DNA of 64,000 bases from Christensenellaceae bacterium (GTDB lineage: Bacteria; Bacillota; Clostridia; Christensenellales; UMGS416): assembly GCA_963676355.1 (NCBI GenBank), contig OY781093.1, positions 1,463,010 through 1,527,009 of the forward strand, in the 5' to 3' direction. Positions 1 through 64,000 of the stretch are shown piece after piece. Both the position numbers and the translations under genes were made by a program. Numbering within the stretch: position 1 is the first letter of the stretch; each line of letters opens with the position of its first letter. The notes beneath the pieces were generated by a model. That model ran no database searches. It was not told the origin of the DNA and was given only the letters and a program-made list of their open reading frames with translations.

Positions 1-435
1 TGCTTGTCCAGGACCTTGTGCGTATCCAAGCGGCAAAAGCATTCCAGATGCAGGAAAGAGCTCTGGCAAAATGGTGTAGAAAAGCAAAAGAGAAACTGCA
101 AGACCAACGATTGCCTGAATGGCATAAGTATTGATGATTGCAAAACCCGTGTTTGATATTGCTCGGCTTTTCTTTTTCTTTCGCTCTTTTAATGCAAGCG
201 ATATAAAGCCCACACCCATTAAGTGATACACTAGTTTTTCAAGGAAAGAGCGGTCAAATAGTTCGATAGAAAAACCAAACTCGAAAAGAGCACTTAGTCC
301 TAATCCCATGAAACCGGCTATCATTGAAACCGGTAAGAGATGCTTCTGCAGGAATTTAAAATTCAGCTTTATGACTGTTGCAATCCCCAAAAGAGACAGC
401 AAAACCAAAAACTGAAACATGTTTCCCCAATCCAT
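1..435 (-). CDS. sodium/glutamate symporter (GltS-family) membrane protein, N-terminal portion; the gene continues past the window start
   Basis: Minus-strand frame is open from the ATG at 433-435 (MDWGNMFQFLVLLSLLGIATV...) to position 1 with no stop. A GGAGG RBS lies 7 nt upstream. The product has hydrophobic helices and an LPLGYAQGPGQA loop resembling GltS. It is missing from the ORF track because it is truncated by the window edge. Confidence 0.45.
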   Translation of the reverse strand, partial: MDWGNMFQFLVLLSLLGIATVIKLNFKFLQKHLLPVSMIAGFMGLGLSALFEFGFSIELFDRSFLEKLVYHLMGVGFISLALKERKKKKSRAISNTGFAIINTYAIQAIVGLAVSLLLFYTILPELFPASGMLLPLGYAQGPGQA

Positions 436-458
436 AAAAATACCTCCGAATAATTTAT

Positions 459-1646
459 TTATAATTCCGTATACAGCTTCCATTTGTATGCGTTTTTCTT
501 ATCTGGGAATACAAATAAATACATAATCCCATCATAGTTAAACTCAAAAGAACAGTTTTTTTGAATGTTGCATCCCCACAATTTATCTATAGGGAACTCG
601 AGTATTTCTTCACCTTCAAAAATAATTTTATTTTTGTACAATTTTAATGTGCCGTGATCCTTTTCTTCAAGTTTTTCATAAGAACTTGAAGAGACGCTAG
701 ACATGGCTATATTCGAGTCTTCAAATACTATATCTTCATCATCTGATGATTCTTTTAATTTGTTAAGCTCATCTTTTTGCCACTTGCTCCATTCGGCAAG
801 GTTAACAAAATGCTCACATGTGAGTTTTGCGTAGTTATCATATGTGGCACTGTAGCCGCAACTGCATTGCAATGTGTAGCTTGATGAGGTCATTGTCCCA
901 ATATTGTGGCAGGAAGGACACATAAATACCATTCTTTCCAAGCCTTCTGCGGGATCCTTGTATTTGAAATATGTTTTATTTTCTTCTAGATACTTATGCT
1001 CGTTATATGTGAGTTCATTTTTTATGACATCAAAAATTTCATCTGCTTTTTTTGACTTTATTTCATCGGTTGTCAGTATAGTTTTATATTCAACTAAAAC
1101 ATTTCCTGTGCGGACATCGTTGCTCCATCTTGGCTGCGCAGAAAAGCCGCCTTTTGTAATTGCGGATACTACGGGAATTTTAAGTGATTTCACAAGCGTA
1201 GAAATTGATTCGAGAATATTTGCAGTTGCACCATCCCAGTTTCTTCTGCCTTCAGGGAAAATGCCTATTATATGTCCGTTCTCTTTTGCTTTAAAAAGCT
1301 TTCTTACAGCCTTTATATCATTTGAAAACTTTTTCTTAGGGATGAAATGAACCCAGTTCATGACTTTGCCCAGCAAACCTTTTGGACCCATCCTGAACAA
1401 TCTTTCATTCACAACAAATCTTATAATTCTGTTTGCATAATATTGGTGTATGAGTGCATCGTAATTATTAACGTGATTGCCGATGAGAATAAATGAGCCT
1501 TTAGCTCTAAGATTGGAAAGGCCATTTGCCTTTGATTTAAATAATATTTTTGATATATATGGTCCAAATGTTATTTTATACAGTCCTAACATTAATGGAT
1601 GTATTAATGTTTGAAAGATATTGTTGCCGCGTTTGTTTTTCTTCAT
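459..1646 (-). CDS. PlsC/LPLAT-family acyltransferase (1-acyl-sn-glycerol-3-phosphate acyltransferase-like) with a C-terminal Cys4 zinc ribbon
   Basis: It carries the HX4D motif (GNHVNNYD) and FPEGRR motif of lysophospholipid acyltransferases. The C-terminus has CPSCH...CSCG cysteine pairs. It is paralogous to the ORF at 52329-53582. Confidence 0.75.
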   Translation of the reverse strand: MKKNKRGNNIFQTLIHPLMLGLYKITFGPYISKILFKSKANGLSNLRAKGSFILIGNHVNNYDALIHQYYANRIIRFVVNERLFRMGPKGLLGKVMNWVHFIPKKKFSNDIKAVRKLFKAKENGHIIGIFPEGRRNWDGATANILESISTLVKSLKIPVVSAITKGGFSAQPRWSNDVRTGNVLVEYKTILTTDEIKSKKADEIFDVIKNELTYNEHKYLEENKTYFKYKDPAEGLERMVFMCPSCHNIGTMTSSSYTLQCSCGYSATYDNYAKLTCEHFVNLAEWSKWQKDELNKLKESSDDEDIVFEDSNIAMSSVSSSSYEKLEEKDHGTLKLYKNKIIFEGEEILEFPIDKLWGCNIQKNCSFEFNYDGIMYLFVFPDKKNAYKWKLYTEL

Positions 1647-1773
1647 GTTAACTTCCCTATATATGAAAAATATAATATCCTAAATATGATAACATACAAA
1701 CAATGCATTTAACAGCCATTAAAGTCATAATGGCTCTAAATTCATAGAGTTTTAAAAGTCACAATATTGTTGA

Positions 1774-2271
1774 TTATTTCAGTAAAACATTAAGGAAATT
1801 ATCAAATCTTTCTTTGCTGAAGGGTTCTTTGCCCGGGTTTGAACCTTGAACGCAATAACATTTCCCATAGATGCCGCCGTTGTCTGAAAGTATTTTCTTA
1901 AATTTTGACTTAATTTTATTTATAGCACTAAGCTCTGGATCTGCCTGACATGCAAAAAGAGTCACATTTTTGTCGCTTAGGTCAACACCATAAAGAACTG
2001 TGTTTATTGCGGGGGCTGTTTTGCTTGCCCAGACGGGGGAGACAAGAACAATATCATCATAGGGGCGAAATTTTTCCTTAACGTCGACTTTCAGCTTACT
2101 TTTTTTGTTAAAAAAAGCTTCTCTGCCGCATTTTAAAAATCCAAATACATTGTTTTTTCTGGGCGTTTCTTCTTCAAGCTCGAAAAGCTCACAATCGTAT
2201 TTTTCTGAAAGAGCTTGAGCCAAAGCTTTGCAGTTACCGTCTTTTGAGTAAAATGCTACTATTTTCTTCAT
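1774..2271 (-). CDS. flavodoxin-family protein
   Basis: The product starts MKKIVAFYS...SPVWA, an FMN-binding flavodoxin-like fold. The likely start is the internal ATG at 2271, preceded by a GGAGG RBS. The ORF-track start at 2286 adds 5 residues. Confidence 0.6.
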   Translation of the reverse strand: MKKIVAFYSKDGNCKALAQALSEKYDCELFELEEETPRKNNVFGFLKCGREAFFNKKSKLKVDVKEKFRPYDDIVLVSPVWASKTAPAINTVLYGVDLSDKNVTLFACQADPELSAINKIKSKFKKILSDNGGIYGKCYCVQGSNPGKEPFSKERFDNFLNVLLK

Positions 2272-2424
2272 AATCCGCCTCCGCACTTTTATGATTTAAT
2301 TGTAGCATAACGTGGACAAAATAGACAGAATGAGTGTATAATACATTAATAAATTCAGCATATTAACTGGTTGGTTAATTTTATTTTATACCTGAAAATA
2401 ACAGCAAAGAGTGAAATTGAAATT

Positions 2425-3639
2425 ATGACATTAAAAAAAGTTGGCTTGGTTATACCGGAAGTGTTATTGCCGGGGAAAGATTATGAAACATGGGCAGTTG
2501 TGGCTTGTGATCAATATACTTCACAAAAAGAAGTGTGGGATGAGATGGAAAAGAAAGTCGGCGACAAGCCGTCTACTTTAAGGCTCATGCTGCCTGAGGT
2601 ATATCTTGAGGACAGTGATGTCGATAAACGCAGAAAAGAGATAAACGCCACGATGCATAATTATCTTGAGGACGGAGTATTTGGTGAAACTGTAAACTCC
2701 ATGATATATGTTGAACGTGAAACCACTTCGGGAACAAGGCTTGGCCTTGTGGCAGCTGTCAATCTGGATGAGTACGATTACTCAGCTGACAGCACAGCTC
2801 TTATTCGCTCAACAGAAGAGACGATTGCCGACAGGCTCCCACCGCGCGTTGAGATACGCATGCAGGCAGAGCTAGAATTACCGCATATAATGATATTAAT
2901 TGATGACAGTGAGCACACGGTGCTTGAGTCTATATCCGACAGTGTGAGCGAAAGTGATAAGCTGTATGATTTTGACCTAATGACAAATGGCGGACATATA
3001 AAGGGATATAAAGTCGGCGTTGACAAGGCAGAAGACATCGCAGAAAAGCTAAACGCACTGAAGATAAAAAATGATGGGCTCTTATATGCGATGGGAGACG
3101 GAAATCATTCTCTTGCTACGGCAAAAGAATGCTGGGAAAAGCAGAAAAGAGAAGGTGTTTTAAACGAAAAAGCCAAATATGCTTTGGTTGAGATAGTAAA
3201 TCTGCACGATGATGCTTTGGAGTTTGAACCTATCCATAGAGTGCTGTATAATTTAGAAGATAATGCACGTGATGAGTTTGAAGAAATACTGAAAGAAATT
3301 GCAGGCGAAAAAGGGCGAGCAAAAGTAGGATATATGTTCCAAGGCAGTGAGGGCAACTTCATGATTCCGGGGGATAAACTCAGCGTTGTATACATTGAAG
3401 AAGCGGTTGAAAAGTTTTTGGCTAAAAACCCTGATGCACGTGTTGATTATGTGCATGGAGATGATGTTGTTTTGGAGCTGGGCAAAAGCAATGGAACTTT
3501 AGCTATTACACTTCCGCCATTCGACAAGAACCTGCTTTTTAAAACAGTGGGACAATCAGGACAGCTCCCGCGAAAAAGCTTTTCGATGGGACATGCACAA
3601 GACAAGCGATATTACATAGAGTGCAGGAAGATTAGATAA
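2425..3639 (+). CDS. DUF1015-family protein (conserved, function unknown)
   Basis: The protein matches the DUF1015 pattern (EGVFGE...RLGLVAAVNLDEYDY...GDGNHSLATAK). The likely start is the ATG at 2425. The ORF-track start is at 2371. Confidence 0.7.
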   Translation: MTLKKVGLVIPEVLLPGKDYETWAVVACDQYTSQKEVWDEMEKKVGDKPSTLRLMLPEVYLEDSDVDKRRKEINATMHNYLEDGVFGETVNSMIYVERETTSGTRLGLVAAVNLDEYDYSADSTALIRSTEETIADRLPPRVEIRMQAELELPHIMILIDDSEHTVLESISDSVSESDKLYDFDLMTNGGHIKGYKVGVDKAEDIAEKLNALKIKNDGLLYAMGDGNHSLATAKECWEKQKREGVLNEKAKYALVEIVNLHDDALEFEPIHRVLYNLEDNARDEFEEILKEIAGEKGRAKVGYMFQGSEGNFMIPGDKLSVVYIEEAVEKFLAKNPDARVDYVHGDDVVLELGKSNGTLAITLPPFDKNLLFKTVGQSGQLPRKSFSMGHAQDKRYYIECRKIR

Positions 3640-3660
3640 AAGGCGCTTTGCGCTTAAAAT

Positions 3661-4983
3661 ATGGAGGATCAATTGACTAAGGTTGCAAAATTCGGAGGAA
3701 CATCGCTGGCGGATGCCGAGCAGTTTAAAAAAGTGCATGATATTCTTGTTGCCGACAAAGATATATTGGTGGCTGTGCCATCGGCACCGGGAAAACGGAA
3801 CCCAAGCGATATAAAAGTGACAGATATGCTCATTGCATGCCATGAGAAGGCAAAAGGCGGGGAAGATTTTCGCGCGGATATGGATGCAGTCGGTGCACGT
3901 TATGACGAGATTATAAAAGGTTTAGGCTTGTCTCTTGATATGAGTGCGGACATAGATACTGTCTATAGCGACATGAAAAACGGCGCAAGCGAGGCATATG
4001 TTAAATCAAGGGGAGAATATTTATCTGGCGTTATGCTTGCAAAATATCTCGATTGGAAGTTTATAGATCCCGCCGATGTTATTAAGTTTGACGAGGAAGG
4101 CAGCCTTGACACCGAGCTTACATATAAGCTTATTGCTCAACAGTGTAATGGAGAAAAAAGCGTACTTCCGGGATTTTTCGGAAGTGATACAGATGGCGAG
4201 ATTATAACATTTTCTAGAGGCGGAAGCGATGTTACAGGCTCTTTGGCTGCGGTTGCAATAAAGGCTGACATCTATGAGAACTGGACGGATGTTTCAGGCT
4301 TTTTCATGACAGATCCAAGGGTTGTGGAAGGTGTGAAGCATATTGAGCAGATTTCATATGAAGAGCTTCGAGAGCTTTCATACATGGGTGCCGGTGTTTT
4401 GCATGAAAATGCAATCTTTCCTGTTCGGGAGAAAAGCATTCCGATACACATAAAAAACACAAACAGTCCTCAGGACAAAGGTACGGCAATTGTTCCACAG
4501 AAAATGCTTAAAATGCATGGCTTTCCTATTACGGGGATTGCGGGCAAGAAAGGTTTTTCTGTAATAAGCATAAATAAAAGCTCCATGAACAGCGAACTAG
4601 GCTTTGCGCGAAAGATACTCACTGTGCTTGAAGAAAATGATATTTCATTTGAGCATATGCCTTCGGGAATTGATACGATTTCGGTTGTGATTGCTGACGA
4701 ATATTTGGCAGACAAACAAGAAAAGGTGATAACTGAGATTAAAAAGGCGGTAAAGCCGGATATAATTGAGATTATACCCGATATGGCACTTATAGCTACA
4801 TGCGGACACGGCATGGTTCATCATCAAGGAACAGCAGCTAAGCTTTTTTCATCTCTTGCAAAAGCAGGAGTAAATATCAGGATGATAGATCAGGGTTCAA
4901 GCGAGCTTAACATAATAGTTGGAATAGAATCTTCGGATTATGAGAAGGCGATAACAGCAATTTACAACGAGTTTGTACAATAA
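3661..4983 (+). CDS. aspartate kinase (aspartokinase) with C-terminal ACT domains
   Basis: The N-terminus has the VAKFGGTSLADAE aspartokinase signature and the amino-acid-kinase fold. The C-terminus has tandem ACT-like regulatory domains. An alternative TTG start at 3673 sits behind a GGAGGA RBS. Confidence 0.85.
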   Translation: MEDQLTKVAKFGGTSLADAEQFKKVHDILVADKDILVAVPSAPGKRNPSDIKVTDMLIACHEKAKGGEDFRADMDAVGARYDEIIKGLGLSLDMSADIDTVYSDMKNGASEAYVKSRGEYLSGVMLAKYLDWKFIDPADVIKFDEEGSLDTELTYKLIAQQCNGEKSVLPGFFGSDTDGEIITFSRGGSDVTGSLAAVAIKADIYENWTDVSGFFMTDPRVVEGVKHIEQISYEELRELSYMGAGVLHENAIFPVREKSIPIHIKNTNSPQDKGTAIVPQKMLKMHGFPITGIAGKKGFSVISINKSSMNSELGFARKILTVLEENDISFEHMPSGIDTISVVIADEYLADKQEKVITEIKKAVKPDIIEIIPDMALIATCGHGMVHHQGTAAKLFSSLAKAGVNIRMIDQGSSELNIIVGIESSDYEKAITAIYNEFVQ

Positions 4984-4994
4984 CGGGGGATATT

Positions 4995-7900
4995 TTGGGA
5001 AGCGTAAAAAGAGTTTTTGTTGAAAAAAAGAGCGGATTTGATGGTGAGCGTAAGCATCTTCTTTCAAACCTTAAAAGACAGCTGCACATTGACGGATTAA
5101 AATCTGTAAGGATTTTTATTCGTTATGATGTTCAGGGGCTTGATGACAAGCAATTTAATCTGGCGGTAAAAAATGTTTTTTCTGAACCGCCCATGGATAA
5201 TGTATACATAGAAGAGTTGCCCAAAGCAGAGGGTGACTTTTTTGCTGTGGAATACCTTCCTGGACAATATGACCAGCGTGCGGATTCTGCTGCTCAATGC
5301 ATAGAGTTTCTAACGCAGTCTGAAAAGCCACAGATACGCTGCGCTACTGTGTATCTTGTAAACAGCGGTTTGAGCGACGATGAGCTTAAGGCAATCAAAA
5401 ACTACATCATAAATCCTGTAGACTCGCACGAAGCGGTGCTTGAAAAATATGATAACCTTGATATGGAAACATTTGAGCCGGATGATGTCGAGGTGATGGA
5501 AGGATTTACACTGCTTTCTGATGAAGAAATATCCGCATTAAGAGATGAGCTTGGTCTTGCAATGAGCAGTGATGACTTAAAATTTGTGCGCGATTATTTT
5601 AAACAGCAAAAGCGCGAGCCGAAAATAACAGAGATAAAAGTTATTGACACCTATTGGTCAGACCACTGCAGGCACACTACGTTTCTTACACAGCTGGGAG
5701 AGATAGAAATAGAAGATTCACCTGCTTTGGCAAGAGCAAAAGAAGCTTTGAAAAGCTACCACGAAGCACGTGACTTTGTATATGGCAAAATGAAGGCTGA
5801 CCGTCCTGTTTCGCTCATGGACATAGCGACTATGGGGGTAAGGCTTTTAAAGCGAAAAGGATTGATTCCTGACCTTGACGAAAGCGAGGAAGTAAACGCC
5901 TGCTCTATAAAGATAGATGTGGATGTGAACGGCGAGATTCAGCCATATCTTCTTATGTTTAAAAACGAAACCCATAACCACCCGACAGAGATAGAGCCGT
6001 TTGGTGGGGCTGCAACATGCTTGGGGGGTGCTATACGCGATCCGCTTTCCGGCAGAAGCTATGTATATCAGGCAATGCGAGTTACAGGCGGTTCAGATCC
6101 ACGCGTGGATGTTAAAGACACTATTGAAGGAAAACTTCCACAGCGCACGATTTCAACAGTTGCGGCAAAGGGATATTCATCATACGGAAACCAGATTGGG
6201 CTTGCAACAGGTCAGGTCAGCGAGATATATGACGATGGATTTATGGCAAAGCACATGGAGATAGGTGCGGTTATAGCGGCAGCTCCTGCAGAAAATGTGG
6301 TGCGCGAGCGGCCACAACCGGGTGATGTCATCGTGCTTTTGGGTGGACGCACCGGACGCGACGGAATAGGTGGGGCTACAGGCTCTTCTAAAGCACACGA
6401 TGTTGAGTCAATTGACACATGTGGCGCAGAAGTGCAAAAAGGAAATCCCCCCACAGAGCGCAAAATACAAAGGCTTTTCAGAAACTTCGAAGTTTCAAAA
6501 ATGATAATTCGTTGCAATGATTTCGGTGCAGGCGGAGTGTGTGTTGCAATAGGCGAACTTTCAGACTCGCTGGAAATCGACCTTGATAAGGTGCGCAAAA
6601 AGTATGAAGGCTTGGATGGAACAGAGATTGCCATAAGCGAATCTCAAGAGCGCATGGCAGTTGTTATAAAACCTGAAAGTGTCAAAAGGTTTATCGAGCT
6701 TTCAGATGAAGAAAACCTTGAAGCATATACAGTGGCAAAAGTCACTGACACCGGCAGGTTGATAATGAAATGGCGCGGCAATGAAATCTTAAACATTGAG
6801 CGCAGTTTCCTTGATACAAACGGAATGCCACAGTATTCAAATGCGAAGATTATGTCTCCTGATGAAAGCATATCTCCATTTAGCCAAAAACCTCAACAGG
6901 GAAGTGTTGAGCAACGCTGGATAGATGCCATAAGCGGTATAAATGCCTGCTCACAGAGAGGGCTGTCTGAAATGTTTGACTCGACAATTGGAGCAGGCAC
7001 TGTAATCATGCCATTTGGCGGTGTATATCAGCTGACACCTGCTCAGGCGATGGCGTCTAAAATACCTGTTTTGGACGGTGAGACAAACACATGCTCTGTG
7101 ATGGCATATGGATATGAACCTAAGATAGCAAGATACAGCCCATTCCATGGCGGCGTGTATGCTGTGATAGAAAGTCTTTTGCGCATGGCGTGTGCAGGTG
7201 CTGACGTAAGCGGAGCAAGGCTTACATTTCAAGAATATTTTGAACGTTTACGCGATGATATAACTCGTTGGGGAAAACCGGCAGCTGCTTTGCTTGGGGC
7301 GTATGAAGCACAGTGCGCTTTGAATGCACCTTCAATAGGAGGAAAAGATTCAATGTCCGGATCATTTGAAGATTTGGATGTGCCACCTGTTCTTTGCTCT
7401 TTTGCGGTGACTACGGCAAAGGCGAGTGACATAATTTCAGCAGAATTTAAAAGAAAAGATAGCACTTTGGTGCTTATAAACTTGCCAGTAGATGAAAATA
7501 ACTTGCCAAACTATGAGGAGTTTTCAGACATGTGTGCAAAGATTTCAAAAGCAGTAAGAAAAGGCAGAGTGCTTGCTGCGCATACGATAGGCGCAGGCGG
7601 ACTTGCGGCCGCACTTACAAAGATGAGTGTTGGAAACAAGATTGGCGCTGAACTTTTTGTTGATGAGGATGATATATTCAAGCCTCACTGGTCAAGTGTG
7701 GTAGCAGAGGTTAAAAGCGGAGAAGTGCCTGACACTGCTGTATGCGGACTGGACTATGATGTGATTGGTATCACAAATGACAGCGGAATGATAACCGCAT
7801 GTGACATGAAGCTTGCAGTTGATGAAGCTGTAGATATACTACAGGGTACACTGGAGGATGTATATCCTGTAAAAGAGGAAGTGGATGATAGCGAAATAAA

Positions 7901-8750
7901 ATCTGTGATATATACTGGCGGCACAGCGAAAAAAGCGGGACTTTCGATTGCAAAGCCGCGTGTTTTTATCCCCGTATTCCCAGGAACTAACACCGAATAT
8001 GACACTGCAGCAGCATTTGAGCGCGCAGGCGCAAAAGCTGATGTGTTGATTATTAAAAATCTTCTTCCCGAGCATATTGAAGAGACGCTTTCAAAGATGA
8101 AGGCTATGATAGACAATGCGCAAATATTGATGCTGCCCGGCGGATTTTCCGCGGGTGACGAGCCTGAAGGGTCGGCTAAGTTTATCGCTGCGGCACTGCG
8201 TGCGCCAAGGATAAAAGATGCTGTTATGAATCTTCTAAAAAATCGCGACGGACTTGCACTTGGAATTTGCAACGGTTTCCAAGCACTTATTAAAACAGGG
8301 CTTGTGCCATATGGAGAGATACGCGATGCGAAAAAGGATTCGCCTACTTTGACTTTCAACTCGATAGGCCGACATCAAAGCAGGATAGTCCGTACCAAAG
8401 CTGTGAGCAATCTATCACCATGGATGGCAGGCGTTAACACAGGTGATATTATAAGCGTTGCAATATCACATGGAGAAGGACGATTTGTGTGCACAGAAGA
8501 GGAGTTTGAATCATTGTCTAAAAACGGACAGATAGCATGGCAATATGTAGACATGGAGGGCAACCCGACATATGACATAGACTTTAATCCCAATGGTTCA
8601 ATCCACGCTGTAGAAGGAATCACATCGCCTGACGGCCGTGTGATGGGCAAGATGGGGCACAATGAACGCTGGACTGAAAACACATTCCGCAATGTCCCTG
8701 GAGAATATGACAGCGGAATATTCAAATCGGGTGTTAATTACTTTAAATAA
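4995..8750 (+). CDS. purL: phosphoribosylformylglycinamidine (FGAM) synthase, single-chain large form with C-terminal glutaminase
   Basis: The 1251-aa product has PurL N-terminal, linker and AIRS-like domains, and a C-terminal class-I glutamine amidotransferase domain (LGICNGFQAL). The start is TTG behind a GGGGGA RBS, 11 nt after the aspartokinase stop. Confidence 0.95.
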   Translation: MGSVKRVFVEKKSGFDGERKHLLSNLKRQLHIDGLKSVRIFIRYDVQGLDDKQFNLAVKNVFSEPPMDNVYIEELPKAEGDFFAVEYLPGQYDQRADSAAQCIEFLTQSEKPQIRCATVYLVNSGLSDDELKAIKNYIINPVDSHEAVLEKYDNLDMETFEPDDVEVMEGFTLLSDEEISALRDELGLAMSSDDLKFVRDYFKQQKREPKITEIKVIDTYWSDHCRHTTFLTQLGEIEIEDSPALARAKEALKSYHEARDFVYGKMKADRPVSLMDIATMGVRLLKRKGLIPDLDESEEVNACSIKIDVDVNGEIQPYLLMFKNETHNHPTEIEPFGGAATCLGGAIRDPLSGRSYVYQAMRVTGGSDPRVDVKDTIEGKLPQRTISTVAAKGYSSYGNQIGLATGQVSEIYDDGFMAKHMEIGAVIAAAPAENVVRERPQPGDVIVLLGGRTGRDGIGGATGSSKAHDVESIDTCGAEVQKGNPPTERKIQRLFRNFEVSKMIIRCNDFGAGGVCVAIGELSDSLEIDLDKVRKKYEGLDGTEIAISESQERMAVVIKPESVKRFIELSDEENLEAYTVAKVTDTGRLIMKWRGNEILNIERSFLDTNGMPQYSNAKIMSPDESISPFSQKPQQGSVEQRWIDAISGINACSQRGLSEMFDSTIGAGTVIMPFGGVYQLTPAQAMASKIPVLDGETNTCSVMAYGYEPKIARYSPFHGGVYAVIESLLRMACAGADVSGARLTFQEYFERLRDDITRWGKPAAALLGAYEAQCALNAPSIGGKDSMSGSFEDLDVPPVLCSFAVTTAKASDIISAEFKRKDSTLVLINLPVDENNLPNYEEFSDMCAKISKAVRKGRVLAAHTIGAGGLAAALTKMSVGNKIGAELFVDEDDIFKPHWSSVVAEVKSGEVPDTAVCGLDYDVIGITNDSGMITACDMKLAVDEAVDILQGTLEDVYPVKEEVDDSEIKSVIYTGGTAKKAGLSIAKPRVFIPVFPGTNTEYDTAAAFERAGAKADVLIIKNLLPEHIEETLSKMKAMIDNAQILMLPGGFSAGDEPEGSAKFIAAALRAPRIKDAVMNLLKNRDGLALGICNGFQALIKTGLVPYGEIRDAKKDSPTLTFNSIGRHQSRIVRTKAVSNLSPWMAGVNTGDIISVAISHGEGRFVCTEEEFESLSKNGQIAWQYVDMEGNPTYDIDFNPNGSIHAVEGITSPDGRVMGKMGHNERWTENTFRNVPGEYDSGIFKSGVNYFK

Positions 8751-8757
8751 GAATAAC

Positions 8758-8787
8758 AAAAAGGCCTTCTTGCAAGGCCTTTTTTTA
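8758..8787 (+). terminator. rho-independent terminator after purL
   Basis: A GC stem (aaaaaggcc...ggccttttt) followed by a T7 run. Confidence 0.7.
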
Positions 8788-8882
8788 TGAGCAAAATTCA
8801 CTGTTTGTTCAAAAAAAAGTAAACTACTTTTACCACTTTTGTGAGATAATAAAAATGCAATTAATTAATAAGCGAGGTCACT

Positions 8883-9545
8883 ATGAACGACATTATTCAA
8901 TTTACACCTGCGTTTTTTAAAGATTGGCGCGATTTGCAGTTAATTCACAAGTTCGCACTACAAGAGATTGAAACCAAAGTAAACATTTTAAACGAAGAGT
9001 TTCAATATATAAAAGAATATAATCCAATTGAACATATAAAAACCCGTGTCAAGGACAGGGATTCCATAAGAAGAAAACTTAAAAGAAAAGGCTATGAGCC
9101 AAATATAAAAAATGCTGCAAGATATGTTTATGATATCGCAGGTCTTAGGATAATCTGCTCATTTAAAGATGATATATTCACGGTTGCTAAAATGATAGAA
9201 AAGCAAGATGATATTGAGGTCATAAAGATATTAGATTATGTGACACATCCAAAAGCAAATGGATACCAGAGCTATCATATGATTGTAACCATTCCAGTGT
9301 TTTTAAGCACGATTACAGAACGCGTGACAGTGGAGATACAGATTAGGACTTCAGCCATGGATTTTTGGGCCAGCCTTGAGCATAAAATCAACTACAGGTA
9401 TAATAATAAAGCACCACAGGAGCTTTTAACGCGACTGAGTGAGTGTGCAGAGATATCTTCGGAGCTGGATGATAAGATGGCAGGCATCAAAGAGAGCATT
9501 ATTGCAATAAAAGGCTCTGAGATGGATGGAATATTGTTAAGCTAA
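8883..9545 (+). CDS. small alarmone synthetase, (p)ppGpp synthetase of the RelP/RelQ (YjbM/YwaC) type
   Basis: It carries the SAS motifs DIAGLRIIC, GYQSYHMIV and EIQIRTSAMDFWASLEHKINYRY. At 220 aa it is single-domain, with no hydrolase or regulatory domains. Confidence 0.9.
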   Translation: MNDIIQFTPAFFKDWRDLQLIHKFALQEIETKVNILNEEFQYIKEYNPIEHIKTRVKDRDSIRRKLKRKGYEPNIKNAARYVYDIAGLRIICSFKDDIFTVAKMIEKQDDIEVIKILDYVTHPKANGYQSYHMIVTIPVFLSTITERVTVEIQIRTSAMDFWASLEHKINYRYNNKAPQELLTRLSECAEISSELDDKMAGIKESIIAIKGSEMDGILLS

Positions 9546-9546
9546 T

Positions 9547-10530
9547 CTATGCGATTTGGGATTCCAGCAATTTTTCGTCTACCCATTTTTCAAACTCTTC
9601 TTTTGCAAGACCTAATTGCAAGTAAGCGTTTTTCAATTTGAAATATGTTTTCCAATATTCAGGGTGGTGGTTGCCCAATGTTGAAACTTTGATTTTAAGG
9701 GATTTAATAAGAAGAGCCATTGCATCATCCAATTTGCCCATTTCTAGATTAACGCAAGCTATATAGTGCTGGCAGCTGGCTATGTCAGGATGTATTTTTA
9801 GCTTTTTGCTTCTAATAATGAGCGATTTTTCAAGGCATTCAAGTGCCGACTCATATTTGTTTTGAACATATAGTGCTACACCTAAATTAAAATAGGATAG
9901 CGCAATAACCTTTTCAATATTTTGATCATCCTTTTCAAATATTGAAATTGCTTTTCTGTACATTGCAACTGATTTTTTGTATTTTTTCTGATTGTCATAG
10001 ACAATAGCAATGTTAAGGTAACATTTAGCAAGGCTTGTATTTTCATTATTGCTTGACTCTAAAATCTCACTAGCTTTAAGATAATAATGAAGAGCAGCAT
10101 CATATCTTTTTAACGACTCATTGAGGTTACCCAAAGTGTTGTAAAATGATGCAGCTTCAGATGGATTACTTGATATTAGGTTATCATAATGATCCTTGGC
10201 CTTTATAATATAGTCTTCGGCTTTTAATGGAGATGATAGATGTATGTATGATTTACCTATCTTCATAAACGTGTCTGCGGCCATAGAGGAATTTTCGCCA
10301 TATGTTTTTTCAACGTAAGGAAGTGATTTTAAATATATTGACAATCCTTTATCATACTCATCATTGCGATAATAATTATCGGCAGTCTCTATGGATTTTA
10401 AAGCTTCTAATCTTTGGCTTTTGCGTACCAAATAAATAGCTAATACGCTGATTGCTAAGATTGTTATAGATGCTAAAGCAATTATGATAAAGTCATTAAT
10501 ATTAAAATTCATATATACAAAAAATAGCAT
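9547..10530 (-). CDS. membrane-anchored tetratricopeptide (TPR) repeat protein
   Basis: It has an N-terminal TM helix (FIIIALASITILAISVLAIYLV) followed by multiple 34-aa TPR-like repeats (Y..LG..Y....Y..A...Y.KA). Confidence 0.7.
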   Translation of the reverse strand: MLFFVYMNFNINDFIIIALASITILAISVLAIYLVRKSQRLEALKSIETADNYYRNDEYDKGLSIYLKSLPYVEKTYGENSSMAADTFMKIGKSYIHLSSPLKAEDYIIKAKDHYDNLISSNPSEAASFYNTLGNLNESLKRYDAALHYYLKASEILESSNNENTSLAKCYLNIAIVYDNQKKYKKSVAMYRKAISIFEKDDQNIEKVIALSYFNLGVALYVQNKYESALECLEKSLIIRSKKLKIHPDIASCQHYIACVNLEMGKLDDAMALLIKSLKIKVSTLGNHHPEYWKTYFKLKNAYLQLGLAKEEFEKWVDEKLLESQIA

Positions 10531-10684
10531 ACAATATCGAAGGTGGCAAGCAAAATCGCAATAAATGTTTGAAATATGTCAAATAATCATGTATTTAGGC
10601 GAATATTGGGTTTTGGTGGATACGAATTTATATTATGAAACGGAAAATAATATACACTAATGTGTTGATTTATTTTAGGTAAAT

Positions 10685-10708
10685 AAAAAAGCCGCAAGCG
10701 GCTTTTTT
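10685..10708 (-). terminator. rho-independent terminator after serA (bidirectional hairpin)
   Basis: The sequence is aaaaaagccgcaagcggctttttt. A perfect GC stem is flanked by an A-run and a T-run, so it works on either strand. Confidence 0.75.
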
Positions 10709-10728
10709 AATGTATAACAAATTTTTTG

Positions 10729-11895
10729 TTATTTTATCACACGCATTTTAATCATGCCTTCAATGCCTTCAAGCTTTTTAACGCAATCTTCTGATGGGAC
10801 ATCATCCACATCAATCATTGTATATGCGTATTTTGTGTGAGAAACATTGACCATGTTTGCAATGTTGTGCTCTTCGGCGGCAAGAATGCCAGTAATTTGC
10901 CCCACCATGTTTGTCACGTTTTTATGTACGAATGTTAGTCTCAGGTTACCTGAACGTGGCTGATGGCACTGTGGGAAGTTTACTGAGTTTGTAATATTAC
11001 CGTTTTTGATATATTCATCTACCTGACGAGCTGCCATTACAGCGCAGTTGTCCTCCGCCTCGGGAGTTGAAGCTCCAAGGTGGGGAAGTGCGATTATTTT
11101 ATCATGGCACAAAAGTGAATCTTCTGGGAAGTCTGTTATATATTTTGCTACACGTCCGCTGTCAAGTGCTTTGAGAAGCTCTTTATTGTCTACCAGACCT
11201 CCGCGCGAGAAGTTGAGGATAACAGTTCCTTTTTTAAGTTTGCTTATAGATTTCTTTCCAATCAAACCCAATGTATTATCGTTGAGGGGTACATGTATCG
11301 TTATATAGTCACTTTCGGAAAAAATCTCATCCATTGATTTTGTCATTTTAACTGCGCGAGTAAGTGAAAGCGCGGCGTCAACAGACATAAAAGGATCATA
11401 ACCTGTTACTTCCATGCCTAGCGAAATCGCAACGTTTGCAACAGCACCGCCGATTGCTCCCATGCCGATGATGCCAAGCTTTTTGCCCATGACTTCATGA
11501 CCTGCGAAGTTTTTCTTGCCTTTTTCAACAAGCTTTGGAACTTCATCACCCTTGCCTTTTAAGGTTTTTGCCCATTCAATTGAGTCAGTGATTTTTCTGC
11601 CTGACATCAAAAGAGCGCACAACACCAGCTCTTTAACGCCGTTAGCGTTAGCACCGGGTGTGTTAAAAACTACAACTCCGTTTTCAGAGCACTTGTCTAT
11701 TGGTATGTTGTTTACGCCTGCTCCGGCGCGTCCTATACAAAGGAGATTTTCATCCATTTCGTAATCATGAAGCTTTGCGCTTCTTACGAGAATTGCATCA
11801 GGAGAGCTTACATTATCTGAAACTTTGTACTCGTCTTTTTTTAGGTAGTCGAAAATAACGTCTGAAATAGCGTTCATTGTTTGAATTTTTTTCAT
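10729..11895 (-). CDS. serA: D-3-phosphoglycerate dehydrogenase (short form with C-terminal ACT)
   Basis: It belongs to the 2-hydroxyacid dehydrogenase family and has the GxGxxG NAD site (GIIGMGAIGGAVA) and catalytic His/Glu. It lies immediately downstream of serC. Confidence 0.9.
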   Translation of the reverse strand: MKKIQTMNAISDVIFDYLKKDEYKVSDNVSSPDAILVRSAKLHDYEMDENLLCIGRAGAGVNNIPIDKCSENGVVVFNTPGANANGVKELVLCALLMSGRKITDSIEWAKTLKGKGDEVPKLVEKGKKNFAGHEVMGKKLGIIGMGAIGGAVANVAISLGMEVTGYDPFMSVDAALSLTRAVKMTKSMDEIFSESDYITIHVPLNDNTLGLIGKKSISKLKKGTVILNFSRGGLVDNKELLKALDSGRVAKYITDFPEDSLLCHDKIIALPHLGASTPEAEDNCAVMAARQVDEYIKNGNITNSVNFPQCHQPRSGNLRLTFVHKNVTNMVGQITGILAAEEHNIANMVNVSHTKYAYTMIDVDDVPSEDCVKKLEGIEGMIKMRVIK

Positions 11896-11907
11896 TAAGC
11901 CGTCTCC

Positions 11908-12981
11908 TTATCCGTTTTTCTTTGCAAAGTCTGTCATGAAGTTTGCAAGTTTTTCAACGCCTTTAAGCGGCATTGCATTGTAAATGCTTGTACGGATACC
12001 ACCCACTGAGCGGTGACCTTTGACATTTACGATGCCGATTTTGCCGGCTTCTTCTACGAATTTTGCAGTGAGCTCATCGCTGGGAAGGCGCATCGTGATG
12101 TTCATTATGGAGCGGCTGTCTTTTCTTGCAACGCCACTGAAAATGCCGTAGTTATCAATTATGTCATAGATAAGGTTAGCCTTTTTAACGTTTATTTTTT
12201 CCATCTCTTGAATTCCGCCTTGGCGTTCAACCCAGTCAAATACTAGAGATGCAATATAGATTCCCCAAGTGGGAGGTGTGTTGTACATAGAATCTTTATC
12301 CGCCATTACTTTATAGTTTAGCATGGCAGGAGTGATGTCCATGGCTCTTCCTAAAAGATCGTCTTTGATTATAGCAACTGTAACTCCTGAAGGACCCATA
12401 TTCTTTTGAGCACCTGCATAGATAAGCGAGAACTTGCTGAAATCATATGACTTTCCCAAAATGTTTGAAGACATGTCCGCAACAAGTGGAACATCTCCCA
12501 TTTCAGGCAGTGTGTTATATTGAGTGCCGTAGATTGTGTTGTTTGTGGTGATGTGAAGGTATGCTGCATTCTGTGGCACTTCTTCTATTCTGGGAATGAA
12601 TGCATAGTTATTGTCCTTAGAGCTTGTTAGTTCCATAACCTGACCATATCTTTTAGCTTCAGTCAATGCCTTGTTTGCAAAAGAGCCTGTGTCGGCATAG
12701 TAAGCTTTCTTGTTTTGCATAAGGTTGAGCGCGCACATTGCAAATTGTGTGGATGCTCCACCTTGTAAAAACAGGACATGATAGTCATCAGGAAGGTTCA
12801 TAAGACGTTTGAGTGATGTTTTTGCGTTTTGCAAAATTTCGTCAAACATCGGACTGCGATGGCTCATCTCCATCACGGACATGCCTGTGTCCTTATAGCA
12901 GACAAGGTCTTTTTGGGCTTGTTCCAATACTTCAAGCGGGAGGGCAGACGGACCGGGTGAAAAGTTTAGTACACGTTTCAT
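11908..12981 (-). CDS. serC: phosphoserine aminotransferase
   Basis: The N-terminus is NFSPGPSALP. The product is a class-V aminotransferase fold typical of SerC. It forms a serC-serA operon. Confidence 0.9.
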   Translation of the reverse strand: MKRVLNFSPGPSALPLEVLEQAQKDLVCYKDTGMSVMEMSHRSPMFDEILQNAKTSLKRLMNLPDDYHVLFLQGGASTQFAMCALNLMQNKKAYYADTGSFANKALTEAKRYGQVMELTSSKDNNYAFIPRIEEVPQNAAYLHITTNNTIYGTQYNTLPEMGDVPLVADMSSNILGKSYDFSKFSLIYAGAQKNMGPSGVTVAIIKDDLLGRAMDITPAMLNYKVMADKDSMYNTPPTWGIYIASLVFDWVERQGGIQEMEKINVKKANLIYDIIDNYGIFSGVARKDSRSIMNITMRLPSDELTAKFVEEAGKIGIVNVKGHRSVGGIRTSIYNAMPLKGVEKLANFMTDFAKKNG

Positions 12982-13155
12982 AAAATATCCTCCATATATA
13001 AAAATTTTTATCCGGCAAAAAAGCCGGTTTTTAACACTTTTTCAATGCTTAAATTATAAAGGAACAACGGTTTAATTTCAAACTATTTTAATGATATTGT
13101 GAAAAAATTAACTAATTACTTTATTATACTAAATAGATGAAGAGCAAAAAGCATA

Positions 13156-14349
13156 TTATTGTCTTTTCTTGCGTATCATAATAGTGGCTATAATGATTCC
13201 TAATATGGACAATGCGACAGCGGGAATAAAGATAAATCGATAGCTTTTAAAGCTAGTTCTCAAAAAGCCGGCAAGAGGTGTACCAAGAAGTGCTCCTGCA
13301 CCATAGGCTGTAAACATTATACCGTAATTTCTGGAATAGCTTTCTTGACTAAACATTAGACCTGTGGCTGTTGGTGCGATAGAAAGCCATGCGCCAAGGT
13401 TCATCCATAATAAAGATAAGCAAACAATATATAGGGCTGTTGAGTAAATTCCTGATATAAGCATAGCGGTAGAGGACAAAGCTATCAAAATGAATGATAT
13501 TACTATTGCTGTAAAAGGGCTAAATTTATCTGTGAAGTAGCCAAAAAGAGGTCGCCCCAAAGCGTTAAATATTGCAAACACTGAAATTAGATATGCTGCT
13601 GTGCCTGCACTTAAACCAAAAAGCTGTTGTCCTAATTGGCTGGTAACTCCAATGACCATAAGACCAACTGTTGCACCTATTGCAAAGCATATCCAAAGGC
13701 CGATAAATTTTTTGTTTGTAATCAGCTCTTTTACACTTTGCTTCGGTACGGTTGCGCCATGATGGTCGAAGTTTTCGGGATGCTTAAAAAACAATCCTAT
13801 TATCGGAATGATTACAAAGAAGGCTAATCCGATAAAAATAAACGTGCTGTTTATGCCGGTATGCTCAATAAGGATTTCAATTATGGGTGCTGTAACAAAA
13901 GGGGAGAGACCAAAGCCAGACAAAAGAAGTCCAAGAGCCAGCCCTTTTTTCTCAGTAAACCAGTTGGACACAACCTTTATAGGGACGCCGTAGGCAATTC
14001 CCACGCCGCCACCTGAAACTATGCCATAGAAAAATATCACAGAATAAAAGTTTTTTATTATTCCAGACATCATCCAGCCTGTGCCAACTAAAACTCCTCC
14101 GATTAATATAATAAGTTTTGGGTTATGCTTATCGACTGCTTTGCCTGAAATAAGCATGAAAACAGTGTAGGATAAAAGAAAGAACAAATAGGGAAGACCG
14201 CTTTGAGCAGCATTTAAAGAATAAAATTCCTCAAAGGGTGACTTGAAAACGCTCCACGAATATACAGTGCCAAGACATATAAACATCACCATTCCCAATG
14301 CTACATAGAGCCATTTTGTGCTGGTGTTTATTTGCTTATTTTCGTTCAT
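13156..14349 (-). CDS. MFS transporter (oxalate/formate antiporter-like family)
   Basis: The product has 12 predicted TM helices and MFS signature loops. It overlaps the upstream oxidoreductase stop by 4 nt, which suggests an operon. Confidence 0.75.
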   Translation of the reverse strand: MNENKQINTSTKWLYVALGMVMFICLGTVYSWSVFKSPFEEFYSLNAAQSGLPYLFFLLSYTVFMLISGKAVDKHNPKLIILIGGVLVGTGWMMSGIIKNFYSVIFFYGIVSGGGVGIAYGVPIKVVSNWFTEKKGLALGLLLSGFGLSPFVTAPIIEILIEHTGINSTFIFIGLAFFVIIPIIGLFFKHPENFDHHGATVPKQSVKELITNKKFIGLWICFAIGATVGLMVIGVTSQLGQQLFGLSAGTAAYLISVFAIFNALGRPLFGYFTDKFSPFTAIVISFILIALSSTAMLISGIYSTALYIVCLSLLWMNLGAWLSIAPTATGLMFSQESYSRNYGIMFTAYGAGALLGTPLAGFLRTSFKSYRFIFIPAVALSILGIIIATIMIRKKRQ

Positions 14350-15878
14350 TTATACAAACCCTTCTTTTTTGCGCTTTCAATAGCAGGACATTTTTTCATT
14401 GTGCCAAAGAAATAACACTTACTGCACTTTTTGCATTTTGAGATTTCTTCATTATTTAAAGCCCGCTTTGCCCAATCATCATGGATTAAGTGATTGCGAC
14501 CAACGGCAACCATGTCGCAGTAATCGTTTTTTATAAGTGCGTTTGCGGTTTTTCTGTCGGTAATTCCATAAACTGCGACTACGGGGATATCTACCTTTTG
14601 TTTAACAAGATAAGCTAGGTGCGAGATATCGCTGAATTTCCATGATTTTGGCGCTTTATATGGCTTTGTGAAAATGCCCGCCGATACGCTTAGCATGTGT
14701 GCTCCTGCGTTTTGATAGTCGACGGCAGTTTTTAATGAGTTTTTAACATCAGGACTATCAATTCCGATTCTTACGGTAATAAGGAAATCTTCATTGCAAA
14801 GCTGCTTTATCCTCTTAATTATTGCAACACCAAATGCTGAACTTTTTTTGTATTTATCTTTTCTTTTATTGATCTTAGGGCATGAAAACTGGTTTATGAG
14901 ATAACCATGACAGCCATGAAGCTGTATGCCGTCAAACCCTGCTTTCTGTGCCCTTAGAGCAGCTTGTGCAAAGCTTTCCACAAGCGCGTCAGCCTCTTTA
15001 GTTGATAGTGCTTTTGCGCTATAGTTACTGTCTTTATATTTTGATGATGACACGGGTTTAGTATTGCTTTTATCTGACTTGAAACCACCATGCTGCAGCT
15101 GCACCAATGCGCAAGCACTATGTTTTTTTATGCTTTTTGCAAGCTTTTTAAATTGTGATATATGACTGTCATCCCACAGTTTAAGGCCGTTTTTAAACGA
15201 AAAACCGTTTTCATCCACAGCAGTTGCTTCCACAACAATCATTCCTGTTTCATTTTTTGCACGCGCGCTGTAGTGTTCAAAATCATTTTCTATAGGGACT
15301 CCATCTGAGCGTTTTTGATTAAGACGCACCAAAGGCGGCATGACAATTCTGTTTTTAATTGTGAAATTGTTAATTGTTATAGTGGATGCAATACTTTTTT
15401 TCTTTTTAGATTTATTTGCACCTTTTCCAGAAATGCCTTCAATATCCATAGCGACCAGTGTAGTTTTTGCGCCACTTTTTTTAATAGCGGATAAAGCTTC
15501 CTTAGGGAAATTTTTCATATATTTTTGTGTGATGGCTGAAAATGCTGCTTTGCGCTCATCTGGGGTTTCCACTATTCTGAGGTTTCCGTAAGCCATTGCA
15601 CTGTTATAGTCAACTGTTGCTTGCTTTGCCATGGTTTTTGACTTTGAAACAAATACAAAGTGCCCTTTGGGATTTTTTGCGATGATATCTAGCTTCAGCC
15701 CTTCGTTTGCGCAGTGAAAGTAAATGGTTTTGCCACTTATTGCATGAGACAGAGGAACGCCATATGGTGTATTCTCGTCACTCAAGGATAATACTCCGTA
15801 TTTTGCCTTTGCGATAACTTCGAGTGATTTATTGTCAGTGAGTTTCTTTTCAATTCTTCTCATTTTTTTATATTCCAT
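14346..15878 (-). CDS. fusion oxidoreductase: N-terminal pyridoxamine-5'-phosphate-oxidase-like FMN-binding split-barrel domain plus Old-Yellow-Enzyme (NADH:flavin oxidoreductase) TIM barrel, with a C-terminal CxxCxxC...C cluster
   Basis: The N-terminal ~140 aa look PNPOx-like (YGVLSL...PYGVPLSH...IYFHC). The OYE motifs follow (NRIVMPPLV, LQHGG, GFDGIQLHGCHGYLINQF, AVGRNHLIHDDW). The extreme C-terminus reads CKKCSKC...C. The likely start is the ATG at 15878 behind a GAGGTG RBS. The ORF-track GTG start is at 15890. Confidence 0.75.
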   Translation of the reverse strand: MEYKKMRRIEKKLTDNKSLEVIAKAKYGVLSLSDENTPYGVPLSHAISGKTIYFHCANEGLKLDIIAKNPKGHFVFVSKSKTMAKQATVDYNSAMAYGNLRIVETPDERKAAFSAITQKYMKNFPKEALSAIKKSGAKTTLVAMDIEGISGKGANKSKKKKSIASTITINNFTIKNRIVMPPLVRLNQKRSDGVPIENDFEHYSARAKNETGMIVVEATAVDENGFSFKNGLKLWDDSHISQFKKLAKSIKKHSACALVQLQHGGFKSDKSNTKPVSSSKYKDSNYSAKALSTKEADALVESFAQAALRAQKAGFDGIQLHGCHGYLINQFSCPKINKRKDKYKKSSAFGVAIIKRIKQLCNEDFLITVRIGIDSPDVKNSLKTAVDYQNAGAHMLSVSAGIFTKPYKAPKSWKFSDISHLAYLVKQKVDIPVVAVYGITDRKTANALIKNDYCDMVAVGRNHLIHDDWAKRALNNEEISKCKKCSKCYFFGTMKKCPAIESAKKKGLYK

Positions 15879-15945
15879 AATACACCTCACATGCTTTTAA
15901 AAAATTTTATCATTAAAGCTAGGTGATAGCAATAGATATGCAACT

Positions 15946-15978
15946 AAAAAAGCCAACAGCCAGAAGCTGTTAGCTTTT
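15946..15978 (-). terminator. rho-independent terminator after the ArsR regulator gene
   Basis: On the minus strand: gctaacagc-ttctg-gctgttggc followed by a T6 run. Confidence 0.55.
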
Positions 15979-16008
15979 CCCTCATAATCCCATACATCGT
16001 ATATTAAA

Positions 16009-16284
16009 TTAATTAAATAATGAATTTACCAACATTTTTGCGTCGTTATCTATTACTGAGTATTTGATTTCCTGACCATGCCGTCTGCCCTTGATGATGC
16101 CTGCTGTTTTGAGCTTTGCTAGGTGAGCGGATACGCTTGGCTGGGGGATACCCAGTTGCGCCTGTATCCCAGTTACATTTGTAGTGTGATCCAAAAGACC
16201 ACGGACGATGCTTAACCTATGTGGATGCGAAAGTGCTTTTAACTTATCAGACAACTCTACTACACGAATCATATCTTTAGTCAT
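16009..16284 (-). CDS. ArsR/SmtB-family metalloregulatory transcriptional repressor
   Basis: It has a winged-HTH with the ALSHPHRLSIVRGL...PSVSAHLAKLK signature. Confidence 0.85.
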   Translation of the reverse strand: MTKDMIRVVELSDKLKALSHPHRLSIVRGLLDHTTNVTGIQAQLGIPQPSVSAHLAKLKTAGIIKGRRHGQEIKYSVIDNDAKMLVNSLFN

Positions 16285-16452
16285 TTTTATCTCCTCTAGT
16301 CAAAATTAAGTTTATCATAATGTTCTGGCTTTTCTTTTTTGCTTGCAAAGTATAGATAAACAATAAAATTATGAATTAAACATATATAGTAAAAAAAATA
16401 TATTAATATTATAAAAAAGCCATGTTAATATATTGAAATAAAAAACGAATAC

Positions 16453-16482
16453 AAAAAAAGCGCCTTTTGGCGCTTTTTGGTT
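16453..16482 (-). terminator. rho-independent terminator after pilO (end of the pilus operon)
   Basis: On the minus strand: ccaaaaagcgcc-aaaa-ggcgcttttttt. Confidence 0.7.
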
Positions 16483-16494
16483 ATTAGTTGTAGT

Positions 16495-17202
16495 CTATTC
16501 CGCGGGCGTTTCCTCGGCTACTTCGGGAAACACTTCAAATGGGTTAGCGTTATTATAAGGGCCAATCATGAAGGGATAATCAGTGGTGTTCACAAAGGCT
16601 GGAATTGTGTAGCAATCCATTGTAATCTCTGTGTGCAGGTAATACATTTCAGGTTCTTCCTCCTGAACGGTTTCTTCTGCTCCTTCAGGAGTAGGCAGCT
16701 GAGGGCCTAGCATAACTTCCGGCTCTTCGTAAGTCATATTAATGCCTGTTATACGATTGCTAAATTTAGAGTTATAAAACGTATCAAGGATAGTCTCTAA
16801 ATTCGGATAAGTCGTATAAAATGACATAAGCACTTTGGATGTTTGATAATACTCATTCTGTGTTGTCTCAGGTGAAAAGCGTATTGTCACATTGTTTGCT
16901 TTGCCATTTAGCGTTTCCTCAAAAAACACAAGCATATTAGGTTCATCAATTCCTTGTGGTACTTTTGAAAACTCGTCCTTGATGTCTTCAAGTTGGGCAT
17001 TGAGCTTTTCAGTATCCTTTATGATGGATTGCTGCTGATTTTGCAGAGTCATATATCTTTGCTGACTTGTTGAAATCTGAAAATTCAAGTCTATAATTTT
17101 TTGCTGATAGGGTGTGAAAAAATAATTATAGTAAAGAGCAGCGGAAACAATGAAGACCAATGCAATTAGGAGTACTATCTCTTTTGTTGAAAGCTTTCTC
17201 AT
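16495..17202 (-). CDS. pilO: type IV pilus assembly protein PilO-like
   Basis: It has an N-terminal TM helix, a coiled-coil and a C-terminal ferredoxin-like region. The ATG overlaps the pilN stop (TAATG). Confidence 0.65.
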   Translation of the reverse strand: MRKLSTKEIVLLIALVFIVSAALYYNYFFTPYQQKIIDLNFQISTSQQRYMTLQNQQQSIIKDTEKLNAQLEDIKDEFSKVPQGIDEPNMLVFFEETLNGKANNVTIRFSPETTQNEYYQTSKVLMSFYTTYPNLETILDTFYNSKFSNRITGINMTYEEPEVMLGPQLPTPEGAEETVQEEEPEMYYLHTEITMDCYTIPAFVNTTDYPFMIGPYNNANPFEVFPEVAEETPAE

Positions 17203-17822
17203 TAGTTCTGCCCCCCTTCTAATTCCCCATCTTCGGTAGCAATCTGAGGCATAAATGCAAGAGTTAGCTGAAATTGCCTGATATCCGGTAAATCAATGCC
17301 TGAGGTAGTTGCAAGTTGCGAAATTGAAAAATCCACATCTTTTTGTGTAATGCTTGTAATATTGGTGTCATAAAACAACTCTATTGCGCGAAGGTTTACG
17401 GTGAACTCAGCAATAAGTGAGTCGCTGGCAGCCATTCCGTATAGCACGACTCCATTGGATGAAGCGTTAATTTCATTTAATATAACATCTTTGGGGCATG
17501 CCTGTTCAATAAGGTTTAGTACATTTATAGGATCAGTGTCGGAGTGTTTTGTTTGCTCTACTGTTTTCTTTTTAGCTTCCACTTCTGCAAGCTGTGCACG
17601 AAGTTGTTGATATTCCACCTCCACATGCTCAAGCTCTAATACTTTTGCCTGAATAGCTGAATACTCATTTTCTTTGTCCAGAAGTCGGTTTTGCGGTATT
17701 GTTATTGCAAGATAGGCAGTTGATGCATATAAAACGATAATCAATAATACCGGCAAAATGTATTTGTTTAGGGAGGATTCGGTTCTAGTCCTCGGGATTA
17801 GGTTTAAATCTCTTTTCACTTT
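17202..17822 (-). CDS. pilN: type IV pilus assembly protein PilN-like
   Basis: It has the NLIPR motif near the N-terminus, one TM helix and a periplasmic coiled-coil. The likely GTG start at 17822 lies behind a GAGAGG RBS and overlaps the pilM stop. The ORF-track start is at 17843. Confidence 0.65.
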   Translation of the reverse strand, partial: KVKRDLNLIPRTRTESSLNKYILPVLLIIVLYASTAYLAITIPQNRLLDKENEYSAIQAKVLELEHVEVEYQQLRAQLAEVEAKKKTVEQTKHSDTDPINVLNLIEQACPKDVILNEINASSNGVVLYGMAASDSLIAEFTVNLRAIELFYDTNITSITQKDVDFSISQLATTSGIDLPDIRQFQLTLAFMPQIATEDGELEGGQN

Positions 17823-18846
17823 ATACCTCTCTAAAAGTAGCACCTACGGCAGCTGCATATATTGAATGACTGGGTAATACGGGCTTTGTTGCAAAAAGCG
17901 GAGACATCAGATTTTCAAGCGATTCAACTTCTAAGTCAAGATTTTTTTCAAGATAACTGTCAAGACCCGGAAGCAAAGCACCGCCGCCACAAATAAAGAC
18001 CTTGTCCAACGGTTTTCTGTTGTTTCGGCTGGCAAAATAATCAAAAACACGGGTGGCCTCAAATACTATTTGATCGGCATAGGTAAGAACTGCTCTTTGA
18101 GCAGGGGATAAAGATGTAAAAAAGTTTTCTTCTCTTTTGGCTGTTTCTGCTGCAAGTGCATCAATATTCAGCGCTTCGGATAAATCCGCAGTTAGAGTAT
18201 TGCCGCTTATTCTTGTCACTTTGTTCACGAAGAAATGTCCGCGAAGATAGGTTGTTATATTTGCAGTTTCAGAACCAAGATCTATAATGCCAAAGCTTTG
18301 ATCTGAAATGCCCTGTGTTTGAAGAAGATACCTTATCATCTTTTCTTGTGCGTTTTCAGAAATATCAATGGCTATAACTTTTATGCCTGCTTTTTTAAAA
18401 CATTCCATATAAACCTGCAAAGGAGCTTTGGGGATTGCGACCACCATAACCTTAATCTGAGTGGCATCCTCTGAATCATCCTCCTGAGTACTGTAATCAA
18501 TGGAATAGTTCTGGGTATCGACAGGTAAGTATGCTGAAATCTCGCTTATCACATTCTGATAAATCTGTGAGTCATCCATTTTAGGAAGCAGTATATGTCG
18601 AACAATAACATCAGAGCCTCCCAAGCTTAGAATGCATTTGTTTCCGGATATGCGCCCTGTCTGCTTTGCACTTTTAATAGACTTCGTCAAAAGCTCTGGT
18701 GTGCTGATTTTCATCTGTGAGACAACGCCATCTGGCAAGTCAAAAGAAATAGCCTTGGTGACTGTTCCTCTACCATTCGTGTTAACAAGCTGAATGGTGG
18801 CAGCACCAATGTCAGCACCGATTATTTTTCTGTTTTTTAAGGCCAT
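17821..18846 (-). CDS. pilM: type IV pilus assembly ATPase-fold protein PilM
   Basis: It has an actin/HSP70-like fold and starts IIGADIGAATIQLV. The 341-aa size is typical of PilM. Confidence 0.85.
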   Translation of the reverse strand: MALKNRKIIGADIGAATIQLVNTNGRGTVTKAISFDLPDGVVSQMKISTPELLTKSIKSAKQTGRISGNKCILSLGGSDVIVRHILLPKMDDSQIYQNVISEISAYLPVDTQNYSIDYSTQEDDSEDATQIKVMVVAIPKAPLQVYMECFKKAGIKVIAIDISENAQEKMIRYLLQTQGISDQSFGIIDLGSETANITTYLRGHFFVNKVTRISGNTLTADLSEALNIDALAAETAKREENFFTSLSPAQRAVLTYADQIVFEATRVFDYFASRNNRKPLDKVFICGGGALLPGLDSYLEKNLDLEVESLENLMSPLFATKPVLPSHSIYAAAVGATFREV

Positions 18847-18938
18847 ATTTCACCTTTCGCGTATAATAATCCAAATCTATAAAATAAATATATCAATTTA
18901 TAAATATATTGTAACTTAAATCGAGCAAGATTTAAAGT

Positions 18939-20867
18939 TTAGCTGTAGTTTTCATCAACAAAAACTTCAGTGTAGTAGGGGAAAACAATGTTTGGTTCGG
19001 GCAACGTGTGCTCAAAGCCTGCATTGTTAAGAGCCTGTGCGAGTGACCCTGCACCTGCGTTGGGGCTGCCTATCATGGCATGAAGTGCGTCAAAGTCCAT
19101 ATTTGGTCCTTTGCCGAACTTCAAATATTCTTGTCCTGAAGAGTTGTATACGCTTCCTTTTGCCATTATTTGAAGGCCTTGAATCGCTTTAAAAGCCTCT
19201 GCATCGTAATGGATATGATAGTAAAAATCAGAATTCGTGTAAATCAGGGTGCTTTGCATTCCAATAAATGAATTGCTCCACCAATTGTGATTCCACTCCA
19301 CATCTCCTTCAGAGTATATTATGCAATTTTTAAAATAGTAATTGTTAAACGAAGATATTGTTGTCTCTTGTCCGGCGTAAAAATAACTGGTTTCAAAGTT
19401 TGCAGTATTTAGCAATAAATCGTCTTTGGCGACTATCTTGCAACTGCTGGAATGGTCAATCGAAGAATGTGCGGAGACCATGCTGGATCCATCAATTATA
19501 ACATCATTGCTTGAATATATGCCTGTGTTTACCATGCCGCGTGTTTTTATAGTTATGTCGCCTCCGGCTGCCAATTTGTTTCCTGAAAGCATTGAAGCTG
19601 TTACTATTGAAATACTTCCGCCTGGGGCTTCAAATGTGCAATTTCGAATAACGTCAATGCATTTTTTTGAGTTGCCTGTGATTGAAACTGAACTATTGGT
19701 ATAAAAAGCTGAGTTTTCTATGATATCTTTTTTGCTGCCAGCATGGCTGTGCATCATCATAGTGCCTTCTGAAGTCATATAAGTGTTTGCTATTTTGATG
19801 GTGTTGCAGTTTATAACCAAAGTGCCGCCGGTATACACAGTGTTTGGACGCGATCCGGATAGAAACTCTGTGCCGTTTGCAATGTTTATTGAACCTTCGA
19901 CATAAAGATGTGTGTCTTTAAATGTCGAATTTGTTATGTTAAGGCCGCCTCCTACAACATATATATCGCAGTTTGTAATTCTTTGGTTTTTAATTCCACC
20001 GCCGCCAATCATATAAATCTTTTTATTTTTGATTTTGTTTCCTGGAAAATCTCCAGGGCCTAACACGTGATACCAGTCATATTTTACGTCTGCCGTGGCT
20101 TCTGTTACTGTGGATGGCATTGGTGGATTGGCGATTGTTCTATCGAATTGATTAAAATAAAGCTGCCATGTTAGAATATCTGAAACTGCAGTGTCATTTT
20201 CGGAAAGATTTGTTGCAGAAAAATAGCTCGGGTTATTAACCACACCATTTATTCTTGCATCGCCTACGGCTTGTAGATAGTTGGAGTTCACAGCTACATT
20301 TTCACCTGATAGAAGAACATAATCCGTTATTGGTGGTGCAGAGGTCCATTCGTATTTTATGGGAGCAGCATCTACTCGCAGTTTGCCAACTACAACTCTT
20401 TGTGTGTTTTCAATGCTTGTTGTGCATGTCACAGTAAATGTGGTGCCCAAATATCCGCTTGACTGTGTTGTAGGAGTCGACATTACACAAACAACCGTTG
20501 TGTTGCCGTCAAGCTCATTTTCTATAAAATCAGGTGTTGCTAAAATGGAGTTTGGGCCTGTGAGTCTGCCAGCAAGATAGGTGAAAAAGTTGTCATAGAG
20601 TGCTTGATATGCCGCATAGTTTGAAACTTGCTTCATAGTCATATAATATTTTGAGACTTCATTTTTAATTGTGGATATGGCTACTTGAGCTGCATTTTCA
20701 GAAGCATAATAAGATCTCTCATTGTCAGTCATGGTATCTGTTGCTACGAGATTGTTTGAAGCACCGGCAATAACGCCCATTCCCACAATCATTAGCACCG
20801 TCATTACGACCAGTGCCGTGAGAAGTGCAGAGCCCTTTTCATTGAATTTTTTTCCCATGTTTTTCAT
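18939..20867 (-). CDS. large GspK/PilX-N-type pseudopilin (PilK-like) fused to parallel beta-helix repeat modules; paralog 1
   Basis: The N-terminus has a hydrophobic pseudopilin helix without Glu5 (GSALLTALVVMTVLMIVGM) and ERSYYASENAAQ, the PilX_N/GspK hallmark. About 450 aa of G/N/T/S-rich repeats with the beta-helix periodicity x-I-x-x-G-x-I follow. The conserved C-terminus is AGFEHTLPEP. Confidence 0.75.
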   Translation of the reverse strand: MKNMGKKFNEKGSALLTALVVMTVLMIVGMGVIAGASNNLVATDTMTDNERSYYASENAAQVAISTIKNEVSKYYMTMKQVSNYAAYQALYDNFFTYLAGRLTGPNSILATPDFIENELDGNTTVVCVMSTPTTQSSGYLGTTFTVTCTTSIENTQRVVVGKLRVDAAPIKYEWTSAPPITDYVLLSGENVAVNSNYLQAVGDARINGVVNNPSYFSATNLSENDTAVSDILTWQLYFNQFDRTIANPPMPSTVTEATADVKYDWYHVLGPGDFPGNKIKNKKIYMIGGGGIKNQRITNCDIYVVGGGLNITNSTFKDTHLYVEGSINIANGTEFLSGSRPNTVYTGGTLVINCNTIKIANTYMTSEGTMMMHSHAGSKKDIIENSAFYTNSSVSITGNSKKCIDVIRNCTFEAPGGSISIVTASMLSGNKLAAGGDITIKTRGMVNTGIYSSNDVIIDGSSMVSAHSSIDHSSSCKIVAKDDLLLNTANFETSYFYAGQETTISSFNNYYFKNCIIYSEGDVEWNHNWWSNSFIGMQSTLIYTNSDFYYHIHYDAEAFKAIQGLQIMAKGSVYNSSGQEYLKFGKGPNMDFDALHAMIGSPNAGAGSLAQALNNAGFEHTLPEPNIVFPYYTEVFVDENYS

Positions 20868-20927
20868 AACGATGCCTCAGAAATTATATTTCTATTATAC
20901 ATACTTTTATTATCATAAAAAAGCAAA

Positions 20928-23009
20928 TTATTGCTCTTTTATGGACTCGCTTGTGAAGACTTCTGTATATAAAGGAAGTTTTATGATGGGTTCGGGCAGA
21001 TAGTGCTCGAATCCTGCAGCGTGTAAAACATCAGCAAGTATTCCTAGGCTTTCATTTGGAAGACCGATATTGTCCTTTATATCTTGTTGGTTCATTAAAT
21101 CGTCCATCGTTGCTTCATCACCAAAACGAAGTATATCAAGCTCCGGTTTGTTATATGTTCCCCAATAGCCTTCGGTATCGACGTCATCGGTTTCAAAGGA
21201 ATATATATTGCCCAAAGCCATAAGCTGCATTCCTGCTGCTTTTGAAACACCTGTACCTGTGTAGGTAAGCTCTGTGCCTCGCCCTGAAAAATAAAAATCA
21301 CTGTTTGTATAAACCAGAGTTGAAATCATAGTGTCCATGAAGCCGTTCCAGTCGTTTGCGTAGATAACGTCGTTTTCTGCATACATGATACAATTTATAA
21401 TGCTGTTTCCGGATGTCATTATAATATTCAACGTTCCGCCGGTGTAAAAATAACAATCTTCAAAGTTTGCATGTTCAATTATAAGATCACCTTTTGAACA
21501 ATATTTTGTTCTATATGATCTAAACGACAGATCGCCGTAGGTATACCATGCAGTGCCGTCAAAGTGTATATAACCTTCGGCGAAAACTTCTGAATCGGAT
21601 ACACCTTTGTTTGCCAGTATCACATTGCCGCCGCTATAGACTTTGGATGCAGAGTGCATAGTAGCTGTGTGTAAAGTGATGTCACCATATGCTGTTTCAA
21701 AGGTACAGTGGGCAATGTTTTCGATAGTAGGATCGATAGGACCGCCGGGTGTTCCTGTTGTGATGTTGCCATTTGCATAGAATTGGCATTCAATCAAGTT
21801 ATCATTATAGTTATCTGTCAGTGAAGATACATAAATATTGCCGCCCGCCTTAAAACTTCCGTATTCAACTGAGCCATCCTTTTTATCCACATACTTGCCG
21901 ATTTTAAGGATAATGTCACCACCTGCAGTGTAATATCTTCTGTTATTTTTGTTGTTTACCACATCGGCAAGCTCGATATAGATATCTCCGCCGGCACGGA
22001 TGTTTGTGCCGTATATCGTGTTGTTCTGGATGCCCATATCCTCGTCGATGATATATACATTGCCTGTTGCGTAAATCTGCGAGTTTATAACGTCAATGTT
22101 TTTTATTGTAAGATTGCCGTCGCAGTAGATATTTTTCGTTACAACGTTTGCAGTATCATACACTGTGTCCCCGTGGAACTCATAGCCGTTGCTAACAAGG
22201 TCTTGCGCAACGCCACCCGAAAGATTTATCACCGGGGCAGTGTAAGGATCCGCCACACTTTTGTCAAACTGATCCCAGAATAGCTTCCAAGTGAGGTCTT
22301 CTTCTACAGTGTAGTCGTAGGTTGAAAGATTGCCAGATGAAAAGGTTGAAGTAGTATCATTCACAGTTCCTGCTATGCGTCCGTCACCTTCAATTGTGAT
22401 TTTATTTTCATCATTTTCACGGTCAACATCTATATCGCCACCCAATATAAGAACCTCATCGGTTAGTATAGGCGCAGTTGTATACTGAAACTTTACAGGA
22501 GCGGCATCCACATTTAGTGTGCAGGTTACAGTCCTTGGAACGCCATCTATAATAGTTGTGCTGGTAACAGTAAATGTAACTCCGTTATATCCGCTTGGCT
22601 GCATCGTGGGAGTACTCATTGTGCAGGTGAGCGATGTTGTGCCATCAAGTTCATTTTGCACAAAGTCAGGATCTGCAAGGATTGAGCCTTCGCCTATAAG
22701 ACGAGATTCCAGATAAGTAAAGAAGCTATTATACAGCGACAAATATGTGCTGTAAGTATCACTTTCACCCATTTGCATATAATATTTTGTGACTTCATCT
22801 TTGATGGTGGACATTGCAAGCTGAGTTGCGTTTTCTGCAGCGTAGTAAGAGCGCTCATTTTGAGTAACGGTTTTTGAAATGTTCATGTTATTTGCAGACG
22901 AAGCTATGCTAACCATAGCAATTACAACCATGATGGTCATTACAGCTATTGCAGTAACGAGTGCTGAGCCCCTTGTGTTTCCAGCGATATTTTTTTTCAT
23001 TTGTTTCAC
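20928..23009 (-). CDS. large GspK/PilX-N-type pseudopilin (PilK-like) fused to parallel beta-helix repeat modules; paralog 2
   Basis: It has the same architecture as 18939-20867 (GSALVTAIAVMTIMVVIAM...ERSYYAAENATQ; C-terminal AAGFEHYLPEP). The two genes are in tandem on the same strand. Confidence 0.75.
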   Translation of the reverse strand: MKQMKKNIAGNTRGSALVTAIAVMTIMVVIAMVSIASSANNMNISKTVTQNERSYYAAENATQLAMSTIKDEVTKYYMQMGESDTYSTYLSLYNSFFTYLESRLIGEGSILADPDFVQNELDGTTSLTCTMSTPTMQPSGYNGVTFTVTSTTIIDGVPRTVTCTLNVDAAPVKFQYTTAPILTDEVLILGGDIDVDRENDENKITIEGDGRIAGTVNDTTSTFSSGNLSTYDYTVEEDLTWKLFWDQFDKSVADPYTAPVINLSGGVAQDLVSNGYEFHGDTVYDTANVVTKNIYCDGNLTIKNIDVINSQIYATGNVYIIDEDMGIQNNTIYGTNIRAGGDIYIELADVVNNKNNRRYYTAGGDIILKIGKYVDKKDGSVEYGSFKAGGNIYVSSLTDNYNDNLIECQFYANGNITTGTPGGPIDPTIENIAHCTFETAYGDITLHTATMHSASKVYSGGNVILANKGVSDSEVFAEGYIHFDGTAWYTYGDLSFRSYRTKYCSKGDLIIEHANFEDCYFYTGGTLNIIMTSGNSIINCIMYAENDVIYANDWNGFMDTMISTLVYTNSDFYFSGRGTELTYTGTGVSKAAGMQLMALGNIYSFETDDVDTEGYWGTYNKPELDILRFGDEATMDDLMNQQDIKDNIGLPNESLGILADVLHAAGFEHYLPEPIIKLPLYTEVFTSESIKEQ

Positions 23010-23033
23010 TTCCAGATAAATTTATGTGCATCA

Positions 23034-23483
23034 TCATGGAGGAGAAGGTCTTTCAAATTCTTTTATTGTTATTGAAGAGTTAAGCTGGGAAGATTCTTCA
23101 GTTGATCTAATGGAATAATTCACTGTATCACCTGTAAGAGTTACAGTAAAAACTGTTATATCTCTCGCAATTACTGTTGTGATTCCCGACTGTTGTTTGC
23201 TGATTGTTGAGTTTGCGCTTGTGTAATATATAGTTAAGTCGTCAATAGTTATTGACGAATTGCTATTGCCTATTGTAATGTCGGAAAGGTCAGCATTTCT
23301 TAACTGCTTTGAAAGCTCGTACATAACAAGCCTTGTGTTTGACTGACCTGTCATTACGCTGCTTACTTTTTCGTAATTTCTGAAGCCTGATACAAACAAT
23401 GTGCCAGCAAGAGTTATCACAGTGGCAAATATTGCCGCCGCTATCAATAGCTCCATTAGCGTAATTCCTTTGTTGTTTTTCAT
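23034..23483 (-). CDS. minor pilin/pseudopilin with prepilin-type N-terminal cleavage/methylation domain
   Basis: The N-terminus reads KG|ITLMELLIAAAIFATVITLAG. This is a class III signal with Glu5. Confidence 0.8.
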   Translation of the reverse strand: MKNNKGITLMELLIAAAIFATVITLAGTLFVSGFRNYEKVSSVMTGQSNTRLVMYELSKQLRNADLSDITIGNSNSSITIDDLTIYYTSANSTISKQQSGITTVIARDITVFTVTLTGDTVNYSIRSTEESSQLNSSITIKEFERPSPP

Positions 23484-23496
23484 ATCAGTCGCTCCC

Positions 23497-24351
23497 TCAT
23501 GAAAGACTCACTTCAAAAGTGCCTTCCACAAATCCTATCCTTCTCGTATTGTCGTCTATGTCAAAAACTTGTACAACAGAGTGCAATAGCGTTGTGCTGT
23601 GGTCGTTAACACCGTAGTATATGTTTGAAGTTGCTAGCTGCGAACATACTAGATCTTCATAATTAGACTTACGAGCATATTCAACGATGTGCACACGGGA
23701 AGTGTCTCCATTTATTGATAGAGTAACAGCTGGTGTGTTCACCTTTTTTTTGCTTATATTTACTATCACAACAAGCGGGCTTGAGGCGTATTTTTTAGAA
23801 AATGACATTGCAGATTGTGATCCAACCTGAACGGATGCCGTTGCAGAAGCCAAAGAGCTTGTTAATGTGATATTGCCAACAGCAGCTGTCTGTGTTCCCG
23901 AGTTTGCAGTGTCGTCTGTTCCGCTTGTGCCAATTATCTTCACCTGTTCTCCTATAATATTTATATGAAGATATGATGGGTTGTCTGATATGGTTAAATC
24001 CGGATAAGCACCGTCGGGATAAATATGTTTTTGTATATAGCAGTCGTTTGATCCGTCGCCATCGGAGTCGTACAAAACTTTAGCGGTTGAGGTTGAAAGC
24101 AATGTGCTGTAATCTTCAGCCACCAGATTTTCATAGACCTGTTGGGCGACATATGCGCCATCAAGTAAATCTTGCGAAACCATGGTTGTCTGCATGGCAG
24201 AAGTGAAAACTGCAAGTATAGGGGTTATAATAATCGTTAAAATAACTAAACTTATTAAAACTTCAAGAAGTGTGAAGCCTTTTTTGTTTTTTATGAAAGA
24301 AAAATCAATTTTTATTTTATGATTCTCCAACCCGTTCATGTTATCACCCAA
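23497..24351 (-). CDS. minor pilin with prepilin-type N-terminal domain (284 aa)
   Basis: The N-terminus reads KKG|FTLLEVLISLVILTIIITPILAVF, the canonical prepilin leader. Confidence 0.8.
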   Translation of the reverse strand: MGDNMNGLENHKIKIDFSFIKNKKGFTLLEVLISLVILTIIITPILAVFTSAMQTTMVSQDLLDGAYVAQQVYENLVAEDYSTLLSTSTAKVLYDSDGDGSNDCYIQKHIYPDGAYPDLTISDNPSYLHINIIGEQVKIIGTSGTDDTANSGTQTAAVGNITLTSSLASATASVQVGSQSAMSFSKKYASSPLVVIVNISKKKVNTPAVTLSINGDTSRVHIVEYARKSNYEDLVCSQLATSNIYYGVNDHSTTLLHSVVQVFDIDDNTRRIGFVEGTFEVSLS

Positions 24352-25188
24352 TTATTTTATTATAAGACTCATGTACCATTCAATAAGCTTACTGCCGTAC
24401 AGCATTGATGTCAGACTGCCGACTGCAAGGAATGGACCAAATGCCATATAATGTCCCTTTTTTTCTTGATCATCATTTTCAGAATCCTGATTTCTTGATT
24501 TCCTTTTGGCATAAAGCAGTATTATTGCACCTGCTATACCACCAAGGTATACTGCAATAATCAGTGCAGCTACTGTAAGCTTCAAGCCGAGGAATAAACC
24601 TACAACCGCCATTAGCTTCATGTCTCCGCCACCCATTCCGTCTTTTTTGGCGATTAGCTTTGCTCCTAGGTTTATAACAAGTAGGGGAGTAAACCCTGCA
24701 AGCGCACCGTAGAGCGCATCTAGAGCATTTCTAAGATAGCTCCCGCTTGTGTCGGGGACTACTTTGGCTGCGACAAATATAATGCCTACAACTGCTCCAA
24801 AAATCATGAGACCATTTGGAATGGTTTGTGTGTCTATATCAATAAACGTCACAGTTATCAAAAGCGCAGTCAGCGTAAGAGCGGCCAAAAGATATAAGTT
24901 AAGTCCGATAATAAAATACACGCCAATAAACAACAAACCCGTCAAAAGCTCCACAAGCATATATCTTGGTGAGATTTTGCTTCCGCAGTGTCTGCACTTT
25001 CCTTTTAGAAAAAGCCAAGAAAAAACTGGGACAAGATCTAAAGGTGTAAGCCTTTTTTTACACTTCGGGCAATGAGATGGCGGCATTACAATTGATTCGC
25101 CTGCCGGTATTCTATAGATACAGACATTCAGAAACGAACCGATTATAAGACCAAAAACGAAGATTGTAATAATTATCAGATATTCCAT
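24352..25188 (-). CDS. pilD: prepilin peptidase / N-methyltransferase (A24 family)
   Basis: It has the CPKC...CRHC zinc motif, DUF/Peptidase_A24 TM helices, and the GGGDMKLMAVVGLFLG catalytic Asp region. Confidence 0.9.
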   Translation of the reverse strand: MEYLIIITIFVFGLIIGSFLNVCIYRIPAGESIVMPPSHCPKCKKRLTPLDLVPVFSWLFLKGKCRHCGSKISPRYMLVELLTGLLFIGVYFIIGLNLYLLAALTLTALLITVTFIDIDTQTIPNGLMIFGAVVGIIFVAAKVVPDTSGSYLRNALDALYGALAGFTPLLVINLGAKLIAKKDGMGGGDMKLMAVVGLFLGLKLTVAALIIAVYLGGIAGAIILLYAKRKSRNQDSENDDQEKKGHYMAFGPFLAVGSLTSMLYGSKLIEWYMSLIIK

Positions 25189-25214
25189 ATAACCTCAGCT
25201 AATCTTAGTAGAAA

Positions 25215-25252
25215 AAAAGAGGCATCTGAAATCAAATGCCCCCTTTTGAAAT
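25215..25252 (-). terminator. intrinsic terminator/attenuator immediately after pilA
   Basis: On the minus strand: ggggcat-ttgatttcag-atgcctc followed by a T7 run. It lies between pilA and pilD and would allow partial read-through. Confidence 0.55.
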
Positions 25253-25259
25253 TCTAATG

Positions 25260-25616
25260 TTATTCGGATGCTTCATTAACGGTGGCATTTCCGTCAGCCG
25301 CAACTGCCAACCATAAAAGAGCGGCGGTATAGTCTGCTTCACTCATTGTAACGTCAATGTCTGATGCTGTATTAAATGCTGCAGCTGTTGCCGGCTCAGC
25401 CACAATGCGTGCAGCTGCATCGTTTAAAGCATTATGTGTGTTTATAGCGCCAGCGAGTATAGCCGCATTAGCTCTATTGCTTGCATCTTCAGCTTGGTCT
25501 CTGACGGTCAGATAATTGGGTATAGCAACTGCTGCTAAAATAGCGATAATTGCAATAACCACGATAAGTTCAATCATCGTGAAACCCTTTTTATTCTTTT
25601 TCATTTTCTTAATCAT
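25260..25616 (-). CDS. pilA: type IV major pilin
   Basis: The N-terminus reads KKG|FTMIELIVVIAIIAILAAVAIPNY, a canonical class III signal with alpha1 helix. The 118-aa size and the dedicated promoter and terminator fit a major pilin. Confidence 0.9.
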   Translation of the reverse strand: MIKKMKKNKKGFTMIELIVVIAIIAILAAVAIPNYLTVRDQAEDASNRANAAILAGAINTHNALNDAAARIVAEPATAAAFNTASDIDVTMSEADYTAALLWLAVAADGNATVNEASE

Positions 25617-25834
25617 AATACACTCCTATAAATAATTATTTCTTCATTGTTAATAACAAATACCACATATATTATATCATATATTTCAAATTTGATATAT
25701 ATAGAATCATATATATAACTAAAAGTTATTTACAAAATATATATAAACCAAGCAATATATATTCAAACATAAATATTTATTTTTTTTCAGTTTCGAGAAC
25801 TTTTTTTTCTTTTCAGAGCAAGTATTTGACTTTT
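25617..25834 (-). promoter_or_regulatory. pilA promoter/leader region
   Basis: This is an AT-rich 218-bp gap. An extended -10 (TGATATAAT) sits on the minus strand at 25669-25677. Two A8/T8 homopolymer tracts lie at 25780-25787 and 25801-25808. An AGGAG RBS precedes the pilA ATG. Confidence 0.5.
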
Positions 25835-27040
25835 CTACATAATATTCATCATTTCGAACATTGGAAGCAGTATAGAAATGACAATAAATAACACCATTCC
25901 GCCCAAAATCACGATAATCAAAGGCTCAAGCATCGACATCATTCTGGTGATTGCATCGTTTGCTTCATCAGTGTAATAGTCTGATGTTCTTTGTAACATA
26001 TCTTCAAGTGTTCCAGACTCTTCACCGACTCTTGTCATGTGATGAACCATAGGGGGGAATACATCCATCTCTTCTAATGTGTCAGCTAGCGCGTGCCCCT
26101 GTTTAATATTATCGGCAACTGCTATAAGCCCTTCTTCGACAAAAAGATTGTTTATAGAGCGTGAAGTAACTTCGATAGCCACAGTGAGTGGAACGCCGGC
26201 TGAAAAAAGCGTGCAAAGTGTTCGAGTAAATCGTGCTGCTACTATTTTTTTTATGAGCTTTCCGAACATAGGGAGTTTAAGCTTTGTTTTGTCCCATTCA
26301 ATTCTGCCTGAATGAGTTTTAAGAATAACGCGAATAGAAACAACTATAAGCAAGATGATGCCTGCAAGAAGAATATAATTGAATCTTACAAAATCACTCA
26401 TGTTGATCAAAAGCTGTGTTACGCCAGGAAGTTCATTGCCTGTGCTTTCAAAGATGCCTACAAAAGTTGGAACAACTTCAGCTAAGAGATAGATAACAAC
26501 AATAATCGCCACAACTCCAACAACAGCGGGGTATGTAAGTGCATTTTTAATTTTGTTTTGAAGTTTGTAGTCTTTTTCAAAATTTTCGCCCATGCGCTCA
26601 AAAGCATCATCTAAAGTTCCGGATAGCTCGCCTGCTTCCAAGATAGAATAAAACATAGTGGGGAACTTTTCATCATGGTCTCTGAAGGCCTCAGAAAGCG
26701 AGCGTCCAACCTGCACCTTTTCAAATACATCTTCTAGCACTTTTCTTAAGACTTTGTTTTCAGTTTGCGTTTGCATGATGTTAAGCCCTTGAGAAAGAGG
26801 AACACCTGCTTTTAAAATCGCTCCAAACTGCTGGCAAAAAATTGTTAGCACTTTTGCAGGTATTTTAGAAAAAAACTTTATTTCTTTTGAACCTACATTT
26901 TCCTCAACAACATTTATTTCAATAGGATAAAAAGCTTTTTCGCGCAACATGTTGCGCACGGAGATTTCATCGTTTGCTTCATAGACCCCTTCGATTTTTT
27001 GTCCGGTTATATTGGATGCTTTATATTGATATTTGGGCAT
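25835..27040 (-). CDS. pilC: type IV pilus inner-membrane platform protein (GspF/PilC family)
   Basis: The 401-aa product has two T2SSF repeats and three TM segments. Confidence 0.9.
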   Translation of the reverse strand: MPKYQYKASNITGQKIEGVYEANDEISVRNMLREKAFYPIEINVVEENVGSKEIKFFSKIPAKVLTIFCQQFGAILKAGVPLSQGLNIMQTQTENKVLRKVLEDVFEKVQVGRSLSEAFRDHDEKFPTMFYSILEAGELSGTLDDAFERMGENFEKDYKLQNKIKNALTYPAVVGVVAIIVVIYLLAEVVPTFVGIFESTGNELPGVTQLLINMSDFVRFNYILLAGIILLIVVSIRVILKTHSGRIEWDKTKLKLPMFGKLIKKIVAARFTRTLCTLFSAGVPLTVAIEVTSRSINNLFVEEGLIAVADNIKQGHALADTLEEMDVFPPMVHHMTRVGEESGTLEDMLQRTSDYYTDEANDAITRMMSMLEPLIIVILGGMVLFIVISILLPMFEMMNIM

Positions 27041-27075
27041 TAAATGTCTCCTTCGCAGACTTAGATTGTTTTATT

Positions 27076-28134
27076 TTAGATGCGCAGCAGCCTTTTGAGA
27101 TAATCAGGATCAACACTGTACATAAGTGCATCGTCAAGGGAAATCTTGCCGCCTTGATATAGCTCTGCAATGGCATTGTCCATAGTCACCATGCCCTGGC
27201 GCGCGGATGTCATTATAACGTTGTTTATCTGTGGTGTTTTACCTTCGCGGATTAGGTTTCGAATGGCGGGGTTTGCCATCATAATCTCTATGGCGGCCAA
27301 TCGTCCCTGTTTGTCAGACCTTGGTATAAGCTGCTGTGAAATTACACCCACCAATGTCATTGAAAGCTGGGTACGTATCTGTTGCTGCTGATGCGGAGGG
27401 AAAACATCTATTATTCTGTCGATGGTTTTTGCAGCGCCGACAGTATGCAATGTCGACAACACAAGGTGCCCTGTTTCAGCAGCGGTCAGTGCGATGGATA
27501 TAGTCTCCAAGTCACGCATTTCACCGATTAGTATAATATCAGGATCTTGACGGAGTGCGGCACGCAAAGCGTTTGAGTATGATTTTGAGTCGTTGCCGAT
27601 TTCGCGTTGGTTCACAATGCTTTTTTTATGTTTGTGCAAATATTCTATAGGATCTTCAAGTGTTAGAATATGCTCATCCCTTGTTGAGTTCATAACATCA
27701 ATCATAGCGGCAAGAGTCGTTGACTTACCAGAACCTGTGGGACCTGTCACTAAAACAAGACCACGCGTTTTGGAACAAAAGTCATTTAATATATTGGGCA
27801 AGCCTAGCTGATGAAAGTCCAATATCTTGCCTTCGACAAGTCGCATCGCGGCGGCATATGAATTTCTTTGTTTATAGGCATTTACTCTGTATCGGTATTT
27901 CCCGAACACGGAAATAGAAAAGTCCAATTCGCCGCGTTCTTCAAGAAGCTGTCTTTGATCTTCTTTTAAGATGCTGTAAACGAATTCCTTGGCAGCTGAG
28001 GGGGTTATTCTTTCATCATTTAGATAATGAAGATGACCATGTATCCTTGAAACAGGGGGGATACCAACTGTTATATGCAAATCTGAAGCACCTAAGTCGG
28101 CACTTTTTTTGAGAAGCTCATGTATATCCATCAA
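27076..28134 (-). CDS. pilT: twitching-motility retraction ATPase PilT
   Basis: It has Walker A (GPTGSGKSTT), the Asp box and His box. At 352 aa it lacks the N-terminal extension of PilB. Confidence 0.9.
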   Translation of the reverse strand: MMDIHELLKKSADLGASDLHITVGIPPVSRIHGHLHYLNDERITPSAAKEFVYSILKEDQRQLLEERGELDFSISVFGKYRYRVNAYKQRNSYAAAMRLVEGKILDFHQLGLPNILNDFCSKTRGLVLVTGPTGSGKSTTLAAMIDVMNSTRDEHILTLEDPIEYLHKHKKSIVNQREIGNDSKSYSNALRAALRQDPDIILIGEMRDLETISIALTAAETGHLVLSTLHTVGAAKTIDRIIDVFPPHQQQQIRTQLSMTLVGVISQQLIPRSDKQGRLAAIEIMMANPAIRNLIREGKTPQINNVIMTSARQGMVTMDNAIAELYQGGKISLDDALMYSVDPDYLKRLLRI

Positions 28135-28157
28135 AATCCTCTTTAAGTTTAAATTTG

Positions 28158-29846
28158 TTAGTCGCCTGAGTATGCGACTTTATATACTTCATCAATGGTT
28201 GTGATGCCTTTTAGCAGTAATCGGGTACATTCTTTTTTTAGTGTGCTCATTCCGGCTTTAAGAGCATAGTCACGTATTTCATCCACAGATTTACCAAGAG
28301 AAATCATATCTCTTAATTCTCTGTCAACATTCAAGACTTCATGCACCGCTATCCTGCCTTTGTATCCAGTGTTGTTGCATGATGCACATCCGGTTCCACG
28401 ATAGAACTTATGGCCGCTTCCTGCTCTGATTCCTATATATTCAAGATCTGCCTTAGTTAAATCGATTTCCTTTTTGCACACTGGGCAAACTTTGCGCACC
28501 AATCGCTGAGCTATAATTCCAACAAGGGAAGCTGAAAGCATAAAAGGTTCAACACCCATGTCAATTAGTCTTGAAACGGTGGATGCTGAGTCGTTTGTAT
28601 GTATGGTTGAAAGCACAAGATGGCCTGTTATTGCGGCACGGATAGCTATTTCAACTGTTTCTCTGTCGCGCATTTCACCAATCATTATTATGTCGGGGTC
28701 CTGTCGGAGTATAGAGCGCAATGCAGAAGGAAATGAAAGACCTGCTTTTACGTTCACTTGAACTTGGTTTAGACCCTCCATCATATATTCCACAGGATCT
28801 TCGACAGTTATTATGTTATCGGATTCCTGGTTTAATTCATCAAGCATTGTATAAAGTGTTGTGGATTTACCAGAGCCTGTAGGACCTGTGACAAGAATTA
28901 TTCCATGGGGATTAAGCATTAGGTTATCAAAAAGCTCAAGGTTCTCTTCTGTAAATCCAAGTTCAGATTTTGGTCGCAAGAAAGAAGAACGATCCAGAAG
29001 ACGCAAAACGGCTTTTTCTCCATGTACTGTGGGAAGTGTTGATATACGAACATCAATATCATGACCCATGATGTTAATCTCGGCTCTGCCGTCCTGCGGG
29101 ACTCGTTTTTCTGCTATGTTCATGTTGCCCATGATTTTTATTCTGGCAATGATGCTATTTAGTGCATTTATTGGTGCGTTAAGTGCTTTTGACATCCTGC
29201 CGTCAACACGTGTTCTTACGCGTATTTCATTTTCCAAAGGTTCAATGTGGATATCACTTGCGCCTATTTTTACTGCCTGTTCTATAATGGAATTTATAAG
29301 GCGAACTATAGGGGCATTGCCCACTTCGTCGCTTGTTGGATCAATGTCTGCCACGATTTCATCAAAATCATATTCGCGGGACAAGTCTTCCAGCGCTTTT
29401 TCTGTGTATTCATTGCTATAGAGGGCGTCAATTGCTTTGTGTATTTCAACAGGTGTTGCAAGCAATGGCTGAACGTGCATTTTGGTGACCATCTTCACAT
29501 CGTCAATTGCAAGGAAGCTATATGGGTCTTCCATAGCTACGTGGATGGTGTCACCTTGTATTTTAACAGGCACAAGAGAGTGTCTCTGCGCTATGTTTAT
29601 AGGAACATATTGAGTTAGCTCAGGATCAATCTTAATCCTAGCCAGATTGACAAAGGGAATTCCTAGCTGACCTTCCAAAACATTCATAAGTTTTTGCTCG
29701 TCAACATAGCCAAGCTCTTTGAGCACATCACCCAAGCGCTTGTATTTTGATTCTTTTTGAATCGCTAGGGCTTTGTTGAGCTGATCGGCATTGATTACGC
29801 CAGAATCCAGCAGCATTTCACCCAGGTATTTTTTTTTACTTGCCAA
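28158..29846 (-). CDS. pilB: type IV pilus assembly ATPase PilB/GspE
   Basis: It has an N-terminal T2SSE_N domain, Walker A (GPTGSGKSTT) and a tetracysteine motif (CPVCKK...CASCNNTGYKGR). Confidence 0.9.
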   Translation of the reverse strand: MASKKKYLGEMLLDSGVINADQLNKALAIQKESKYKRLGDVLKELGYVDEQKLMNVLEGQLGIPFVNLARIKIDPELTQYVPINIAQRHSLVPVKIQGDTIHVAMEDPYSFLAIDDVKMVTKMHVQPLLATPVEIHKAIDALYSNEYTEKALEDLSREYDFDEIVADIDPTSDEVGNAPIVRLINSIIEQAVKIGASDIHIEPLENEIRVRTRVDGRMSKALNAPINALNSIIARIKIMGNMNIAEKRVPQDGRAEINIMGHDIDVRISTLPTVHGEKAVLRLLDRSSFLRPKSELGFTEENLELFDNLMLNPHGIILVTGPTGSGKSTTLYTMLDELNQESDNIITVEDPVEYMMEGLNQVQVNVKAGLSFPSALRSILRQDPDIIMIGEMRDRETVEIAIRAAITGHLVLSTIHTNDSASTVSRLIDMGVEPFMLSASLVGIIAQRLVRKVCPVCKKEIDLTKADLEYIGIRAGSGHKFYRGTGCASCNNTGYKGRIAVHEVLNVDRELRDMISLGKSVDEIRDYALKAGMSTLKKECTRLLLKGITTIDEVYKVAYSGD

Positions 29847-29963
29847 AACAACACCCCCGGAAACATATTACACTTATATAATATATGAATACACCACTTA
29901 ATTCAACTTCAAACAATAATTATGATATAATATAAAAGAATACAATTTGGAGATTAAAACAAT

Positions 29964-31220
29964 ATGATTGATATAATTGATAAAAAGAAAAAAGGCAAGG
30001 CACTTACAAAAGAAGAAATAGACACTTTTGTGAAGGGATTGGTGGATAAAACCATTCCTGATTATCAAACAGCTGCGCTTTTAATGGCAATCTGCTTAAA
30101 CGGCATGAATATGGAAGAGACTACAAATCTTACACTTGCAATGGTGAATTCCGGAGACAGAGCAGATTTATCTGAACTTTCTGGAGTAAAAGTGGATAAG
30201 CACTCCACCGGTGGAGTGGGGGATGCGACCACTATGATAGTGGTGCCGCTTGTAACAGCCTGCGGAGCAACAGTTGCAAAAATGAGCGGTCGTGGCTTAG
30301 GTCACACCGGAGGAACGTTGGACAAGCTTTCTGCTATCCCGGGAATGAGCGTGGATTTTACAAGAGAAGAGTTCATGAATCTTGTTAAAGAAAACGGATT
30401 TGCAGTTGTAGGTCAGTCGGGAAATTTAGCTCCTGCGGACAAGATACTATATGCTTTGCGTGATGTCACTGCAACGGTGGACAATGTTTCGCTTATCGCA
30501 AGTTCTATCATGAGTAAAAAAATTGCAGGTGGGGCAGATGCTCTTGTGCTTGATGTAAAATACGGAAGCGGCGCTTTTATGCACAAAAAAGAGGACGCAA
30601 AAGAGCTTGCGGACATCATGGTACAAATAGGGAATAATGCAGGGGTTAACACGCGCGCGGTGCTTTCGGACATGAATCAGCCGCTTGCAACTCACATAGG
30701 CAATTCAATTGAAGTAAAAGAAGTGGTTGAAACACTAAAGGGAAACAACATGAACTCACGCCTTCTTAAAACTTCGCTTAAACTGGGTGCTAATATGCTT
30801 GTATTATGCGAGATTGCAAAAGATTTGGATGAAGGAAAGAAGCTGATGCTCGATGCTCTGGAGAGCGGCAGGGGATTTGAAAAGTTTAAGGCTTTTGTCA
30901 AAGCGCAGGGTGGCGATGTATCTACTATAGAAGATACAAACTTACTGCCAACTGCCAGAAAGTTTTCTGAAGTTAAGGTGGAAAAGAGTGGTGTGATTGA
31001 AAGCATGGACACAGAAGGCATTGGCAGGAGCGCGATGCTTCTGGGCGCAGGGCGTGAAACCAAAGCTGATGAAATAGACATGGCAGTTGGGCTTGTGATG
31101 AAATGTGAACTGGGTGACAGCGTTAAAAAGGGCGACATCCTGTGTGTGATGCACATTAATGATGATGCAAACGAACAGGCAGCCAAGAAGCTATTTTTAG
31201 ACAGTGTTCATATAAAATAA
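29964..31220 (+). CDS. pdp: pyrimidine-nucleoside (thymidine) phosphorylase
   Basis: It matches the glycosyl-transferase family 3 / PYNP family (KHSTGGVGD...SGRGLGHTGGTLDKL). An extended -10 (TGATATAAT) lies upstream. Confidence 0.9.
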   Translation: MIDIIDKKKKGKALTKEEIDTFVKGLVDKTIPDYQTAALLMAICLNGMNMEETTNLTLAMVNSGDRADLSELSGVKVDKHSTGGVGDATTMIVVPLVTACGATVAKMSGRGLGHTGGTLDKLSAIPGMSVDFTREEFMNLVKENGFAVVGQSGNLAPADKILYALRDVTATVDNVSLIASSIMSKKIAGGADALVLDVKYGSGAFMHKKEDAKELADIMVQIGNNAGVNTRAVLSDMNQPLATHIGNSIEVKEVVETLKGNNMNSRLLKTSLKLGANMLVLCEIAKDLDEGKKLMLDALESGRGFEKFKAFVKAQGGDVSTIEDTNLLPTARKFSEVKVEKSGVIESMDTEGIGRSAMLLGAGRETKADEIDMAVGLVMKCELGDSVKKGDILCVMHINDDANEQAAKKLFLDSVHIK

Positions 31221-31248
31221 GTAAGTTAAATTGGAATAAGAGTAATAT

Positions 31249-31279
31249 AAAAGCCTCGCTTAGCAGCGAGGCTTTTGTT
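31249..31279. terminator. bidirectional terminator between pdp (+) and the flotillin gene (-)
   Basis: The sequence is aaaagcctcgct-tagc-agcgaggcttttg. Confidence 0.7.
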
Positions 31280-31295
31280 GTATCAGTTATTTGTT

Positions 31296-32705
31296 TTATT
31301 GCTCAGGTGTTGCATTTTCAATAACTTTTTCAGCTACCTGTTCAGCTATTTCTTTCTTTGTTTTTCCCAGATACTCAGGAAGTTCCATACCAGCCATGTC
31401 AAACAATTCGTTCATAGGCGGCAAGCTCTTCATAAGGCCTGAAAGGAAGTTCGCAGTGGATGATTTACCATCGCCTTGAGAACCGCTGTCCCAAACAGTA
31501 ACTTTGTCAATCTTGAGGTTCTTGATGGCGTCAACCTGAACGCGGATGATGTCTTCCATCTTGTCGGCTATCATCATGCGTACTGCGGCATCTGGATTGC
31601 CGTCTGTGGCGGCGATGATTTCTTTGAAACCTTCGGCCTGTTTTACAAGCATTTCATTAAGACCGCGAGCCTGAGCTTCCATCTTCTGATAGATAGCATC
31701 AGCTTCACCTTTGGCTATACGTCTGTAGCGCTCGGCCTGTGCTTCAGCGTCGATTTCTGCTTTGCGTTTTTCAATCTCCGCTTTAACGATGATGTCGGCT
31801 TCTTTTGAAGCTTTTTCTCTTGAAGCTCTCTTAAGTTCTGCAGCTTCTTCAGCGGCATATGACTCTTCTAAAGCTTTAGCTGTCTGAACTTTTTCAGCAG
31901 CGATTGCAATCTTTAACGCTTCAGCTTCTTTTTCACGCCTTAGCGCGTCTGATTTTGCGATTGTAATTTTAGCTGTGTTTTCACCTTCAACTGCCTGTGA
32001 GTTTGCTTCGGCAACGCTTACACGCTCGTCTTTTTGTGCAACAGCTTCGCCGATAGAACCGTCTCTTGTTTTTTCAGCAACGCTTTTTCTTGCATCGTTT
32101 ATGGCTTTTGCAGCAGCTTCTTTACCAAGAGCTTCTATATAGCCTGATTCATCGTTGATGTCTGTTACGTTAACGTTGATTAAGCGAAGACCAATTTTTT
32201 TAAGTTCGCTTTCCACATTGCCTGAAACTGCTGAAAGGAATAAATCTCTATCAGTATTAATTTCTTCGATGTCCATTGTGGCAACTACCAAACGCAGCTG
32301 ACCGAAGATGATGTCTTTTGCAAGCTCTTCTATTTCGCTCATTTTAAGACCGAGCAAACGTTCTGCAGCGTTTTGCATGATGCCTGTTTCAGTGGATATA
32401 CCAACTGTGAAACGAGAGGGAACATCGATGCGGATATTCTGCTTTGAAAGTGCATTGGTAAGGTCTACCGTGATTGCCATTGGGGTAAGGCTCATAAATT
32501 CATAGTGCTGGAAAACCGGCCATATAAATGCGGCGCCACCATGTATGCATTTTGCGCTTTTGTTTTCGCCCTCAGCGCCACGTCCGACTTTACCGTAAAC
32601 TACGAGTATCCTGTCGGAAGGACATTTTTTGTATCTTGTCAGTATCGCTATAAAAGTCGTGAACAAGATGAGAATTATTACTACTACTAGTGCTAATGAA
32701 TCCAT
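31296..32705 (-). CDS. flotillin-like SPFH/Band-7 protein (FloT/YuaG type)
   Basis: It has an N-terminal TM helix, an SPFH domain and a long Ala/Glu-rich coiled-coil (EA repeats) typical of flotillins. Confidence 0.85.
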   Translation of the reverse strand: MDSLALVVVIILILFTTFIAILTRYKKCPSDRILVVYGKVGRGAEGENKSAKCIHGGAAFIWPVFQHYEFMSLTPMAITVDLTNALSKQNIRIDVPSRFTVGISTETGIMQNAAERLLGLKMSEIEELAKDIIFGQLRLVVATMDIEEINTDRDLFLSAVSGNVESELKKIGLRLINVNVTDINDESGYIEALGKEAAAKAINDARKSVAEKTRDGSIGEAVAQKDERVSVAEANSQAVEGENTAKITIAKSDALRREKEAEALKIAIAAEKVQTAKALEESYAAEEAAELKRASREKASKEADIIVKAEIEKRKAEIDAEAQAERYRRIAKGEADAIYQKMEAQARGLNEMLVKQAEGFKEIIAATDGNPDAAVRMMIADKMEDIIRVQVDAIKNLKIDKVTVWDSGSQGDGKSSTANFLSGLMKSLPPMNELFDMAGMELPEYLGKTKKEIAEQVAEKVIENATPEQ

Positions 32706-32714
32706 ATGTATCTC

Positions 32715-33407
32715 CTATCTTTTTACTATTAATGTATTTGATATATTTCCGACTACTTTGACGTTTTCGCCGGTTTTAAGCATTGTTTCTTCATCGCTAA
32801 GTGCTTCAGCTTCCACAAGGCGCTCCTGCACCATGACCATTATTTTGCCTTTTCCGCCGCGATTTGCGGGTATGGGTATGTAAACTTCTGCAGTTTTTCC
32901 AATAGCGTTTGAATATTTTATGTTTCCGCTGGATTGCAGGCGTTTTACTGCAAAGAACATGAGCCCTATCACAAGCATGGCTATAAGCCCACACACAATA
33001 GCCAGAAACACGGTTAAATAAGTTTCTATTCCGGATGCATAAAAAGTGAGCCCTGACCATCCGAAGATACAAAAGAACGCGACAATTCCTCTTACCGTAA
33101 AGAATCTGAAACCGGCGGCTTCAAGTCCATGGTCATGTCCATCCGCATGCGCATCCATATGCATATCAATATGTGCATCTGCATCAAAGTCTGCATCCAT
33201 GTCGGCGTCTGCATCCATATCAAAGTCGGAATCTGTGTCCATGTCAAAGTCCGCGTCGGAATCAGCGTCAGCATCATGCCCGCCCAAGCCGATGATAGAC
33301 ATTATTGACTGTATAAGCAAGACCAAAGTAAATGGAATTGCGATGTAATAAAAGACTTGCTGAATCGCAGCTAAGCCACTCCACCATTCGTTCATACTTC
33401 CTCCCAT
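32715..33407 (-). CDS. NfeD-like membrane protein (YuaF-type flotillin partner) with an Asp/His-rich low-complexity insert
   Basis: It has TM helices and a C-terminal OB-fold (GKTAEVYI...VKVVG), and lies immediately upstream of the flotillin gene. A 50-aa D/A/H-rich tract (DADADSDADFDMDTDSDFDMDADADMDADFDADAHIDMHMDAHADGHDHG) is inserted. Confidence 0.7.
   Translation of the reverse strand: MGGSMNEWWSGLAAIQQVFYYIAIPFTLVLLIQSIMSIIGLGGHDADADSDADFDMDTDSDFDMDADADMDADFDADAHIDMHMDAHADGHDHGLEAAGFRFFTVRGIVAFFCIFGWSGLTFYASGIETYLTVFLAIVCGLIAMLVIGLMFFAVKRLQSSGNIKYSNAIGKTAEVYIPIPANRGGKGKIMVMVQERLVEAEALSDEETMLKTGENVKVVGNISNTLIVKR
33125..33285. repeat. low-complexity coding repeat (GAC/GCA/CAT-rich) encoding the D/A/H tract of the NfeD protein
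   Basis: Iterated gcatc/catgtc/gtcgga units are seen directly. They give rise to spurious overlapping ORFs in other frames. Confidence 0.6.
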
Positions 33408-33795
33408 TTTAAATTATTTTTAATAGAAATCTATTTTGTAAGAATTTTTTGTCAGACAGATTATAACATAATTATAGATATATATGGTAATCGTTTCTTA
33501 AAAATATCATAAAGAAATTTGAAGTGTCGTTTTCAACTATTTATCGTTTTTAAAATACTGGTATTCACACTTTTTTAAGCGCATGGCAAGCGATTTTGGT
33601 ATTTGGAGATTTGTTAAGAGTATATTGTCTTGTATGTAGATTAAAGCTGGTTTAGTGTGCAAGAATGGCTTGTGACTATAAAATTAATAGTTTCTTTATA
33701 AAAAAGTAAAAAAACATATATAAATAAGCCTCAAAATGCGGTATAATACGGTATTGTTATATGATAATTAAATCAAGGAGAAACTTTACTGACTG

Positions 33796-34785
33796 ATGCG
33801 AAAAAGAATAATAGTACTGTTTTTAACATTCATAATTATATTTTCATTTTCATCATGCAAAGAGAAAAGCTGCAAAGATTTGTTCGATGAGCTTAACTTT
33901 TCGCTCGAAACTTTGAGCAGTTGGCAGGCTGAAATAAAATATATCGATGAAACACGTGGTACATTTGAAGATACATATACTAAAGTAAAATACAACGAAG
34001 CTAATCCCGGTGAGCTTTTAAGTTTGATTAATTGTTTTGAAGGAGCTCAAGTAGTTGATTCTCCGGATTCTTTCATTTTTTCTGCTGAGGGAATGAGCGA
34101 ATATATAATAAACTTTTATCTAGACGATGTGGAAGAACCCGCTTTGTCTTTTTACTATTTTGCTGGAGAAAATATTTTAACTCGAGTTATTCGATCTTTT
34201 GATGAAGAAAAGCAACTGGATGTTTTAGAATATGAGTATTACACGCCTTATGGTGATTTGTTGTCTAAAGTGCAGGGATATCGTCAGATAGCAACAGAGC
34301 CAACCAGTGAGAAGCAACAGCTCTCTTTAAACCAAAAGCAGCTGATAGCTGCTGTTGATCCTGAAGAGCTTGAAGAGCGCATGATATATATTGAAGATGA
34401 ATATCAAGCACAAGAAGATGCGGAAATGGGTGAAATTGCATTTGAGATATACGATGGTGAGCTGCCTGAAGATGAAGGAACAGGCTGCAAACTTTATAGC
34501 TATGAGGACATTGAAACCTTGGAAGACAATGAACTTGTAATTCTTGCAAGACATGCTGATGAAAAAGGTGATATTCAGGAGCTTATTGTAACGTTTATAG
34601 AATATAATACTATTTATACAATAGTAACGGTGTCTTATCCTAACACTGAGCTTTTAGCGGAGCTGGGCGTAAAAGTGGACAATGCAGTAAAACTTAATAG
34701 AGAAAGTATTGATATAAATAAAAAAATTGTGTTTGTGGATGACCAAGGCGAAGTAATATATGTAATAGTGCCATTTCAGAATTAA
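33796..34785 (+). CDS. hypothetical lipoprotein
   Basis: It has a signal peptide with a lipobox (FSFSSC|KEK). The mature part is acidic and has no recognisable domain. Confidence 0.55.
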   Translation: MRKRIIVLFLTFIIIFSFSSCKEKSCKDLFDELNFSLETLSSWQAEIKYIDETRGTFEDTYTKVKYNEANPGELLSLINCFEGAQVVDSPDSFIFSAEGMSEYIINFYLDDVEEPALSFYYFAGENILTRVIRSFDEEKQLDVLEYEYYTPYGDLLSKVQGYRQIATEPTSEKQQLSLNQKQLIAAVDPEELEERMIYIEDEYQAQEDAEMGEIAFEIYDGELPEDEGTGCKLYSYEDIETLEDNELVILARHADEKGDIQELIVTFIEYNTIYTIVTVSYPNTELLAELGVKVDNAVKLNRESIDINKKIVFVDDQGEVIYVIVPFQN

Positions 34786-34790
34786 AGAAT

Positions 34791-34822
34791 GATTTTAAAG
34801 GCTGTGTGTACACACAGCCTTT
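34791..34822. terminator. bidirectional terminator between convergent genes
   Basis: The sequence is aaaggctgtgtgtacacacagcctttttta, a perfect stem flanked by A-runs and T-runs. Confidence 0.75.
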
Positions 34823-34827
34823 TTTAT

Positions 34828-37599
34828 TTAGCTTATTTTTTCACCAAAACTTAATTCGCACAGTAAATCAAATATTTCGCTGTCTTTACATATATAATAT
34901 TGTTCGCTTGCATTGTTTGAGCCATACAGTCTGTAAGTTTTTTTGATATAAACTGTTTTTGAATCGACAAACCCTATTATACTGAGACTGCCGACGCCTT
35001 CCTGCGGAGCAAGCTCGATATCCCATGAAATATCAGAGTTTGGCAAAATGGGAATCTGAGGGATTTCTTCCACGCCATACTTTTCAAGCTTTTTGCCCAA
35101 AGACATTGCCCAGAAAATGATGTCATCATCATTCGTTATTTTTGAGCCTTCAAAGCCAAGATCTTTCACATCACTGCTGATTGTTGTTGTAATCGATGCG
35201 ATGCCGCCGGGCATGTCTCCTACTATGGGGGTGATGTATCTGAGTTCCTCGCGGTATTCAGGAAGCTTGGGACTTTTGTCATCGTCTATTATATATTCTG
35301 ACACATCGGTGTTTATTCTAAATGTCTCAATGCCCGACATCCATAGTTCTTCTCCTTCTGCAACGAAGTATCTGGCTTTTTTATTTTGCTCGTATATCAT
35401 CAATATCGCGGTGTTGTTAATAGTGTCAAAGCTGTAGTGAAATTCGCAGGCGCTAATATCGTTTTCGATATTTATTTTAACCATGTATCCTAAAAAGCCT
35501 AATTCTGTGTGCGAATACATGCGGCCTTCGCTTCCTTCTTCAACTTCAGTCCATTCAGCGTTTTTGACAGCTTCAATAAATGCGGTGTTAGCAAGGTTTT
35601 TTGGGTTTTCTTCGGCATACCATAAATTTATCAAGGTCCCCGAATCTGCTTCGCCGCGAATGAATCTGTGAACATTAACGAATCGCGCAATTCCATTTTG
35701 GAAGTTTAAGTTTAAGTATGCACCTTCAAGCGGCAATTCTTTTTTTAAGGGGACAGGGAGTGAAATATTGTAGTCATTGTTGATTTTATCAACTCTGTAT
35801 TTTAGCTGATTATACAGTGAATCATAAACAGAGGTAAAACTGAGCTCTTGGAGCCTTGGGTAATCATTCATGGAAAGTGACTCTTTTTCTTGTACATCTA
35901 TGTCTATAAGCTCCCAAGTTTGTTCGTCATATTTTGCTGTCACGACATAGAGCTTTGCGTATTCAGTTTGTGTGCTTGTGCTGCTGTATGAAGCTGTCAA
36001 TACCGCCGCTGTTATAGGATTGTCAAATTCTTCTGACAGGGGGAACAATGCGGCAATTTGAAGCGAATCGTCATTTGCTTTATTGTCCAAAACATATATT
36101 TGCATATCACGGGCAAGCGCAGAATATGGATTATTGATTGGTTCAAAGGTTTTTGCTATATTCGCTTTAATTGAGGAAAATCTATCTATCGTTTCTTCTG
36201 AATTGGTTCCTAATGCCAAATGACTTTTTGCCAAGGAATTATAATCAGCCATAGCGTCTTGACTAAGTTTATTTTCTACAAAAGATAAATCGTTATTTTC
36301 AAGCATTCCTGCATATTCATCCATATATAGGTTGATTTCGTCTGAAGTTGACGGGAAAATAATTTTCTGGACTTTATATTCGCCATTCGGATTTTTGTCT
36401 AGGACAGCGAAAAATGGCTTGTAGACTGCTTCGTGCTCAAGCGGCGGAACAAAAGTGAATGTGCCTGAATAGCCCCAAAGCATAAATTCATCAGAATTGC
36501 CGCTATTTGCAGGTTTGCTGCCCAATAAATATATCTCAGGTATTACAGGCCAATTTGAGGACAGGACTACATTTTCAAATTCAACAGATAAAAGATGCTG
36601 CTTTATAATATCCTCAGGGTCATTTGTATTAAATGATTGAAGTTGGTATTTATTTAACAGAGCATTAAGCATGTATTGTGCTGTAGTTGATCTATTTGTT
36701 GCATCTGTTTTGTAATTATCATCGTAATATTGCCTTAAATAGTCAATAGAACTTTCCAGACTGTCGCTGAGTATTGCCAGCTCAAAGGAGAGTTTTTTTG
36801 CTGCGCCATGTATTTCGATTTTATCAAAATCCTCATGGATGAAAACAGTATCCATCACAACTTTTATCCTAGACTGTGCATCTAAATCATTCCAATGAAC
36901 AAATCTTGCCGAAAAACCGTTTTTTGCCATGCCGGAAGGGAAAGATACCAGCATTCCCTCTGAGGACTCTACAGCAATAGCTGGTTTATGTGCACCATAT
37001 TTTTCTACGGCAAAAGGACCTAAATCCAGCGATGTGAATCCAAAATCAAAATTGCTATCGTTTATATGCATATCGACACTGACAAATCTGGAATCGGGGG
37101 AGGGAGTAGTTATTATAACAAGATAATAATCGTGGTTTTCTTCTTGTGTAACTTTATCGGTAAGATATCCGTGTTTATGCAGTTCCTCGCTTAGCGAACT
37201 GTCTTCAAGTTTGAGTTTTGCGGTGTATATTCCTGATTCGTCAAACTCATGAGTATATTGACGGTATTTGTTGGTTTTTTCTAGTTGATATACATCTACA
37301 TGCCTAAGATTTGCTCTTTCCAGAGCTTCTTTTTCTTCAGAAGATAAAGATGAACTCTCTTGGGTAGAAACAGCTGATTTTTCTGGAGAAGAAATGGCTG
37401 ATTGTTCTTGGCTGGGCGCTGGTGTAGCGGCGTTTACATCCTGTCGCTTATCATTTACTAAATACTTAAAGGTTATGGTGCCTATAATTAATATAACTGC
37501 TAAAAATAATATAAGCAGTATGATGTTTCTTACTCGAATCTTGTTTTCATCCCGAGTGCTTTTGGAAGATATACCTTCAAAATTCATATCATTTTTCAT
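34828..37599 (-). CDS. large (923 aa) signal-anchored surface protein of unknown function
   Basis: It has a single N-terminal TM helix (IILLILFLAVILIIGTITF) and a Ser/Thr/Pro-rich linker. The ~800-aa extracytoplasmic region has no recognisable motifs. Confidence 0.5.
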   Translation of the reverse strand: MKNDMNFEGISSKSTRDENKIRVRNIILLILFLAVILIIGTITFKYLVNDKRQDVNAATPAPSQEQSAISSPEKSAVSTQESSSLSSEEKEALERANLRHVDVYQLEKTNKYRQYTHEFDESGIYTAKLKLEDSSLSEELHKHGYLTDKVTQEENHDYYLVIITTPSPDSRFVSVDMHINDSNFDFGFTSLDLGPFAVEKYGAHKPAIAVESSEGMLVSFPSGMAKNGFSARFVHWNDLDAQSRIKVVMDTVFIHEDFDKIEIHGAAKKLSFELAILSDSLESSIDYLRQYYDDNYKTDATNRSTTAQYMLNALLNKYQLQSFNTNDPEDIIKQHLLSVEFENVVLSSNWPVIPEIYLLGSKPANSGNSDEFMLWGYSGTFTFVPPLEHEAVYKPFFAVLDKNPNGEYKVQKIIFPSTSDEINLYMDEYAGMLENNDLSFVENKLSQDAMADYNSLAKSHLALGTNSEETIDRFSSIKANIAKTFEPINNPYSALARDMQIYVLDNKANDDSLQIAALFPLSEEFDNPITAAVLTASYSSTSTQTEYAKLYVVTAKYDEQTWELIDIDVQEKESLSMNDYPRLQELSFTSVYDSLYNQLKYRVDKINNDYNISLPVPLKKELPLEGAYLNLNFQNGIARFVNVHRFIRGEADSGTLINLWYAEENPKNLANTAFIEAVKNAEWTEVEEGSEGRMYSHTELGFLGYMVKINIENDISACEFHYSFDTINNTAILMIYEQNKKARYFVAEGEELWMSGIETFRINTDVSEYIIDDDKSPKLPEYREELRYITPIVGDMPGGIASITTTISSDVKDLGFEGSKITNDDDIIFWAMSLGKKLEKYGVEEIPQIPILPNSDISWDIELAPQEGVGSLSIIGFVDSKTVYIKKTYRLYGSNNASEQYYICKDSEIFDLLCELSFGEKIS

Positions 37600-37805
37600 T
37601 GAATCTCCTTTGTGTTCACAAGAATCTCATTTGTTGTATCTACTTATAGTTTTGGATAATTATCTCATGGAAATCATAAAATGACAATTGACATATTTCA
37701 TAATATTTTGAGAAAAGCTAAGTTTATGATAAAATATAAATAGATATAAGATGTTTACTTCTATATGAATATAATATTTCTCCTGAACCATGTTCGACGA
37801 TTATA

Positions 37806-38423
37806 TTGGGGGGGAACAATATGAAAAATGAAGATACATTAGACAAGCATTTTACACATGAACATGAAGCAACTTGCTCTATATGCTCAAGACCTATGAC
37901 TGACCTTATGACATTCATAGTTTATTGGATTCTTCCCTTGTGGAGAGCGGTGGATGAAGATGAAAATGGCTATGCTTACCAATCCAAGAAAGCATACAGT
38001 ATGACTGACATAAGACGCAGGCGCTATCATATTTGCGCAAATTGTTATGGCAAAGCACATAATAAGAAAATGATTTTTATGCTCTTTGGAGTAATGATTG
38101 CGGCGATTACACCTGCATTGTTTTTGATTGAGCAGGTTATAGGCTTTTCTGTATTAATTGGATTTGATGCGAATATTGAAAATTTCTTTTTAGGATTGAT
38201 TATTGGCGCTATGGTAGTTGCTTTTAACTTCCCGGTTAAAAAAGTTATCTTGGATAATCTTGCGCGTGCTCAACTTAAGACTGATTTGGTTAATGGAAAA
38301 TTCCAACATAGCCTATCACAAGCTGAGGCAAATGAAGTAAAATCATGGACGGAGCTCGTTCCACACAATGATCCTACTTTGCATCATCACCATCATCATA
38401 CAGGAAGGCATAAGGAAGCATAA
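37806..38423 (+). CDS. small membrane protein with N-terminal zinc-ribbon (CSIC...CANC) and a native C-terminal His6 tail
   Basis: It has two Cys pairs, two predicted TM helices, and the C-terminus ...TLHHHHHHTGRHKEA. The likely start is the ATG at 37821 (MKNEDTL). Confidence 0.45.
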   Translation: MGGNNMKNEDTLDKHFTHEHEATCSICSRPMTDLMTFIVYWILPLWRAVDEDENGYAYQSKKAYSMTDIRRRRYHICANCYGKAHNKKMIFMLFGVMIAAITPALFLIEQVIGFSVLIGFDANIENFFLGLIIGAMVVAFNFPVKKVILDNLARAQLKTDLVNGKFQHSLSQAEANEVKSWTELVPHNDPTLHHHHHHTGRHKEA

Positions 38424-38592
38424 TTTTTAATACTTGTCTGATTACAACTAAACTATCTTAATTTAAAACTATTTGCTGTATAATAGAGGTAGCTCTGTTT
38501 GGGAAACTTGAAATATTAAGTTTTTCCTTATAGCTAGCTATATAAGAAGATGCACAGATTTATAAAAAATTGAAATGATGAATGGAGAAAAT

Positions 38593-39528
38593 ATGAAGAA
38601 GATAACTATAAATAACACGGATTTAAATGTTTCAAACATATGCTATGGAACGGTTAAATCAGGATTGCCTGAAAACAAAGAGCTAGACACAAAGCTTATT
38701 GATATGTTTGTAGATGAAGGAGGCAATTTCATCGACACTGCAAGGGTATATTGTGATTGGATTCCAGGCGAAAAAAGCAGAAGTGAAAAGTTTCTTGGCA
38801 AGTGGCTAAAAGAACGGGGGAAAAGAGACAGCCTTGTAATCGCAACAAAAGGTGCGCACCCTGACCTTGATGCTCTTGATGTCGCGCGTCTTACAAGGGA
38901 TGACATAGAATTTGATGTGACAGGAAGCCTTAAAGATTTAAAAACGGATTATATCGATTTATATTATCTGCACCGCGATGATGAAAACACGCCGGTGGAG
39001 GAAATAATCGATACAATGGAAGAGATGAAAAAGAAAGGCTATTTTAGATATTACGGTTGTTCTAACTGGAAGGCAGAAAGAGTGGAAAAAGCACAGGAGT
39101 ATGCCAAGACTATAGGTGTAAAAGGATTTACTGCGAACCAAATGCTGTGGAATGTGGGAAGTACCCATATGAATGAGCCGGGGGATAAAACACTGGTTGT
39201 AATGGATGAAAAGCTATATCGTTTTCATGAAGAAAGTCGAATGTGCGCACTTGCATATTCTTCGCAGGCGGCAGGCTATTTCACAAAGCTTATAAATGAT
39301 CCTGAGCGCGCACAAAAGCAAATTTACCATACACAAGAAAACGTAAAAAGAGCGAATGAGCTTAAAAATAGGTTTAAAGATGCGAAATCTCCCATGCAAT
39401 ATGTCCTTGGCTATCTGCTTAATATGAGTATACAGACAATTCCGATTTTTACATCCGGCAGCAAGGTACAGCTAAAAGATACACTGTACGCCGCAGAGCA
39501 TCCGCTGAATCCGGAAATCTCGTTTTGA
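38593..39528 (+). CDS. aldo/keto reductase family oxidoreductase
   Basis: It has the AKR signature (NICYGT, the IDTARVY region, and the catalytic tetrad context). The likely start is the ATG at 38593 behind a GGAG RBS. Confidence 0.8.
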   Translation: MKKITINNTDLNVSNICYGTVKSGLPENKELDTKLIDMFVDEGGNFIDTARVYCDWIPGEKSRSEKFLGKWLKERGKRDSLVIATKGAHPDLDALDVARLTRDDIEFDVTGSLKDLKTDYIDLYYLHRDDENTPVEEIIDTMEEMKKKGYFRYYGCSNWKAERVEKAQEYAKTIGVKGFTANQMLWNVGSTHMNEPGDKTLVVMDEKLYRFHEESRMCALAYSSQAAGYFTKLINDPERAQKQIYHTQENVKRANELKNRFKDAKSPMQYVLGYLLNMSIQTIPIFTSGSKVQLKDTLYAAEHPLNPEISF

Positions 39529-39584
39529 TAATTATCTGTAGCAATTAAAATAAAGGAATCATATAGCTTTTAAGGGAGAATGAT

Positions 39585-40019
39585 ATGAACGCAGTGATAA
39601 GAGAATCTGTATTAAATGACTTTGACAGCATAGCCGGATTGCTCGGTCAGCTATGGCCGGGTAAGCAACTCTGTCTGTCAGATTTGAAAGTAGTATTTGA
39701 GCGGGGACTCTCTTCGGATATCGACTACTATCTGTGCTCGGAGCTTGACAGGGAGGTTGTGGGATTTCTTTCGCTTAATATTTCAAACAGTTTCTGGCAG
39801 GAGGGATATACGCCTTTTGTGAATGCGCTTGTAGTCGATGAAGCTCACAGGGGCAGCGGCATAGGCAAGAGCTTGCTTGAGCGCGCATATGAAATATCCC
39901 GACAGCGAGGTTGCGGGAAGATAGAGCTTGATTCAGCTTTTCACCGCAAAGGAGCGCATAAGTTCTACGAGAGGTTGGGATTTGAAAAAAGGGCTTATAT
40001 GTTTTCAAAGGATTTATAG
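39585..40019 (+). CDS. GNAT-family N-acetyltransferase
   Basis: It has the acetyl-CoA binding motif (VVDEAHRGSGIGKSLLERA). Confidence 0.8.
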   Translation: MNAVIRESVLNDFDSIAGLLGQLWPGKQLCLSDLKVVFERGLSSDIDYYLCSELDREVVGFLSLNISNSFWQEGYTPFVNALVVDEAHRGSGIGKSLLERAYEISRQRGCGKIELDSAFHRKGAHKFYERLGFEKRAYMFSKDL

Positions 40020-40053
40020 GATTAAGAGATTATCTTTGAAACTTATATCATGA

Positions 40054-40088
40054 AAAACAGTCTGATAAATCACAGGCTGTTTTTTTAT
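40054..40088 (+). terminator. rho-independent terminator after the GNAT gene
   Basis: The sequence is aacagtctg-ataaatca-caggctgtt followed by a T7 run. Confidence 0.55.
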
Positions 40089-40162
40089 AATGCAAACAAT
40101 TCTGACTAGAATAATCAGAAAAGAAATGTTAAAATATAATAATAACAGACAGGCGGTGCAAT

Positions 40163-41101
40163 ATGACAAATACACATCACAGTCATGACATTGGGCATTC
40201 GCACGTCCACAGCCACAGCAGTGTGAAAAATATTAAAAACGCTTTCTTTCTGAACATTTCTTTCGTTGTAATTGAAATTGTCGGCGGTATATTTACAAAC
40301 AGTGTGGCAATATTGTCCGATGCAATCCATGACTTGGGAGATTCGATATCCCTTGGCCTTGCTTGGTATCTTGAAAAGCTTGGACAAAAGGGTAGCGACG
40401 GAAAATTTAACTACGGATACAAGCGATTTTCAATTTTGGGAGCGCTTTTTAATGCACTTGTTTTGATATTTGGTGCGATTTTCATAATATATCGGGCTAT
40501 TCCACGGCTAATTAATCCAGAAAGCGTAAACGCAGGCGGAATGATAGCCTTGGCTGTTATCGGAATACTAGTGAATGGAGCCGCAGTTCTTAATGTAAGA
40601 AAAGGTAACAAGCTTTCCGAAAAAGTGGTTACACTGCATCTTCTTGAGGATGTCTTTGGATGGGTATCAGTTCTTGTGGTTAGCATTGTGCTAAAGTTTG
40701 CAGACATTCCAATCTTAGATCCAATTTTATCGCTTATAATATCTGTATACATCGTAAAGAATGTTATCTCAGGTCTGATTAAAATAGTTAAGATGTTATT
40801 GCAGGGTGTACCTGATGGCTTCAGTGAAGAGGAGACAAAACAGTATATCATCGACAATGAGTCACAAGTGGTTGAAGTGCATGATATCCATGCATGGAGC
40901 TTGGATGGCGAAGATAATGTAATAACATTTCATTTGGTTGTAGATGACGGTGTGACTGTTGAAGAGTCAGTTGAAATTATAAGAAGTATAAAAGAGCTTT
41001 TGGCTAAACGTGGATTTAAGCATGTTACGATTGAGACAGAAAACATTGATGACTGTTCACAAAAGGATTGTCCGGATAGAGTGAAAGGATGCCGGAAATA
41101 A
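40163..41101 (+). CDS. cation diffusion facilitator (CzcD/ZitB-like) metal efflux transporter
   Basis: It has a His-rich N-terminus (HHSHDIGHSHVHSHS), six TM helices and a C-terminal CDF cytoplasmic domain. Confidence 0.85.
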   Translation: MTNTHHSHDIGHSHVHSHSSVKNIKNAFFLNISFVVIEIVGGIFTNSVAILSDAIHDLGDSISLGLAWYLEKLGQKGSDGKFNYGYKRFSILGALFNALVLIFGAIFIIYRAIPRLINPESVNAGGMIALAVIGILVNGAAVLNVRKGNKLSEKVVTLHLLEDVFGWVSVLVVSIVLKFADIPILDPILSLIISVYIVKNVISGLIKIVKMLLQGVPDGFSEEETKQYIIDNESQVVEVHDIHAWSLDGEDNVITFHLVVDDGVTVEESVEIIRSIKELLAKRGFKHVTIETENIDDCSQKDCPDRVKGCRK

Positions 41102-41117
41102 AAAAACTATATTTTGT

Positions 41118-41143
41118 TCAAGCGCTTGTAAGCGCTTTTTTGT
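41118..41143 (+). terminator. rho-independent terminator after the CDF gene
   Basis: The sequence is agcgc-ttgtaa-gcgct followed by a T6 run. Confidence 0.6.
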
Positions 41144-41218
41144 TTGAAAATATTACAAAATGGGTATATATTAGACATATAACAAATCGACTCCCTTCCA
41201 TAGTGTTTTGGAGACGAA

Positions 41219-43112
41219 AATGAATAAAAAAGAGCTAAATAAAGAAAGACTTATTCATATTTTAACAGTTATAACGGGCCTATATATAGCCTATTATATT
41301 TACTGGCGTATTGCATTCACAATAAACACCCAAGCAGTATTTTTTTCAGTTGTTCTTGTAGTAGCAGAAATTCAGGGGGTTATAAATTTCCTGCTTTTTT
41401 CAATGATGACTTGGAATCTTAAAAAGGAAAAAACACCTGAGCCGATTCTTGATGCTAAAGTTGACATATTTATACCGACATATAATGAAGACTTGACTGT
41501 TCTTGAAGCAACAATAACAGGGTCTAACAATGTGAAGCTCACACACACGACATATGTTTTGGATGACGGCAAGCGAAAAGAAGTGGAGCAGCTGGCAAAA
41601 AGCATGGGTTGCGAATATCTTACGCGCGAAGATAACAAGCATGCAAAAGCAGGAAACATCAATGCGGCACTTAAAAAGACTGACGGTGAGTTTATTGTAG
41701 TGCTTGATGCTGACATGGTCCCTCAGCCTGAAATATTAGAGAAAACTCTGGGATATTTTCGTGAAGAAAAGGTTGCGATAGTGCAGCTTCCTCAGGAGTT
41801 TTATAATCTTGATTCAATGCAGCACCAAAAAGATGGCATGAACTGGCATGAACAGCAACTTTTTTATCATGTAATTCAGCCTGGGAAAGACAATATTAAC
41901 GCAGCATTTTGGTGTGGAAGCCCTTCTGTTGTGCGGCGTGCGGCATTGGAGGAAATAGGCGGGGTGGCTACCGACAGCATTACTGAGGATTTTTTAACAT
42001 CCATTAGGCTTAATTCTCAGGGATGGAAGATAAGATACCATGAGGAAGCCTTAGCTTTTGGAATCGCACCACAATCTTTCGATGCATTTTCAGTGCAAAG
42101 GCTGAGGTGGGCTCAGGGCTCAATGAAAATACTTCGCAGCAAAGACAATCCGCTTATTATAAAGGGATTGGGACTAAAGCAAAGATTTTCTCATTTCGCA
42201 GCTATCTTCACCTACTTTGACGCATATCAGAAATTGATTTATCTGCTGACTCCTGCGATACTCCTTTTTACAGGGATTATGCCTATAAAAGTTATAAGCC
42301 CAGAAGATTTCTTCCTGCACTGGCTACCGTATTTTGTGCTCACAATGATTACAAACACTGTTCTTGGCAGAGGATATTTTGCTTATATTGAAGTGGAGAA
42401 GTTTAATACGCTTAAAATGATAACTTTCATAAAGGCATCTTTTTCGCTTGTCTTCGGAAAGAATATGAAGTTTAAGGTAACTCCGAAAGCAATGGAGCAG
42501 TCGGTGAAACAAAAAGATAAAAAAGAGCTGACTTTTCACATTGTGATATTGACTATAATAATAGCTTCAATGACATTTGCCACGGTAAATGCGATATTAA
42601 ATCAAATTGTTAAATACCCTTCGGTTGCAGCAATGGTTATTGCTCTTTTTTGGTCGGTTATAAACGGAGGTATTTTGTATATATCTTTGCATGAAGTGCT
42701 AAAGCGTGCATATTTTAGGCGTGATTATAGATTCCCTCTATCAATAAAGGTGGGAGTTGAAATGGACAATGGCAAAAATGCGATGTGTACTGTAAGCAAT
42801 ATTTCTCGAGGTGGCCTGAGCCTCATCTGTGCAGAAGAAGGAGGCTATGCACCGTTTAACGGGGATGAAATAGTGGTTAAAATGAAGTTTGAAGGCAGCG
42901 ATGTCAATGTTCCTTCTAAAATAGTTTATTCCAAAATGAGCAAAAATAATACAAAAAGCCTTGGTGTAAGGTTTAATGAATTAGACCAAGAAACAAAAAA
43001 GAAACTCTATAAGTTCCTTTATGTGACAGCTCCGCGAATGATATATGAAGAAAATGCAGTAAAATCAAAAAAGAAAAAAAGAGGGTTTAAATTGAGACTG
43101 AAAAGAAGCTAA
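41219..43112 (+). CDS. processive family-2 glycosyltransferase (cellulose-synthase BcsA-like) with C-terminal PilZ c-di-GMP-binding domain
   Basis: The GT2 motifs are present: DDG (VLDDGKRKE), DAD (VLDADMV), TED (ITEDFLT) and QxxRW (QRLRWAQG). Multiple TM helices flank the catalytic domain. The C-terminal PilZ has RxxxR (RRDYR) and NISRGGLSL (D/NxSxGG). The likely ATG at 41219 is behind a GGAG RBS. The ORF-track TTG start is at 41208. Confidence 0.85.
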
Positions 43113-43212
43113 TTGTGAATATTAAAACTTAAAATATCTTAAAATAATTTGATAAGTTGCAGCAGATTATTTTTTTATTGTACTCATATTTCCCACATAA
43201 TCTTGAATTATT

Positions 43213-43413
43213 ATGATAAAGCAGAAAGGATGTGTTTGTATGTTATGGATTATTGTTATCGGTGTTGGGATTGCGGCATATTTTTTGATTAAAAATAAAA
43301 AGATTGATATTAGCGGCAAGAGCGAAGCTGAAGAGACACTTAAGCGAAGGTATGTAAGTGGTGAAATTGACGAAGAAACATATCTTAAGATGAAAGAAAA
43401 TATTAATAAATAG
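43213..43413 (+). CDS. SHOCT-domain small membrane protein
   Basis: It has one TM helix followed by the SHOCT signature (LKRRYVSGEIDEETYLKMKENI). The likely start is the internal ATG at 43240 (MLWIIVIG). Confidence 0.6.
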   Translation: MIKQKGCVCMLWIIVIGVGIAAYFLIKNKKIDISGKSEAEETLKRRYVSGEIDEETYLKMKENINK

Positions 43414-43425
43414 GAGGCATAAATA

Positions 43426-43698
43426 ATGTTTTACAGAGGAATGGGACAAATAGGCGATTATTGTGGAAGGATATTTGGGCACAGATCTTATATGTTTAAC
43501 AGCCCATGGGTATCACTGATTGTAGGTGCTTTGGTGGTTGTTCTTGTTGTTGTTTTGGCGGTAGCACTGTTTAAAACACTTAACAAGAAAAAAAACAGTA
43601 CAAATGACGACCTTTTAGAACTTCTCAAATCCAAATACGTTGCTGGCGAAATTGATGAAGAAGAGTATTTAAGGAAAAAGAAATTGATTAATAAGTAA
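43426..43698 (+). CDS. SHOCT-domain small membrane protein (second copy)
   Basis: It has a strong AGGAGG RBS, a TM helix and a C-terminal SHOCT motif (LLKSKYVAGEIDEEEYLRKKKLI). Confidence 0.65.
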   Translation: MFYRGMGQIGDYCGRIFGHRSYMFNSPWVSLIVGALVVVLVVVLAVALFKTLNKKKNSTNDDLLELLKSKYVAGEIDEEEYLRKKKLINK

Positions 43699-43704
43699 AA
43701 TCTA

Positions 43705-43731
43705 AAGGGCTGTACATGCAGCCCTTTTATT
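43705..43731 (+). terminator. rho-independent terminator between the SHOCT genes and the two-component system
   Basis: The sequence is agggctg-tacatg-cagccct followed by tttatt. Confidence 0.55.
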
Positions 43732-43778
43732 AATGAAAGAAACTATTGCAGATGGTATAATATATAAAAGGATTAACA

Positions 43779-44459
43779 ATGAGATATAAGATACTTATAG
43801 TAGAAGATGAAGCGCAGATACGTGAAGTCGTTGGGAAGTACATGGAGCAGGCAGGTTATGATGTCCTGCTTTGTGAAAATGGCATAGAAGCTCTTGCGCT
43901 TTTTTCAAAACACAACCCCCATCTTGTTGTGCTGGATGTCATGATGCCTGGAATAAGTGGGTTTGAAGTGCTTAAGCAGTTGAGACTGACATCAAAAGTG
44001 CCTGTGATAATGCTCACTGCAAAGCAAAAGGAAGATGACCGCATAGAGGGATTTGACTTGGGTGCAGATGATTATGTCCCAAAGCCTTTTTCTCCTAAGG
44101 AGCTGGTAAAAAGAGCGCAAGCTGTATTAAGACGTGCATATTCTACGCCGGAAGATATTATGCTTATCGTTGCCGGAATTTTTAAGTTGGATATAAAAAA
44201 ACATAAACTATATAAAAGAGATGCTGAGATTGAAATTACAAGCAAGGAGTTTTCATTACTTAAGGTGTTTATAGCAAATGAGGGTGCACTTTTGTCCAGA
44301 AACCAATTGATTGAAAAAGCATTTGGATATGCTTATGAAGGGTTTGATAGAAATATAGATACTTATATTAAAAATATACGACAGAAGATAGAAATAGATA
44401 GCAAAAAGCCTACGCACCTTAAAACAAAGTACGGAGCGGGATATATATTCGAGGGATAA
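43779..44459 (+). CDS. OmpR/PhoB-family response regulator
   Basis: It has a receiver domain (the acidic pocket and a conserved Lys) and a C-terminal winged-helix DNA-binding domain. Confidence 0.9.
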   Translation: MRYKILIVEDEAQIREVVGKYMEQAGYDVLLCENGIEALALFSKHNPHLVVLDVMMPGISGFEVLKQLRLTSKVPVIMLTAKQKEDDRIEGFDLGADDYVPKPFSPKELVKRAQAVLRRAYSTPEDIMLIVAGIFKLDIKKHKLYKRDAEIEITSKEFSLLKVFIANEGALLSRNQLIEKAFGYAYEGFDRNIDTYIKNIRQKIEIDSKKPTHLKTKYGAGYIFEG

Positions 44460-44462
44460 GAT

Positions 44463-45806
44463 ATGACAGTCAGAAAGCAGATTACTATTATAATAGGTTC
44501 AATATTATTAATCGCGGTGTTGATTTACTCGGTAGTATCCGCAGCTTTTGTGAATAAATATTTCAGCGGATATGTCGAGTCGGAATATAATGATACAGTC
44601 GAAAGAATAAAAGAGCAGTCAGAAAAGATATTAGATGGCACGATACAAACCAAAGATGAAGCCTATGAAGTTTTGTCTATTTTTAGCGATGCTTTGATTG
44701 GAAGCATCAGCATTTTGGATTCACAGGATAATTTGATTGTGAATATGGATGCAACGCCGCATATGATGAGAGGGCAAATGATGGGTGGCGCTATGAACTC
44801 TGTTTCTGAAACTGATTATTTTGATATACAAATAAACGGAGAAAAAATTGGAACTCTAGTTATTGGACGTACCAGCGCTATACGAGATTCTCAACAAATC
44901 ATACAATTTAAAAGATCGCTTAGAAGAGGCGCGCTATTTTCAGGACTTGTAGCGTTTGTTATATCGGTTGTTATTATAATATTTGCAGGTGAGAAAATGA
45001 CAAAAGATTTAAGAAGAACAGCTTCTGCCGCGTCAATTGCAGACAATGGTTCGCTAAGTGGAATGAAGCTTTCCGGTGTAGCAGAAATAAGATCTATTCA
45101 GCAGAGTCTTAGGGATATATCATCCAAGCTGGGGCTTCAAAAGCGTGCACGCAGAGAAAAAGTGGATCAGCTTTCCCATGAGGTGCGAACGCCGCTAACC
45201 ATACTTAAAACGAATGTGGAAGGAGTCAGAGATAAAGTCATTGAGATGGACGATAAGCGAATTGAAAGCTGTTTGATTGAAATTGATAATTTAACAAGTA
45301 TATTAAGCACGATATCTGATGTTGTTGAATATGACGATAAAGAATTAAAGCCAGTTATTAGAGAGTTTGATGTTGGGAACCTGCTGGAAGCTATTGTTCA
45401 GGGATTTAAATTGCAGTTTTACAAAAAATCCGTGTCACTTTCCACAGATGGAAAAAAACACATGATTGTGAGTACGGATAAATCACTTTTATCACAGGCT
45501 ATATACAATCTTATTTCCAACGCATATAAATTTACACCAAAAGGCGGAAAAGTTAGCGTAATTCTTGACGAAAGCGAAGAAGGCATCAGTGTAAGTGTGT
45601 GTGACAGTGGAATTGGTGTGCCCGATGATGAAAAAGACAAAATATTTGATGCGTATCAAAGAGGTTCATCGCAAAAAAACACATCGGGCGATGGATTGGG
45701 ACTTTATATAGCAAAAAATAATATTCAGTCACTTGGCGGAACTATAACTGTCAACGACAATAAGTTGGGAGGATCTTGTTTTGCAATCAGCCTTCCTGCT
45801 GAATAA
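44463..45806 (+). CDS. sensor histidine kinase
   Basis: It has two TM helices around an extracytoplasmic loop, an H-box (SHEVRTPLT) and a HATPase_c domain (the N, G1 and G2 boxes: NAYKFT, DSGIGV, GDGLGL). Confidence 0.9.
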   Translation: MTVRKQITIIIGSILLIAVLIYSVVSAAFVNKYFSGYVESEYNDTVERIKEQSEKILDGTIQTKDEAYEVLSIFSDALIGSISILDSQDNLIVNMDATPHMMRGQMMGGAMNSVSETDYFDIQINGEKIGTLVIGRTSAIRDSQQIIQFKRSLRRGALFSGLVAFVISVVIIIFAGEKMTKDLRRTASAASIADNGSLSGMKLSGVAEIRSIQQSLRDISSKLGLQKRARREKVDQLSHEVRTPLTILKTNVEGVRDKVIEMDDKRIESCLIEIDNLTSILSTISDVVEYDDKELKPVIREFDVGNLLEAIVQGFKLQFYKKSVSLSTDGKKHMIVSTDKSLLSQAIYNLISNAYKFTPKGGKVSVILDESEEGISVSVCDSGIGVPDDEKDKIFDAYQRGSSQKNTSGDGLGLYIAKNNIQSLGGTITVNDNKLGGSCFAISLPAE

Positions 45807-45846
45807 TCTTATTATAGATTGCGGCTTAACATTAATGAAATACTTT

Positions 45847-45874
45847 AAAAGACGCAATTAGCTGCGTCTTTTAA
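45847..45874. terminator. bidirectional terminator between the HK (+) and the GPH symporter (-)
   Basis: The sequence is aaaagacgca-attagc-tgcgtctttt. Confidence 0.7.
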
Positions 45875-45895
45875 AGTTTGGTAAAGGTCAGAATT

Positions 45896-47284
45896 CTATA
45901 GGATATTTTCAAGCCCGCTTACATCGAATTTTTCGCCGGCTTTTTTCGCCTTGAGCGCTACCTGCAGCTTTTGATATTTTTTCTTAGTGACAGGATATAG
46001 CACCATAAATATGACAGCGAAAGTCATTGCTATGGGACAAAAGATAGTAACAACATTTTCTATGCCCATAAGAGCTGAGAGGCTCTGAACTTCAGCGTCT
46101 TTTGAATATCCGCTGAATTGAAGTATCATGCCGAGTGATTGCATTCCAAGTGCCGCGCCAAATTTTTGCAGCAGTTGCGGCAGGGAAGTGATTGCTCCCA
46201 CTCGCTTTTTAGAATTAACCATTTCATCAATTTCAGCTATGTCGTAGGTGAAAGAATAAAATGTTGTCCAGAAAACCGCAAGTCCGATTGAGTAAAACAG
46301 AAGCATGAAAACAAACTTTACAATGCTTGTGATACCGATGAATTTGAATGCGAACATTCCAAGAGTTGCAATAGTTAAAAGAACGACAACTGCAAACCGT
46401 CTGTCTCTGACAGTTGCAAGCTTTGTCGTAATCGGCACAAAAATTAGCATGCCAACTACAATGGTTCCAAGGGCAACTGCCATAAACTTATCAGGATCTA
46501 CACCGATTCGATATTTAAGCAAGAAGATAAGGTCTGCCTGTGCAAGCGATGACTGAAGCATAAATAGCACAACGAAAATCAAAAGGTATTTAAACGGTTT
46601 AAGTTTTATCACTTCAAAATATGTTGTAAACACATTCTTATCATCATTTTTATCTGAGTGAATGAGCTTGATTTTTTTGGTGGAGTGATATGCGACATAG
46701 CCGAATGCGATGGCTATAAGCGCCACGGCAAAGGCTGAAAGACTCCAGCTTTGTGCAGTAGTAAAGCTTGCGTCTTCAAAAACTTCCACCAAAACTGTCG
46801 GTGCGGCGCTTCCCACAAAAATTGCAAAGGCGTTTATAAATGAGCTTGTTCCGCGTATTTTTGTACGCTCGTCATAATCGGCTGTAAGCTCCGCGCAAAG
46901 TGCATAGTAGGGTATAGTATAGACTGTGTATGCCACCCAGAAGCATATTGCAACAGCGATGAAGTATGCCACAGACCATCCGGCAGGAAGGTCAAACTTA
47001 TAAAAAACAAATACAAACAGAATGGACATTGGTATAATGGCAGCTCTCATAAGCTTTCGTTTGTCCATTTTCTTTGAGTCGGCGATAAAGCCAATCATAG
47101 GATCTGTGATTCCGTCGGCTATAATGGAAATCATACTTACTGTTCCGGCTATAACCGGGCTTATCCCTGCGATATCTGTTAGAAAAAACAGAAAATATGT
47201 ATAAAACATATTATATAGCACGGATTCGGAGATTATGCCCGAAGCATAACCAATTTTACGTCTCTTAGTCAAAGTACCGTTCAT
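45896..47284 (-). CDS. glycoside-pentoside-hexuronide (GPH):cation symporter family MFS transporter
   Basis: It has the GPH signature DGITDPMIGFIADSKKMDKRK near TM2-3 and 12 TM helices. Confidence 0.8.
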   Translation of the reverse strand: MNGTLTKRRKIGYASGIISESVLYNMFYTYFLFFLTDIAGISPVIAGTVSMISIIADGITDPMIGFIADSKKMDKRKLMRAAIIPMSILFVFVFYKFDLPAGWSVAYFIAVAICFWVAYTVYTIPYYALCAELTADYDERTKIRGTSSFINAFAIFVGSAAPTVLVEVFEDASFTTAQSWSLSAFAVALIAIAFGYVAYHSTKKIKLIHSDKNDDKNVFTTYFEVIKLKPFKYLLIFVVLFMLQSSLAQADLIFLLKYRIGVDPDKFMAVALGTIVVGMLIFVPITTKLATVRDRRFAVVVLLTIATLGMFAFKFIGITSIVKFVFMLLFYSIGLAVFWTTFYSFTYDIAEIDEMVNSKKRVGAITSLPQLLQKFGAALGMQSLGMILQFSGYSKDAEVQSLSALMGIENVVTIFCPIAMTFAVIFMVLYPVTKKKYQKLQVALKAKKAGEKFDVSGLENIL

Positions 47285-47330
47285 ATACTACCCCGTCTTG
47301 AATATATTTTTTACATTGTATGCTTTTAAC

Positions 47331-48920
47331 TTATGAGTTGAGTAGACCGAATGATTTTTTATTGTTGTAGTAGAGGCTTTTAAATATATTAAAGCCTGTT
47401 TTGTATACCTGTTTGTTTTTCTTATTGGGATGATAAACTTTTGAAACTTTAATGAGGTCGCTTGCCATGCTGAGGTCTTTTATAATGTTAAGTCCCACTG
47501 CGATAGTTATAGCCGCACCCATAGTTCCTGCGTTTTGTGGATTTTCAATAACCTCCACATCCAAGCCTATTATATCCGATAAAATCTGACATGTCATGGG
47601 GGCAAGTGCGCCGCCGCCCACAAATCTTATCTTTTCGCCAATGCATATCTTTTTTTTGCTGCATTCAAGCTGCCATTTTAAGTGATAACACACGCCTTCG
47701 ATTACTGAATGTATAAGCTCGGATTTTTTTGTGTCTATTCCGATGTTAAAAAACATTCCACGTGCGTCTGTGTCTTCAAATGGGCATCTGTTTCCATGCA
47801 GCCAAGGGGTGAACATAACATTGCGACTGCCTGCCGGAACATTTTTTATGGATTCCATCATGTAGTCATATAAGTCGACTGCAATATCTTCATAGTCGCC
47901 GTTTATATTGGCATTTTCAATTTCTTCGATGGTTTCTTCATATGCTAAGTGCTCTTTTACCCATTCTATGCATTTGCCTGCTGTCTCAAGCTCAGCAAAA
48001 TAGTTGTATGAATTGCAATCCGCACCGACTATGCCTGCAATTTTGCAGAATATGTCCACATTTGGGGCGTTTATTACTGTGGAAACCCAGCCGGAGGTTC
48101 CCATATAGACATGGGTATCACCAATCTTTGTGGCACCTGAACCGATGCCAATGAGCGAAGCATCGCCACCACCGCCGAAAACAAGCGTATCCTGTGTGAG
48201 CCCAAGCTCTTTTGAGGATTCTTGGGTAAGATTGCCCACGATATCGGTGCTTTTAATTATTTTTGGGAGGTGATTTTGATCTACCCCTAGCATTTTGCAC
48301 ATCGTTTTGCTGAAGGTGCGTTTTTTCATGTCAAAAAGCATGGTGGAAAATGCACTGTCTTCTGTCATTACAAATTCACCACTGCATTTTTGTATTAAAA
48401 ACTCTTTGACATCAAGCCATTTAAAGACCTTTGAGAAGATGTGGGGCTCATTTTCCTTTACCCAATTATACTTCCATACGGGATCTTTTGAGCTGCTTGC
48501 GACAACACCTGTTATTTTAAGGCTTTTTATGAGCTTTATGATATTAATGTTTTCAAACTGTATACCGGTTGAAAAAGTTTTGTTCATCTGGGCAACTGCT
48601 CTGTTATCCATGTAGCTCATGGCAGGGCGAACCGGCTCGCCGTGTTCATCGACTAAAACAAGTCCTTGCATCTGGGCGCAAAAAGAAATGCCGGCAATTT
48701 TATCAGAAGAAATGCCGCTCTTTTTCAAAACATTTTTGGTGGTTTGGCACATTGCATTCCACCAGTCGTTTGGGTTTTGCTCTGCGCCGCCGTTTTCCGT
48801 CATTGCAAGGCTATAGCCCAAGCTGTCATCTTCGACAAGCTCCATTTTCGAGTTAAGCTTAAAAAGACATGTTTTAAGCGAAGTGGTGCCTACATCATAG
48901 GCAATAACGTATTTCTCCAA
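47331..48920 (-). CDS. FGGY-family carbohydrate kinase
   Basis: It has the N-terminal YVIAYDVGTTSLK sugar-kinase phosphate-1 motif and an actin-like ATPase fold. The TTG start is behind a GGAGGA RBS. Confidence 0.8.
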   Translation of the reverse strand: MEKYVIAYDVGTTSLKTCLFKLNSKMELVEDDSLGYSLAMTENGGAEQNPNDWWNAMCQTTKNVLKKSGISSDKIAGISFCAQMQGLVLVDEHGEPVRPAMSYMDNRAVAQMNKTFSTGIQFENINIIKLIKSLKITGVVASSSKDPVWKYNWVKENEPHIFSKVFKWLDVKEFLIQKCSGEFVMTEDSAFSTMLFDMKKRTFSKTMCKMLGVDQNHLPKIIKSTDIVGNLTQESSKELGLTQDTLVFGGGGDASLIGIGSGATKIGDTHVYMGTSGWVSTVINAPNVDIFCKIAGIVGADCNSYNYFAELETAGKCIEWVKEHLAYEETIEEIENANINGDYEDIAVDLYDYMMESIKNVPAGSRNVMFTPWLHGNRCPFEDTDARGMFFNIGIDTKKSELIHSVIEGVCYHLKWQLECSKKKICIGEKIRFVGGGALAPMTCQILSDIIGLDVEVIENPQNAGTMGAAITIAVGLNIIKDLSMASDLIKVSKVYHPNKKNKQVYKTGFNIFKSLYYNNKKSFGLLNS

Positions 48921-48950
48921 GCTTCCATCCTCCAGAGTTTTGTCTATATA

Positions 48951-49988
48951 TCAATCTTTCTGTTTTGAGTATTTTGTTTTATAAATTGTACGCATAAGCT
49001 TGCTTTCGAGCGGGTTTATGTATTTTATTTTTTTGTGAAGCGCAGCACCCAAAAAAGCAGCGCAATTTTTCTCCACAATCATGCTTACAGCTTCAGAATC
49101 AGGGCCTGAACAAACAGCTCCATAACCTTTCACAAACACAGCATCTGCTTTGTTTAGTGCCTTTTCAATTTGCTTTAAGTCGTATTCCACAGACTGCATT
49201 TTAACTCCCACAATCTGAGCGAAATCATCCACAAGAGGACGCAAAGGCTTTTTAAGATACGACATTGCCAATACTTCCTTTGAGTTGTTTATCATAATGT
49301 TTTTGCCCACATTAAGCTCAAAGTCCAAAGCGGGGAAGTCGGAAGTCTTTGTGCAATAATCCTTTAGAACATCATTTATGTATGAATTTATAGTGAATTT
49401 ATTTTCACCTGACTCTTGTTTGAATTTATTTTCTATATATTCCTTGCAGGCGGCCTCAAGCTGGCTTGCTGCGTTGAATGTGGCTTTATAATCGCTTCCA
49501 TAGCAAAGTGCGCCATGGTGTTTCATTATGATGCAGTTGCCTTTGGACACTTTTAGTGCATCGGCAATGCCTTGGCTCAGCTTTTTCGTGCTTGGTAGCC
49601 CATAGGCGGCAACGACAACTTTTGATCCTAGTTGAGGATATTTTTTGCTATCAACTTCAAAAAAATCAATTTCGCATGCACTTATAATCGATGCATAAAG
49701 CTGGTGGGTGTGGATTACAAACCCACAGTCCTTTTCCTTATAGCAGTTTGCATGCGCGCCTTTTTCAGATGATGGCTTTATGTAGCCTTCATATTCTAAA
49801 GTGTTTATATCAACTTTGACGATATCGTCGTGAGTAAGTGAAAGGTAATCCTTTCCGCTTGGTGTTATAATCATAGTGTTGTCATCCAAGCGCTGGCTTA
49901 CATTGCCCCACGTTCTTGCTATAAGTCCCTGAGCCACAAGCTCTTTGCCTGCGGCTATAACAGTATCTTTTGCTTTTTTTATATCCAT
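48951..49988 (-). CDS. class II aldolase/adducin-family protein (fuculose-1-P aldolase/ribulose-5-P 4-epimerase-like) with extra C-terminal partial repeat
   Basis: It has the GNVS.R...ITPSG...HTHQ...HHG motifs. An extra ~100-aa C-terminal segment re-uses the KGYGAVCSGPDSEAV C-terminal aldolase motif. Confidence 0.7.
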   Translation of the reverse strand: MDIKKAKDTVIAAGKELVAQGLIARTWGNVSQRLDDNTMIITPSGKDYLSLTHDDIVKVDINTLEYEGYIKPSSEKGAHANCYKEKDCGFVIHTHQLYASIISACEIDFFEVDSKKYPQLGSKVVVAAYGLPSTKKLSQGIADALKVSKGNCIIMKHHGALCYGSDYKATFNAASQLEAACKEYIENKFKQESGENKFTINSYINDVLKDYCTKTSDFPALDFELNVGKNIMINNSKEVLAMSYLKKPLRPLVDDFAQIVGVKMQSVEYDLKQIEKALNKADAVFVKGYGAVCSGPDSEAVSMIVEKNCAAFLGAALHKKIKYINPLESKLMRTIYKTKYSKQKD

Positions 49989-50002
49989 TTTTTCACCGCT
50001 TT

Positions 50003-51481
50003 TTAGTCTTCAAGTTTAACAACATTTGAAAATACACGATCAAACCTTGCAAGTATATCTTCCAACATTTCGTCTGTGAATGCAGCGGAAGTGTAGAGCC
50101 TGCTTCCTGCCAAGGTGATGATTCCCTCTGCCATGTAGGCTGCTCCCATGTGCTCCATTTCTTTTTTGCGCCTTGATGTTGCTTTAAGAACTTCGGGTAT
50201 CTTCCATGGCTTTTTCCAGTTTATTGAGTAGTGAACTGTTCCAACTGTTTCTAAGTGGCAAACTGAGCCTTGATTGAATGTAACAAAGGGAAGATTATAT
50301 TTATCGATAAGTTCCTGAAGGCCGGCAACAAGCTTGTCTGCAAACTGTCCTGCTTTTTGAGCAGCGTTTGTGCGCTCTATTTCGCAAAGTGTGTAGTAAC
50401 CGCCTGCGCAGCTTAGAGGATTTGCAGCCATTGTTCCGCCAACTAATGCCTTTTTGTGCTTTGGACCACCTGCTATGCCTGCAGATAAAAACTTCATGTA
50501 TTCTTTTTTGCCGCCAAGTCCACCTGCGCTTGGGTAGCCGCCTGCGACTGCTTTACCGAACACTGTAAGGTCAGGGGACACATCAAAATATCCCTGTGCA
50601 CCGGACATGCCGACTCTGAACCCTGTAACCACTTCATCAAAGATTAAAAGTGCACCGTATTTTTTGCACAAGGCTTCAACACCTTTGCAGAAGTCACGGC
50701 TTACAGGGCGTGTTCCGCTTTCAGGGCCAATCGGCTCTATAATAACGCCGGCTGTGCCGCCACGGAGCTTATTGCGTCTTAATTTTTTCTCCAAATCTTT
50801 TAAATCATTTGGGAAGAATTCTTGAGTGTGCTTAAACACAAATTTCGGAACGCCATGTGCTTGCATGTGCTTTGTTCCCGGAATTCTGATGCCGTAAGCA
50901 AGCTGGTCGCTCCAGCCATGATATGCACCGCCCATTTTTATGATGTTTTTCTTTTTGGTTGCAAGGCGCGCAACACGTATTGCAGCCATACACCCTTCTG
51001 TGCCTGAGCCTAACATGCGGAACATGTCAACTGATGGGAAATTGTCCACTATTTTTTTTGCAAGCTTATATTCATATTCATGGAAAAGACCGGTGGACGG
51101 ACCACAGTGATCTATAAGCTTCATTGTTTCTTCTTTGACTTCTTTTGGGTTGCTTCCCAATATTGTGGGTCCTCCGGCTTGAAGGAAGTCATAATACACA
51201 TTGCCATCAATGTCATAAAGGTATGCGCCTTCGGCCTTGTCTATAACAATGGGGAAGGGGTGGTTAAATGCAAGATTGTGCTGTACGCCACCTGGGATAT
51301 AGTTATTCGCCTGTGTTATCATTTCTTTTGACTTTAGACATTTCAGGTCAAAGTATTCATCTTCATATTCTTTAAGTTTTTCAGGTTTAATAGAATATAT
51401 GGGCTTTTGTATGAGCTCATCTAATTGTTTTGTGATCTTTTTATCATCTGGATATGTGCTTATTGAATAACTTTCTGACAT
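50003..51481 (-). CDS. class-III (GSA-aminomutase-like) PLP-dependent aminotransferase
   Basis: It has an AT-III fold with the PLP lysine in DLTVFGKAVAGGYP. It is the first gene of the operon and has an AAGGAG RBS. Confidence 0.85.
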   Translation of the reverse strand: MSESYSISTYPDDKKITKQLDELIQKPIYSIKPEKLKEYEDEYFDLKCLKSKEMITQANNYIPGGVQHNLAFNHPFPIVIDKAEGAYLYDIDGNVYYDFLQAGGPTILGSNPKEVKEETMKLIDHCGPSTGLFHEYEYKLAKKIVDNFPSVDMFRMLGSGTEGCMAAIRVARLATKKKNIIKMGGAYHGWSDQLAYGIRIPGTKHMQAHGVPKFVFKHTQEFFPNDLKDLEKKLRRNKLRGGTAGVIIEPIGPESGTRPVSRDFCKGVEALCKKYGALLIFDEVVTGFRVGMSGAQGYFDVSPDLTVFGKAVAGGYPSAGGLGGKKEYMKFLSAGIAGGPKHKKALVGGTMAANPLSCAGGYYTLCEIERTNAAQKAGQFADKLVAGLQELIDKYNLPFVTFNQGSVCHLETVGTVHYSINWKKPWKIPEVLKATSRRKKEMEHMGAAYMAEGIITLAGSRLYTSAAFTDEMLEDILARFDRVFSNVVKLED

Positions 51482-51517
51482 TGTGGTAATCTCCTTCTAA
51501 TTGTTATATAATGTGGA

Positions 51518-51533
51518 GAGTGAGCACTCACTC
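51518..51533. promoter_or_regulatory. 16-bp perfect palindrome, candidate TetR operator
   Basis: The sequence is GAGTGAG-ca-CTCACTC. It lies 37 nt upstream of the aminotransferase start, in the divergent TetR/aminotransferase intergenic region. Confidence 0.5.
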
Positions 51534-51667
51534 GCTTTTGATTATAGCAAGTATCCAGTGCGTTTTCAATAAGCAAATTAAATATTTTGCACGTAGATAT
51601 AAAAGACGCGTATGCAATCCTAAAATATGCTAAAATATAAAGCAGATAATATATATGGAGAAATCAT

Positions 51668-52324
51668 ATGGAATATAAATCATGTAAAAGCACATTTAAT
51701 AATATAGATGAAAATAAAAAGAAAAACATATTAGATGTTTCTATAAAAGAATTTTCAAGCTGTGGATTTAATAGCGCGAATATAAATGACATTGCACAAA
51801 AATCAGGTGTAAGTGTCGGCGCAATGTATAAGTACTTTGAAAATAAGCGCGCACTGTATCTTACGTGTGTTGAGTGGGCGATGTCTCATTTGAATGAAAA
51901 AATCAGCAAAGTGCTACAAGAATGCGATGACATTATAGAAATGTTTGAAAAGATAATAAGATTGATTCAAAACAACAGAAAAGAAAACGAACAGTTTACA
52001 AAGCTATATTATGAGATGGCAACAGAAAGCAATGCGGAATATGCAATGCTTATTTCAAGCCAAATAGAGGGAATTACCTCAAACTTATATGCAGCATATA
52101 TCGAAAAGGCTAAAAAAGACGGAAAAATAAGAAAAGATATCGATTCGAGGTATTTTGCTTTCTTTATTGATAACATATTAATGATGCTTCAGTTTTCATA
52201 CAGCTGTGAGTATTATAAGGATAGAATGAAGATATACACTTATGGCATCGCACTGGATGATGATGAAAAGTTAGTTGAGCAAATCATGCTGTTTATAAAA
52301 GGTGCATTGATGTGCGAACAATAA
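51668..52324 (+). CDS. TetR/AcrR-family transcriptional regulator
   Basis: It has an N-terminal HTH (DIAQKSGVSVGAMYKYFENK) and is divergent from the catabolic operon. Confidence 0.85.
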   Translation: MEYKSCKSTFNNIDENKKKNILDVSIKEFSSCGFNSANINDIAQKSGVSVGAMYKYFENKRALYLTCVEWAMSHLNEKISKVLQECDDIIEMFEKIIRLIQNNRKENEQFTKLYYEMATESNAEYAMLISSQIEGITSNLYAAYIEKAKKDGKIRKDIDSRYFAFFIDNILMMLQFSYSCEYYKDRMKIYTYGIALDDDEKLVEQIMLFIKGALMCEQ

Positions 52325-52328
52325 TCAG

Positions 52329-53582
52329 TTATACGATTAACCCGAACGAACCTAATTCATTTTTATAGAGTTCCTCTGTTGCAAGGGCTATCTTTGTTAC
52401 ACTGAAATTTTCACCTTCAGGATAGATATACAATGTATCATTTGAGGTGTTGATATCAACACAGTCGCCATACTTTCCAAGATAGTTGTATTCTATATGA
52501 CATGAATACGTGGATGCGACACTTGTTTTAATGTCATAGGGTGCATCATTATATACACCACTAAGGTGGAATCCATTCATATCATGGAAAAGCTTAGCTT
52601 TTCCCAAGTTAATAAACCGCTTTGCATTTGGAAGACTGTCTACACGCACATCGCACTTTAGCTTGTATGTCCCGCTTTTAACTTCAGCCTTCACATTTTC
52701 ACGTTCCCATTCATACCAATCAGGGATGTGTGCAAACTCCGTTGTTCCATCATCGCCAGATAGTCTGCTGTATACATCCATTGTCCAAGTTTTTTTGCAT
52801 GCTTTGCATTCGAGTTTGTTAAGGAGTGAAGACATTTTATATTCTGTTTTGCAATTAGGGCACTGATATAAAACTTTGTGCAAGCCTTCAGCTCTTTTGG
52901 GATAGTCTATTTTAATTTCATTGTCAACCTGCCATTTAAAGTCGTCATATTGAAATTCTTCTTTTATAGCTTGGTTTATATTCTCTGTGCTCGATTTTTT
53001 TACTTCATCTGCGGTAAAAAGACATTTCATGATGCTTTCGGTGCGATTGCCTCGCGGCGTAAGATTCCAGAAAGGGGAGTTTATGTGATGCCCATGATGG
53101 ATTATAGTTACAACAGGCACGTTAAAGAGCTTTGCAAGCTTACCCAGAGAATCGGGAAGAACAGCATTTGTGCCGCAAAGGCTGTATCTTGCCTCGGGAT
53201 ATATTACGGCAATATCTTTGTTATCTATCACTTTTTTTAGATGCCTTATGATAGTAAAATCCTTGGTGAATTTCCTTTTGCAAATGCAACCTACAGCGCG
53301 CAAGAGCCATTCTCTGCCTATGAAGCCGTCAATTGCGACGATGCTGTTTGTTCTGTATGGATGGGTAGCTTTTGTGACTACCTTAAAGTCGTGAAAAGCA
53401 TTGTGATTTACAAATAGAATATACGGTGGCTTAATGTCTTCCATATTAACTTTTGTGATTATAGACTTCTGTTTTTTAACAGCGGGGAAGGATAAAAGGC
53501 GTATCAAAAGCCGAAGCTTCTGCCTTTGCGGAGGCTTTTTCATGTCAAATCTTTTAAAGTCTTTTTGGGACATCTTTTTCAC
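52329..53582 (-). CDS. PlsC/LPLAT-family acyltransferase with C-terminal zinc ribbon (paralog of 459-1646)
   Basis: It has the HX4D motif (NHNAFHD), a PEG-like motif (YPEARYS) and CPNCK...CKACKK. Confidence 0.7.
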   Translation of the reverse strand: MKKMSQKDFKRFDMKKPPQRQKLRLLIRLLSFPAVKKQKSIITKVNMEDIKPPYILFVNHNAFHDFKVVTKATHPYRTNSIVAIDGFIGREWLLRAVGCICKRKFTKDFTIIRHLKKVIDNKDIAVIYPEARYSLCGTNAVLPDSLGKLAKLFNVPVVTIIHHGHHINSPFWNLTPRGNRTESIMKCLFTADEVKKSSTENINQAIKEEFQYDDFKWQVDNEIKIDYPKRAEGLHKVLYQCPNCKTEYKMSSLLNKLECKACKKTWTMDVYSRLSGDDGTTEFAHIPDWYEWERENVKAEVKSGTYKLKCDVRVDSLPNAKRFINLGKAKLFHDMNGFHLSGVYNDAPYDIKTSVASTYSCHIEYNYLGKYGDCVDINTSNDTLYIYPEGENFSVTKIALATEELYKNELGSFGLIV

Positions 53583-53759
53583 TCAATATACCTGCCTTTT
53601 TGTGTATCATTTTAAGTTACTTTATCAAGGTGAAAAAAGCAAATGATTTTTCCAATATGCTGTATTAGTAGATGCTTTTATAAGATAAGAGAGCAAATTT
53701 TAACACATGACAATTTTTTGTTTTACTTATTTTAAGTTTGCGTGTAAAATCAAACCCTA

Positions 53760-55169
53760 ATGAATAAGACGAACAGACAAAAAACTCGCTATATAAACCT
53801 TGCTTTGGGATTTGTTATTTTCATAGCATTTTTATTATTGCTTCCAAAAGATATTTTCTTATTTGAGGCAAGAGTCGCACTTGCGACACTCATATTAATG
53901 ATTTATTGGTGGATCACAAGGCCTGTGCACATAGCGGTTACGGCACTTTTGCCTATTATAGCTAATAGCTTGTTTGCAGTAGTCCCTATGGCTAATGTTC
54001 TTTCAAATTACGCTTCACAGATTGTGGTATTACTTTTGGGCGCAAACATTCTTACGCTTACATGGAAGACCACAGGGCTTGACAGACGCATTGCGCTCAA
54101 GTCACTTGGTGTGATTGGCACATCGATTAAAAAACAATTGATTGTGTGGTTTTTGCTGTCGGTTTTGCTGTCGGCTGTTCTCCCGAATGCGGTGGTGGCT
54201 GCGGCACTGTGTCCTATAGCATACGCTATGGTGGCCTATCTGGGAGATGATGGCGCAAAGCATAAAAAAATCCTTAACATGATCCTTCTTATGATAGTGT
54301 GGGGAGCGGGATTAGGAGGCTTTGGAACGCCATTGGGTGGAGCAATGAACCTTGTTGCAATTACGCACATCGAAAGCTTTACAGGGCAGGAATTCATGTT
54401 TATAAAGTGGACCTTGTTGATGCTTCCATATCTTGCGCTTTTATCACTTGCGATTGTAATATACATCATTTTTTCCAAGCAAGAAATAAAAACTTTGCCT
54501 GGCTCACATGATTATTTCATTAACAGCTATAAAGAGATGGGCAGGACAACAAAGTCACAAAAGATTGCTTTTATTCTGTTTTTAATACCGGTGGTGCTTT
54601 CTTTTGCGCGTCCTTTTTACTCAGCATATTTGCCGGAGTTTAAGCCTTTTTTCGCATTCTTACTGTTTGGATTTATAGCGCTTTTGGTAAACGGAGAAAA
54701 AGGCGAGAGGCTTATAACTTTTACTTATGCTCAAAAGCATATAAACTGGGGGCTTATGATTCTCTTTTCAGGAGGGCTTGCAATAGGCAATGTGCTGATT
54801 GCAACGGGAGTGTTGGAGAGCATATCAAAGCTTATAGCGACATCAGACATTGTAGGCGTATTGCCAATAATTCTTGTGATAGTTGCTTTTTCGATGTTTT
54901 TATCCAATACGTCAAGCAACACCGCGGCGGTTGCTGTCGCTGTGCCGCTTGTGATCGGTATAGTGTCGGTTATAAGCGATGTACCGCTTAAATATGTATA
55001 CTTAACGGCAGCCGCGTGCAATTGCGCATTCTTGCTGCCAACATCTATAAGGGCTATCCCGGTGGGATATGGACTGGACACAAAGTTTATGCTAAAGAAA
55101 GGAATGGCGGGGGTAATAATTACCTTCCTAGTTATAGCCATATATGGCTATATATCTGTTATAATATAG
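53760..55169 (+). CDS. DASS/SLC13-family anion:Na+ symporter
   Basis: It has about 12 TM helices and hairpins. The duplicated SNT signature reads FLSNTSSNTAAVAVAV, with the first-half counterpart GGFGTPLGGAMNLVAI. Confidence 0.75.
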   Translation: MNKTNRQKTRYINLALGFVIFIAFLLLLPKDIFLFEARVALATLILMIYWWITRPVHIAVTALLPIIANSLFAVVPMANVLSNYASQIVVLLLGANILTLTWKTTGLDRRIALKSLGVIGTSIKKQLIVWFLLSVLLSAVLPNAVVAAALCPIAYAMVAYLGDDGAKHKKILNMILLMIVWGAGLGGFGTPLGGAMNLVAITHIESFTGQEFMFIKWTLLMLPYLALLSLAIVIYIIFSKQEIKTLPGSHDYFINSYKEMGRTTKSQKIAFILFLIPVVLSFARPFYSAYLPEFKPFFAFLLFGFIALLVNGEKGERLITFTYAQKHINWGLMILFSGGLAIGNVLIATGVLESISKLIATSDIVGVLPIILVIVAFSMFLSNTSSNTAAVAVAVPLVIGIVSVISDVPLKYVYLTAAACNCAFLLPTSIRAIPVGYGLDTKFMLKKGMAGVIITFLVIAIYGYISVII

Positions 55170-55171
55170 TT

Positions 55172-55402
55172 ATGGAAAAAGATATTAAGATAATTGATTG
55201 CTTTGGGGATATATGCCCAATCCCAATCTTAAAGATAGAGCAGGAGCTTTCTCACATGAAAAGTGGGGATTCATTTATGATTGTGGTGGACCACAGTTGC
55301 ACGATTGAGGCAATCAGAAACAAATACTACGATAAAATACATGATGTGAAAATTGAGGAGGTTATGAACGGTGTGTGGGAGGTTGTTTTTACTATAAAGT
55401 AA
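55172..55402 (+). CDS. TusA-like sulfurtransferase (SirA/YedF/YeeD family)
   Basis: The 77-aa product starts MEKDIKIIDCFGDICPIPIL, with the CPxP active-site motif. It starts 2 nt after the DASS stop. The ORF-track extension back to 55016 overlaps the permease and is rejected. Confidence 0.8.
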   Translation: MEKDIKIIDCFGDICPIPILKIEQELSHMKSGDSFMIVVDHSCTIEAIRNKYYDKIHDVKIEEVMNGVWEVVFTIK

Positions 55403-55409
55403 TTTCGCT

Positions 55410-56306
55410 TCAGCAAAAACTTGCTTCGCCGTTTTCCTTAAACCATTCTAAAAATGTTTCCACATGTTCAGTGTGGAGCTTTTTGTATAACAAAAATATG
55501 TCTAAATTTATATCAAGGCCTGAGATTTTAACTTCCTTGAACTGCTTTTTGTATAGTTCCTCTTTGACTGAGATGTAGGGGAGAAACGCCATGCCGTAGC
55601 CACTGCTTATCATCATTTTGGCGCCGACAATTCCTTCAACGCGAAGGTTGCAGTTGAGATTGTTTCTGGGAATTCCCAAGTTTTCAAGCTTCTTAAAAAT
55701 GATTTCATTGATGTCTGTTTTGCCTGTGAGTGTGATAAGGCATATGTCTGCAAGCCCTTGAAGGGATATTGAATCTGGATGATCTGAGTTATTAGGGGCA
55801 GCCAGTATTATTTTGTTAAAACCCGCTCTTTGACACAAAACGCCATCATATCCGTTTGGAGTTTCCATATAGGAAAACCCGACATCACATATATTGTTTG
55901 CAACATTTTGAAGTATAACGTAGGAGGGATTGCTTGAAAGCTCATATTTATGCAATTGATATTTATTATTGGCTTTAATCATGGTGCAGGGAAGAGCATA
56001 GTCTGCAAGTGAAGAGGGAGCTTCTATCTTAATTATAATGTTTTTCTTTGATTCGCTTTCAATCTCTTCCATCATATGGTCATATGTTCGCAGGATGTTG
56101 TCTGCAAATTTATATACAATTTTTCCGTCAGGAGTAAGCTGTACGCCTTTATTTGAGCGAATAAGCAGCTTCTTTTTAAAATCTGTTTCAAGTCTTTGAA
56201 TTTGTTGGGACAGAGCGGATTGTGAAAGGTGCACACTTTTTGCGACAGAGCTAATATTGCCTGCCTTGGCTATCATATAAAAATATTTTAAAGATTCTAT
56301 ATTCAA
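55410..56306 (-). CDS. LysR-family transcriptional regulator
   Basis: It has the HTH (SVAKSVHLSQSALSQQIQRLE) and a substrate-binding domain. The likely TTG start at 56306 gives MNIESLKYF. The ORF-track start is at 56381. It is divergent from the yeeE operon. Confidence 0.8.
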   Translation of the reverse strand: MNIESLKYFYMIAKAGNISSVAKSVHLSQSALSQQIQRLETDFKKKLLIRSNKGVQLTPDGKIVYKFADNILRTYDHMMEEIESESKKNIIIKIEAPSSLADYALPCTMIKANNKYQLHKYELSSNPSYVILQNVANNICDVGFSYMETPNGYDGVLCQRAGFNKIILAAPNNSDHPDSISLQGLADICLITLTGKTDINEIIFKKLENLGIPRNNLNCNLRVEGIVGAKMMISSGYGMAFLPYISVKEELYKKQFKEVKISGLDINLDIFLLYKKLHTEHVETFLEWFKENGEASFC

Positions 56307-56439
56307 GATACACCCAAATTCATAGTCTCTGTTATGTTCGATATTAATGGATATTATAGCACCAAAGCCTGCTATTAACAAATCTAATACAGTATAAGAA
56401 AACAGATTGATAGATTTTTAACAAAGTATGATAAAATAT

Positions 56440-56470
56440 TGACGAACAAGTGTTAAATTATTAACAAACA
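56440..56470 (+). promoter_or_regulatory. promoter with a LysR-type inverted repeat upstream of the yeeE-tusA operon
   Basis: A TTGACG -35-like hexamer is followed by the palindrome TGTTAA-atta-TTAACA (56450-56465), which fits the T-N11-A LysR box. A GAGGTG RBS precedes the ATG at 56488. Confidence 0.5.
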
Positions 56471-56487
56471 ATCAAAGAGGTGTAAAC

Positions 56488-57195
56488 ATGTCAGAAAGCA
56501 CAATCAGAACTTCTTCCAGAGCTTCAAGCAGAAAACGCAAAAAAAGAATGAATCAGATACCCATAGCATTGGGACTTATTGTGATTATTGTTGTAATAGG
56601 TGTTCTATTGACTCTGAGAGGCGAGAACCTTGGACTATATTGGATGACGGGTTTGGCTTTTGGTTTTATCCTGCAGCGTGCACGTTTTTGCTTCACTGCA
56701 TCAATGCGCGATCCATACCTTACAGGTTCAACAACTGTAACGCGTGCAGTGCTTATAGCGTTTGCTATAACTTCAATCGCATTTACTGCAATTAAATACG
56801 GAGCGTTTTTAAAAGGGATGCCAATTCCAGGGCAGAGCTATGTAGCTCCGATATCAATTGCAACAGGCATAGGAGCATTTATGTTTGGTGTGGGAATGGT
56901 AATCGCCGGCGGATGTGCTTCGGGAACTTTGATGAGAATCGGAGAAGGCTTCTGGATGCAGCTTCTATCGCTTTTCTTCTTTGTGGTGGGCTCGCTTTGG
57001 GGAGCGCATGACTATGGATGGTGGTATCGCAACTTTATAGTAAGCGGCAAGAGAGTGTTCCTTCCGGATGTGTTTACAAAATTGTTTAACTCAACATCAT
57101 TTGGCTGGTTTGGCGGCCTTATGTGTAACCTTCTTATAATAGCAGTGATTTATGTGCTGGCGCATAAATGGGAAAATCGAAAAAAAGAGGATTAA
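56488..57195 (+). CDS. YeeE/YedE-family sulfur-compound transporter, N-terminal half-protein
   Basis: It has the conserved Cys motifs ILQRARFCFTAS and IAGGCASGT in re-entrant helices, and a basic N-terminal tail. Confidence 0.8.
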   Translation: MSESTIRTSSRASSRKRKKRMNQIPIALGLIVIIVVIGVLLTLRGENLGLYWMTGLAFGFILQRARFCFTASMRDPYLTGSTTVTRAVLIAFAITSIAFTAIKYGAFLKGMPIPGQSYVAPISIATGIGAFMFGVGMVIAGGCASGTLMRIGEGFWMQLLSLFFFVVGSLWGAHDYGWWYRNFIVSGKRVFLPDVFTKLFNSTSFGWFGGLMCNLLIIAVIYVLAHKWENRKKED

Positions 57196-57236
57196 AATTA
57201 TCCTTTTTAAAAATAACTTAATCGGAGGAAATTAAA

Positions 57237-57464
57237 ATGAGTAAAGAAGTAGTATTGGATTGCTTGGGCGAGGCTTGCCCTGTGCCACTTATCAAAGCAG
57301 AAAAAGAATTGGAAAAACTTGAATCAGGCGATGTTCTTATCGTTCAGATCGACCACAGCTGTGCAATGAAAAATGTTCCGGAATGGGCACGCAAAAAGGG
57401 ACATGAAGTGGAGCTTGAAGAAGTGGACGACGGCGAATGGGAATGCATCATAGAAAAAGCATAA
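57237..57464 (+). CDS. TusA-like sulfurtransferase (YeeD/TsuB-like)
   Basis: The 75-aa product starts LDCLGEACPVPLIKAEKEL, with the CPxP motif. It is inserted between the two YeeE halves. Confidence 0.85.
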   Translation: MSKEVVLDCLGEACPVPLIKAEKELEKLESGDVLIVQIDHSCAMKNVPEWARKKGHEVELEEVDDGEWECIIEKA

Positions 57465-57490
57465 CTAAAAGGTAATAAGACTTATTTGAG

Positions 57491-58048
57491 GTGAGAAACT
57501 TGAAGAAATTTTTTGACAAAATAAAACAGAATGAGTTCTACAAGATATGGTTTAAAAAAGCATTACCATATGTTGCAGGAGCAGTGCTTTTGTCAGTGTT
57601 CCAGATTGTGACTTTTACGACAACAGGCAATCCCTGGGGTGTTTCGGGTATATTTGCAAACTGGGGCGCATGGCTTTTTGAAGCTGTTGGCGGCTCGGTT
57701 GACAAATGGTTTTACTTTTCTTCACCCGGCGCGCAGGCAACTCTTGATGCAGGCTTTTTAAGCCATGCACCAACGTGGAGAAACATAGGGATAATATTTG
57801 GTGCGCTTTTTGCTGCACTTATGGCTTCAGGTTTCAAATTAAAGAAAATTAAGTCATTTAAGCAAGTTGCTGCTGCAACATTGGGCGGCCTTCTCATGGG
57901 ATATGGAGCAAGAATTGCATTTGGATGCAATATTGGCGCTCTGTTTTCAGGAATTGCTTCCTTGTCGCTTTCAGGCTGGGTATTTGCCCTGTTCATGTTT
58001 GGCGGCGCTGTGGTCGGCAGCAAACTTTTAGTTAAATACTTTATGTAA
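57491..58048 (+). CDS. YeeE/YedE-family transporter, C-terminal half-protein
   Basis: It has the third conserved Cys motif GARIAFGCNIGALFSG and 4-5 TM segments. Confidence 0.8.
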   Translation: MRNLKKFFDKIKQNEFYKIWFKKALPYVAGAVLLSVFQIVTFTTTGNPWGVSGIFANWGAWLFEAVGGSVDKWFYFSSPGAQATLDAGFLSHAPTWRNIGIIFGALFAALMASGFKLKKIKSFKQVAAATLGGLLMGYGARIAFGCNIGALFSGIASLSLSGWVFALFMFGGAVVGSKLLVKYFM

Positions 58049-58059
58049 AGGACTTTATT

Positions 58060-59292
58060 ATGGCTAGAGAAAAAAAAGTAGAACAATATGATGTCGTTAT
58101 TGTCGGCGGAGGAGCTTCAGGGCTTACAGCCGGAATATACTGCGGAAGAGCTAAACTTAAAACACTTATAGTTGAGCAGGCTTTGGTGGGCGGCATTGCA
58201 ACTAATACAAATGACATTGAAAATTATCCGGGATTTCCGGAAGGAATATCAGGAATTGACCTTATGAACCTTTTTAAAGAGCAGGCAAAAAGATTCGGAG
58301 TGAAATTCAAGCTCACAAATGTGAAAACTGTGGATTTTTCAGGCGATATAAAAATCCTTGAAACATTCAGAAACAGATATGAAGCAAAATCTGTGATAAT
58401 CGCAAATGGATCAAAGCCAAGGGTTTTGGGCATTGACAGCGAAGAACAGTTCATTGGAAAAGGAATCGCTTTTTGCGCCACATGCGACGCAGCTGCAAAT
58501 ACGGGCAAAGAAGTTGTTGTTATAGGCTCAGGCGATGCGGCAATAGAAGAAGGAATGTTCCTTACTAAGTTTGCCAGCAAAGTTACAGTTTCCGTGCTTC
58601 ATGATGAAGGCGTTATGGACTGCAACGAGATTGCAAAAGCGGCAGCTCTTGCAAACCCTAAGATGGAATTTAAGTGGAATACAGTGGTTGATGAATATAT
58701 CGGCGGCGAAGAGCTTGAAGCTGTAAACCTAAAAAATCTTAAAACAGGCGAAATAGAGCGTATAGACTGCGCCACATGCTTCTTATTTATAGGATTTGTG
58801 CCGAACACAAATATATACAAGGACATAGTTAAAATGACTGACCGCGGATATGTTATAACTGATGAGGAAATGCGCACTAATATTCCGGGCGTGTTTGCAG
58901 CAGGCGATGTTCGCGACAGATTCCTAAGACAGGTTGCAACTTGTGTAGGTGACGCGGCTACAGCAGGTGTTATGGCTGAAAAGTATATCGCAGAAAGCGA
59001 AATATTTGAACATCAGATCATGATGGGCGACGGCATTGCATATGTATATGACGCGGTAAACAAAGACCAAAGAGAGTTTTTGTCTGTCATTGAAGAGATA
59101 GAAGCACTTTATGAAAACCATGGTTGTCATAAGGTGGACACATATAAATCAAAAGGCTTGGCAGCGCGCCTAGGATGTGAAGACTGCCCGGCTGTTGTCA
59201 TCATAAAAGACGGCAAAATATATGAGACGTTGTCTGAAGATGAGCTCAGCAAAGAAGAAATCATTGCTGCCATAAAAGCTTCAAAGGAGTAA
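58060..59292 (+). CDS. thioredoxin-disulfide-reductase-like flavoprotein fused to a C-terminal thioredoxin-fold (monothiol) domain
   Basis: It has the FAD site GGGASGLTAG, the CATC redox disulfide and the NAD(P) site VIGSGDAA. A ~95-aa C-terminal extension has Trx-like beta-alpha topology (HGCHKVD...CPAVVIIKDGKIYE) but no CxxC. Confidence 0.75.
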   Translation: MAREKKVEQYDVVIVGGGASGLTAGIYCGRAKLKTLIVEQALVGGIATNTNDIENYPGFPEGISGIDLMNLFKEQAKRFGVKFKLTNVKTVDFSGDIKILETFRNRYEAKSVIIANGSKPRVLGIDSEEQFIGKGIAFCATCDAAANTGKEVVVIGSGDAAIEEGMFLTKFASKVTVSVLHDEGVMDCNEIAKAAALANPKMEFKWNTVVDEYIGGEELEAVNLKNLKTGEIERIDCATCFLFIGFVPNTNIYKDIVKMTDRGYVITDEEMRTNIPGVFAAGDVRDRFLRQVATCVGDAATAGVMAEKYIAESEIFEHQIMMGDGIAYVYDAVNKDQREFLSVIEEIEALYENHGCHKVDTYKSKGLAARLGCEDCPAVVIIKDGKIYETLSEDELSKEEIIAAIKASKE

Positions 59293-59296
59293 TATC

Positions 59297-60190
59297 GTGA
59301 AAAAGAGAATGCTAATAATCCTTATCGCATTAATAATTGTTTCGTTTTCAGCTTGCGCAAATTTTGACTTTGCACAAACGGGTGATTACATCGTTACACC
59401 CAAACAAGCTGAGGCACTCATTAATGACGGTGTGACTGTTGTTGATGTGCGAAGTGCCGAAGACTATGGCTTAGGCCATGTCGCAGGGGCTGTAAACATA
59501 CCAATGAGCACACTTACAGTTAGTGAGCCATATGCAAACATGCTTCCTGATGCGGCTCAAGTGGAAGAAGTTATGAGTGCGGCAGGCATATCGCAAACTG
59601 ATGAACTTTTGGTTTATGATGATGCAAAAAACATGCAAGCAGCCCGCGTGCAGTGGACGCTCAACATGTATTCAAACTTCAATGTGCGTGTGATAAGCGG
59701 TGGGGTTAAAGCACTCAAAGAGCAGGGAGTTGATTTCGATTCTAACAGCGTAGAGCTTGAAACAGTTGAATATAGCGCTGGTGATTATCAGAAGTCATTA
59801 ATTGTTAATCTTGACTATTTGAAATCCGTCATTAACATGCCGGATGAAAACACTGTGATTATAGACACCCGCAGCGATGATGAATATTATGCTGGGACGA
59901 TTCCCAGCGCATGCCACATAGAATATGTTTGGAATATGTATGCAAACGGTGAGTACAAAACACCGCGCGACATACAAAGCACATATCTGGCAGAGGGCAT
60001 AAAGCCCGAAATGAAAATTATCCTGTTTTGCAAAACATCAGTAAGAGCTGCCCAAACATATGCAGCACTTAAAGATGCAGGATATGAAGATGTAAGGATA
60101 TATGACGGTGCTTGGTTGGAATATGAGGATGTTGAAAATCCTCAGCCACCGTCGGAAAATATCACACCCACGAGGCAAGACGCTTCGTAA
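59297..60190 (+). CDS. lipoprotein thiosulfate/3-mercaptopyruvate sulfurtransferase-type tandem rhodanese
   Basis: It has a lipobox (VSFSAC). The N-terminal domain is an inactive rhodanese and the C-terminal domain carries the catalytic loop CKTSVRA. The GTG start is behind an AGGAG RBS and overlaps the trxR-like stop. Confidence 0.8.
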   Translation: MKKRMLIILIALIIVSFSACANFDFAQTGDYIVTPKQAEALINDGVTVVDVRSAEDYGLGHVAGAVNIPMSTLTVSEPYANMLPDAAQVEEVMSAAGISQTDELLVYDDAKNMQAARVQWTLNMYSNFNVRVISGGVKALKEQGVDFDSNSVELETVEYSAGDYQKSLIVNLDYLKSVINMPDENTVIIDTRSDDEYYAGTIPSACHIEYVWNMYANGEYKTPRDIQSTYLAEGIKPEMKIILFCKTSVRAAQTYAALKDAGYEDVRIYDGAWLEYEDVENPQPPSENITPTRQDAS

Positions 60191-60205
60191 CAGAAAGGAA
60201 TAAGA

Positions 60206-61786
60206 ATGAAAAAATTATTAGTAATCCTTATGGCTGCAATCATGGTTTTCGCCGTGACAGCATGCTCAGGAGGAAACGCACTTGAAAGCGCAGCCAATGA
60301 CTATTTTGCGCAATATCCAGGCAGTCGCATAATAACTTGGGACGACCTTTTCGCTAAAATTGACGCAGGAGATGAACCTTTCATCCTAAGCATTCGTCAA
60401 AGCGACGTTTACAATGAAGGTCATATCGTTGGTGCATATCTTGCATCTTGGGGAACGGATTTGGCAGAAAAAGTTTCAATGCTTCCTAAAGACGAACCTG
60501 TTTATGTATATTGCTATTCAGGACAGACAGCAGGACAGACAGTTGCACTTATGAATATCCTAGGAATCGAAGCTTATTCAGTAAAATCAGGCTATAACTT
60601 GGGCGCCTCAAAAACAGAAGGCTTTGAAGCTTATGTTGAAACAGAAGCAAATGAGCTTCCTGATGCAGGCGCAAAATTTGATAAAGCAGTTTTGGAATTT
60701 GCACAAGAATATTTCAACACTGTAGCTGATAATTCTAACAACATCATGGCAGCAAGTGCCGCCGCTCCATTGATTGAAGCTGGTGACCTTACTGTTATGG
60801 ATATCCGCAAAGCAGACGACTACAATGCAGGCCACATCGAAGGCGCAGTAAACGTACCTTTCGGCGAAGGCATGCAGGAAAAATTTGCAGACTTTGAAGG
60901 CAAAAAAATCATCGTTGCTTGCTATTCAGGACAAACAGCAGGACAGACAGTTGGCGTGCTTCGTGCACTTGGCTATGACGCTATATCACTTAAAAGCGGC
61001 ATGGGCGGCTGGACAAGCTATGTGAAAACTGCTGCCGCAGATGCATATTTTGCACCTGAGTTTGCAAACCCAATGATTTCATGGGAAGCACTTTTTGAGA
61101 AAATGGACGCAGGCGAAGAGCTTAACATAGTTTCTATCCGTCAGCAGGACGTATATGACGAAGGTCACATCAAAGGCGCAGTTCTTGCTTCTTGGGGTGC
61201 AGACCTCGCTGAAAAAGTTTCAATGCTTCCTACAGACGAGCCTGTTTATGTATATTGCTATTCAGGACAGACAGCAGGACAGGCAACAGCACTTATGCGC
61301 ATGCTTGGAATTGAAGCATACTCTGTTAAGTCAGGATACAATGTAGGCGCTACAGCAGTTGAAGGCTATGAAGCTTATACTGAAACAGCAGCAAATGAAA
61401 TAGCTGATGCAGGCGCAAGCTTTGATGCAGTTCTTTTAAAAGAAGTTGAATCATATTTCACAGCAGTAACTGACAATGCAAACTTCAAAATCGGCTGGGA
61501 TGACGCTCAGGCAGCAGTTGATGCCGGAGAAGCAACAGTTATTGATATTCGTAAAGCAGATGACTTTGCAGCAGGACATATCGTAAACGCTATAAACATA
61601 CCTTTCGGCGAAAGCATGGACTTTAGCGAATTGCCAGAAGGCAAATTAATCGTAGCTTGCTATACAGGACAGACAGCAGGACAGACAACAGCAGTTCTTC
61701 GTATGCTTGGTCATGACGCAGTATCTCTTCACTTTGGCATGACTGCCGGTTGGATTAAAGAAGGATATCCGGTAGTAACTGACTAG
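60206..61786 (+). CDS. lipoprotein with four rhodanese domains, each with a catalytic Cys loop (CYSGQTAGQ / CYTGQTAGQ)
   Basis: It has a lipobox (AVTAC|SGG). The four repeats each have the VY(V/A)CYSGQTAGQT loop. Domain pairs 1-2 and 3-4 are near-identical. Confidence 0.8.
   Translation: MKKLLVILMAAIMVFAVTACSGGNALESAANDYFAQYPGSRIITWDDLFAKIDAGDEPFILSIRQSDVYNEGHIVGAYLASWGTDLAEKVSMLPKDEPVYVYCYSGQTAGQTVALMNILGIEAYSVKSGYNLGASKTEGFEAYVETEANELPDAGAKFDKAVLEFAQEYFNTVADNSNNIMAASAAAPLIEAGDLTVMDIRKADDYNAGHIEGAVNVPFGEGMQEKFADFEGKKIIVACYSGQTAGQTVGVLRALGYDAISLKSGMGGWTSYVKTAAADAYFAPEFANPMISWEALFEKMDAGEELNIVSIRQQDVYDEGHIKGAVLASWGADLAEKVSMLPTDEPVYVYCYSGQTAGQATALMRMLGIEAYSVKSGYNVGATAVEGYEAYTETAANEIADAGASFDAVLLKEVESYFTAVTDNANFKIGWDDAQAAVDAGEATVIDIRKADDFAAGHIVNAINIPFGESMDFSELPEGKLIVACYTGQTAGQTTAVLRMLGHDAVSLHFGMTAGWIKEGYPVVTD
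60380..61760 (+). repeat. intragenic tandem duplication (~744-bp period) inside the tetra-rhodanese gene
   Basis: For example, 60470-60545 (aaagtttcaatgcttcc...cctgtttatgtatattgctattcaggacagacagcaggacag) recurs at 61214-61289 with few substitutions. The ggacagacagcaggacagac core occurs four times. Confidence 0.75.
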
Positions 61787-61844
61787 TAGCTGATTTGATA
61801 TTGGAGCAAACGCTCTTTATCAATAAGTATTAAAAAGACTAAAT

Positions 61845-61881
61845 GACCCCTTCGGCATATGACCGTCGGGGTCTTTTGTTT
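61845..61881 (+). terminator. rho-independent terminator after the rhodanese operon
   Basis: The sequence is gacccc-ttcggcatatgaccgtc-ggggtc followed by ttttgttt. Confidence 0.65.
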
Positions 61882-61987
61882 GAAGAGCTTTTTAGGAAAG
61901 TTTTTAACTAAATTTTGGCTAATCGCTATGATTGTTTCAGGGTATGGTTTATTATTAATTGATACCAGATGATTAAAAGGACAAATA

Positions 61988-62605
61988 ATGGACAATACAA
62001 AAGTGCAGCTCAAAAAATATTATGATAAGTATGCCAATGACAGAAACATGAGCCAAAAGCATCAATGGAAGATAGACTTACGTGACACATTCCTTAAAGA
62101 AATGAAAAAGGAAGGTTGTCGTGAATTGCTGGAGGTCGGAGTCGGTACTGGTCAGGATAGCTTGGTTTTTATGGAAAACGGGCTCAATGTTAAAGCTATT
62201 GATTTGTCTCAGGAGCATGTGAGGATATGCAAAACCAAAGGCATTGAGGCTCATGTGATGGACATGATGGATATGTCTTTTGAAGATAGTTGTTTTGACT
62301 GCATTTATACCCTAAACTGCCTTTTGCACATACCAAAAAATTCTCTATCCAAAGCGTTTAACGAGTTTTCGCGAGTACTAAAATCAGGCGGATATATGTT
62401 TATCTGTCAATATGGAAATAAGGAAGAAGACGATGAAGGTATAAAGAATTTTGATGGCAAAGGTGAGCGGTTTTTTGCGTTTAGAACTGTTGAATCGTTT
62501 CTTGAGATAGTTAATGAGACGGGAATAAAGGTTATAAAATCCGGTGTATTGGATGTCGGCTTTGACACATCAGAAGTGCAATATTTTATATTGAAAAAAA
62601 GTTGA
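61988..62605 (+). CDS. class I SAM-dependent methyltransferase
   Basis: It has SAM motif I (LEVGVGTGQDS) and post-I acidic motif II (KAIDLS). Confidence 0.8.
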   Translation: MDNTKVQLKKYYDKYANDRNMSQKHQWKIDLRDTFLKEMKKEGCRELLEVGVGTGQDSLVFMENGLNVKAIDLSQEHVRICKTKGIEAHVMDMMDMSFEDSCFDCIYTLNCLLHIPKNSLSKAFNEFSRVLKSGGYMFICQYGNKEEDDEGIKNFDGKGERFFAFRTVESFLEIVNETGIKVIKSGVLDVGFDTSEVQYFILKKS

Positions 62606-62612
62606 AATTATA

Positions 62613-64000
62613 ATGAAGTTTATGAATAAAGAAAAGAAAAACTATACTTTTATTATTGGATTAGCCGTCTATTTTATAGCAGGTCTTTTGTTTCTTCAAA
62701 AATTTCCATTCATGCACTCGGATGAGTCGTGGCTTTCAGGACTTACTCGCACCATGATGCATAGCGGACTGGACTCCACAGAGACTTTTTTTGACCTGCT
62801 CCCTCGATATCCACATGCGATAAAAACACTGTTTCATCTCGTTCAGATGCCGTTTATTCTTATATTCGGATACAATCTGTTTGCGGTGCGGCTTGTATCA
62901 TTGATTTTTTCGTGTGCGGCAATTTATATTATTTATAAAATTGCATATAGCTTTTCACAATCTAAAAATTTTTCAGATATTGCAGCAGTTGCTGTGGCAT
63001 TTGATGTGCAGTTTAAATATGCCTCGCATTTTGCACGGCAGGAGATAATAATTGCTTTTGGGATGCTTTTGGCAATATATTATATTTATAAAAGTATCGC
63101 TTCATGGTCGCTTAAAAACGATGTTATCGCAGGCGCTATAGTAGGGCTAATGATAGGCATTCATCCCAATTCATTCATAGCCGCGCTTTCCGTGGGAAGC
63201 ATTTATTTATATTACATAATTGTAGATAAGAAGATTACGTTTAAGAACCTCTTTACATTAATAGGTGTGGTTTCCTTGTTTGCCGCAATATTTGTTGGGG
63301 TGAGCTATATTTTTGATGGGCAGTTTATTTCTCACTATTTAAAGTATGGAGACCATCTTGGGGTTACACAGACATTTGGGGAGAAAGTACAGTCAATAGT
63401 GCCTTTTTATCAAAAGCTGTGGATGGGGATATCGGGAACATACTACACTCCTTGGATAAAAATACAGCTTGTGCTATTTGGTGTGACAATTATAGGCGCA
63501 GCTATATATGCGCACTGGAATAAGCAGGTTTTGCTTTTTATATTCCCAATTATTGCAGTAAATGTTGGATATATAGTAATCGGGCGATACTCACAGCCTT
63601 CGATACTTCTAATGTTTATAGTATGTTGGATGCTTGTTATATTCCTTTTAAGCCGTATAAAGAAATTTAAAACCGTAGTATCAGCTATACTTGCTTTTGC
63701 AATGCTAGTGTCGTCTGCGATGCAAATTTCACCTTACATAAATGATGATTATAAGCAGTATTTAAAGAGTATAAACGATAGCGTTCCGCAAGATGCAAGG
63801 GTGCTTGCGAATCTAAATGCTGAGTACGCTTTTTCATATGATAGGCTATATGATTATAGAAACTTGGGATATCTGGACGACAATGAGCTGAGTTTCAAAG
63901 ACTATGTGAAATCAAACCACATTGAGTATATAATATATCCTGAAGAGATGGATTATATCTATGAAAGCAGGCCCGTCTGGAACATAGTATATGGCAATAT
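62613..64000 (+). CDS. GT-C-fold membrane glycosyltransferase (ArnT/PMT/GT39-like), N-terminal ~460 aa; the gene continues past the window end
   Basis: The frame is open from the ATG at 62613 to the window end. It has many TM helices and the first-loop acidic motif (HSDESW) typical of GT-C lipid-linked-sugar transferases. It is missing from the ORF track because no stop falls in the window. Confidence 0.55.
   Translation, partial: MKFMNKEKKNYTFIIGLAVYFIAGLLFLQKFPFMHSDESWLSGLTRTMMHSGLDSTETFFDLLPRYPHAIKTLFHLVQMPFILIFGYNLFAVRLVSLIFSCAAIYIIYKIAYSFSQSKNFSDIAAVAVAFDVQFKYASHFARQEIIIAFGMLLAIYYIYKSIASWSLKNDVIAGAIVGLMIGIHPNSFIAALSVGSIYLYYIIVDKKITFKNLFTLIGVVSLFAAIFVGVSYIFDGQFISHYLKYGDHLGVTQTFGEKVQSIVPFYQKLWMGISGTYYTPWIKIQLVLFGVTIIGAAIYAHWNKQVLLFIFPIIAVNVGYIVIGRYSQPSILLMFIVCWMLVIFLLSRIKKFKTVVSAILAFAMLVSSAMQISPYINDDYKQYLKSINDSVPQDARVLANLNAEYAFSYDRLYDYRNLGYLDDNELSFKDYVKSNHIEYIIYPEEMDYIYESRPVWNIVYGN

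Follow-up and report, generated by a model that had tools for sequence, protein, structure and literature searches.

Gene content and organization of the locus

The window is a stretch of 64 kb of DNA, and all coordinates given here are positions within it. The gene set under study covers 53760-64000, and domains were assigned by Pfam and NCBIfam profile searches. The first gene on the forward strand encodes a DASS/CitMHS-type anion permease of 469 aa (53760-55169; Pfam CitMHS 132.6 bits, Na_sulph_symp 117.2 bits, TIGR00785 159.5 under a cut-off of 198.6), and TusA1 begins 2 nt after its end (55172-55402, forward strand; PF01206, 47.3 bits). A LysR-type regulator of 298 aa with a TTG start (55410-56306, reverse strand; HTH_1 and LysR_substrate) is convergent with TusA1 and divergent from the yeeE operon. 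This operon, on the forward strand, encodes the N-terminal half of YeeE (YeeEa, 235 aa, 56488-57195; PF04143 positions 1-154), the YeeD/TsuB-like TusA2 of 75 aa (57237-57464; PF01206, 86.4 bits), the C-terminal half of YeeE (YeeEb, 185 aa, 57491-58048; PF04143 positions 163-310), a TrxR-like flavoprotein of 410 aa (58060-59292; Pyr_redox_2, 158 bits), and two rhodanese lipoproteins, Rhd2 with two PF00581 stretches (59297-60190) and Rhd4 with four (60206-61786).

The gaps within the operon are 41, 26, 11, 4 and 15 nt. Directly 3' of Rhd4 lies a hairpin with a T-run (61850-61881, forward strand), identified by pattern match only, which was the top-ranked terminator-like site in 53400-64000 and is probably the end of the yeeEa-rhd4 transcription unit; from the short gaps and this site we infer that the genes are co-transcribed. 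A promoter scan of the locus did not rise above background (35 found, 29.4 expected). The functional cluster extends past 61881, with an accessory SAM-dependent methyltransferase of 205 aa (61988-62605, forward strand; Methyltransf_11/25) and then an ArnT/GT39-like GT-C membrane glycosyltransferase, which runs on the forward strand from 62613 to beyond the window end at 64000 (full length 510 aa).

The initial annotation had described nine genes in this layout, and all nine, with nearly all the described details, were present according to ORF calls, Pfam and NCBIfam; Pfam recovered each of the YeeE, TusA, rhodanese, Pyr_redox_2 and DASS-type domains. The coordinates agree with a TusA placed 2 nt after the DASS permease, with a divergent LysR between this pair and the operon, and with a second TusA between the two PF04143 parts. 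Its extent of 53760-61881 holds the sulfur genes but misses the linked glycosylation and ABC modules described below.

YeeE and TusA proteins

YeeEa aligns to residues 7-129 of Spirochaeta thermophila YeeE (StYeeE), including the QRxRxCF and AGGCASG motifs, and YeeEb to residues 217-319, including GGCNIG. The initial annotation had staked its reading on the conserved cysteines of the YeeE-like ORFs, and all three are kept: the functional StYeeE residues C22, C91 and C293 align to C68 and C143 of YeeEa and C146 of YeeEb. A split YeeE is not new: PmpAB/YedE1E2 and the archaeal split YedE are known examples. Both TusA types have three near-invariant cysteines each: C10 and C15 (CPxP motif) and C43 (DHSC) in TusA1, and C9, C14 and C42 in TusA2, whose pattern DC.G..CP.P...DHSC is found in 97 of 99 orthologues. 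Curated equivalog models were all missed in the NCBIfam search, with scores against cut-offs of 73/400 and 59/645 for TsuA, 49.5/147.5 for TsuB and 321.6/343.45 for TrxB (TIGR01292).

The TrxR-like reductase

The nearest PDB entry to the flavoprotein is the D. radiodurans TrxR (2q7v). Its CATC centre (C139/C142) is invariant, and the position of the HRRxxxR motif reads HDEGVMD; judging from the sequence, the protein is without the NADPH-binding arginines and its NADPH 2'-phosphate site is lost. The C-terminal domain, modelled with a pLDDT of ~86-90, matches thioredoxins with a TM of 0.8 and an rmsd of 1.6-2 Å, and is thus predicted to have a true thioredoxin fold. Inspection of its sequence found no CxxC at the active-site position, which rules out an NTRC-type TrxR-Trx redox fusion; the extra Trx-fold domain of the initial annotation is there, its redox role is not. 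With its private C-terminal domain, which is almost exclusive to this fusion and was matched by only 42 representatives in 1.84 billion proteins, the reductase stands apart as a family of its own.

Rhodanese lipoproteins

As first annotated, the two rhodanese lipoproteins have two and four domains and five catalytic Cys loops. Rhd2 carries the lipobox FSAC (C20), an inactive N-terminal domain and an active C-terminal domain with the catalytic C245 in CKTSVRA; its orthologues keep the lipobox and a CK[TS][SG][VI]R loop. Rhd4 carries the lipobox VTAC (C20) and catalytic C103, C239, C351 and C485 in CY[ST]GQTA loops. The lipobox is kept in almost all rhodanese orthologues, and the catalytic loops of both proteins are conserved too. 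The halves of Rhd4 are 62% identical in protein and 72% in DNA, while its orthologues beyond the closest relatives of the window have mostly two domains; the four domains of the initial annotation are real, but their sequences identify them as a lineage-specific duplication of a two-domain lipoprotein.

LysR-yeeEa intergenic sites

Motifs were counted in 61 LysR-yeeEa intergenic regions, allowing up to 2 mismatches and taking the expectation from shuffles. The palindrome noted earlier near 56440-56470 is real: it lies at 56451-56466, 37 nt upstream of yeeEa, as a perfect TGTTAA-ATTA-TTAACA, and the form TGTTAA-N4-TTAACA was found in 42 of the 61 regions against 3.4 expected, being perfect in 10 (the window and nine close relatives). 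A second site, the LysR-box-like dyad TAATACAGTATAA of T-N11-A type (56385-56397, about -103 from the yeeEa start), has the consensus TTATAC-N-GTATAA, which is present in 38/61 regions against 3.1 expected and lies near -100 in many related loci. By its form the dyad is more LysR-like than the palindrome.

Conservation of the cluster

We compared 80 related loci anchored on the TrxR-like reductase, from Clostridia, Anaerolineae, Spirochaetes and Mollicutes-like MAGs, 45 of them being at least 20 kb long. YeeEb was found in 80, TusA2 in 77, YeeEa in 76 and LysR in 63, the shortfall of YeeEa falling at short contigs; among the 45 longer loci, YeeEb, YeeEa and TusA2 are each present in 45 and LysR in 44. 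The core TusA / LysR / YeeE-N / TusA (one to three tandem copies) / YeeE-C / TrxR-like is essentially invariant over the 80 loci, the reductase gene invariably lying beside the split YeeE/TusA genes, and its linkage is kept in several phyla, surviving rearrangement. TusA1 stands beside LysR in 59/80 loci, its orthologues having CPxP in 59/59 and DHSC in 55/59, whereas the DASS gene was detected in 12/80, mostly directly upstream of TusA1, and is an accessory member confined to the closest relatives of the window; of the two TusA-coupled importers first proposed, TusA1 belongs to the core and the part of DASS was overstated. Locus L020 contains a further TusA-TusA-TrxR-like triple, which has no YeeE. 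The position of the recurring rhodanese pair varies between downstream, upstream and divergent.

The wider cluster comprises about 18 genes: the core, the rhodanese pair, the ArnT/GT39-like gene, a sugar 4-aminotransferase, GT2, an ATP-grasp ligase, in some cases RmlAB, and an ABC importer of SsuA type whose SBP is in the SsuA sulfonate family. These sugar/glycosylation and ABC modules are linked to the core in 36 of the 45 longer loci. The ArnT-like gene is the first of the glycosylation module and present in 31 of those 45; a 100% identical 510-aa protein (P0121) has PF13231 PMT_2, and NCBI names its homologues ArnT family / GT39. The rhodanese lipoprotein pair adjoins this gene in most loci holding both and in 6/6 contexts retrieved from homologues of the ArnT-like protein. 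The methyltransferase has weak TehB and MduS similarities and a counterpart only in the closest relative, L001. Beyond the named modules, no gene family in the neighbourhoods of the 80 loci is common to more than 6.

Two loci, L084 and L087, have the rhodanese/ArnT-like genes beside a full-length YeeE and a 565-aa flavoprotein matching CoADR-RHD (3icr, 483 bits), Npsr (3nta, 436) and CoA-persulfide reductase (8a56, 416), so that the split-YeeE/TusA/TrxR module is swapped for a full-length YeeE with a CoA-disulfide-reductase-rhodanese persulfide reductase, a non-orthologous replacement; L085 carries both modules. This substitution supports a role in the import and reduction of sulfane sulfur. 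The gene cluster is real, widely conserved in anaerobic bacteria and apparently uncharacterised; no published description of it was found in the literature.

Proposed function

With moderate confidence, we propose that the cluster serves the LysR-controlled uptake and reductive processing of extracellular sulfane-type sulfur (thiosulfate, polysulfide or zero-valent sulfur). The lipid-anchored rhodaneses would load sulfane sulfur on their catalytic cysteines at the outer face; if the substrate is thiosulfate, the sulfite would be left outside. Sulfur may then cross the two-polypeptide YeeE channel, in which all three pore cysteines known from the solved thiosulfate transporter are retained, to be taken inside by the three-cysteine TusA2; the flavoprotein, through its CATC centre, would regenerate TusA and free H2S, using NADH or another donor. 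Its CxxC-less thioredoxin-fold domain is probably a docking module and not a redox carrier. The sulfide could go to assimilation and/or the disposal of fermentation electrons, TusA1 and, in this lineage, the DASS permease could be accessory entry or exit routes, and the ArnT-like/GT2/aminotransferase/ATP-grasp module would most likely modify the rhodanese lipoproteins or the wall with an N-acylated 4-amino-6-deoxyhexose.

YeeE/YeeD is known to import thiosulfate, YeeD making H2S from it only with added reductant, and the cellular acceptor of YeeD is still unidentified (PMC11073785); two-gene YeeE-type transporters import zero-valent sulfur, their uptake being pulled by cytoplasmic consumption (PMC10812762). 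In Thermotoga, yeeE and a cytoplasmic NAD(P)H polysulfide/thiosulfate reductase are co-induced (PMC9431562), and thiosulfate raises rhodaneses in the fermentative Halanaerobium (PMC5497025). The sequence of capture outside, import and reduction inside had been suggested before, and the core linkage, the rhodanese recurrence and the persulfide-reductase swap back this order, although not the Trx redox part or DASS. Several points count against the model: every curated equivalog model is missed, LysR and both YeeE halves score best on selenium-associated NCBIfam models, no sulfite reductase, cysK or asr is linked in the 80 neighbourhoods or the 64-kb window, so that it does not explain what becomes of the sulfite and sulfide, and the roles of the glycosylation and ABC modules fall outside it.

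Alternative explanations

The main rival, which we consider unlikely, is selenium (or tellurium) acquisition or detoxification, in which the surface rhodaneses and the TrxR-like protein would reduce selenite, a YedE/YedF-like pair would import, and a LysR_Se-like protein would regulate. The earlier sulfur-only reading left it unconsidered, although the curated models closest to LysR and the YeeE halves are selenium-associated, all below cut-off. The best NCBIfam match of LysR is the selenium-metabolism-associated NF040786 (138 bits, the next best being 80), the YeeE halves score 99 and 97 bits on selen_YedE_FdhT, above the 73 and 56 of TsuA models, TusA2 matches YedF models and Rhd2 weakly ExtH; the ABC subunits have their highest scores on SaoA/SaoP, and the methyltransferase matches MduS and TehB weakly. 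Moreover, archaea encode YedE in two separate genes, and a link of SelD with YedE, YedF and LysR_Se has been described (PMC5322559). Yet each match is far under its curated cut-off (138/250, 99/350 and 45/110), the 64-kb window contains no selenium genes, and around the 80 loci neither selD, selA or selB nor any other such gene recurs. The alternative module of L084, L085 and L087 has a persulfide-reductase family protein, the SBP is of the sulfonate family, and five catalytic rhodanese domains with up to three TusA copies would suggest a flux far over the need for a trace element.

Ranked next, and likewise improbable, is the homeostasis or detoxification of reactive sulfur species, whereby anaerobes of sulfidic habitats would clear toxic polysulfides and persulfides from surface and cytoplasm, akin to cst/CoAPR systems, with no sulfur supply or electron sink. 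The substituting flavoprotein family includes the E. faecalis CoA-persulfide reductase, an enzyme of the RSS response, two-gene YeeE transporters have been linked to sulfur detoxification operons (PMC10812762), and the cluster is found among anaerobes of sediment and gut. However, the regulator is of LysR type and not a CstR/SqrR/BigR-type persulfide sensor, the co-located SsuA-type importer fits scavenging better, and importing a toxin for detoxification would be less economical than excluding it; the mechanism is otherwise that of sulfane-sulfur uptake, and the sole difference is the physiological purpose.

We also consider it improbable that the sulfur genes work for the sugar genes, with the aminotransferase, ATP-grasp ligase, GT2 and ArnT-like transferase making a surface glycan or a small molecule that contains sulfur, and TusA and the TrxR-like protein supplying this sulfur in activated form. 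Biosyntheses are known that draw their sulfur from TusA proteins, the core-linked sugar genes (36/45) occur in several gene orders, 11 loci have a fusion of GT2 with the ATP-grasp ligase, and in the type-B arrangement TusA1 lies where the sugar operon adjoins. Nevertheless, among the loci of at least 20 kb, nine have the core but no sugar genes, and L087 has the ArnT-like, rhodanese, YeeE and persulfide reductase genes with no aminotransferase, GT2 or ATP-grasp nearby; the aminotransferase resembles an ordinary dTDP-4-amino-4,6-dideoxyhexose transaminase (328 bits, cut-off 375), the cluster has no conserved enzyme for C-S bond formation (radical SAM, ThiG/BexX-like, cysteine desulfurase), and extracytoplasmic rhodaneses have no obvious part in a cytoplasmic biosynthesis.

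Lastly, a chance juxtaposition of a housekeeping thioredoxin reductase, generic rhodaneses and a transporter with no common function is extremely improbable: every domain family here is common and individually unspecific, but the reductase family is distinct with its private domain, the intergenic gaps are 4-41 nt, and the invariant linkage of the core in 80 loci of several phyla, despite rearrangement, effectively refutes it already.

Gene organization of the putative sulfur cluster

An ORF map combined with Pfam and NCBIfam scans located at this locus all the genes named in the initial annotation. A DASS/CitMHS permease (53760-55169, + strand) is followed after a gap of 2 nt, as had been claimed, by a TusA protein of 76 aa, here called TusA1 (55172-55402, +), and then by a LysR regulator on the opposite strand (55410-56306, -), whose HTH profile fits only when the TTG at 56306 is used as start. 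The plus strand continues with YeeEa (235 aa, 56488-57195), TusA2 (75 aa, 57237-57464), YeeEb (185 aa, 57491-58048), a thioredoxin-reductase-like (TrxR-like) flavoprotein of 410 aa (58060-59292) and two rhodanese proteins, Rhd2 with two PF00581 domains (59297-60190) and Rhd4 with four (60206-61786); the intergenic gaps along this run, from YeeEa to Rhd4, are 41, 26, 11, 4 and 15 nt. The top terminator-like hairpin of the region was found at 61850-61881. Between Rhd4 and the gene of an ArnT-like membrane glycosyltransferase, which starts at 62613 and runs past the window end, lies a SAM-dependent methyltransferase (61988-62605); it weakly resembles TehB (tellurite), MduS and ArsM-type models, and a counterpart was seen in the closest relative (L001) only.

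Upstream of 53760 the genes are unrelated to the cluster (sugar transport and catabolism, a TetR regulator, an acyltransferase), and so are the remaining genes of the window. A promoter scan performed no better than background (35 sites vs 29.4 expected), and a permissive Rfam scan of positions 51000-64000 detected no riboswitch and no leader RNA, the only matches being at chance level: CRISPR-DR6 (E 0.12) and one sRNA (E 0.94). The CRISPR-DR6 match (53542-53571, -) falls within the 5' end of the acyltransferase ORF and, at 25.3 bits, stays under the gathering score of 39; as no repeat array is present, it is most likely due to chance.

Conservation of the core and of its regulatory region

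The reductase with its additional Trx domain belongs to a large and highly conserved family. A scan of one genome per species returned at least 504 stretches encoding a relative. The best 80 of these at least 504 stretches, with flanks of up to 10 kb either side of the reductase gene, were used as locus set, and their ORFs were searched with nine window proteins. The closest among the best 80 is a Christensenellaceae MAG (L001), at 94% identity; clostridial hosts include Hungatella, Lacrimispora, Clostridium, Fusibacter, Wukongibacter, Oscillospiraceae, Peptostreptococcaceae, Halanaerobiales and others, while Anaerolineales/Flexilinea, Spirochaetes, Erysipelotrichaceae and Mariniplasma are found among the other hosts.

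Conservation of the gene neighbourhood, proposed earlier as a check, turned out to be very high: the order TusA1> <LysR YeeEa> TusA2 (one to three in tandem)> YeeEb> TrxR-like> is present in essentially every one of the best 80 loci, many Clostridia among them. YeeEb was detected in 80/80 loci, TusA2 in 77, YeeEa in 76, LysR in 63 and TusA1 in 59, the corresponding numbers for the 45 loci of at least 20 kb being 45, 45, 45, 44 and 42. The DASS permease appeared in 12/80 loci only, and the TrxR-like enzyme was never found apart from the split YeeE/TusA in the best 80. Reductases from Christensenellaceae MAGs and from MAGs labelled as Erysipelotrichaceae or Anaerolineales (L004, L013 and L019 vs the window) are 72-80% identical, with equal gene order; such identity across labels suggests either that the cluster was transferred horizontally as a whole or that the MAGs were mis-binned or mislabelled.

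The palindrome pointed out near 56440-56470 is real; it reads TGTTAA-N4-TTAACA (56451-56466) and lies 37 nt before the yeeEa start codon. The window and nine close relatives have it without any mismatch; allowing up to two mismatches, it was found in 42 of 61 LysR-yeeEa intergenic regions, against 3.4 expected. A second dyad, TTATAC-N-GTATAA, having the T-N11-A form typical of LysR boxes, is located at 56385-56397 with one mismatch in the window; this one was found in 38/61 intergenic regions (3.1 expected), near -100 in many loci.

A split YeeE with three-cysteine TusA proteins

The Sulf_transp profile (PF04143) matched YeeEa with 100.7 bits over profile positions 1-154 and YeeEb with 118.9 bits over 163-310, which together with the coordinates confirms that YeeE is split into two ORFs with a TusA gene between them. 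Cysteines C22, C91 and C293 of Spirochaeta thermophila YeeE align to C68 and C143 of YeeEa and C146 of YeeEb; all three functional cysteines are thus kept, and the possibility raised initially that these ORFs lack them does not hold. Both halves score below the TsuA equivalogs NF052577 (73.3 and 55.9 vs a cut-off of 400) and NF041049 (59.5 and 29.1 vs 645), and they also miss the YedE/FdhT selenium model NF033796 (99.4 and 97.1 vs 350).

Both TusA proteins matched PF01206 with the CPxP Cys (TusA1 47.3 bits, TusA2 86.4 bits), and CPxP is kept in 59/59 TusA1 and 97/99 TusA2 orthologues. The two types share three near-invariant Cys in the pattern DC.G..CP.P ... DHSC, which we take to be unlike that of E. 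coli TusA, YeeD and YedF. TusA2 remained under the curated cut-offs of TsuB (49.5/147.5), TusA (29.9/78) and two YedF models (45.2/110 and 42.9/79). Many loci carry TusA2 in tandem between the YeeE halves, as two or three nearly identical copies: there are three in L022, and tandem copies also occur in L004, L013, L019-L021, L024, L029, L035, L045, L046, L054, L060, L064, L066, L068, L072 and L077.

This arrangement resembles TsuA/TsuB (YeeE/YeeD) from E. coli and Spirochaeta thermophila (PDB 6leo, 8j4c; PMC11073785) in having a PF04143 channel with three pore Cys and, encoded alongside, a small CPxP TusA-family partner expected to take sulfur at the cytoplasmic exit. However, the window channel consists of two polypeptides from two genes (235 + 185 aa) with a TusA gene between them and not of TsuA's single chain of ~330-350 aa, its TusA proteins have three conserved Cys instead of one or two, its scores are far under the TsuA and TsuB equivalog cut-offs, and it adds a dedicated flavoprotein reductase and surface rhodaneses which TsuAB does not have. 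Likewise, PmpAB of Serratia and YedE1E2 of Cupriavidus, a zero-valent sulfur importer (PMC11582611, PMC10812762), are composed of an N-half-like and a C-half-like protein, are linked to sulfane sulfur and couple uptake to a cytoplasmic consuming enzyme. PmpA and PmpB, though, are only ~130 aa long, each having 4 helices and a single Cys, whereas the window halves are larger and between them retain all three Cys as well as the central region of full-length YeeE; moreover, the consumer is an O2-dependent persulfide dioxygenase in those systems and a reductase suited to anaerobes in the window.

The TrxR-like reductase and its replacement

The reductase has the FAD/NAD(P)H two-domain fold (Pyr_redox_2, 158 bits; match to 2q7v, 307 bits), and its CATCD redox centre is invariant among 22 family members. 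It misses the TrxB equivalog TIGR01292 (321.6 vs a cut-off of 343.45), and the NADPH 2'-phosphate motif of D. radiodurans TrxR (HRRDTLR in 2q7v, HRRxxxR) aligns to HDEGVMD in the window protein. The enzyme has no rhodanese domain and is of the TrxR class, not of the CoADR class.

Residues 325-409 of the full-length model constitute a C-terminal domain of beta-alpha-beta-alpha-beta-beta-alpha topology (pLDDT about 90). When modelled alone (AF2, pLDDT 85.9), this domain matched dozens of thioredoxins by Foldseek (TM 0.78-0.86, rmsd 1.6-2.2 A, probability 1.00). The extra Trx-fold domain described in the initial annotation is therefore upheld as to its fold, but it carries no CxxC active site: no Cys is conserved at the Trx active-site position in the 22 members, the window reading DAVNKDQ instead of WCGPCK, and the invariant residues of the domain are D360, K363, S364, G366, R370, the cis-Pro P377, I382 and G385 only. 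PF00085 scored 19.3 on it (cut-off 23.5), covering profile positions 39-102 only. A CEDC motif before the cis-Pro was considered as a redox-active site and rejected, being present in the closest relatives only. NTRC (PDB 7p9d) also joins a low-Mr TrxR and a C-terminal thioredoxin-fold domain in one chain; the window protein differs from it by the missing CxxC and by the loss of the NADPH-binding arginines. In a representative protein library the C-terminal domain had 42 matches only, mostly short fragments, which shows it to be private to this reductase fusion but offers no hint of its function.

One of the related loci has a second TusA-TusA-TrxR-like triple (L020:18066-19961) beside ABC genes and without YeeE, its reductase being 414 aa long and scoring 473 bits against the window protein; this triple is a paralogous carrier-reductase pair.

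Loci recovered around ArnT-like homologues offer a further comparison. In both L084 (Halothermotrichaceae) and L087 (Clostridiisalibacter) the rhodanese and ArnT-like genes are linked not to split YeeE, TusA and TrxR-like genes but to full-length YeeE (422-436 aa; one or two genes) and to a flavoprotein of 565 aa whose C-terminus is a rhodanese domain, while in L085 (Clostridium sp.) this module and the split-YeeE/TusA/TrxR-like module are both present. The alternative module occupies L084:4612-7689, L085:4187-7208 and L087:1316-5767 and is often accompanied by a second NMT1-type ABC system. The 565-aa flavoprotein matched B. anthracis CoADR-RHD (3icr, 483 bits), the NADH-dependent persulfide reductase of Shewanella (3nta, 436 bits) and E. 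faecalis CoA-persulfide reductase (8a56, 416 bits). Together with YeeE, a known persulfide-reducing enzyme can therefore occupy the place of the window module, and no other finding points so strongly to the TrxR-like protein as a reductase of imported sulfane sulfur. Npsr, CoADR-RHD, CoA-persulfide reductase (3nta, 3icr and 8a56, respectively) and the Thermotoga NSR found with yeeE (PMC9431562) resemble it as cytoplasmic flavoprotein disulfide reductases, those enzymes forming H2S from imported sulfane sulfur or thiosulfate as the window enzyme would, although the latter is of the low-Mr TrxR class with a CATC dithiol rather than a single Cys and presumably acts on a TusA persulfide or disulfide rather than on CoA persulfide.

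Predicted surface rhodaneses and the linked sugar module

Rhd2 and Rhd4 both have an N-terminal predicted signal peptide that closes with a lipobox (FSAC and VTAC, respectively; Cys20 in both), and almost all Rhd orthologues have one too, in every case by pattern match only. A catalytic Cys loop is present in 5/6 rhodanese domains (Rhd2 C245; Rhd4 C103, C239, C351 and C485), these loops being conserved among orthologues. The Pfam matches, lipobox pattern and residues bear out the proposal of two predicted lipid-anchored rhodaneses with 2 + 4 domains and five Cys loops. Rhd4 is a tandem duplication of a two-domain unit whose halves are 62% identical; beyond the window's closest relatives most Rhd4 orthologues have two domains. 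Rhodanese domains that are exported to the periplasm or outer face and pass sulfane sulfur (or selenium) to a membrane system are also seen in E. coli PspE, Wolinella Sud and Geobacter ExtH. In contrast to these, the rhodaneses of the cluster are lipoproteins of mostly monoderm anaerobes, lie beside an ArnT-like glycosyltransferase and are always paired, one MST-like tandem protein with one having 2-4 GlpE-like active domains.

The leftover ORFs of the 80 loci were clustered and representatives annotated. Recurrent families were an ArnT/GT39-like GT-C membrane glycosyltransferase (~510 aa), a DegT-type transaminase (nearest to dTDP-4-amino-4,6-dideoxyhexose transaminases, 328 bits), a GT2 of 245 aa (nearest to ArnC and PgfS), an ATP-grasp ligase with an L-amino-acid-ligase C-terminal domain and an ABC importer with a binding protein of the SsuA/NMT1 family; RmlA and RmlB were present in some loci. 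At least one sugar gene was found in 36/45 loci of at least 20 kb, and beyond the named modules no family was common to more than 6 of the 80 loci (+/-10 kb). In 11 loci, probably the ones with a single ATP-grasp (e.g. L025, L028, L030, L031, L052, L058, L069 and L073), GT2 and ATP-grasp are fused into one protein of 658-707 aa, a Rosetta-stone link showing that both act in one sugar pathway. A thiosugar or sulfoquinovose pathway was also considered and rejected: the RmlB-like protein passes the dTDP-glucose 4,6-dehydratase model (418.8 vs 365.1) and scores 46.5 vs 575 on UDP-sulfoquinovose synthase.

The ArnT-like ORF of the window (from 62613) is 100% identical to a 510-aa PMT_2-domain protein whose homologues are named ArnT-family/GT39. 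The window type follows the order core, Rhd2, Rhd4, (methyltransferase), ArnT-like, DegT, GT2, ATP-grasp, RmlB, the part beyond 64000 being inferred from L001, the 94% identical relative, whereas the common clostridial order is <Rhd <Rhd ArnT-like> <ABC (3 genes) <ATP-grasp <GT2 <DegT (<RmlA <RmlB) TusA1> <LysR core>. DegT aminotransferase, GT2 and GT-C occur together in L001, L081, L083, L085 and L086; the window shows the GT-C only. The rhodanese genes directly adjoin the ArnT-like gene in 6/6 contexts anchored on ArnT-like homologues (Wukongibacter, an uncultured 2.7-Mb contig, Halothermotrichaceae, Clostridium sp., Dehalobacterium and Clostridiisalibacter). This linkage survives rearrangement, which argues for a functional connection. 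A tight link of rhodanese lipoproteins to an ArnT/GT39-type transferase and an amino-sugar pathway is unexpected and accounted for by no known system, and it points to a role of surface glycosylation in sulfur acquisition; our literature search found no precedent for Arn-like glycosylation linked to sulfur genes.

A DegT aminotransferase, a lipid-loading GT2 and an external GT-C (GT39/ArnT-like) recall the Arn (ArnB/ArnC/ArnT), Pgf (S. mutans) and Pmt/Ppm1 (actinobacteria) systems. Unlike in the Arn pathway, the sugar of the cluster is probably a dTDP-4-amino-4,6-dideoxyhexose, as RmlA/RmlB are co-located in some loci, and an L-amino-acid-ligase-like ATP-grasp enzyme stands in place of the ArnA formyltransferase. 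GT39 enzymes transfer sugars from polyprenyl phosphate to proteins, lipoproteins included, as established for actinobacterial Pmt. Several Rhd4 orthologues have a Thr/Ser/Asp/Ala-rich linker after the lipid-anchor Cys (window Rhd4 has none), and considering both points it is a reasonable guess that the rhodanese lipoproteins are glycosylated by the ArnT/GT39-type transferase.

A proposed sulfur relay and its alternatives

In the YeeE/YeeD system, thiosulfate moves along three Cys of YeeE and is handed over at the cytoplasmic exit to YeeD, on which a persulfide or thiosulfonate forms; YeeD releases H2S in vitro only with an added thiol reductant, and the cellular acceptor after YeeD is, according to the authors, still to be found (PMC11073785). 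The TrxR-like enzyme is a concrete candidate for the protein taking sulfur or electrons from YeeD, the question left by that work. Zero-valent sulfur is imported by two-gene YeeE-type transporters, with a cytoplasmic consumer driving uptake (PMC10812762; PMC11582611); in Thermotoga maritima, thiosulfate induces yeeE 42-fold and also induces a cytoplasmic NAD(P)H polysulfide/thiosulfate reductase (PMC9431562); and in the fermentative Halanaerobium rhodaneses rise with thiosulfate (PMC5497025).

We propose that the surface rhodaneses would take sulfane sulfur off thiosulfate or polysulfide and the split YeeE would pass it inward, where the three-Cys TusA2 would accept it and may resolve the persulfide into an internal disulfide and H2S. 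The TrxR-like enzyme would then re-reduce TusA with NADH or another donor, its CxxC-less Trx domain possibly being a TusA-docking element. The sulfide could be used in cysteine synthesis or act as electron sink for fermentation; no cysK, asr or sulfite reductase gene was linked to the cluster.

The main rival explanation is a selenium system, as the YedE/YedF/LysR_Se set (PMC5322559) also combines a YeeE-superfamily membrane protein, a CPxP TusA-like protein and a LysR, and supplies the nearest curated models for three window proteins (LysR 138 bits, YeeE halves 99 and 97 bits); these scores, however, are far below the cut-offs (e.g. LysR NF040786, 138.2 vs 250), and the window TusA proteins do not have the second YedF domain. 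Archaeal YedE is split too, and YedE, YedF and LysR_Se track SelD (PMC5322559), yet no selD linkage was seen and no selenium gene recurs within +/-10 kb of the 80 loci, nor is there one in the window, while the module found as a substitute has a persulfide reductase and the ABC binding protein is of the sulfonate type. Detoxification would rely on the same chemistry for another purpose. Sulfur donation to a sulfur-containing glycan is possible, but sugar genes are missing beside the core in nine loci of at least 20 kb, and the conserved genes of the cluster include no C-S bond-forming enzyme.

Turning back to uptake and reduction of sulfane sulfur, it seems rather unlikely to us that the whole ~18-gene cluster forms one trans-envelope sulfur relay depending on a dedicated surface glycan. 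A 4-amino-6-deoxyhexose acylated by the ATP-grasp enzyme would in that case be carried on a lipid and placed by the ArnT-like transferase on the rhodanese lipoproteins or the wall, and the glycan would be the site binding or activating anionic or particulate sulfur (thiosulfate, polysulfide, S8); a Cys-to-Cys path would lead from rhodanese through split YeeE to the three-Cys TusA, the private TrxR-like reductase discharging H2S. If true, the YeeE/YeeD pathway would thereby gain the physiological reductant and acceptor it has lacked, and fermentative anaerobes would possess a widespread route of thiosulfate/S0 reduction that has gone unrecognised.

Sulfide is formed from thiosulfate and sulfur by fermentative Clostridia, Halanaerobiales, Spirochaetes and Anaerolineae without classical respiratory reductases, only "rhodaneses" having been implicated so far (PMC5497025). 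The conserved surface capture, import and reduction unit could be that sulfide route, which bears on gut H2S, sediment sulfur cycling and souring and corrosion. Its parts (YeeE-type importer, TusA carrier, rhodaneses and flavoprotein disulfide reductase) are of known kinds, and there are precedents for the logic as a whole; the novelty lies in their fixed combination, in which a TrxR-class reductase having its own private Trx-fold domain is joined by a three-Cys TusA within a split YeeE, by paired surface rhodaneses and by the link to an Arn-like glycosylation pathway. We found no paper describing this cluster, and no curated NCBIfam family model covers its proteins.

Other features of the window

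A type IV pilus cluster on the minus strand (16495-29846) encodes PilN, PilM, a pilin with N-methylation motif, a prepilin peptidase, PilC, PilT and PilB; two large ORFs inside it, 18939-20867 (642 aa) and 20928-23009 (693 aa), have no Pfam match. Pfam matches at E <= 1e-5 were likewise absent for an ORF at 34828-37599 (-, 923 aa) and its neighbours at 32715-33407 (-, 230 aa) and 33796-34785 (+, 329 aa). A cellulose-synthase-like GT2 with C-terminal PilZ (BcsA-like) is located at 41208-43112, followed by a two-component system at 43779-45806.

Follow-up and report, generated by a model that had tools for sequence, protein, structure and literature searches.

The three genes under study lie on the forward strand of the window, by which we mean the whole 64-kb stretch of DNA that was analysed. 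The first, halfA (56488-57195, + strand), encodes 235 aa with the motifs FCFT (C68) and GGCASG (C143). The second (57237-57464, + strand) encodes TusA, a YeeD-like sulfur carrier of 75 aa with the motifs CPVP (C14) and DHSC (C42), and the third, halfB (57491-58048, + strand), encodes 185 aa with the motif AFGCNIGA, which includes GCNIG (C146). The end of halfA and the start of halfB are 295 nt apart, and this space is occupied by the TusA gene. The original prediction had put three ORFs at these positions, with TusA filling the gap, and had named the motifs of both halves; the ORF list agrees with the layout, and all the motifs were found in the ORFs. Shine-Dalgarno sequences are present for each of the three ORFs. 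For halfB, TTG at 57500, 6 nt past GAGGTG, is a more likely start than GTG at 57491, because this GTG sits within the ribosome-binding site GAGGTG, and the protein would then have 182 aa.

Upstream, a gene for a DASS/SLC13-type anion symporter (53760-55169, + strand; 469 aa; Pfam CitMHS and Na_sulph_symp) may belong to the module as an accessory. Its NCBIfam dass score of 159.5 bits is below the cut-off of 198.6, and a symporter of this type was found at the same position in 7 of 80 related loci. It is followed by TusA2, a second TusA-family gene (55172-55402, + strand; 76 aa; CPIP and DHSC; Pfam TusA, E 1.9e-12), and most loci from Firmicutes, and also locus L091, have a TusA2-like gene beside the LysR gene. 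The LysR-type regulator gene (55410-56381, - strand; Pfam HTH_1 and LysR_substrate) is divergent. Alignments to the family models begin only at residue 26-29, which puts its probable true start near 56309. In about 52 of the 80 loci a LysR gene is found upstream of halfA in divergent orientation. The LysR/halfA intergenic region contains the palindrome TGTTAA-N4-TTAACA (56451-56466), a candidate LysR box. Of 52 equivalent intergenic regions, 39 contain the hexamer TGTTAA, and similar palindromes are found in loci L040, L070 and L025; because the background is AT-rich, the reading as LysR box is only suggestive.

Downstream of halfB is a gene for a thioredoxin-reductase-like (TrxR-like) flavoprotein (58060-59292, + strand; 410 aa). 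The redox centre of this flavoprotein is CATC, and its C-terminus is extended by about 90 aa. The protein scored 321.6 bits with TRX_reduct (TIGR01292), slightly under the cut-off of 343.45, and its residues 8-320 match 2Q7V (E 1e-90). C139, C142, C188 and C240 are invariant, and the CATC centre is likewise invariant. The added C-terminal domain lies outside the low-Mr thioredoxin reductase family; it is weakly thioredoxin-like (Thioredoxin, E 0.0012, below the cut-off) and lacks conserved Cys.

Two rhodanese genes come next on the same strand. One encodes a two-domain protein (59297-60190, +; Pfam Rhodanese x2) with the lipoprotein signal …VSFSAC and the active-site loop CKTSVR in domain 2, and the other a four-domain protein (60206-61786, +; Pfam Rhodanese x4) with the lipoprotein signal …AVTAC and a CY(S/T)GQT loop in each domain. 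Judged from its lipobox only, the two-domain rhodanese would be located externally. Rhodanese genes are downstream in about 30 of the 80 loci, and because they are missing from more than half of the loci they are a non-obligatory part of the system. Intergenic gaps inside the operon are 4-41 nt. A consensus scan found no strong terminator-like site between the operon genes, and the same kind of scan, used alone, located a terminator-like hairpin followed by a T-run (61850-61871, +) that is the probable end of the operon. An Rfam scan of the window found no riboswitch or other RNA family, and the promoter scan gave no matches above those in shuffled sequence.

Family, cysteines and structure model of the two halves

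Both halves matched Pfam Sulf_transp (PF04143) above its gathering cut-off of 27 bits, halfA with E 1.5e-28 and 100.7 bits (profile 1-154) and halfB with E 4.5e-34 and 118.9 bits (profile 163-310). The ORF between them matched Pfam TusA (PF01206; E 1.1e-24, 86.4 bits against a cut-off of 28.6). The outer two ORFs correspond to the two halves of a YeeE/YedE-type protein and are separated by a TusA gene, as had been proposed from the sequence. In the alignment to the solved YeeE, halfA falls on the N-terminal half (StYeeE 7-129, with C68 on C22 and C143 on C91) and halfB on the C-terminal half (217-319, with C146 on C293). The channel cysteines C68 and C143 of halfA and C146 of halfB are invariant among 75 sequences, and conservation reaches 97% or more at 64 positions of halfA and 55 of halfB. 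The original prediction took YeeE as its reference, but over the whole length including the extra helices the pair matches the YedE/FdhT type, which has the reverse order B-A: on E. coli YedE, halfB covers residues 12-164 and halfA 181-387.

The cysteines C14 (CPVP) and C42 (DHSC) of TusA are invariant among 80 sequences. The protein is similar to the YeeD portion of 8K1R/8J4C (E about 1e-10) and to TM0983 (E 5.5e-13). Its best NCBIfam model is TsuB/YeeD (NF041048) with 49.5 bits, which does not reach the cut-off of 147.5. The TsuA/YeeE models NF041049 and NF052577 gave 59.5 and 73.3 bits with halfA and 29.1 and 55.9 bits with halfB, below their cut-offs of 645 and 400, which are set for full-length proteins and are unreachable for a half-length query; the matches are also confined to the cores. 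Because these scores are far below the TsuA/YeeE and TsuB/YeeD equivalog cut-offs, the substrate is not transferable by orthology.

Hydropathy predicted six helices in halfA, namely TM0, the A core and the C-terminal helix TMc, and four helices in halfB, which form the B core. An arrangement of 6+4 helices with all termini inside is consistent with hydropathy and charge distribution, and in this prediction C68 and C143 of halfA are on the cytoplasm side and C146 of halfB on the outer side. When the two halves were compared with each other by hhalign, only 26 columns around the Cys motif were aligned (E 0.0015); this weak signal is consistent with an ancient duplication.

The AF2 model of halfA and halfB as one chain reached pLDDT 92.7 and pTM 0.91. 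Because the chain is a covalent concatenation and the inter-half signal derives from fused homologues, the model shows that the halves are compatible and not that they assemble. Its input alignment comprised natural A-B fusions (45) plus halfA homologues, and only the N-terminus and the artificial junction were of low confidence. With this model, Foldseek returned only YeeE entries from the PDB at E<=0.001 (6LEO: E 5e-11, TM 0.76, target-normalised), and the model confidently predicts a YeeE-type hourglass fold of two inverted halves. The B+A concatenation without alignment gave an uninformative model (pLDDT 46). The heteromeric arrangement suggested in the original prediction is strongly indicated by the confident combined model together with the YeeE-only PDB matches, and we infer that the two proteins would form a heterodimer in vivo.

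Gene order and fused forms among relatives

We examined 80 related loci, of which 74 are complete. The order A-TusA-B is kept in 71 of the 74 complete loci, each from a different species; halfA and halfB occur together in all 74, and the TrxR-like gene directly follows halfB in 68. The triplet was also found at 44%, 36% and 33% identity, and because it is kept down to 33-36% identity it is old. This does not agree with the words "inserted" and "gene-fission" of the original prediction, which suggest that the change happened locally and recently. The layout is genuine and widespread, being kept in hundreds of anaerobic bacteria, and is no one-off gene break. Orthologues of halfA mostly have 223-239 aa, those of halfB 174-189 aa and those of TusA 72-76 aa; the three proteins in the window match these lengths and none is truncated.

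The family is found mostly in Clostridia and Spirochaetia, anaerobes that include the gut genera Enterocloster and Hungatella, as well as Dethiosulfatibacter and Fusibacter, genera that the literature describes as thiosulfate reducers. The nearest relatives of the halfA in the window come from MAGs of Christensenellales and other Clostridia. Half-size homologues gave 2157 matches at E<=1e-5, and among the matches listed all 120 have 222-291 aa. The nearest 150 clusters (50% identity) comprise 89 half-size proteins, 51 A-B fusions and 9 B-A fusions, the last with the domain order of E. coli YedE. Thus it was too strong to say that the protein is normally one polypeptide, since two-gene members are known (PMC11582611, PMC10812762, PMC5322559) and half-size proteins are the majority among the nearest relatives.

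Fused forms also occur in sister operons, as TusA-[B-A]-reductase and as [A-B]. Among the fused relatives, P0140 and P0151 are the closest; both have the order B-A and keep TusA, and P0140 keeps the TrxR-like neighbour too. In a neighbour-joining tree of the A domain the split and fused forms are interleaved; it has long branches and no bootstrap, contig-end fragments are possibly miscounted as "A-only", and no polarity is drawn from it. A link to sulfur is also seen in the surroundings of other members: one of the fused relatives adjoins a fusion of CoA-disulfide reductase and rhodanese, and genes for an NMT1-type binding protein and an ABC transporter recur in 28 loci. ATP-grasp, GT2, DegT and PMT genes, which are missing from the window, are repeatedly upstream in other loci; they probably reflect lineage synteny, outside the system.

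Comparison with known transporters

YeeE/TsuA with YeeD/TsuB (E. coli; Spirochaeta thermophila; 6LEO, 8J4C, 8K1R) shares with the window pair the fold, the three essential Cys at equivalent positions and a TusA-family partner gene, and the domain order of YeeE, A then B, is the gene order in the window. However, the single chain of YeeE has about 330-350 aa and 9 helices and lacks TM0, whereas the window has two chains of 6+4 helices and 420 aa in total. The tusA-type gene comes after yeeE in those systems; in the window it is between the halves, and a TrxR-like gene is next.

The selenium-associated YedE/FdhT with YedF (E. coli b1929-b1930; Campylobacter FdhTU) has the ten-helix architecture in common with the window pair. 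Both halves align with it from end to end, with TM0 and the C-terminal helix included, and a TusA-like partner is adjacent in both. YedE is a single chain of order B-A, while the window genes are split in the order A, TusA, B. In addition, YedF (TIGR03527) has a DsrE-like second domain (PMC5322559), whereas the TusA of the window is a plain protein of 75 aa.

PmpA/PmpB(/PmpC) of Serratia, which is equivalent to YedE1/YedE2 of Cupriavidus and Sinorhizobium, is a two-gene transporter of the YeeE/YedE family like that of the window. Gristwood and co-workers are said to have described in 2011 a TusA-like pmpC located after the pmpA-pmpB pair. These systems are mostly from Proteobacteria, in contrast to the family in the window, which is mostly from Clostridia and Spirochaetia. 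A PmpAB heterodimer has been proposed (PMC11582611). Its subunits have about 130 aa, 4 helices and one Cys each, without the FCFT Cys or extra helices (PMC11582611, PMC10812762), whereas the subunits in the window have 235 and 185 aa with three Cys; two of these conserved Cys are in halfA, which also has two additional helices. The genes for PmpAB/YedE1E2 are mostly adjacent (PMC10812762), unlike the window with tusA inside the pair.

The archaeal split YedE (Methanococcus, MMJJ_13000-13010), compared by description only, is likewise encoded by two neighbouring genes, with 4-5 helices each (PMC5322559). It occurs in selenium-using archaea, and its genes are directly adjacent, with no intervening tusA or TrxR-like gene described. 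The YTD cluster of Desulfobacterota and cable bacteria (yedE-like, tusA, dsrEFH type II) resembles the window in having a YeeE/YedE-like channel and TusA as the entry to a cytoplasmic sulfur relay (PMC13293266). There the transporter is a single gene and the acceptor is the dissimilatory DsrEFH/DsrC, whereas the window has a TrxR-like flavoprotein downstream.

Proposed sulfur uptake and its alternatives

Starting from the homology of both halves to YeeE/YedE, the conservation of the Cys, the gene order and the confident single-fold model, we favour with moderate confidence a two-subunit YeeE/YedE-type channel with TusA as acceptor, with roles for the TrxR-like protein and the rhodaneses, under LysR control. 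halfA and halfB would be two subunits of a single channel with ten helices (6 + 4). halfA has an Arg/Lys-rich N-terminus, predicted to be cytoplasmic, and the extra first helix TM0, which would invert its four-helix core relative to that of halfB, so that the homologous cores would pack antiparallel like the halves of single-chain YeeE. YeeE function depends on three Cys (PMC7449682), and the pair carries all of them, with C146 predicted at the outer side and C68 and C143 at the cytoplasmic side. TusA would be the cytoplasmic acceptor and counterpart of YeeD/TsuB, docking at the halfA face and receiving sulfur onto C14. The TrxR-like flavoprotein would probably use NAD(P)H electrons for sulfide release and TusA regeneration, and the lipoprotein rhodaneses would probably supply the outer mouth with sulfane sulfur that comes from thiosulfate or polysulfide. 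As for regulation, the operon would be controlled by the divergent LysR regulator. We infer the substrate as well as the direction of transport and the roles of the reductase and rhodaneses, and we consider it most likely that the system takes up thiosulfate or sulfane sulfur by a cysteine relay to TusA. In the known systems, YeeD is essential and decomposes thiosulfate (PMC11073785), and import of zero-valent sulfur requires both YedE1 and YedE2 (PMC10812762).

It is possible, though unlikely, that the system handles selenium and not sulfur, as a split YedE/FdhT-type transporter with a YedF-like carrier, a TrxR-like enzyme that reduces selenite or selenotrisulfide, and rhodaneses that bind selenium. 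The best NCBIfam model of both halves is selen_YedE_FdhT (NF033796; 99.4 and 97.1 bits), the best model of the regulator is a selenium-associated LysR (146.7 bits), YedF is also among the NCBIfam matches of TusA, the architecture is YedE-like over the whole length, and YedE and SelD co-occur (PMC5322559). But these scores are far under the curated cut-offs (350 for NF033796, 250 for the LysR model, and 110), TIGR04112 seleno_YedE gave 27.8 bits against 200, and the best model of TusA is TsuB/YeeD. No SelD homologue or selD linkage was found in the 64-kb window or within the 6-kb flanks of the operon in the 80 loci, each from a species of its own, and selA, selB and the yedF-DsrE domain were not found nearby. 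Even the loss of a true YedE left M. maripaludis without a clear selenium phenotype (PMC11097638).

We regard as quite improbable an outward channel or safety valve, in which excess sulfane sulfur or sulfite is exported or detoxified with TusA as the donor. The predicted fold would suit it, as a passive cysteine-relay channel without an energy-coupling module, related two-gene forms are found in persulfide-detoxification operons such as yedE1-yedE2-pdo2 (cited in PMC10812762), and a dedicated reductase with rhodaneses is also compatible with detoxification. Against this, characterised YeeE imports (PMC7449682, PMC11073785), YedE1E2 imports without export (PMC10812762), SoxT1A imports (PMC11582611), and rhodaneses with lipoprotein signals, which are probably external, are better explained as substrate collectors.

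The chance that halfA and halfB are unpaired, each forming its own homo-oligomeric channel, is very small. Weak homology of the cores in hhalign and the existence of small antiparallel transporters that are homodimers agree with it, but with a fixed N-in topology (positive-inside rule) a homodimer of either half would be parallel, which is incompatible with the inverted arrangement seen in YeeE. The halves also stay together in every complete locus, natural fusions are known in both orders, YedE1 or YedE2 alone is inactive (PMC10812762), and the combined model is confident. Finally, an artefact or recent decay, with a frameshifted or interrupted gene and non-functional halves, has solely in its favour that the best-known members YeeE and YedE are single chains, and it was rejected with hardly any doubt: a sequencing frameshift is excluded, since between the halves there is an intact, conserved TusA gene preceded by a ribosome-binding site of its own, and since 71 of 74 species have the same layout, and both halves are full length against orthologues, highly conserved and accompanied by thousands of half-size homologues.

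As for novelty, the split alone is not new, since PmpAB/YedE1E2 and the archaeal YedE are already two-gene forms. New here are the 6+4-helix architecture with three Cys, the position of tusA within the pair, a dedicated reductase gene, and the sister operons with TusA-[B-A]-reductase and [A-B]. A literature search, with most subscription journals outside it, found no published description of the A-TusA-B operon with a TrxR-like gene or of the reversed domain order between YedE and YeeE.

It may be, as a tentative suggestion, that this operon family is a self-contained sulfur-import line that runs from outer rhodaneses through the two-subunit channel to TusA, with the TrxR-like protein as electron donor for thiosulfate or persulfide decomposition of the YeeD type, perhaps by C14/C42, and that it also presents living arrangements of an inverted-repeat transporter. 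In living genomes, A and B are found as separate genes on either side of tusA, as direct neighbours with no tusA, fused as A-B, and as TusA-[B-A] in the same operon. If this is true, the YeeE and YedE orders would be two alternative fusions of one two-gene ancestor.

Taken together, the findings extend current understanding and do not overturn it. The picture of YeeE/YedE as normally single-chain is corrected, the two-gene form being the commonest around this protein, and with the adjacent TrxR-like gene there is a specific candidate for the electron source left open by the YeeE-YeeD work (PMC11073785). The split, A-B and B-A forms with common operon contexts may serve as a natural series on the origin of inverted repeats from heterodimers, and the same series bears on how the extra helix sets the orientation of a subunit.

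The split channel genes and their conservation

The original prediction described a YeeE/YedE transporter split into two genes with a TusA gene inserted, and the three ORFs bear this out. The first channel half, halfA, is an ORF of 235 aa (56488-57195) and the second, halfB, one of 185 aa (57491-58048), and the 295-nt gap between them is occupied by a TusA ORF of 75 aa (57237-57464), all on the same strand. Each of the three has its own Shine-Dalgarno site, and the split is not a sequencing frameshift within one ORF. The listed GTG start of halfB sits within its GAGGTG Shine-Dalgarno site, therefore TTG at 57500 is more likely the true start, with a protein differing by three residues.

Both halves belonged to Sulf_transp (Pfam) with complementary coverage of the profile, positions 1-154 by halfA (E 1.5e-28) and 163-310 by halfB (E 4.5e-34), and the middle ORF belonged to TusA (E 1.1e-24). 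Compared with solved structures, both halves corresponded to parts of YeeE: halfA aligned with residues 7-129 of Spirochaeta thermophila YeeE (C68 and C143 corresponding to C22 and C91) and halfB with residues 217-319 (C146 corresponding to C293), while TusA matched TM0983 and the YeeD part of YeeE-YeeD fusion structures. Neither of the results named in advance as overturning the original prediction was obtained. A further cysteine of TusA, C42 in a DHSC motif, was invariant as well (80 of 80 sequences); its position is shifted by two relative to the second cysteine of E. coli TsuB. It could pair with C14 as a resolving disulfide.

There were more than two thousand halfA homologues at E<=1e-5, and the 120 matches listed were all half-size (222-291 aa). 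In a scan using one genome per species, at least 573 species had a relative. Nine window proteins were mapped onto the best 80 loci, from which ORFs were extracted. Both halves were complete in 74 of these 80, and the split order proved conserved in relatives: TusA lay between the halves in 71 of the 74 complete loci, as a single copy or as two tandem copies (16 loci), and a thioredoxin reductase (TrxR)-like gene followed halfB in 68. The tandem copies occurred in loci L007, L013, L014, L021, L023, L027, L043, L045, L050, L059, L061, L066, L069, L070, L078 and L080. Hosts were Clostridia (Christensenellales, Peptostreptococcales, Enterocloster, Hungatella, Fusibacter, Dethiosulfatibacter and Vallitalea), Spirochaetia, one Halanaerobiales MAG and one Anaerolineales MAG. 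The three channel cysteines, and C14 of TusA alongside C42 of DHSC, were invariant in alignments of 69-80 sequences.

In three loci (L008, L028 and L041) halfA and halfB were directly adjacent with 17-50 nt spacing and no TusA between them. Two of them, L008 and L028 from Clostridium, also had a second, divergent halfA/halfB pair on the opposite strand right after the first (7360-8649 and 7290-8579, respectively), with 34-35% and 46-47% identity to the window halves.

Much more distant relatives kept the triplet: P0127 (44% identical) had A of 220 aa, TusA of 75 aa and B of 171 aa, P0165 (36%) had 207, 76 and 163 aa, and P0204 (33%) had 219 and 75 aa before the contig end. Therefore the arrangement is old, and it is no accident of the window's genome. 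At locus L083, a 44%-identical relative, an 845-aa fusion protein (1323-3860) with Fer4_20, Pyr_redox_2 and HdrB-like CCG domains preceded the triplet, in place of the downstream TrxR-like gene; it is a putative different redox partner.

Fused relatives, full-length counterpart and predicted fold

HMMs of halfA and halfB were used to assign a form to each of the 150 top-ranking representatives of 50%-identity clusters. HalfA-only proteins made up 89, some of them surely fragments; 51 were A-B fusions of about 370-430 aa with the extra N-terminal helix TM0 kept, nine were B-A fusions and one was an A-B-TusA fusion. The best-scoring fused relative for both halves, the B-A fusion P0140, lay between a TusA gene (63% identical) and a TrxR-like gene (56% identical); this is the operon of the window, but with the A part behind B and not ahead of TusA. 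TusA was immediately upstream of another B-A fusion (P0151) too. The A-B fusion P0142 had a TusA2-like gene and a divergent LysR gene as upstream in the window, and no inner TusA. Together with the three TusA-less loci, these form a series: A and B around TusA, A beside B, A fused to B, and TusA before B-A. Split and fused states were interleaved in a rough neighbour-joining tree of the A domains. The window grouped with mostly split members, and the two B-A fusions branched within that clade, a hint that the fusions derive from a split ancestor; we drew no polarity because the tree is effectively unrooted, lacks support values and may contain fragments.

YeeE as the full-length reference held in part. 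In the TsuA/YeeE models (NCBIfam), halfA corresponded to the N-terminal and halfB to the C-terminal part, the matches being confined to the cores. The YedE/FdhT model scored higher, with halfA at positions 180-383 and halfB at 10-159. We also aligned the halves directly with the E. coli proteins YedE and TsuA, as given in the MG1655 record. YedE aligned essentially end to end (12-164 with halfB, 181-387 with halfA), whereas the TsuA alignments were limited to 117 and 82 residues. The domain order is thus B-A in YedE but A-B in YeeE; YedE shares a ten-helix architecture with the window pair but differs from its gene order, A and then B.

Hydropathy and charge gave halfA an extra helix TM0 (about 24-42), a four-helix A core and a final helix (about 207-225), with eight Arg/Lys within residues 7-20, and gave halfB a Lys-rich N-terminus before a four-helix B core. 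The positive-inside rule would place every terminus of the two subunits in the cytoplasm. TM0 would then turn the A core over with respect to the B core, so that separately inserted subunits could be antiparallel. C68 and C143 are predicted on the cytoplasmic side, like C22 and C91 of YeeE (PMC7449682), and C146 on the outer side.

A concatenated halfA+halfB chain was modelled on an alignment that had the window pair as its target and also contained 45 A-B fusions plus 41 halfA homologues, the natural fusions coming from an exhaustive representative search with halfA. The model (pLDDT 92.7, pTM 0.91) had low confidence only at residues 1-20 and the artificial junction. Its significant PDB matches were YeeE entries only, 6LEO at the top (E 5e-11, target-normalised TM 0.76) and then 8J4C, 8K1R and 6LEP; the next matches had E about 0.04. 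The model is thus compatible with the two ORFs together forming one complete YeeE-type unit, and is no proof of assembly because the chain is covalent and the inter-half signal came from fused relatives. Among small two-gene relatives, YedE1 and YedE2 were inactive singly and active combined (PMC10812762), and a PmpA/PmpB heterodimer was proposed (PMC11582611), which supports the two-half principle.

The operon and a possible sulfur route

From halfA through a TrxR-like flavoprotein (58060-59292), a two-domain rhodanese (59297-60190) and a four-domain rhodanese (60206-61786), intergenic spacing was 4-41 nt. A terminator scan found no strong terminator-like site between these genes, and a hairpin with a T-run lies 3' of the last one. 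The flavoprotein matched 2Q7V (E 1e-90, residues 8-320) with a CATC centre, and by sequence is a homologue of low-Mr thioredoxin reductases. Its CATC centre, C188 and C240 were invariant in 69 sequences; the latter two are further cysteines of the reductase body. At its C-terminus the protein carries about 90 aa more (96 aa, 59002-59289), a domain whose thioredoxin match stayed below threshold (E 0.0012) and in which the same 69-sequence alignment showed no conserved cysteine. Both rhodaneses carry N-terminal lipoprotein-type signals, ending in SAC and TAC, and therefore are probably tethered to the membrane on the outside.

In the YeeE-YeeD system, the YeeD cysteine takes thiosulfate and decomposes it, and the authors reported the electron route as unknown (PMC11073785). 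For the window operon we infer that the rhodaneses would gather sulfane sulfur from thiosulfate or polysulfide, and the A/B channel would pass it from C146 to C143 and C68 and on to C14 of TusA as acceptor. The flavoprotein with NAD(P)H would then regenerate TusA, perhaps via a C14-C42 disulfide, and release sulfide, either to be assimilated or to serve as an electron sink. A fused relative adjoining a CoA-disulfide-reductase/rhodanese fusion gene, and sulfonate-type binding-protein and ABC transporter genes recurring in other loci, fit a sulfur role.

Thioredoxin reductases and rhodaneses can also handle selenium, and the main rival is that the operon serves selenium and not sulfur. The top-scoring curated models (NCBIfam) for the halves and the LysR regulator were indeed selenium-associated, but every score was far below cut-off, and SelD was not found in the 64-kb window or the flanks of the 80 loci. 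Otherwise the window carries ordinary chromosomal genes, among them purL, aspartate kinase, a type IV pilus cluster, sugar-utilisation genes and a cellulose-synthase-like gene. We consider selenium unlikely and sulfur the better reading.

Two-gene YeeE/YedE transporters are already established (PMC10812762, PMC11582611, PMC5322559), and such channels operate with TusA-type partners (PMC11073785, PMC13293266). New here are a large-subunit, three-cysteine, 6+4-helix version of the two-gene channel, the retention of tusA between the subunit genes over deep divergence, a dedicated thioredoxin-reductase-like partner, and clear cases of both fusion orders in one operon type. No published account of such an operon was found in the searchable literature, most subscription journals lying outside it. 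The gene set is common, conserved and already auto-annotated, is no singular event of the window's genome, and is of moderate relevance to sulfur trafficking and the evolution of inverted-repeat membrane proteins.

Upstream region and rest of the window

Upstream, a DASS/SLC13-type anion symporter gene was followed 3 nt later by the second TusA-family gene, TusA2 (53760-55402 together; TusA2 at 55172-55402). TusA2 shares the CPxP and DHSC cysteine motifs of the operon TusA, and it is unusual for a TusA to be coupled to a DASS carrier. Most Firmicute loci retained the pairing of TusA2 with LysR even without the DASS gene; TusA2 might therefore report the sulfur status to the regulator. The LysR/halfA intergenic region (56408-56468) contained a direct repeat (TGATAGATTTTTAACAAA / TGTTAAATTATTAACAAA) and a palindrome, TGTTAA-N4-TTAACA. 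The TGTTAA hexamer recurred in 39 of the 52 corresponding regions from other species, against an AT-rich background, and the palindrome is a possible LysR box.

Four kinds of gene recurred 2-6 kb upstream of halfA among the 80 related loci: those for an ATP-grasp ligase-like protein (in 39 loci), GT2 glycosyltransferase (in 32), DegT aminotransferase (in 23) and PMT/ArnT-like membrane protein (in 24). These are absent from the window and are probably lineage synteny.

The type IV pilus cluster (16495-29846, minus strand) encoded PilM, PilN, prepilin peptidase, T2SSF, two T2SSE ATPases and N_methyl pilins. Its large ORFs at 18939-20867 and 20928-23009 had no Pfam match at E<=1e-5, nor did four consecutive ORFs of 230, 329, 923 and 205 aa at 32715-38423. 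The cellulose-synthase-like GT2 protein (41208-43112) is BcsA-like with a C-terminal PilZ domain, and its gene is adjoined by a two-component system (43779-45806).

Follow-up and report, generated by a model that had tools for sequence, protein, structure and literature searches.

E. coli GlpE and the periplasmic PspE are single-cysteine rhodaneses with a six-residue active-site loop, and bovine TST, A. vinelandii RhdA and E. coli SseA/MST are classical tandem rhodaneses, the N-terminal domain of which lacks the cysteine. Longer chains are represented by the four-rhodanese 'thiosulfate sulfurtransferase' of P. aeruginosa (1yt8) and by the three-domain YnjE of E. coli, which is periplasmic and has one active domain. 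Rhodanese-family proteins that deal with chalcogens outside the cytoplasm include the Geobacter outer-surface lipoprotein ExtH, the only one that we found in the literature on rhodanese-like lipoproteins, and Wolinella Sud, a periplasmic polysulfide-sulfur transferase. On the side of import, YeeE/YeeD (TsuA/TsuB) and YedE1E2 are the systems to be considered. Three pathway cysteines of StYeeE are essential in an E. coli YeeE complementation assay, although the StYeeE C22A variant still complemented (PMC7449682). TusA/YeeD is an essential partner of YeeE and decomposes thiosulfate on its conserved cysteine (PMC11073785), and the two-gene YedE1E2 pairs are importers of zero-valent sulfur (PMC10812762). 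An extracellular rhodanese partner has not been described for either YeeE/YeeD or YedE1E2.

The four rhodanese domains of Rhd4

The gene considered here, Rhd4, lies in a window of 64,000 nt, which is the whole stretch of DNA that was analysed. Its main features are as follows.

60206 to 61786, forward strand: Rhd4 gene, four-domain rhodanese and predicted lipoprotein of 526 aa (ORF call, Pfam, AF2, Foldseek)
60206 to 60265, forward strand: signal peptide and lipobox of Rhd4 (…AVTAC, Cys20; sequence reading and family conservation)
60512 to 60538, forward strand: active-site loop 1, CYSGQTAGQ, Cys103 (invariant family-wide)
60920 to 60946, forward strand: active-site loop 2, CYSGQTAGQ, Cys239
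61256 to 61282, forward strand: active-site loop 3, CYSGQTAGQ, Cys351
61658 to 61684, forward strand: active-site loop 4, CYTGQTAGQ, Cys485
61850 to 61880, forward strand: terminator-like hairpin with T-run, 3' of Rhd4, closing the operon

The ATG is preceded at 8 nt by an AAAGGA ribosome-binding site. The Pfam search returned four Rhodanese (PF00581) stretches with a total of 183 bits against a cutoff of 22, the AF2 model comprises four domains with a mean pLDDT of 94.2 and a pTM of 0.86, and all the top Foldseek matches of this model are rhodaneses, with no other proteins among them, which argues for a rhodanese α/β fold. The N-terminus, MKKLLVILMAAIMVFAVTAC, proceeds from MKK through a hydrophobic core to the VTAC lipobox; its Cys20 is invariant in one family alignment and at least 90% conserved in a second, and homologues in the family carry lipoboxes such as LVGC, MAAC and LVAC. 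Judging from the lipobox and the conserved cysteine, Rhd4 is predicted to be a bacterial lipoprotein (an Lgt/Lsp substrate) and, like PspE, to be extracytoplasmic. The protein contains exactly five cysteines, namely that of the lipobox and one in each loop, a number shared by 101 of 107 family members of 515 to 610 aa. The loops are of the six-residue CxxGx[R/T] type (CYSGQT three times, CYTGQT once) and are invariant across 60 homologues. All four domains have thus kept the catalytic cysteine, as an earlier note on this DNA stated, and they are predicted to be catalytically competent single-cysteine rhodanese domains; the same note's description of a lipid-anchored chain of four rhodaneses is likewise supported by the ORF, the four Pfam stretches and the lipobox.

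Each domain thus resembles GlpE and PspE in its single cysteine and six-residue loop, and PspE (2jtq) is found among the PDB sequence matches. The best NCBIfam matches are GlpE (NF001195, 100.7 bits summed over four domains) and PspE (NF007627, 71 bits); both cutoffs are 102, and membership of either equivalog was rejected. Unlike these proteins, Rhd4 joins four domains in one lipid-anchored chain and has the CY[ST]GQTAGQ loop, which to our knowledge does not occur in GlpE or PspE. With the classical tandem rhodaneses it shares the tandem rhodanese fold (Foldseek E of about 1e-7 to 1rhd, 1e0c and 1urh), but every domain of Rhd4 has its cysteine, the loop sequence differs, and the global superposition is poor (TM of about 0.22 by query and 0.4 by target, rmsd of about 10 Å). 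As a multi-rhodanese chain it is comparable to 1yt8, the best PDB match both by sequence (E = 5e-10) and by fold (E = 2.5e-15), and to YnjE. However, identity to these two is only 14 to 16% and TM to Rhd4 0.19 to 0.23, and therefore the domain arrangement is not common to them; moreover, three of the four 1yt8 domains in the alignment have no cysteine at the loop position, whereas Rhd4 has all four. The likeness to ExtH and Sud lies in an extracytoplasmic location and not in demonstrated membership at the sequence level: these are proteins of Gram-negative hosts, their partners are cytochrome conduits and polysulfide reductase, respectively, and they are not four-domain arrays. The neighbouring rhodanese Rhd2, described below, matches the ExtH model weakly (39 bits).

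Age of the tandem duplication

Self-alignment resolves Rhd4 into two didomain units, and a segment of unusually high identity is found in the first domain of each.

60287 to 61030, forward strand: unit 1, D1 (60287-60655) and D2 (60656-61030)
61031 to 61783, forward strand: unit 2, D3 (61031-61399) and D4 (61400-61783)
60467 to 60556, forward strand: identity island in D1, which the earlier note called near-identical (pS, codon identity, synonymous differences)
61211 to 61300, forward strand: partner of the identity island in D3

The units form a direct repeat with a spacing of 744 nt. Over 60329-60628 identity at this offset is 0.74, compared with a mean of 0.286 (sd 0.029, maximum 0.40) at the other in-frame offsets, in support of the view that Rhd4 arose when a two-domain stretch of about 744 nt was copied in tandem. 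Tandem Repeats Finder reported no array in Rhd4, a result which carries little weight because its longest period, 500, is below the repeat spacing; divergence of the copies contributes too.

A very recent duplication, which would have made the four-domain gene in this lineage and left its domain number unstable between isolates, had been proposed on the basis of near-identity between domains 1-2 and 3-4. Besides the periodicity itself, such a reading can draw on the segment 60470-60545 versus 61214-61289, where 70 of 76 nucleotides are identical (92%), the longest uninterrupted match being 42 nt, on the shared codons in this patch, and on genes with one, two or three units, or with units 96 to 100% identical, elsewhere in the family. 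The high identity is nevertheless confined to about 90 nt: the repeat blocks as a whole are 74 to 76% identical in DNA (about 74% in the best 300 nt), the two halves of the protein 62.5% in amino acids, and the single domains 71% (D1/D3), 54% (D2/D4) and 47% (D1/D2), so that near-identity at the DNA level is not borne out. Between units 1 and 2, pS is 0.53 to 0.54, dS is about 0.9 and saturated, and dN is 0.29 to 0.30.

The comparison with other species points in the same direction. Orthologues at 88 to 89% identity, found in Christensenellaceae MAGs, have the identical four-domain layout with both units in matching order, and the dN of Rhd4 to them is 0.07 with saturated synonymous sites, which is a quarter of the dN between its own units (0.30). 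In the half-protein comparison the halves group by position and not by genome: 193 of the 208 halves are closest to the half that occupies the corresponding position in another protein, and in the tree the C-terminal half of Rhd4 falls in a pure clade of 54 C-terminal halves (itself and 53 others). Of the 120 best homologues, 105 have four loops, and the four-domain form is present in 71 of 80 species-level genomes; a scan of species-representative genomes recovered 470 relatives carrying a loop of the CY[ST]GQTAGQ type. Because the four-domain form is the family norm and the C-terminal half clusters with 53 others, the duplication is old and took place before at least 54 orthologues, which belong to several clostridial families, diverged. 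The duplicated form is common to hundreds of anaerobic bacteria, and the two-unit form of Rhd4 seems to be maintained under purifying selection. A very recent origin is thus refuted for Rhd4 by the dN values, the saturated dS, the layout of the orthologues and the tree of halves, and we regard that scenario as extremely improbable; the fresh and unstable duplication, which was the original attraction of the locus, does not hold here. An assembly artefact was likewise rejected, since an assembler can neither collapse nor expand copies that are 74% identical.

With identity of about 74% and a maximum exact run of 42 nt, Rhd4 is a poor substrate for recombination, and recombinational variation in unit number, as previously suggested, is not shown for this gene. 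Over evolutionary time the idea is valid for the family, in which versions with one, two and three units are present and some members have units 96 to 100% identical; L059, with three 819-nt units at 99% DNA identity, represents a truly recent expansion in contrast to Rhd4. The statement that multi-domain, all-active, lipid-anchored rhodaneses are unusual proved half right: this architecture is the standard form in a large family, but we found no description of that family in the literature on rhodanese lipoproteins, on multi-rhodanese proteins, on Fusibacter rhodaneses and on YeeE with rhodanese in Clostridia.

The island around the first and third loops, 60467-60556 versus 61211-61300, is about 90 nt long and about 90% identical, with a pS of 0.08 to 0.14 compared with 0.5 to 0.9 in its flanks. 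The same codon is used for 25 of its 26 identical residues, where 12.9 are expected (P<5e-5), and synonymous differences amount to 3/21 within Rhd4 and to 5-10/21 in every other D1/D3 pair, whether the two domains come from one species or from two. It speaks against a recent duplication that paralogous domains from different species resemble one another just as closely in this patch. Recent gene conversion specific to this gene was rejected as the sole cause, D1 and D3 being about equally alike among three species, and so was a universal constraint at the mRNA level, the family-wide same-codon fraction being 0.61 in the patch versus 0.56 in the rest of the gene. Short-tract gene conversion, local codon constraint or both may have preserved or restored the likeness of the island.

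The operon and a possible sulfur relay

Rhd4 is the last gene of a six-gene operon, upstream of which a LysR gene is divergently oriented.

55410 to 56381, reverse strand: divergent LysR-type regulator
56488 to 57195, forward strand: split YeeE/YedE-type channel, first half, 235 aa; RARFCF and AGGCASG correspond to StYeeE C22 and C91
57237 to 57464, forward strand: TusA/YeeD-like sulfur carrier, 75 aa, with the Cys-Pro motif GEACPVP
57491 to 58048, forward strand: split YeeE/YedE-type channel, second half, 185 aa; AFGCNIG corresponds to StYeeE C293
58060 to 59292, forward strand: thioredoxin-reductase (TrxR)-like flavoprotein (Pfam Pyr_redox_2), with a CATC motif and a C-terminal extension of about 95 aa containing CEDC
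59297 to 60190, forward strand: Rhd2, two-domain rhodanese lipoprotein with an inactive N-terminal domain and an active C-terminal domain (CKTSVRA)

Intergenic gaps measure 4 to 41 nt and the single terminator follows Rhd4. The 88 to 89% orthologues have the same six genes and the LysR gene. Rhd2 has Asp at the cysteine position of its first domain and CKTSVRA in its second, so that, as the earlier note had recognised, one domain is inactive; with the other active, Rhd2 is a classical rhodanese of the type of TST, RhdA and SseA. In 76 of 80 loci Rhd4 has a Rhd2-like neighbour, which lies immediately upstream of it in nearly all of them. YeeE, TusA, TrxR and LysR are linked in 37 to 48 of 82 loci spanning several orders (YeeE in 43, LysR in 41), and many loci have no YeeE within 8 kb. 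A DASS-family transporter and TusA pair is found next door. A search of the whole 64,000-nt window with Rfam at gathering thresholds returned no riboswitch or other RNA.

Like YeeE/YeeD, the operon combines a channel that retains, by alignment, all three StYeeE pathway cysteines (C22, C91 and C293) with a small adjoining TusA-like partner, and like YedE1E2 its channel is split. Unlike both, the TusA gene lies between the channel halves, which are followed by the TrxR-like reductase and two rhodanese lipoproteins; unlike TsuA, a single polypeptide of about 330 to 350 aa, the channel is made of 235-aa and 185-aa products. The halves score 73 and 56 bits against TsuA (cutoff 400) and 99 and 97 bits against NCBIfam selen_YedE_FdhT (cutoff 350), and membership of TsuA or YedE was rejected. 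The carrier scores 86 bits as TusA and 49.5 as TsuB/YeeD, below the cutoff of 147.5. The TrxR-like protein reaches 321.6 bits against NCBIfam TRX_reduct, under the cutoff of 343, and its C-terminal part gives a weak Thioredoxin match (E = 0.0014).

Taken as a whole, the locus is probably best explained as an old four-domain surface rhodanese array that feeds the split YeeE/YedE channel, and the most likely role of Rhd4, as we infer, is the capture of extracellular sulfane sulfur and its hand-off to the importer. In an anaerobic, probably Christensenellaceae-like bacterium, Rhd4 and Rhd2 would act jointly on the outer face of the membrane. Thiosulfate or polysulfide would supply sulfane sulfur, which Rhd4 would bind as persulfides on its four cysteines and present to the co-transcribed channel; the TusA-like carrier would accept the imported sulfur in the cytoplasm, and the TrxR-like flavoprotein would liberate sulfide from it, either to be assimilated or to serve as an electron sink, with LysR in control. 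The gene with its domains, loops and lipobox, the age of the duplication, the size of the family and the operon with its conservation are direct observations; which substrate is used, which way the sulfur flows, which proteins cooperate and what the reductase does are inferred.

Both channel halves score best against the selenium-type model, and rhodaneses and thioredoxin reductase both handle selenite, so one could suppose that the operon imports selenium in the manner of YedE/YedF, with the array binding it as selenotrisulfide or perselenide. Those scores are, however, far under the 350-bit cutoff, the 75-aa carrier is of the YeeD/TusA type and not the two-domain YedF, and selenium-utilisation genes did not turn up among the loci that were inspected. 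A capacity of four sites and an adjacent transporter of a sulfate family would also seem better suited to a macronutrient than to a trace element, and we hold selenium import to be very unlikely.

Another way to read the operon is as a dissimilatory or protective system and not an assimilatory one. The surface rhodaneses would then pass thiosulfate or elemental sulfur to a cytoplasmic NAD(P)H-dependent reductase that serves as a fermentative electron sink, or would act in the detoxification of reactive sulfur species, polysulfide or cyanide. Members of the family are found in Fusibacter and Dethiosulfatibacter, which are thiosulfate- and sulfur-reducing fermenters, and the TrxR-like flavoprotein is co-transcribed with Rhd4. 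The operon nevertheless has no respiratory components, and the LysR gene together with the DASS-family transporter/TusA pair appears to resemble sulfur-acquisition regulons more than respiratory ones. We therefore deem a system of this kind unlikely, although for Rhd4 it invokes a capture mechanism outside the cell identical to that of the relay to the channel.

Linkage to glycosylation genes and meaning of the array

Downstream of the operon, a further gene enters the window.

62610 to 64000, forward strand: GT-C (PMT_2/ArnT-like) membrane glycosyltransferase, continuing past the end of the window

The glycosylation module to which it belongs comprises a GT-C/PMT-like transferase, a GT2, a DegT aminotransferase, an ATP-grasp amino-acid ligase and an epimerase. 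Of 80 loci, 66 have GT-C linked to the two rhodanese genes, and GT2, ATP-grasp and DegT are linked in 47 to 49, in each case more often than YeeE (43/82). Since many loci show no YeeE within 8 kb and the glycosylation genes are linked more often, sulfur import may not be the core partnership. The order and orientation of these genes vary between orders, which argues that the linkage is selected. It could then be supposed that the rhodanese lipoproteins belong to the glycosylation module, either as its dedicated targets or by acting on or with the surface amino-sugar conjugate that it makes, and that YeeE is secondary. The NCBIfam model NF045521, 'rhoda_near_glyco', matches Rhd4 at 69.9 bits, and the neighbouring glycosylation genes, the trait behind its name, are present here; the score is, however, below the curated cutoff of 145, and membership was rejected. 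In the wall-less Mariniplasma, moreover, the loci retain Rhd2-Rhd4-YeeE-TusA-TrxR with no glycosylation genes, GT-C included, and no chemistry linking rhodaneses to lipid-linked sugars is known. If the rhodaneses were mere targets of glycosylation, this would be compatible with the surface array feeding the channel and would not compete with it. Membership of the module thus seems to us rather improbable.

A bolder version, which we consider quite improbable, would take Rhd2, Rhd4, GT-C, GT2, DegT and ATP-grasp, and not the importer, as the conserved core of a sulfur-trafficking system outside the cytoplasm that has so far gone unrecognised in anaerobic Gram-positive bacteria. The acceptor or carrier of the sulfane sulfur collected by the array would be an amino sugar that is lipid-linked, decorated with an amino acid, displayed at the surface and possibly thiol-bearing, and repeated rounds of duplication, loss and gene conversion would tune the number of didomain units (one, two or three).

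Rhd4 belongs to a large, strongly conserved and unstudied family, predicted to be surface-anchored and active in every domain. Its classical rhodanese lipoprotein partner is near-universal, the split YeeE, TusA and reductase often accompany it, and the glycosylation module usually adjoins. For anaerobic Gram-positive bacteria there is no description of how the cell captures elemental sulfur, thiosulfate or polysulfide on its outside before they reach YeeE-type channels. If the proposed relay from the surface array to the channel is true, Rhd4 would fill in the first step, outside the cell, that is missing from sulfane-sulfur import in these organisms, and would offer a natural example of active-site multiplication on one chain.

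Gene structure and protein anatomy of Rhd4

The gene at 60206..61786 on the + strand, here called Rhd4, encodes a protein of 526 aa and is preceded by the ribosome-binding site AAAGGA, 8 nt 5' of its ATG, while a GC-rich hairpin followed by TTTTGTTT lies downstream, at 61850-61880. Pfam recognizes four Rhodanese stretches (183 bits in sum), with catalytic loops at residues 103, 239, 351, and 485. At the N-terminus, MKKLLVILMAAIMVFAVTAC forms a signal peptide ending in a lipobox; the lipobox Cys20 is invariant in a set of 12 diverse homologues and reaches at least 90% conservation in a set of 60. Apart from this residue, the only cysteines are those of the four loops, which gives a total of exactly five, and 101 of 107 comparably long homologues likewise have five. 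The AlphaFold2 model, for which 60 homologues were the input, is confident throughout (mean pLDDT, 94.2; pTM, 0.86), and its PDB matches are rhodanese proteins only. Since ORF, Pfam stretches, loops, lipobox, and model agree, the earlier note was correct in describing a tetra-rhodanese lipoprotein; all four loops keep the catalytic Cys, as it stated, but only three read CYSGQTAGQ, the fourth being CYTGQTAGQ.

Each domain is a predicted single-Cys rhodanese of the GlpE/PspE type, although Rhd4 scores under both equivalog cutoffs. The absence of an inactive domain sets it apart from the classical TST/MST tandems, and its model architecture does not superpose on the multi-rhodanese structures 1yt8, YnjE, and EanB (TM of ~0.2).

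Age of the duplication and unit number

Rhd4 carries a direct repeat with a spacing of 744 nt. Identity at this offset is 0.74 over 60329-60628, compared with a mean of 0.286 (sd, 0.029; maximum, 0.40) at other in-frame offsets. Numbering the domains D1 to D4, identity is 71% for D1/D3, 54% for D2/D4, and 47% for D1/D2, and therefore the repeated unit is the didomain. The earlier note regarded domains 1-2 and 3-4 as near-identical in DNA, which does not hold: the repeated blocks are just 74 to 76% identical, ungapped identity along the whole offset is 56%, and the protein halves (aa 28-275 versus 276-526) are 62.5% identical. Nei-Gojobori estimates between the two units give a pS of 0.53 to 0.54, a saturated dS of ~0.9, and a dN of 0.29 to 0.30.

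By several measures, this duplication is an old one. Rhd4 has its closest relatives in Christensenellaceae metagenome-assembled genomes (MAGs), with 88 to 89% identity and the same four domains, order, and operon; toward these orthologues dS is already saturated (0.87 to 1.05) and dN is 0.07, so that the dN of 0.30 between the units is four times as high. In a neighbor-joining tree of 104 four-domain homologues, each split into its N- and C-half, 193 of the 208 halves have as their nearest neighbor the half at the same position in another protein, and just 12 are nearest to the other half of their own protein; the C-half of Rhd4 falls inside a pure clade of 54 C-halves. The four-loop form is also widespread, being present in 105 of the 120 best homologues and 71 of 80 species-level genomes. 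As a positive control for a recent event, the homologue L059, from a Clostridia MAG, has three 819-nt units with 99% DNA and 100% protein identity, and Rhd4 is unlike such an expansion. The six-domain L059 gene (7911-10274 of its locus) represents a triplication of truly recent date, unless the repeat reflects an assembly issue in the MAG.

The segment singled out as evidence of recency, 60470-60545 versus 61214-61289, is indeed identical at 70 of 76 positions, with an exact run of 42 nt, but it is the best part of a ~90-nt island (60467-60556 versus 61211-61300) around the D1 and D3 loops. Here pS is 0.08 to 0.14, against 0.5 to 0.9 in the flanks, and the same codon is used at 25 of 26 identical residues, where operon codon usage predicts 12.9 (P < 5e-5), whereas codon sharing in the rest of the repeat is as expected. 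Within the island, D1 and D3 of the window differ at 3 of 21 synonymous sites, while all other D1/D3 pairs within or between the window and the homologous loci L001 and L002 differ at 5 to 10 of 21; the flanks are saturated (10 to 20 of 21). Among 72 family members the island is in general unremarkable (median same-codon fraction of 0.61, versus 0.56 elsewhere), standing out in a small number of lineages (window, L003, L012, and L072). We rejected a recent duplication of the whole unit as its source; it is best read as local homogenization around the active-site loop in the window's clade, caused by gene conversion over short tracts, by constraint at the codon level, or by both.

Comparison of the same three loci (window, L001, and L002) also shows strong interspecies conservation of synonymous sites in the segment preceding the D3 loop, 61121-61210 (3 to 7 differences of 21), whereas its D1 equivalent, 60377-60466, is saturated (15 to 19 of 21). 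The synonymous rate thus varies greatly along Rhd4.

The copy-number variation foreseen in the earlier note is borne out in the family but not in the window, where 74% identity and a longest exact run of 42 nt make Rhd4 a poor recombination substrate. Three-unit (six-domain) proteins account for 7 of the top 120 homologues and occur in 3 to 4 of 80 genomes. An equivalent operon on an Erysipelotrichaceae chromosome (L047, 7920-8942) has a one-unit version, with a D1-like (65%) and a D2-like domain (71%, versus 51% for D4) and a D4-type PVVT[DE] C-terminal tail, which suggests secondary loss of one unit by recombination, as this would explain the combination. Some four-domain genes have nearly identical halves (L048, 0.96; L064, 0.97; L029, 0.94), and in Vallitalea identity within a genome (0.97) exceeds that between orthologues (0.84 to 0.88). 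The half-protein tree requires ~15 N-to-C changes, indicating repeated duplication or concerted evolution in distant subfamilies. A recent, unstable duplication is thus the wrong headline for Rhd4 itself.

Genomic context and a candidate sulfur relay

A series of six closely spaced + strand genes (gaps of 4 to 41 nt) ends with Rhd4, and a divergent regulator lies upstream of the series.

Genes of the Rhd4 operon and its divergent regulator
55410-56381, divergent: LysR regulator
56488-57195, +: YeeE/YedE half
57237-57464, +: TusA-like carrier, 75 aa
57491-58048, +: other YeeE/YedE half
58060-59292, +: thioredoxin-reductase (TrxR)-like flavoprotein with C-terminal extension
59297-60190, +: Rhd2, two-domain rhodanese lipoprotein
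60206-61786, +: Rhd4

The TusA gene is thus inserted between the halves of a split YeeE/YedE channel (56488-58048), which retains three cysteines equivalent to C22, C91, and C293, the residues lining the thiosulfate path of Spirochaeta thermophila YeeE (PMC7449682). YeeE has an essential partner in YeeD/TusA, which uses its own Cys to decompose thiosulfate (PMC11073785), and two-gene YedE1E2 pairs import zero-valent sulfur (PMC10812762). Rhd2 is of the classical type, with Asp at the Cys position of its first domain and CKTSVRA in its second, in agreement with the single inactive domain noted earlier. The flavoprotein has a CATC redox motif and a ~95-aa C-terminal extension with a CEDC motif, weakly similar to the C-terminal half of thioredoxin (E = 0.0014). 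An Rhd2-like gene adjoins Rhd4 in 76 of 80 loci, immediately upstream in nearly all. In a set of 82 loci, linkage extends to TusA (48 loci), the YeeE halves (42 to 43), LysR (41), and TrxR (37). Upstream of LysR, a DASS/Na-sulfate-symporter-family transporter (53760-55169, +) and a second small TusA-like gene (55172-55402, +) form a pair kept in 15 related loci, which may be another TusA-coupled sulfur importer.

From this anatomy and context we infer a sulfur relay. Rhd2 and Rhd4 would be anchored at the outer face of the membrane, where sulfane sulfur from thiosulfate or polysulfide would form Cys persulfides on the TST-like Rhd2 and the four GlpE/PspE-like sites of Rhd4, and would then pass to the outer vestibule of the split channel. 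In the cytoplasm the TusA-like protein would accept the imported sulfur and the flavoprotein would reduce it to sulfide, with LysR coupling sulfur status to operon expression. Four sites on a single anchored chain could provide higher local capacity or site-to-site relay. The system might instead have a dissimilatory or detoxifying role, or one in selenium metabolism; both channel halves score slightly higher with the selenium-type YedE/FdhT model than with TsuA, yet below both cutoffs.

Alternatively, the function could be bound to the neighboring glycosylation module. Downstream of Rhd4, 62610-64000 (+) encodes a PMT_2/GT-C (ArnT-like) membrane glycosyltransferase (34.9 bits versus a cutoff of 26.1) whose ORF continues past the window end; in orthologous loci, genes for a DegT aminotransferase, a GT2, an ATP-grasp L-amino-acid-ligase-like enzyme, and an epimerase/dehydratase come after it. 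Among 80 species-level loci, the rhodanese pair is linked to GT-C in 66 (L001 to L004, L049, and L075 are examples), GT2 in 49, ATP-grasp in 48, and DegT in 47, with gene order and orientation varying between orders. The GT-C linkage is tighter than that of YeeE, and Rhd4 matches the NCBIfam model "rhoda_near_glyco," with a score under its cutoff. However, glycosylation genes are absent from the loci of wall-less Mariniplasma, which retain Rhd2-Rhd4-YeeE-TusA-TrxR, so the two associations are separable. Between Rhd4 and the GT-C gene lies a SAM-dependent methyltransferase gene (61988-62605, +), present only in the window and L002/L003 (53% identity) and so outside the conserved module.

Our literature searches found no publications on the four-domain rhodanese lipoprotein family. 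Rhd4 is an ordinary, well-conserved member of this large, uncharacterized family, which, together with its conserved module, is of moderate interest.
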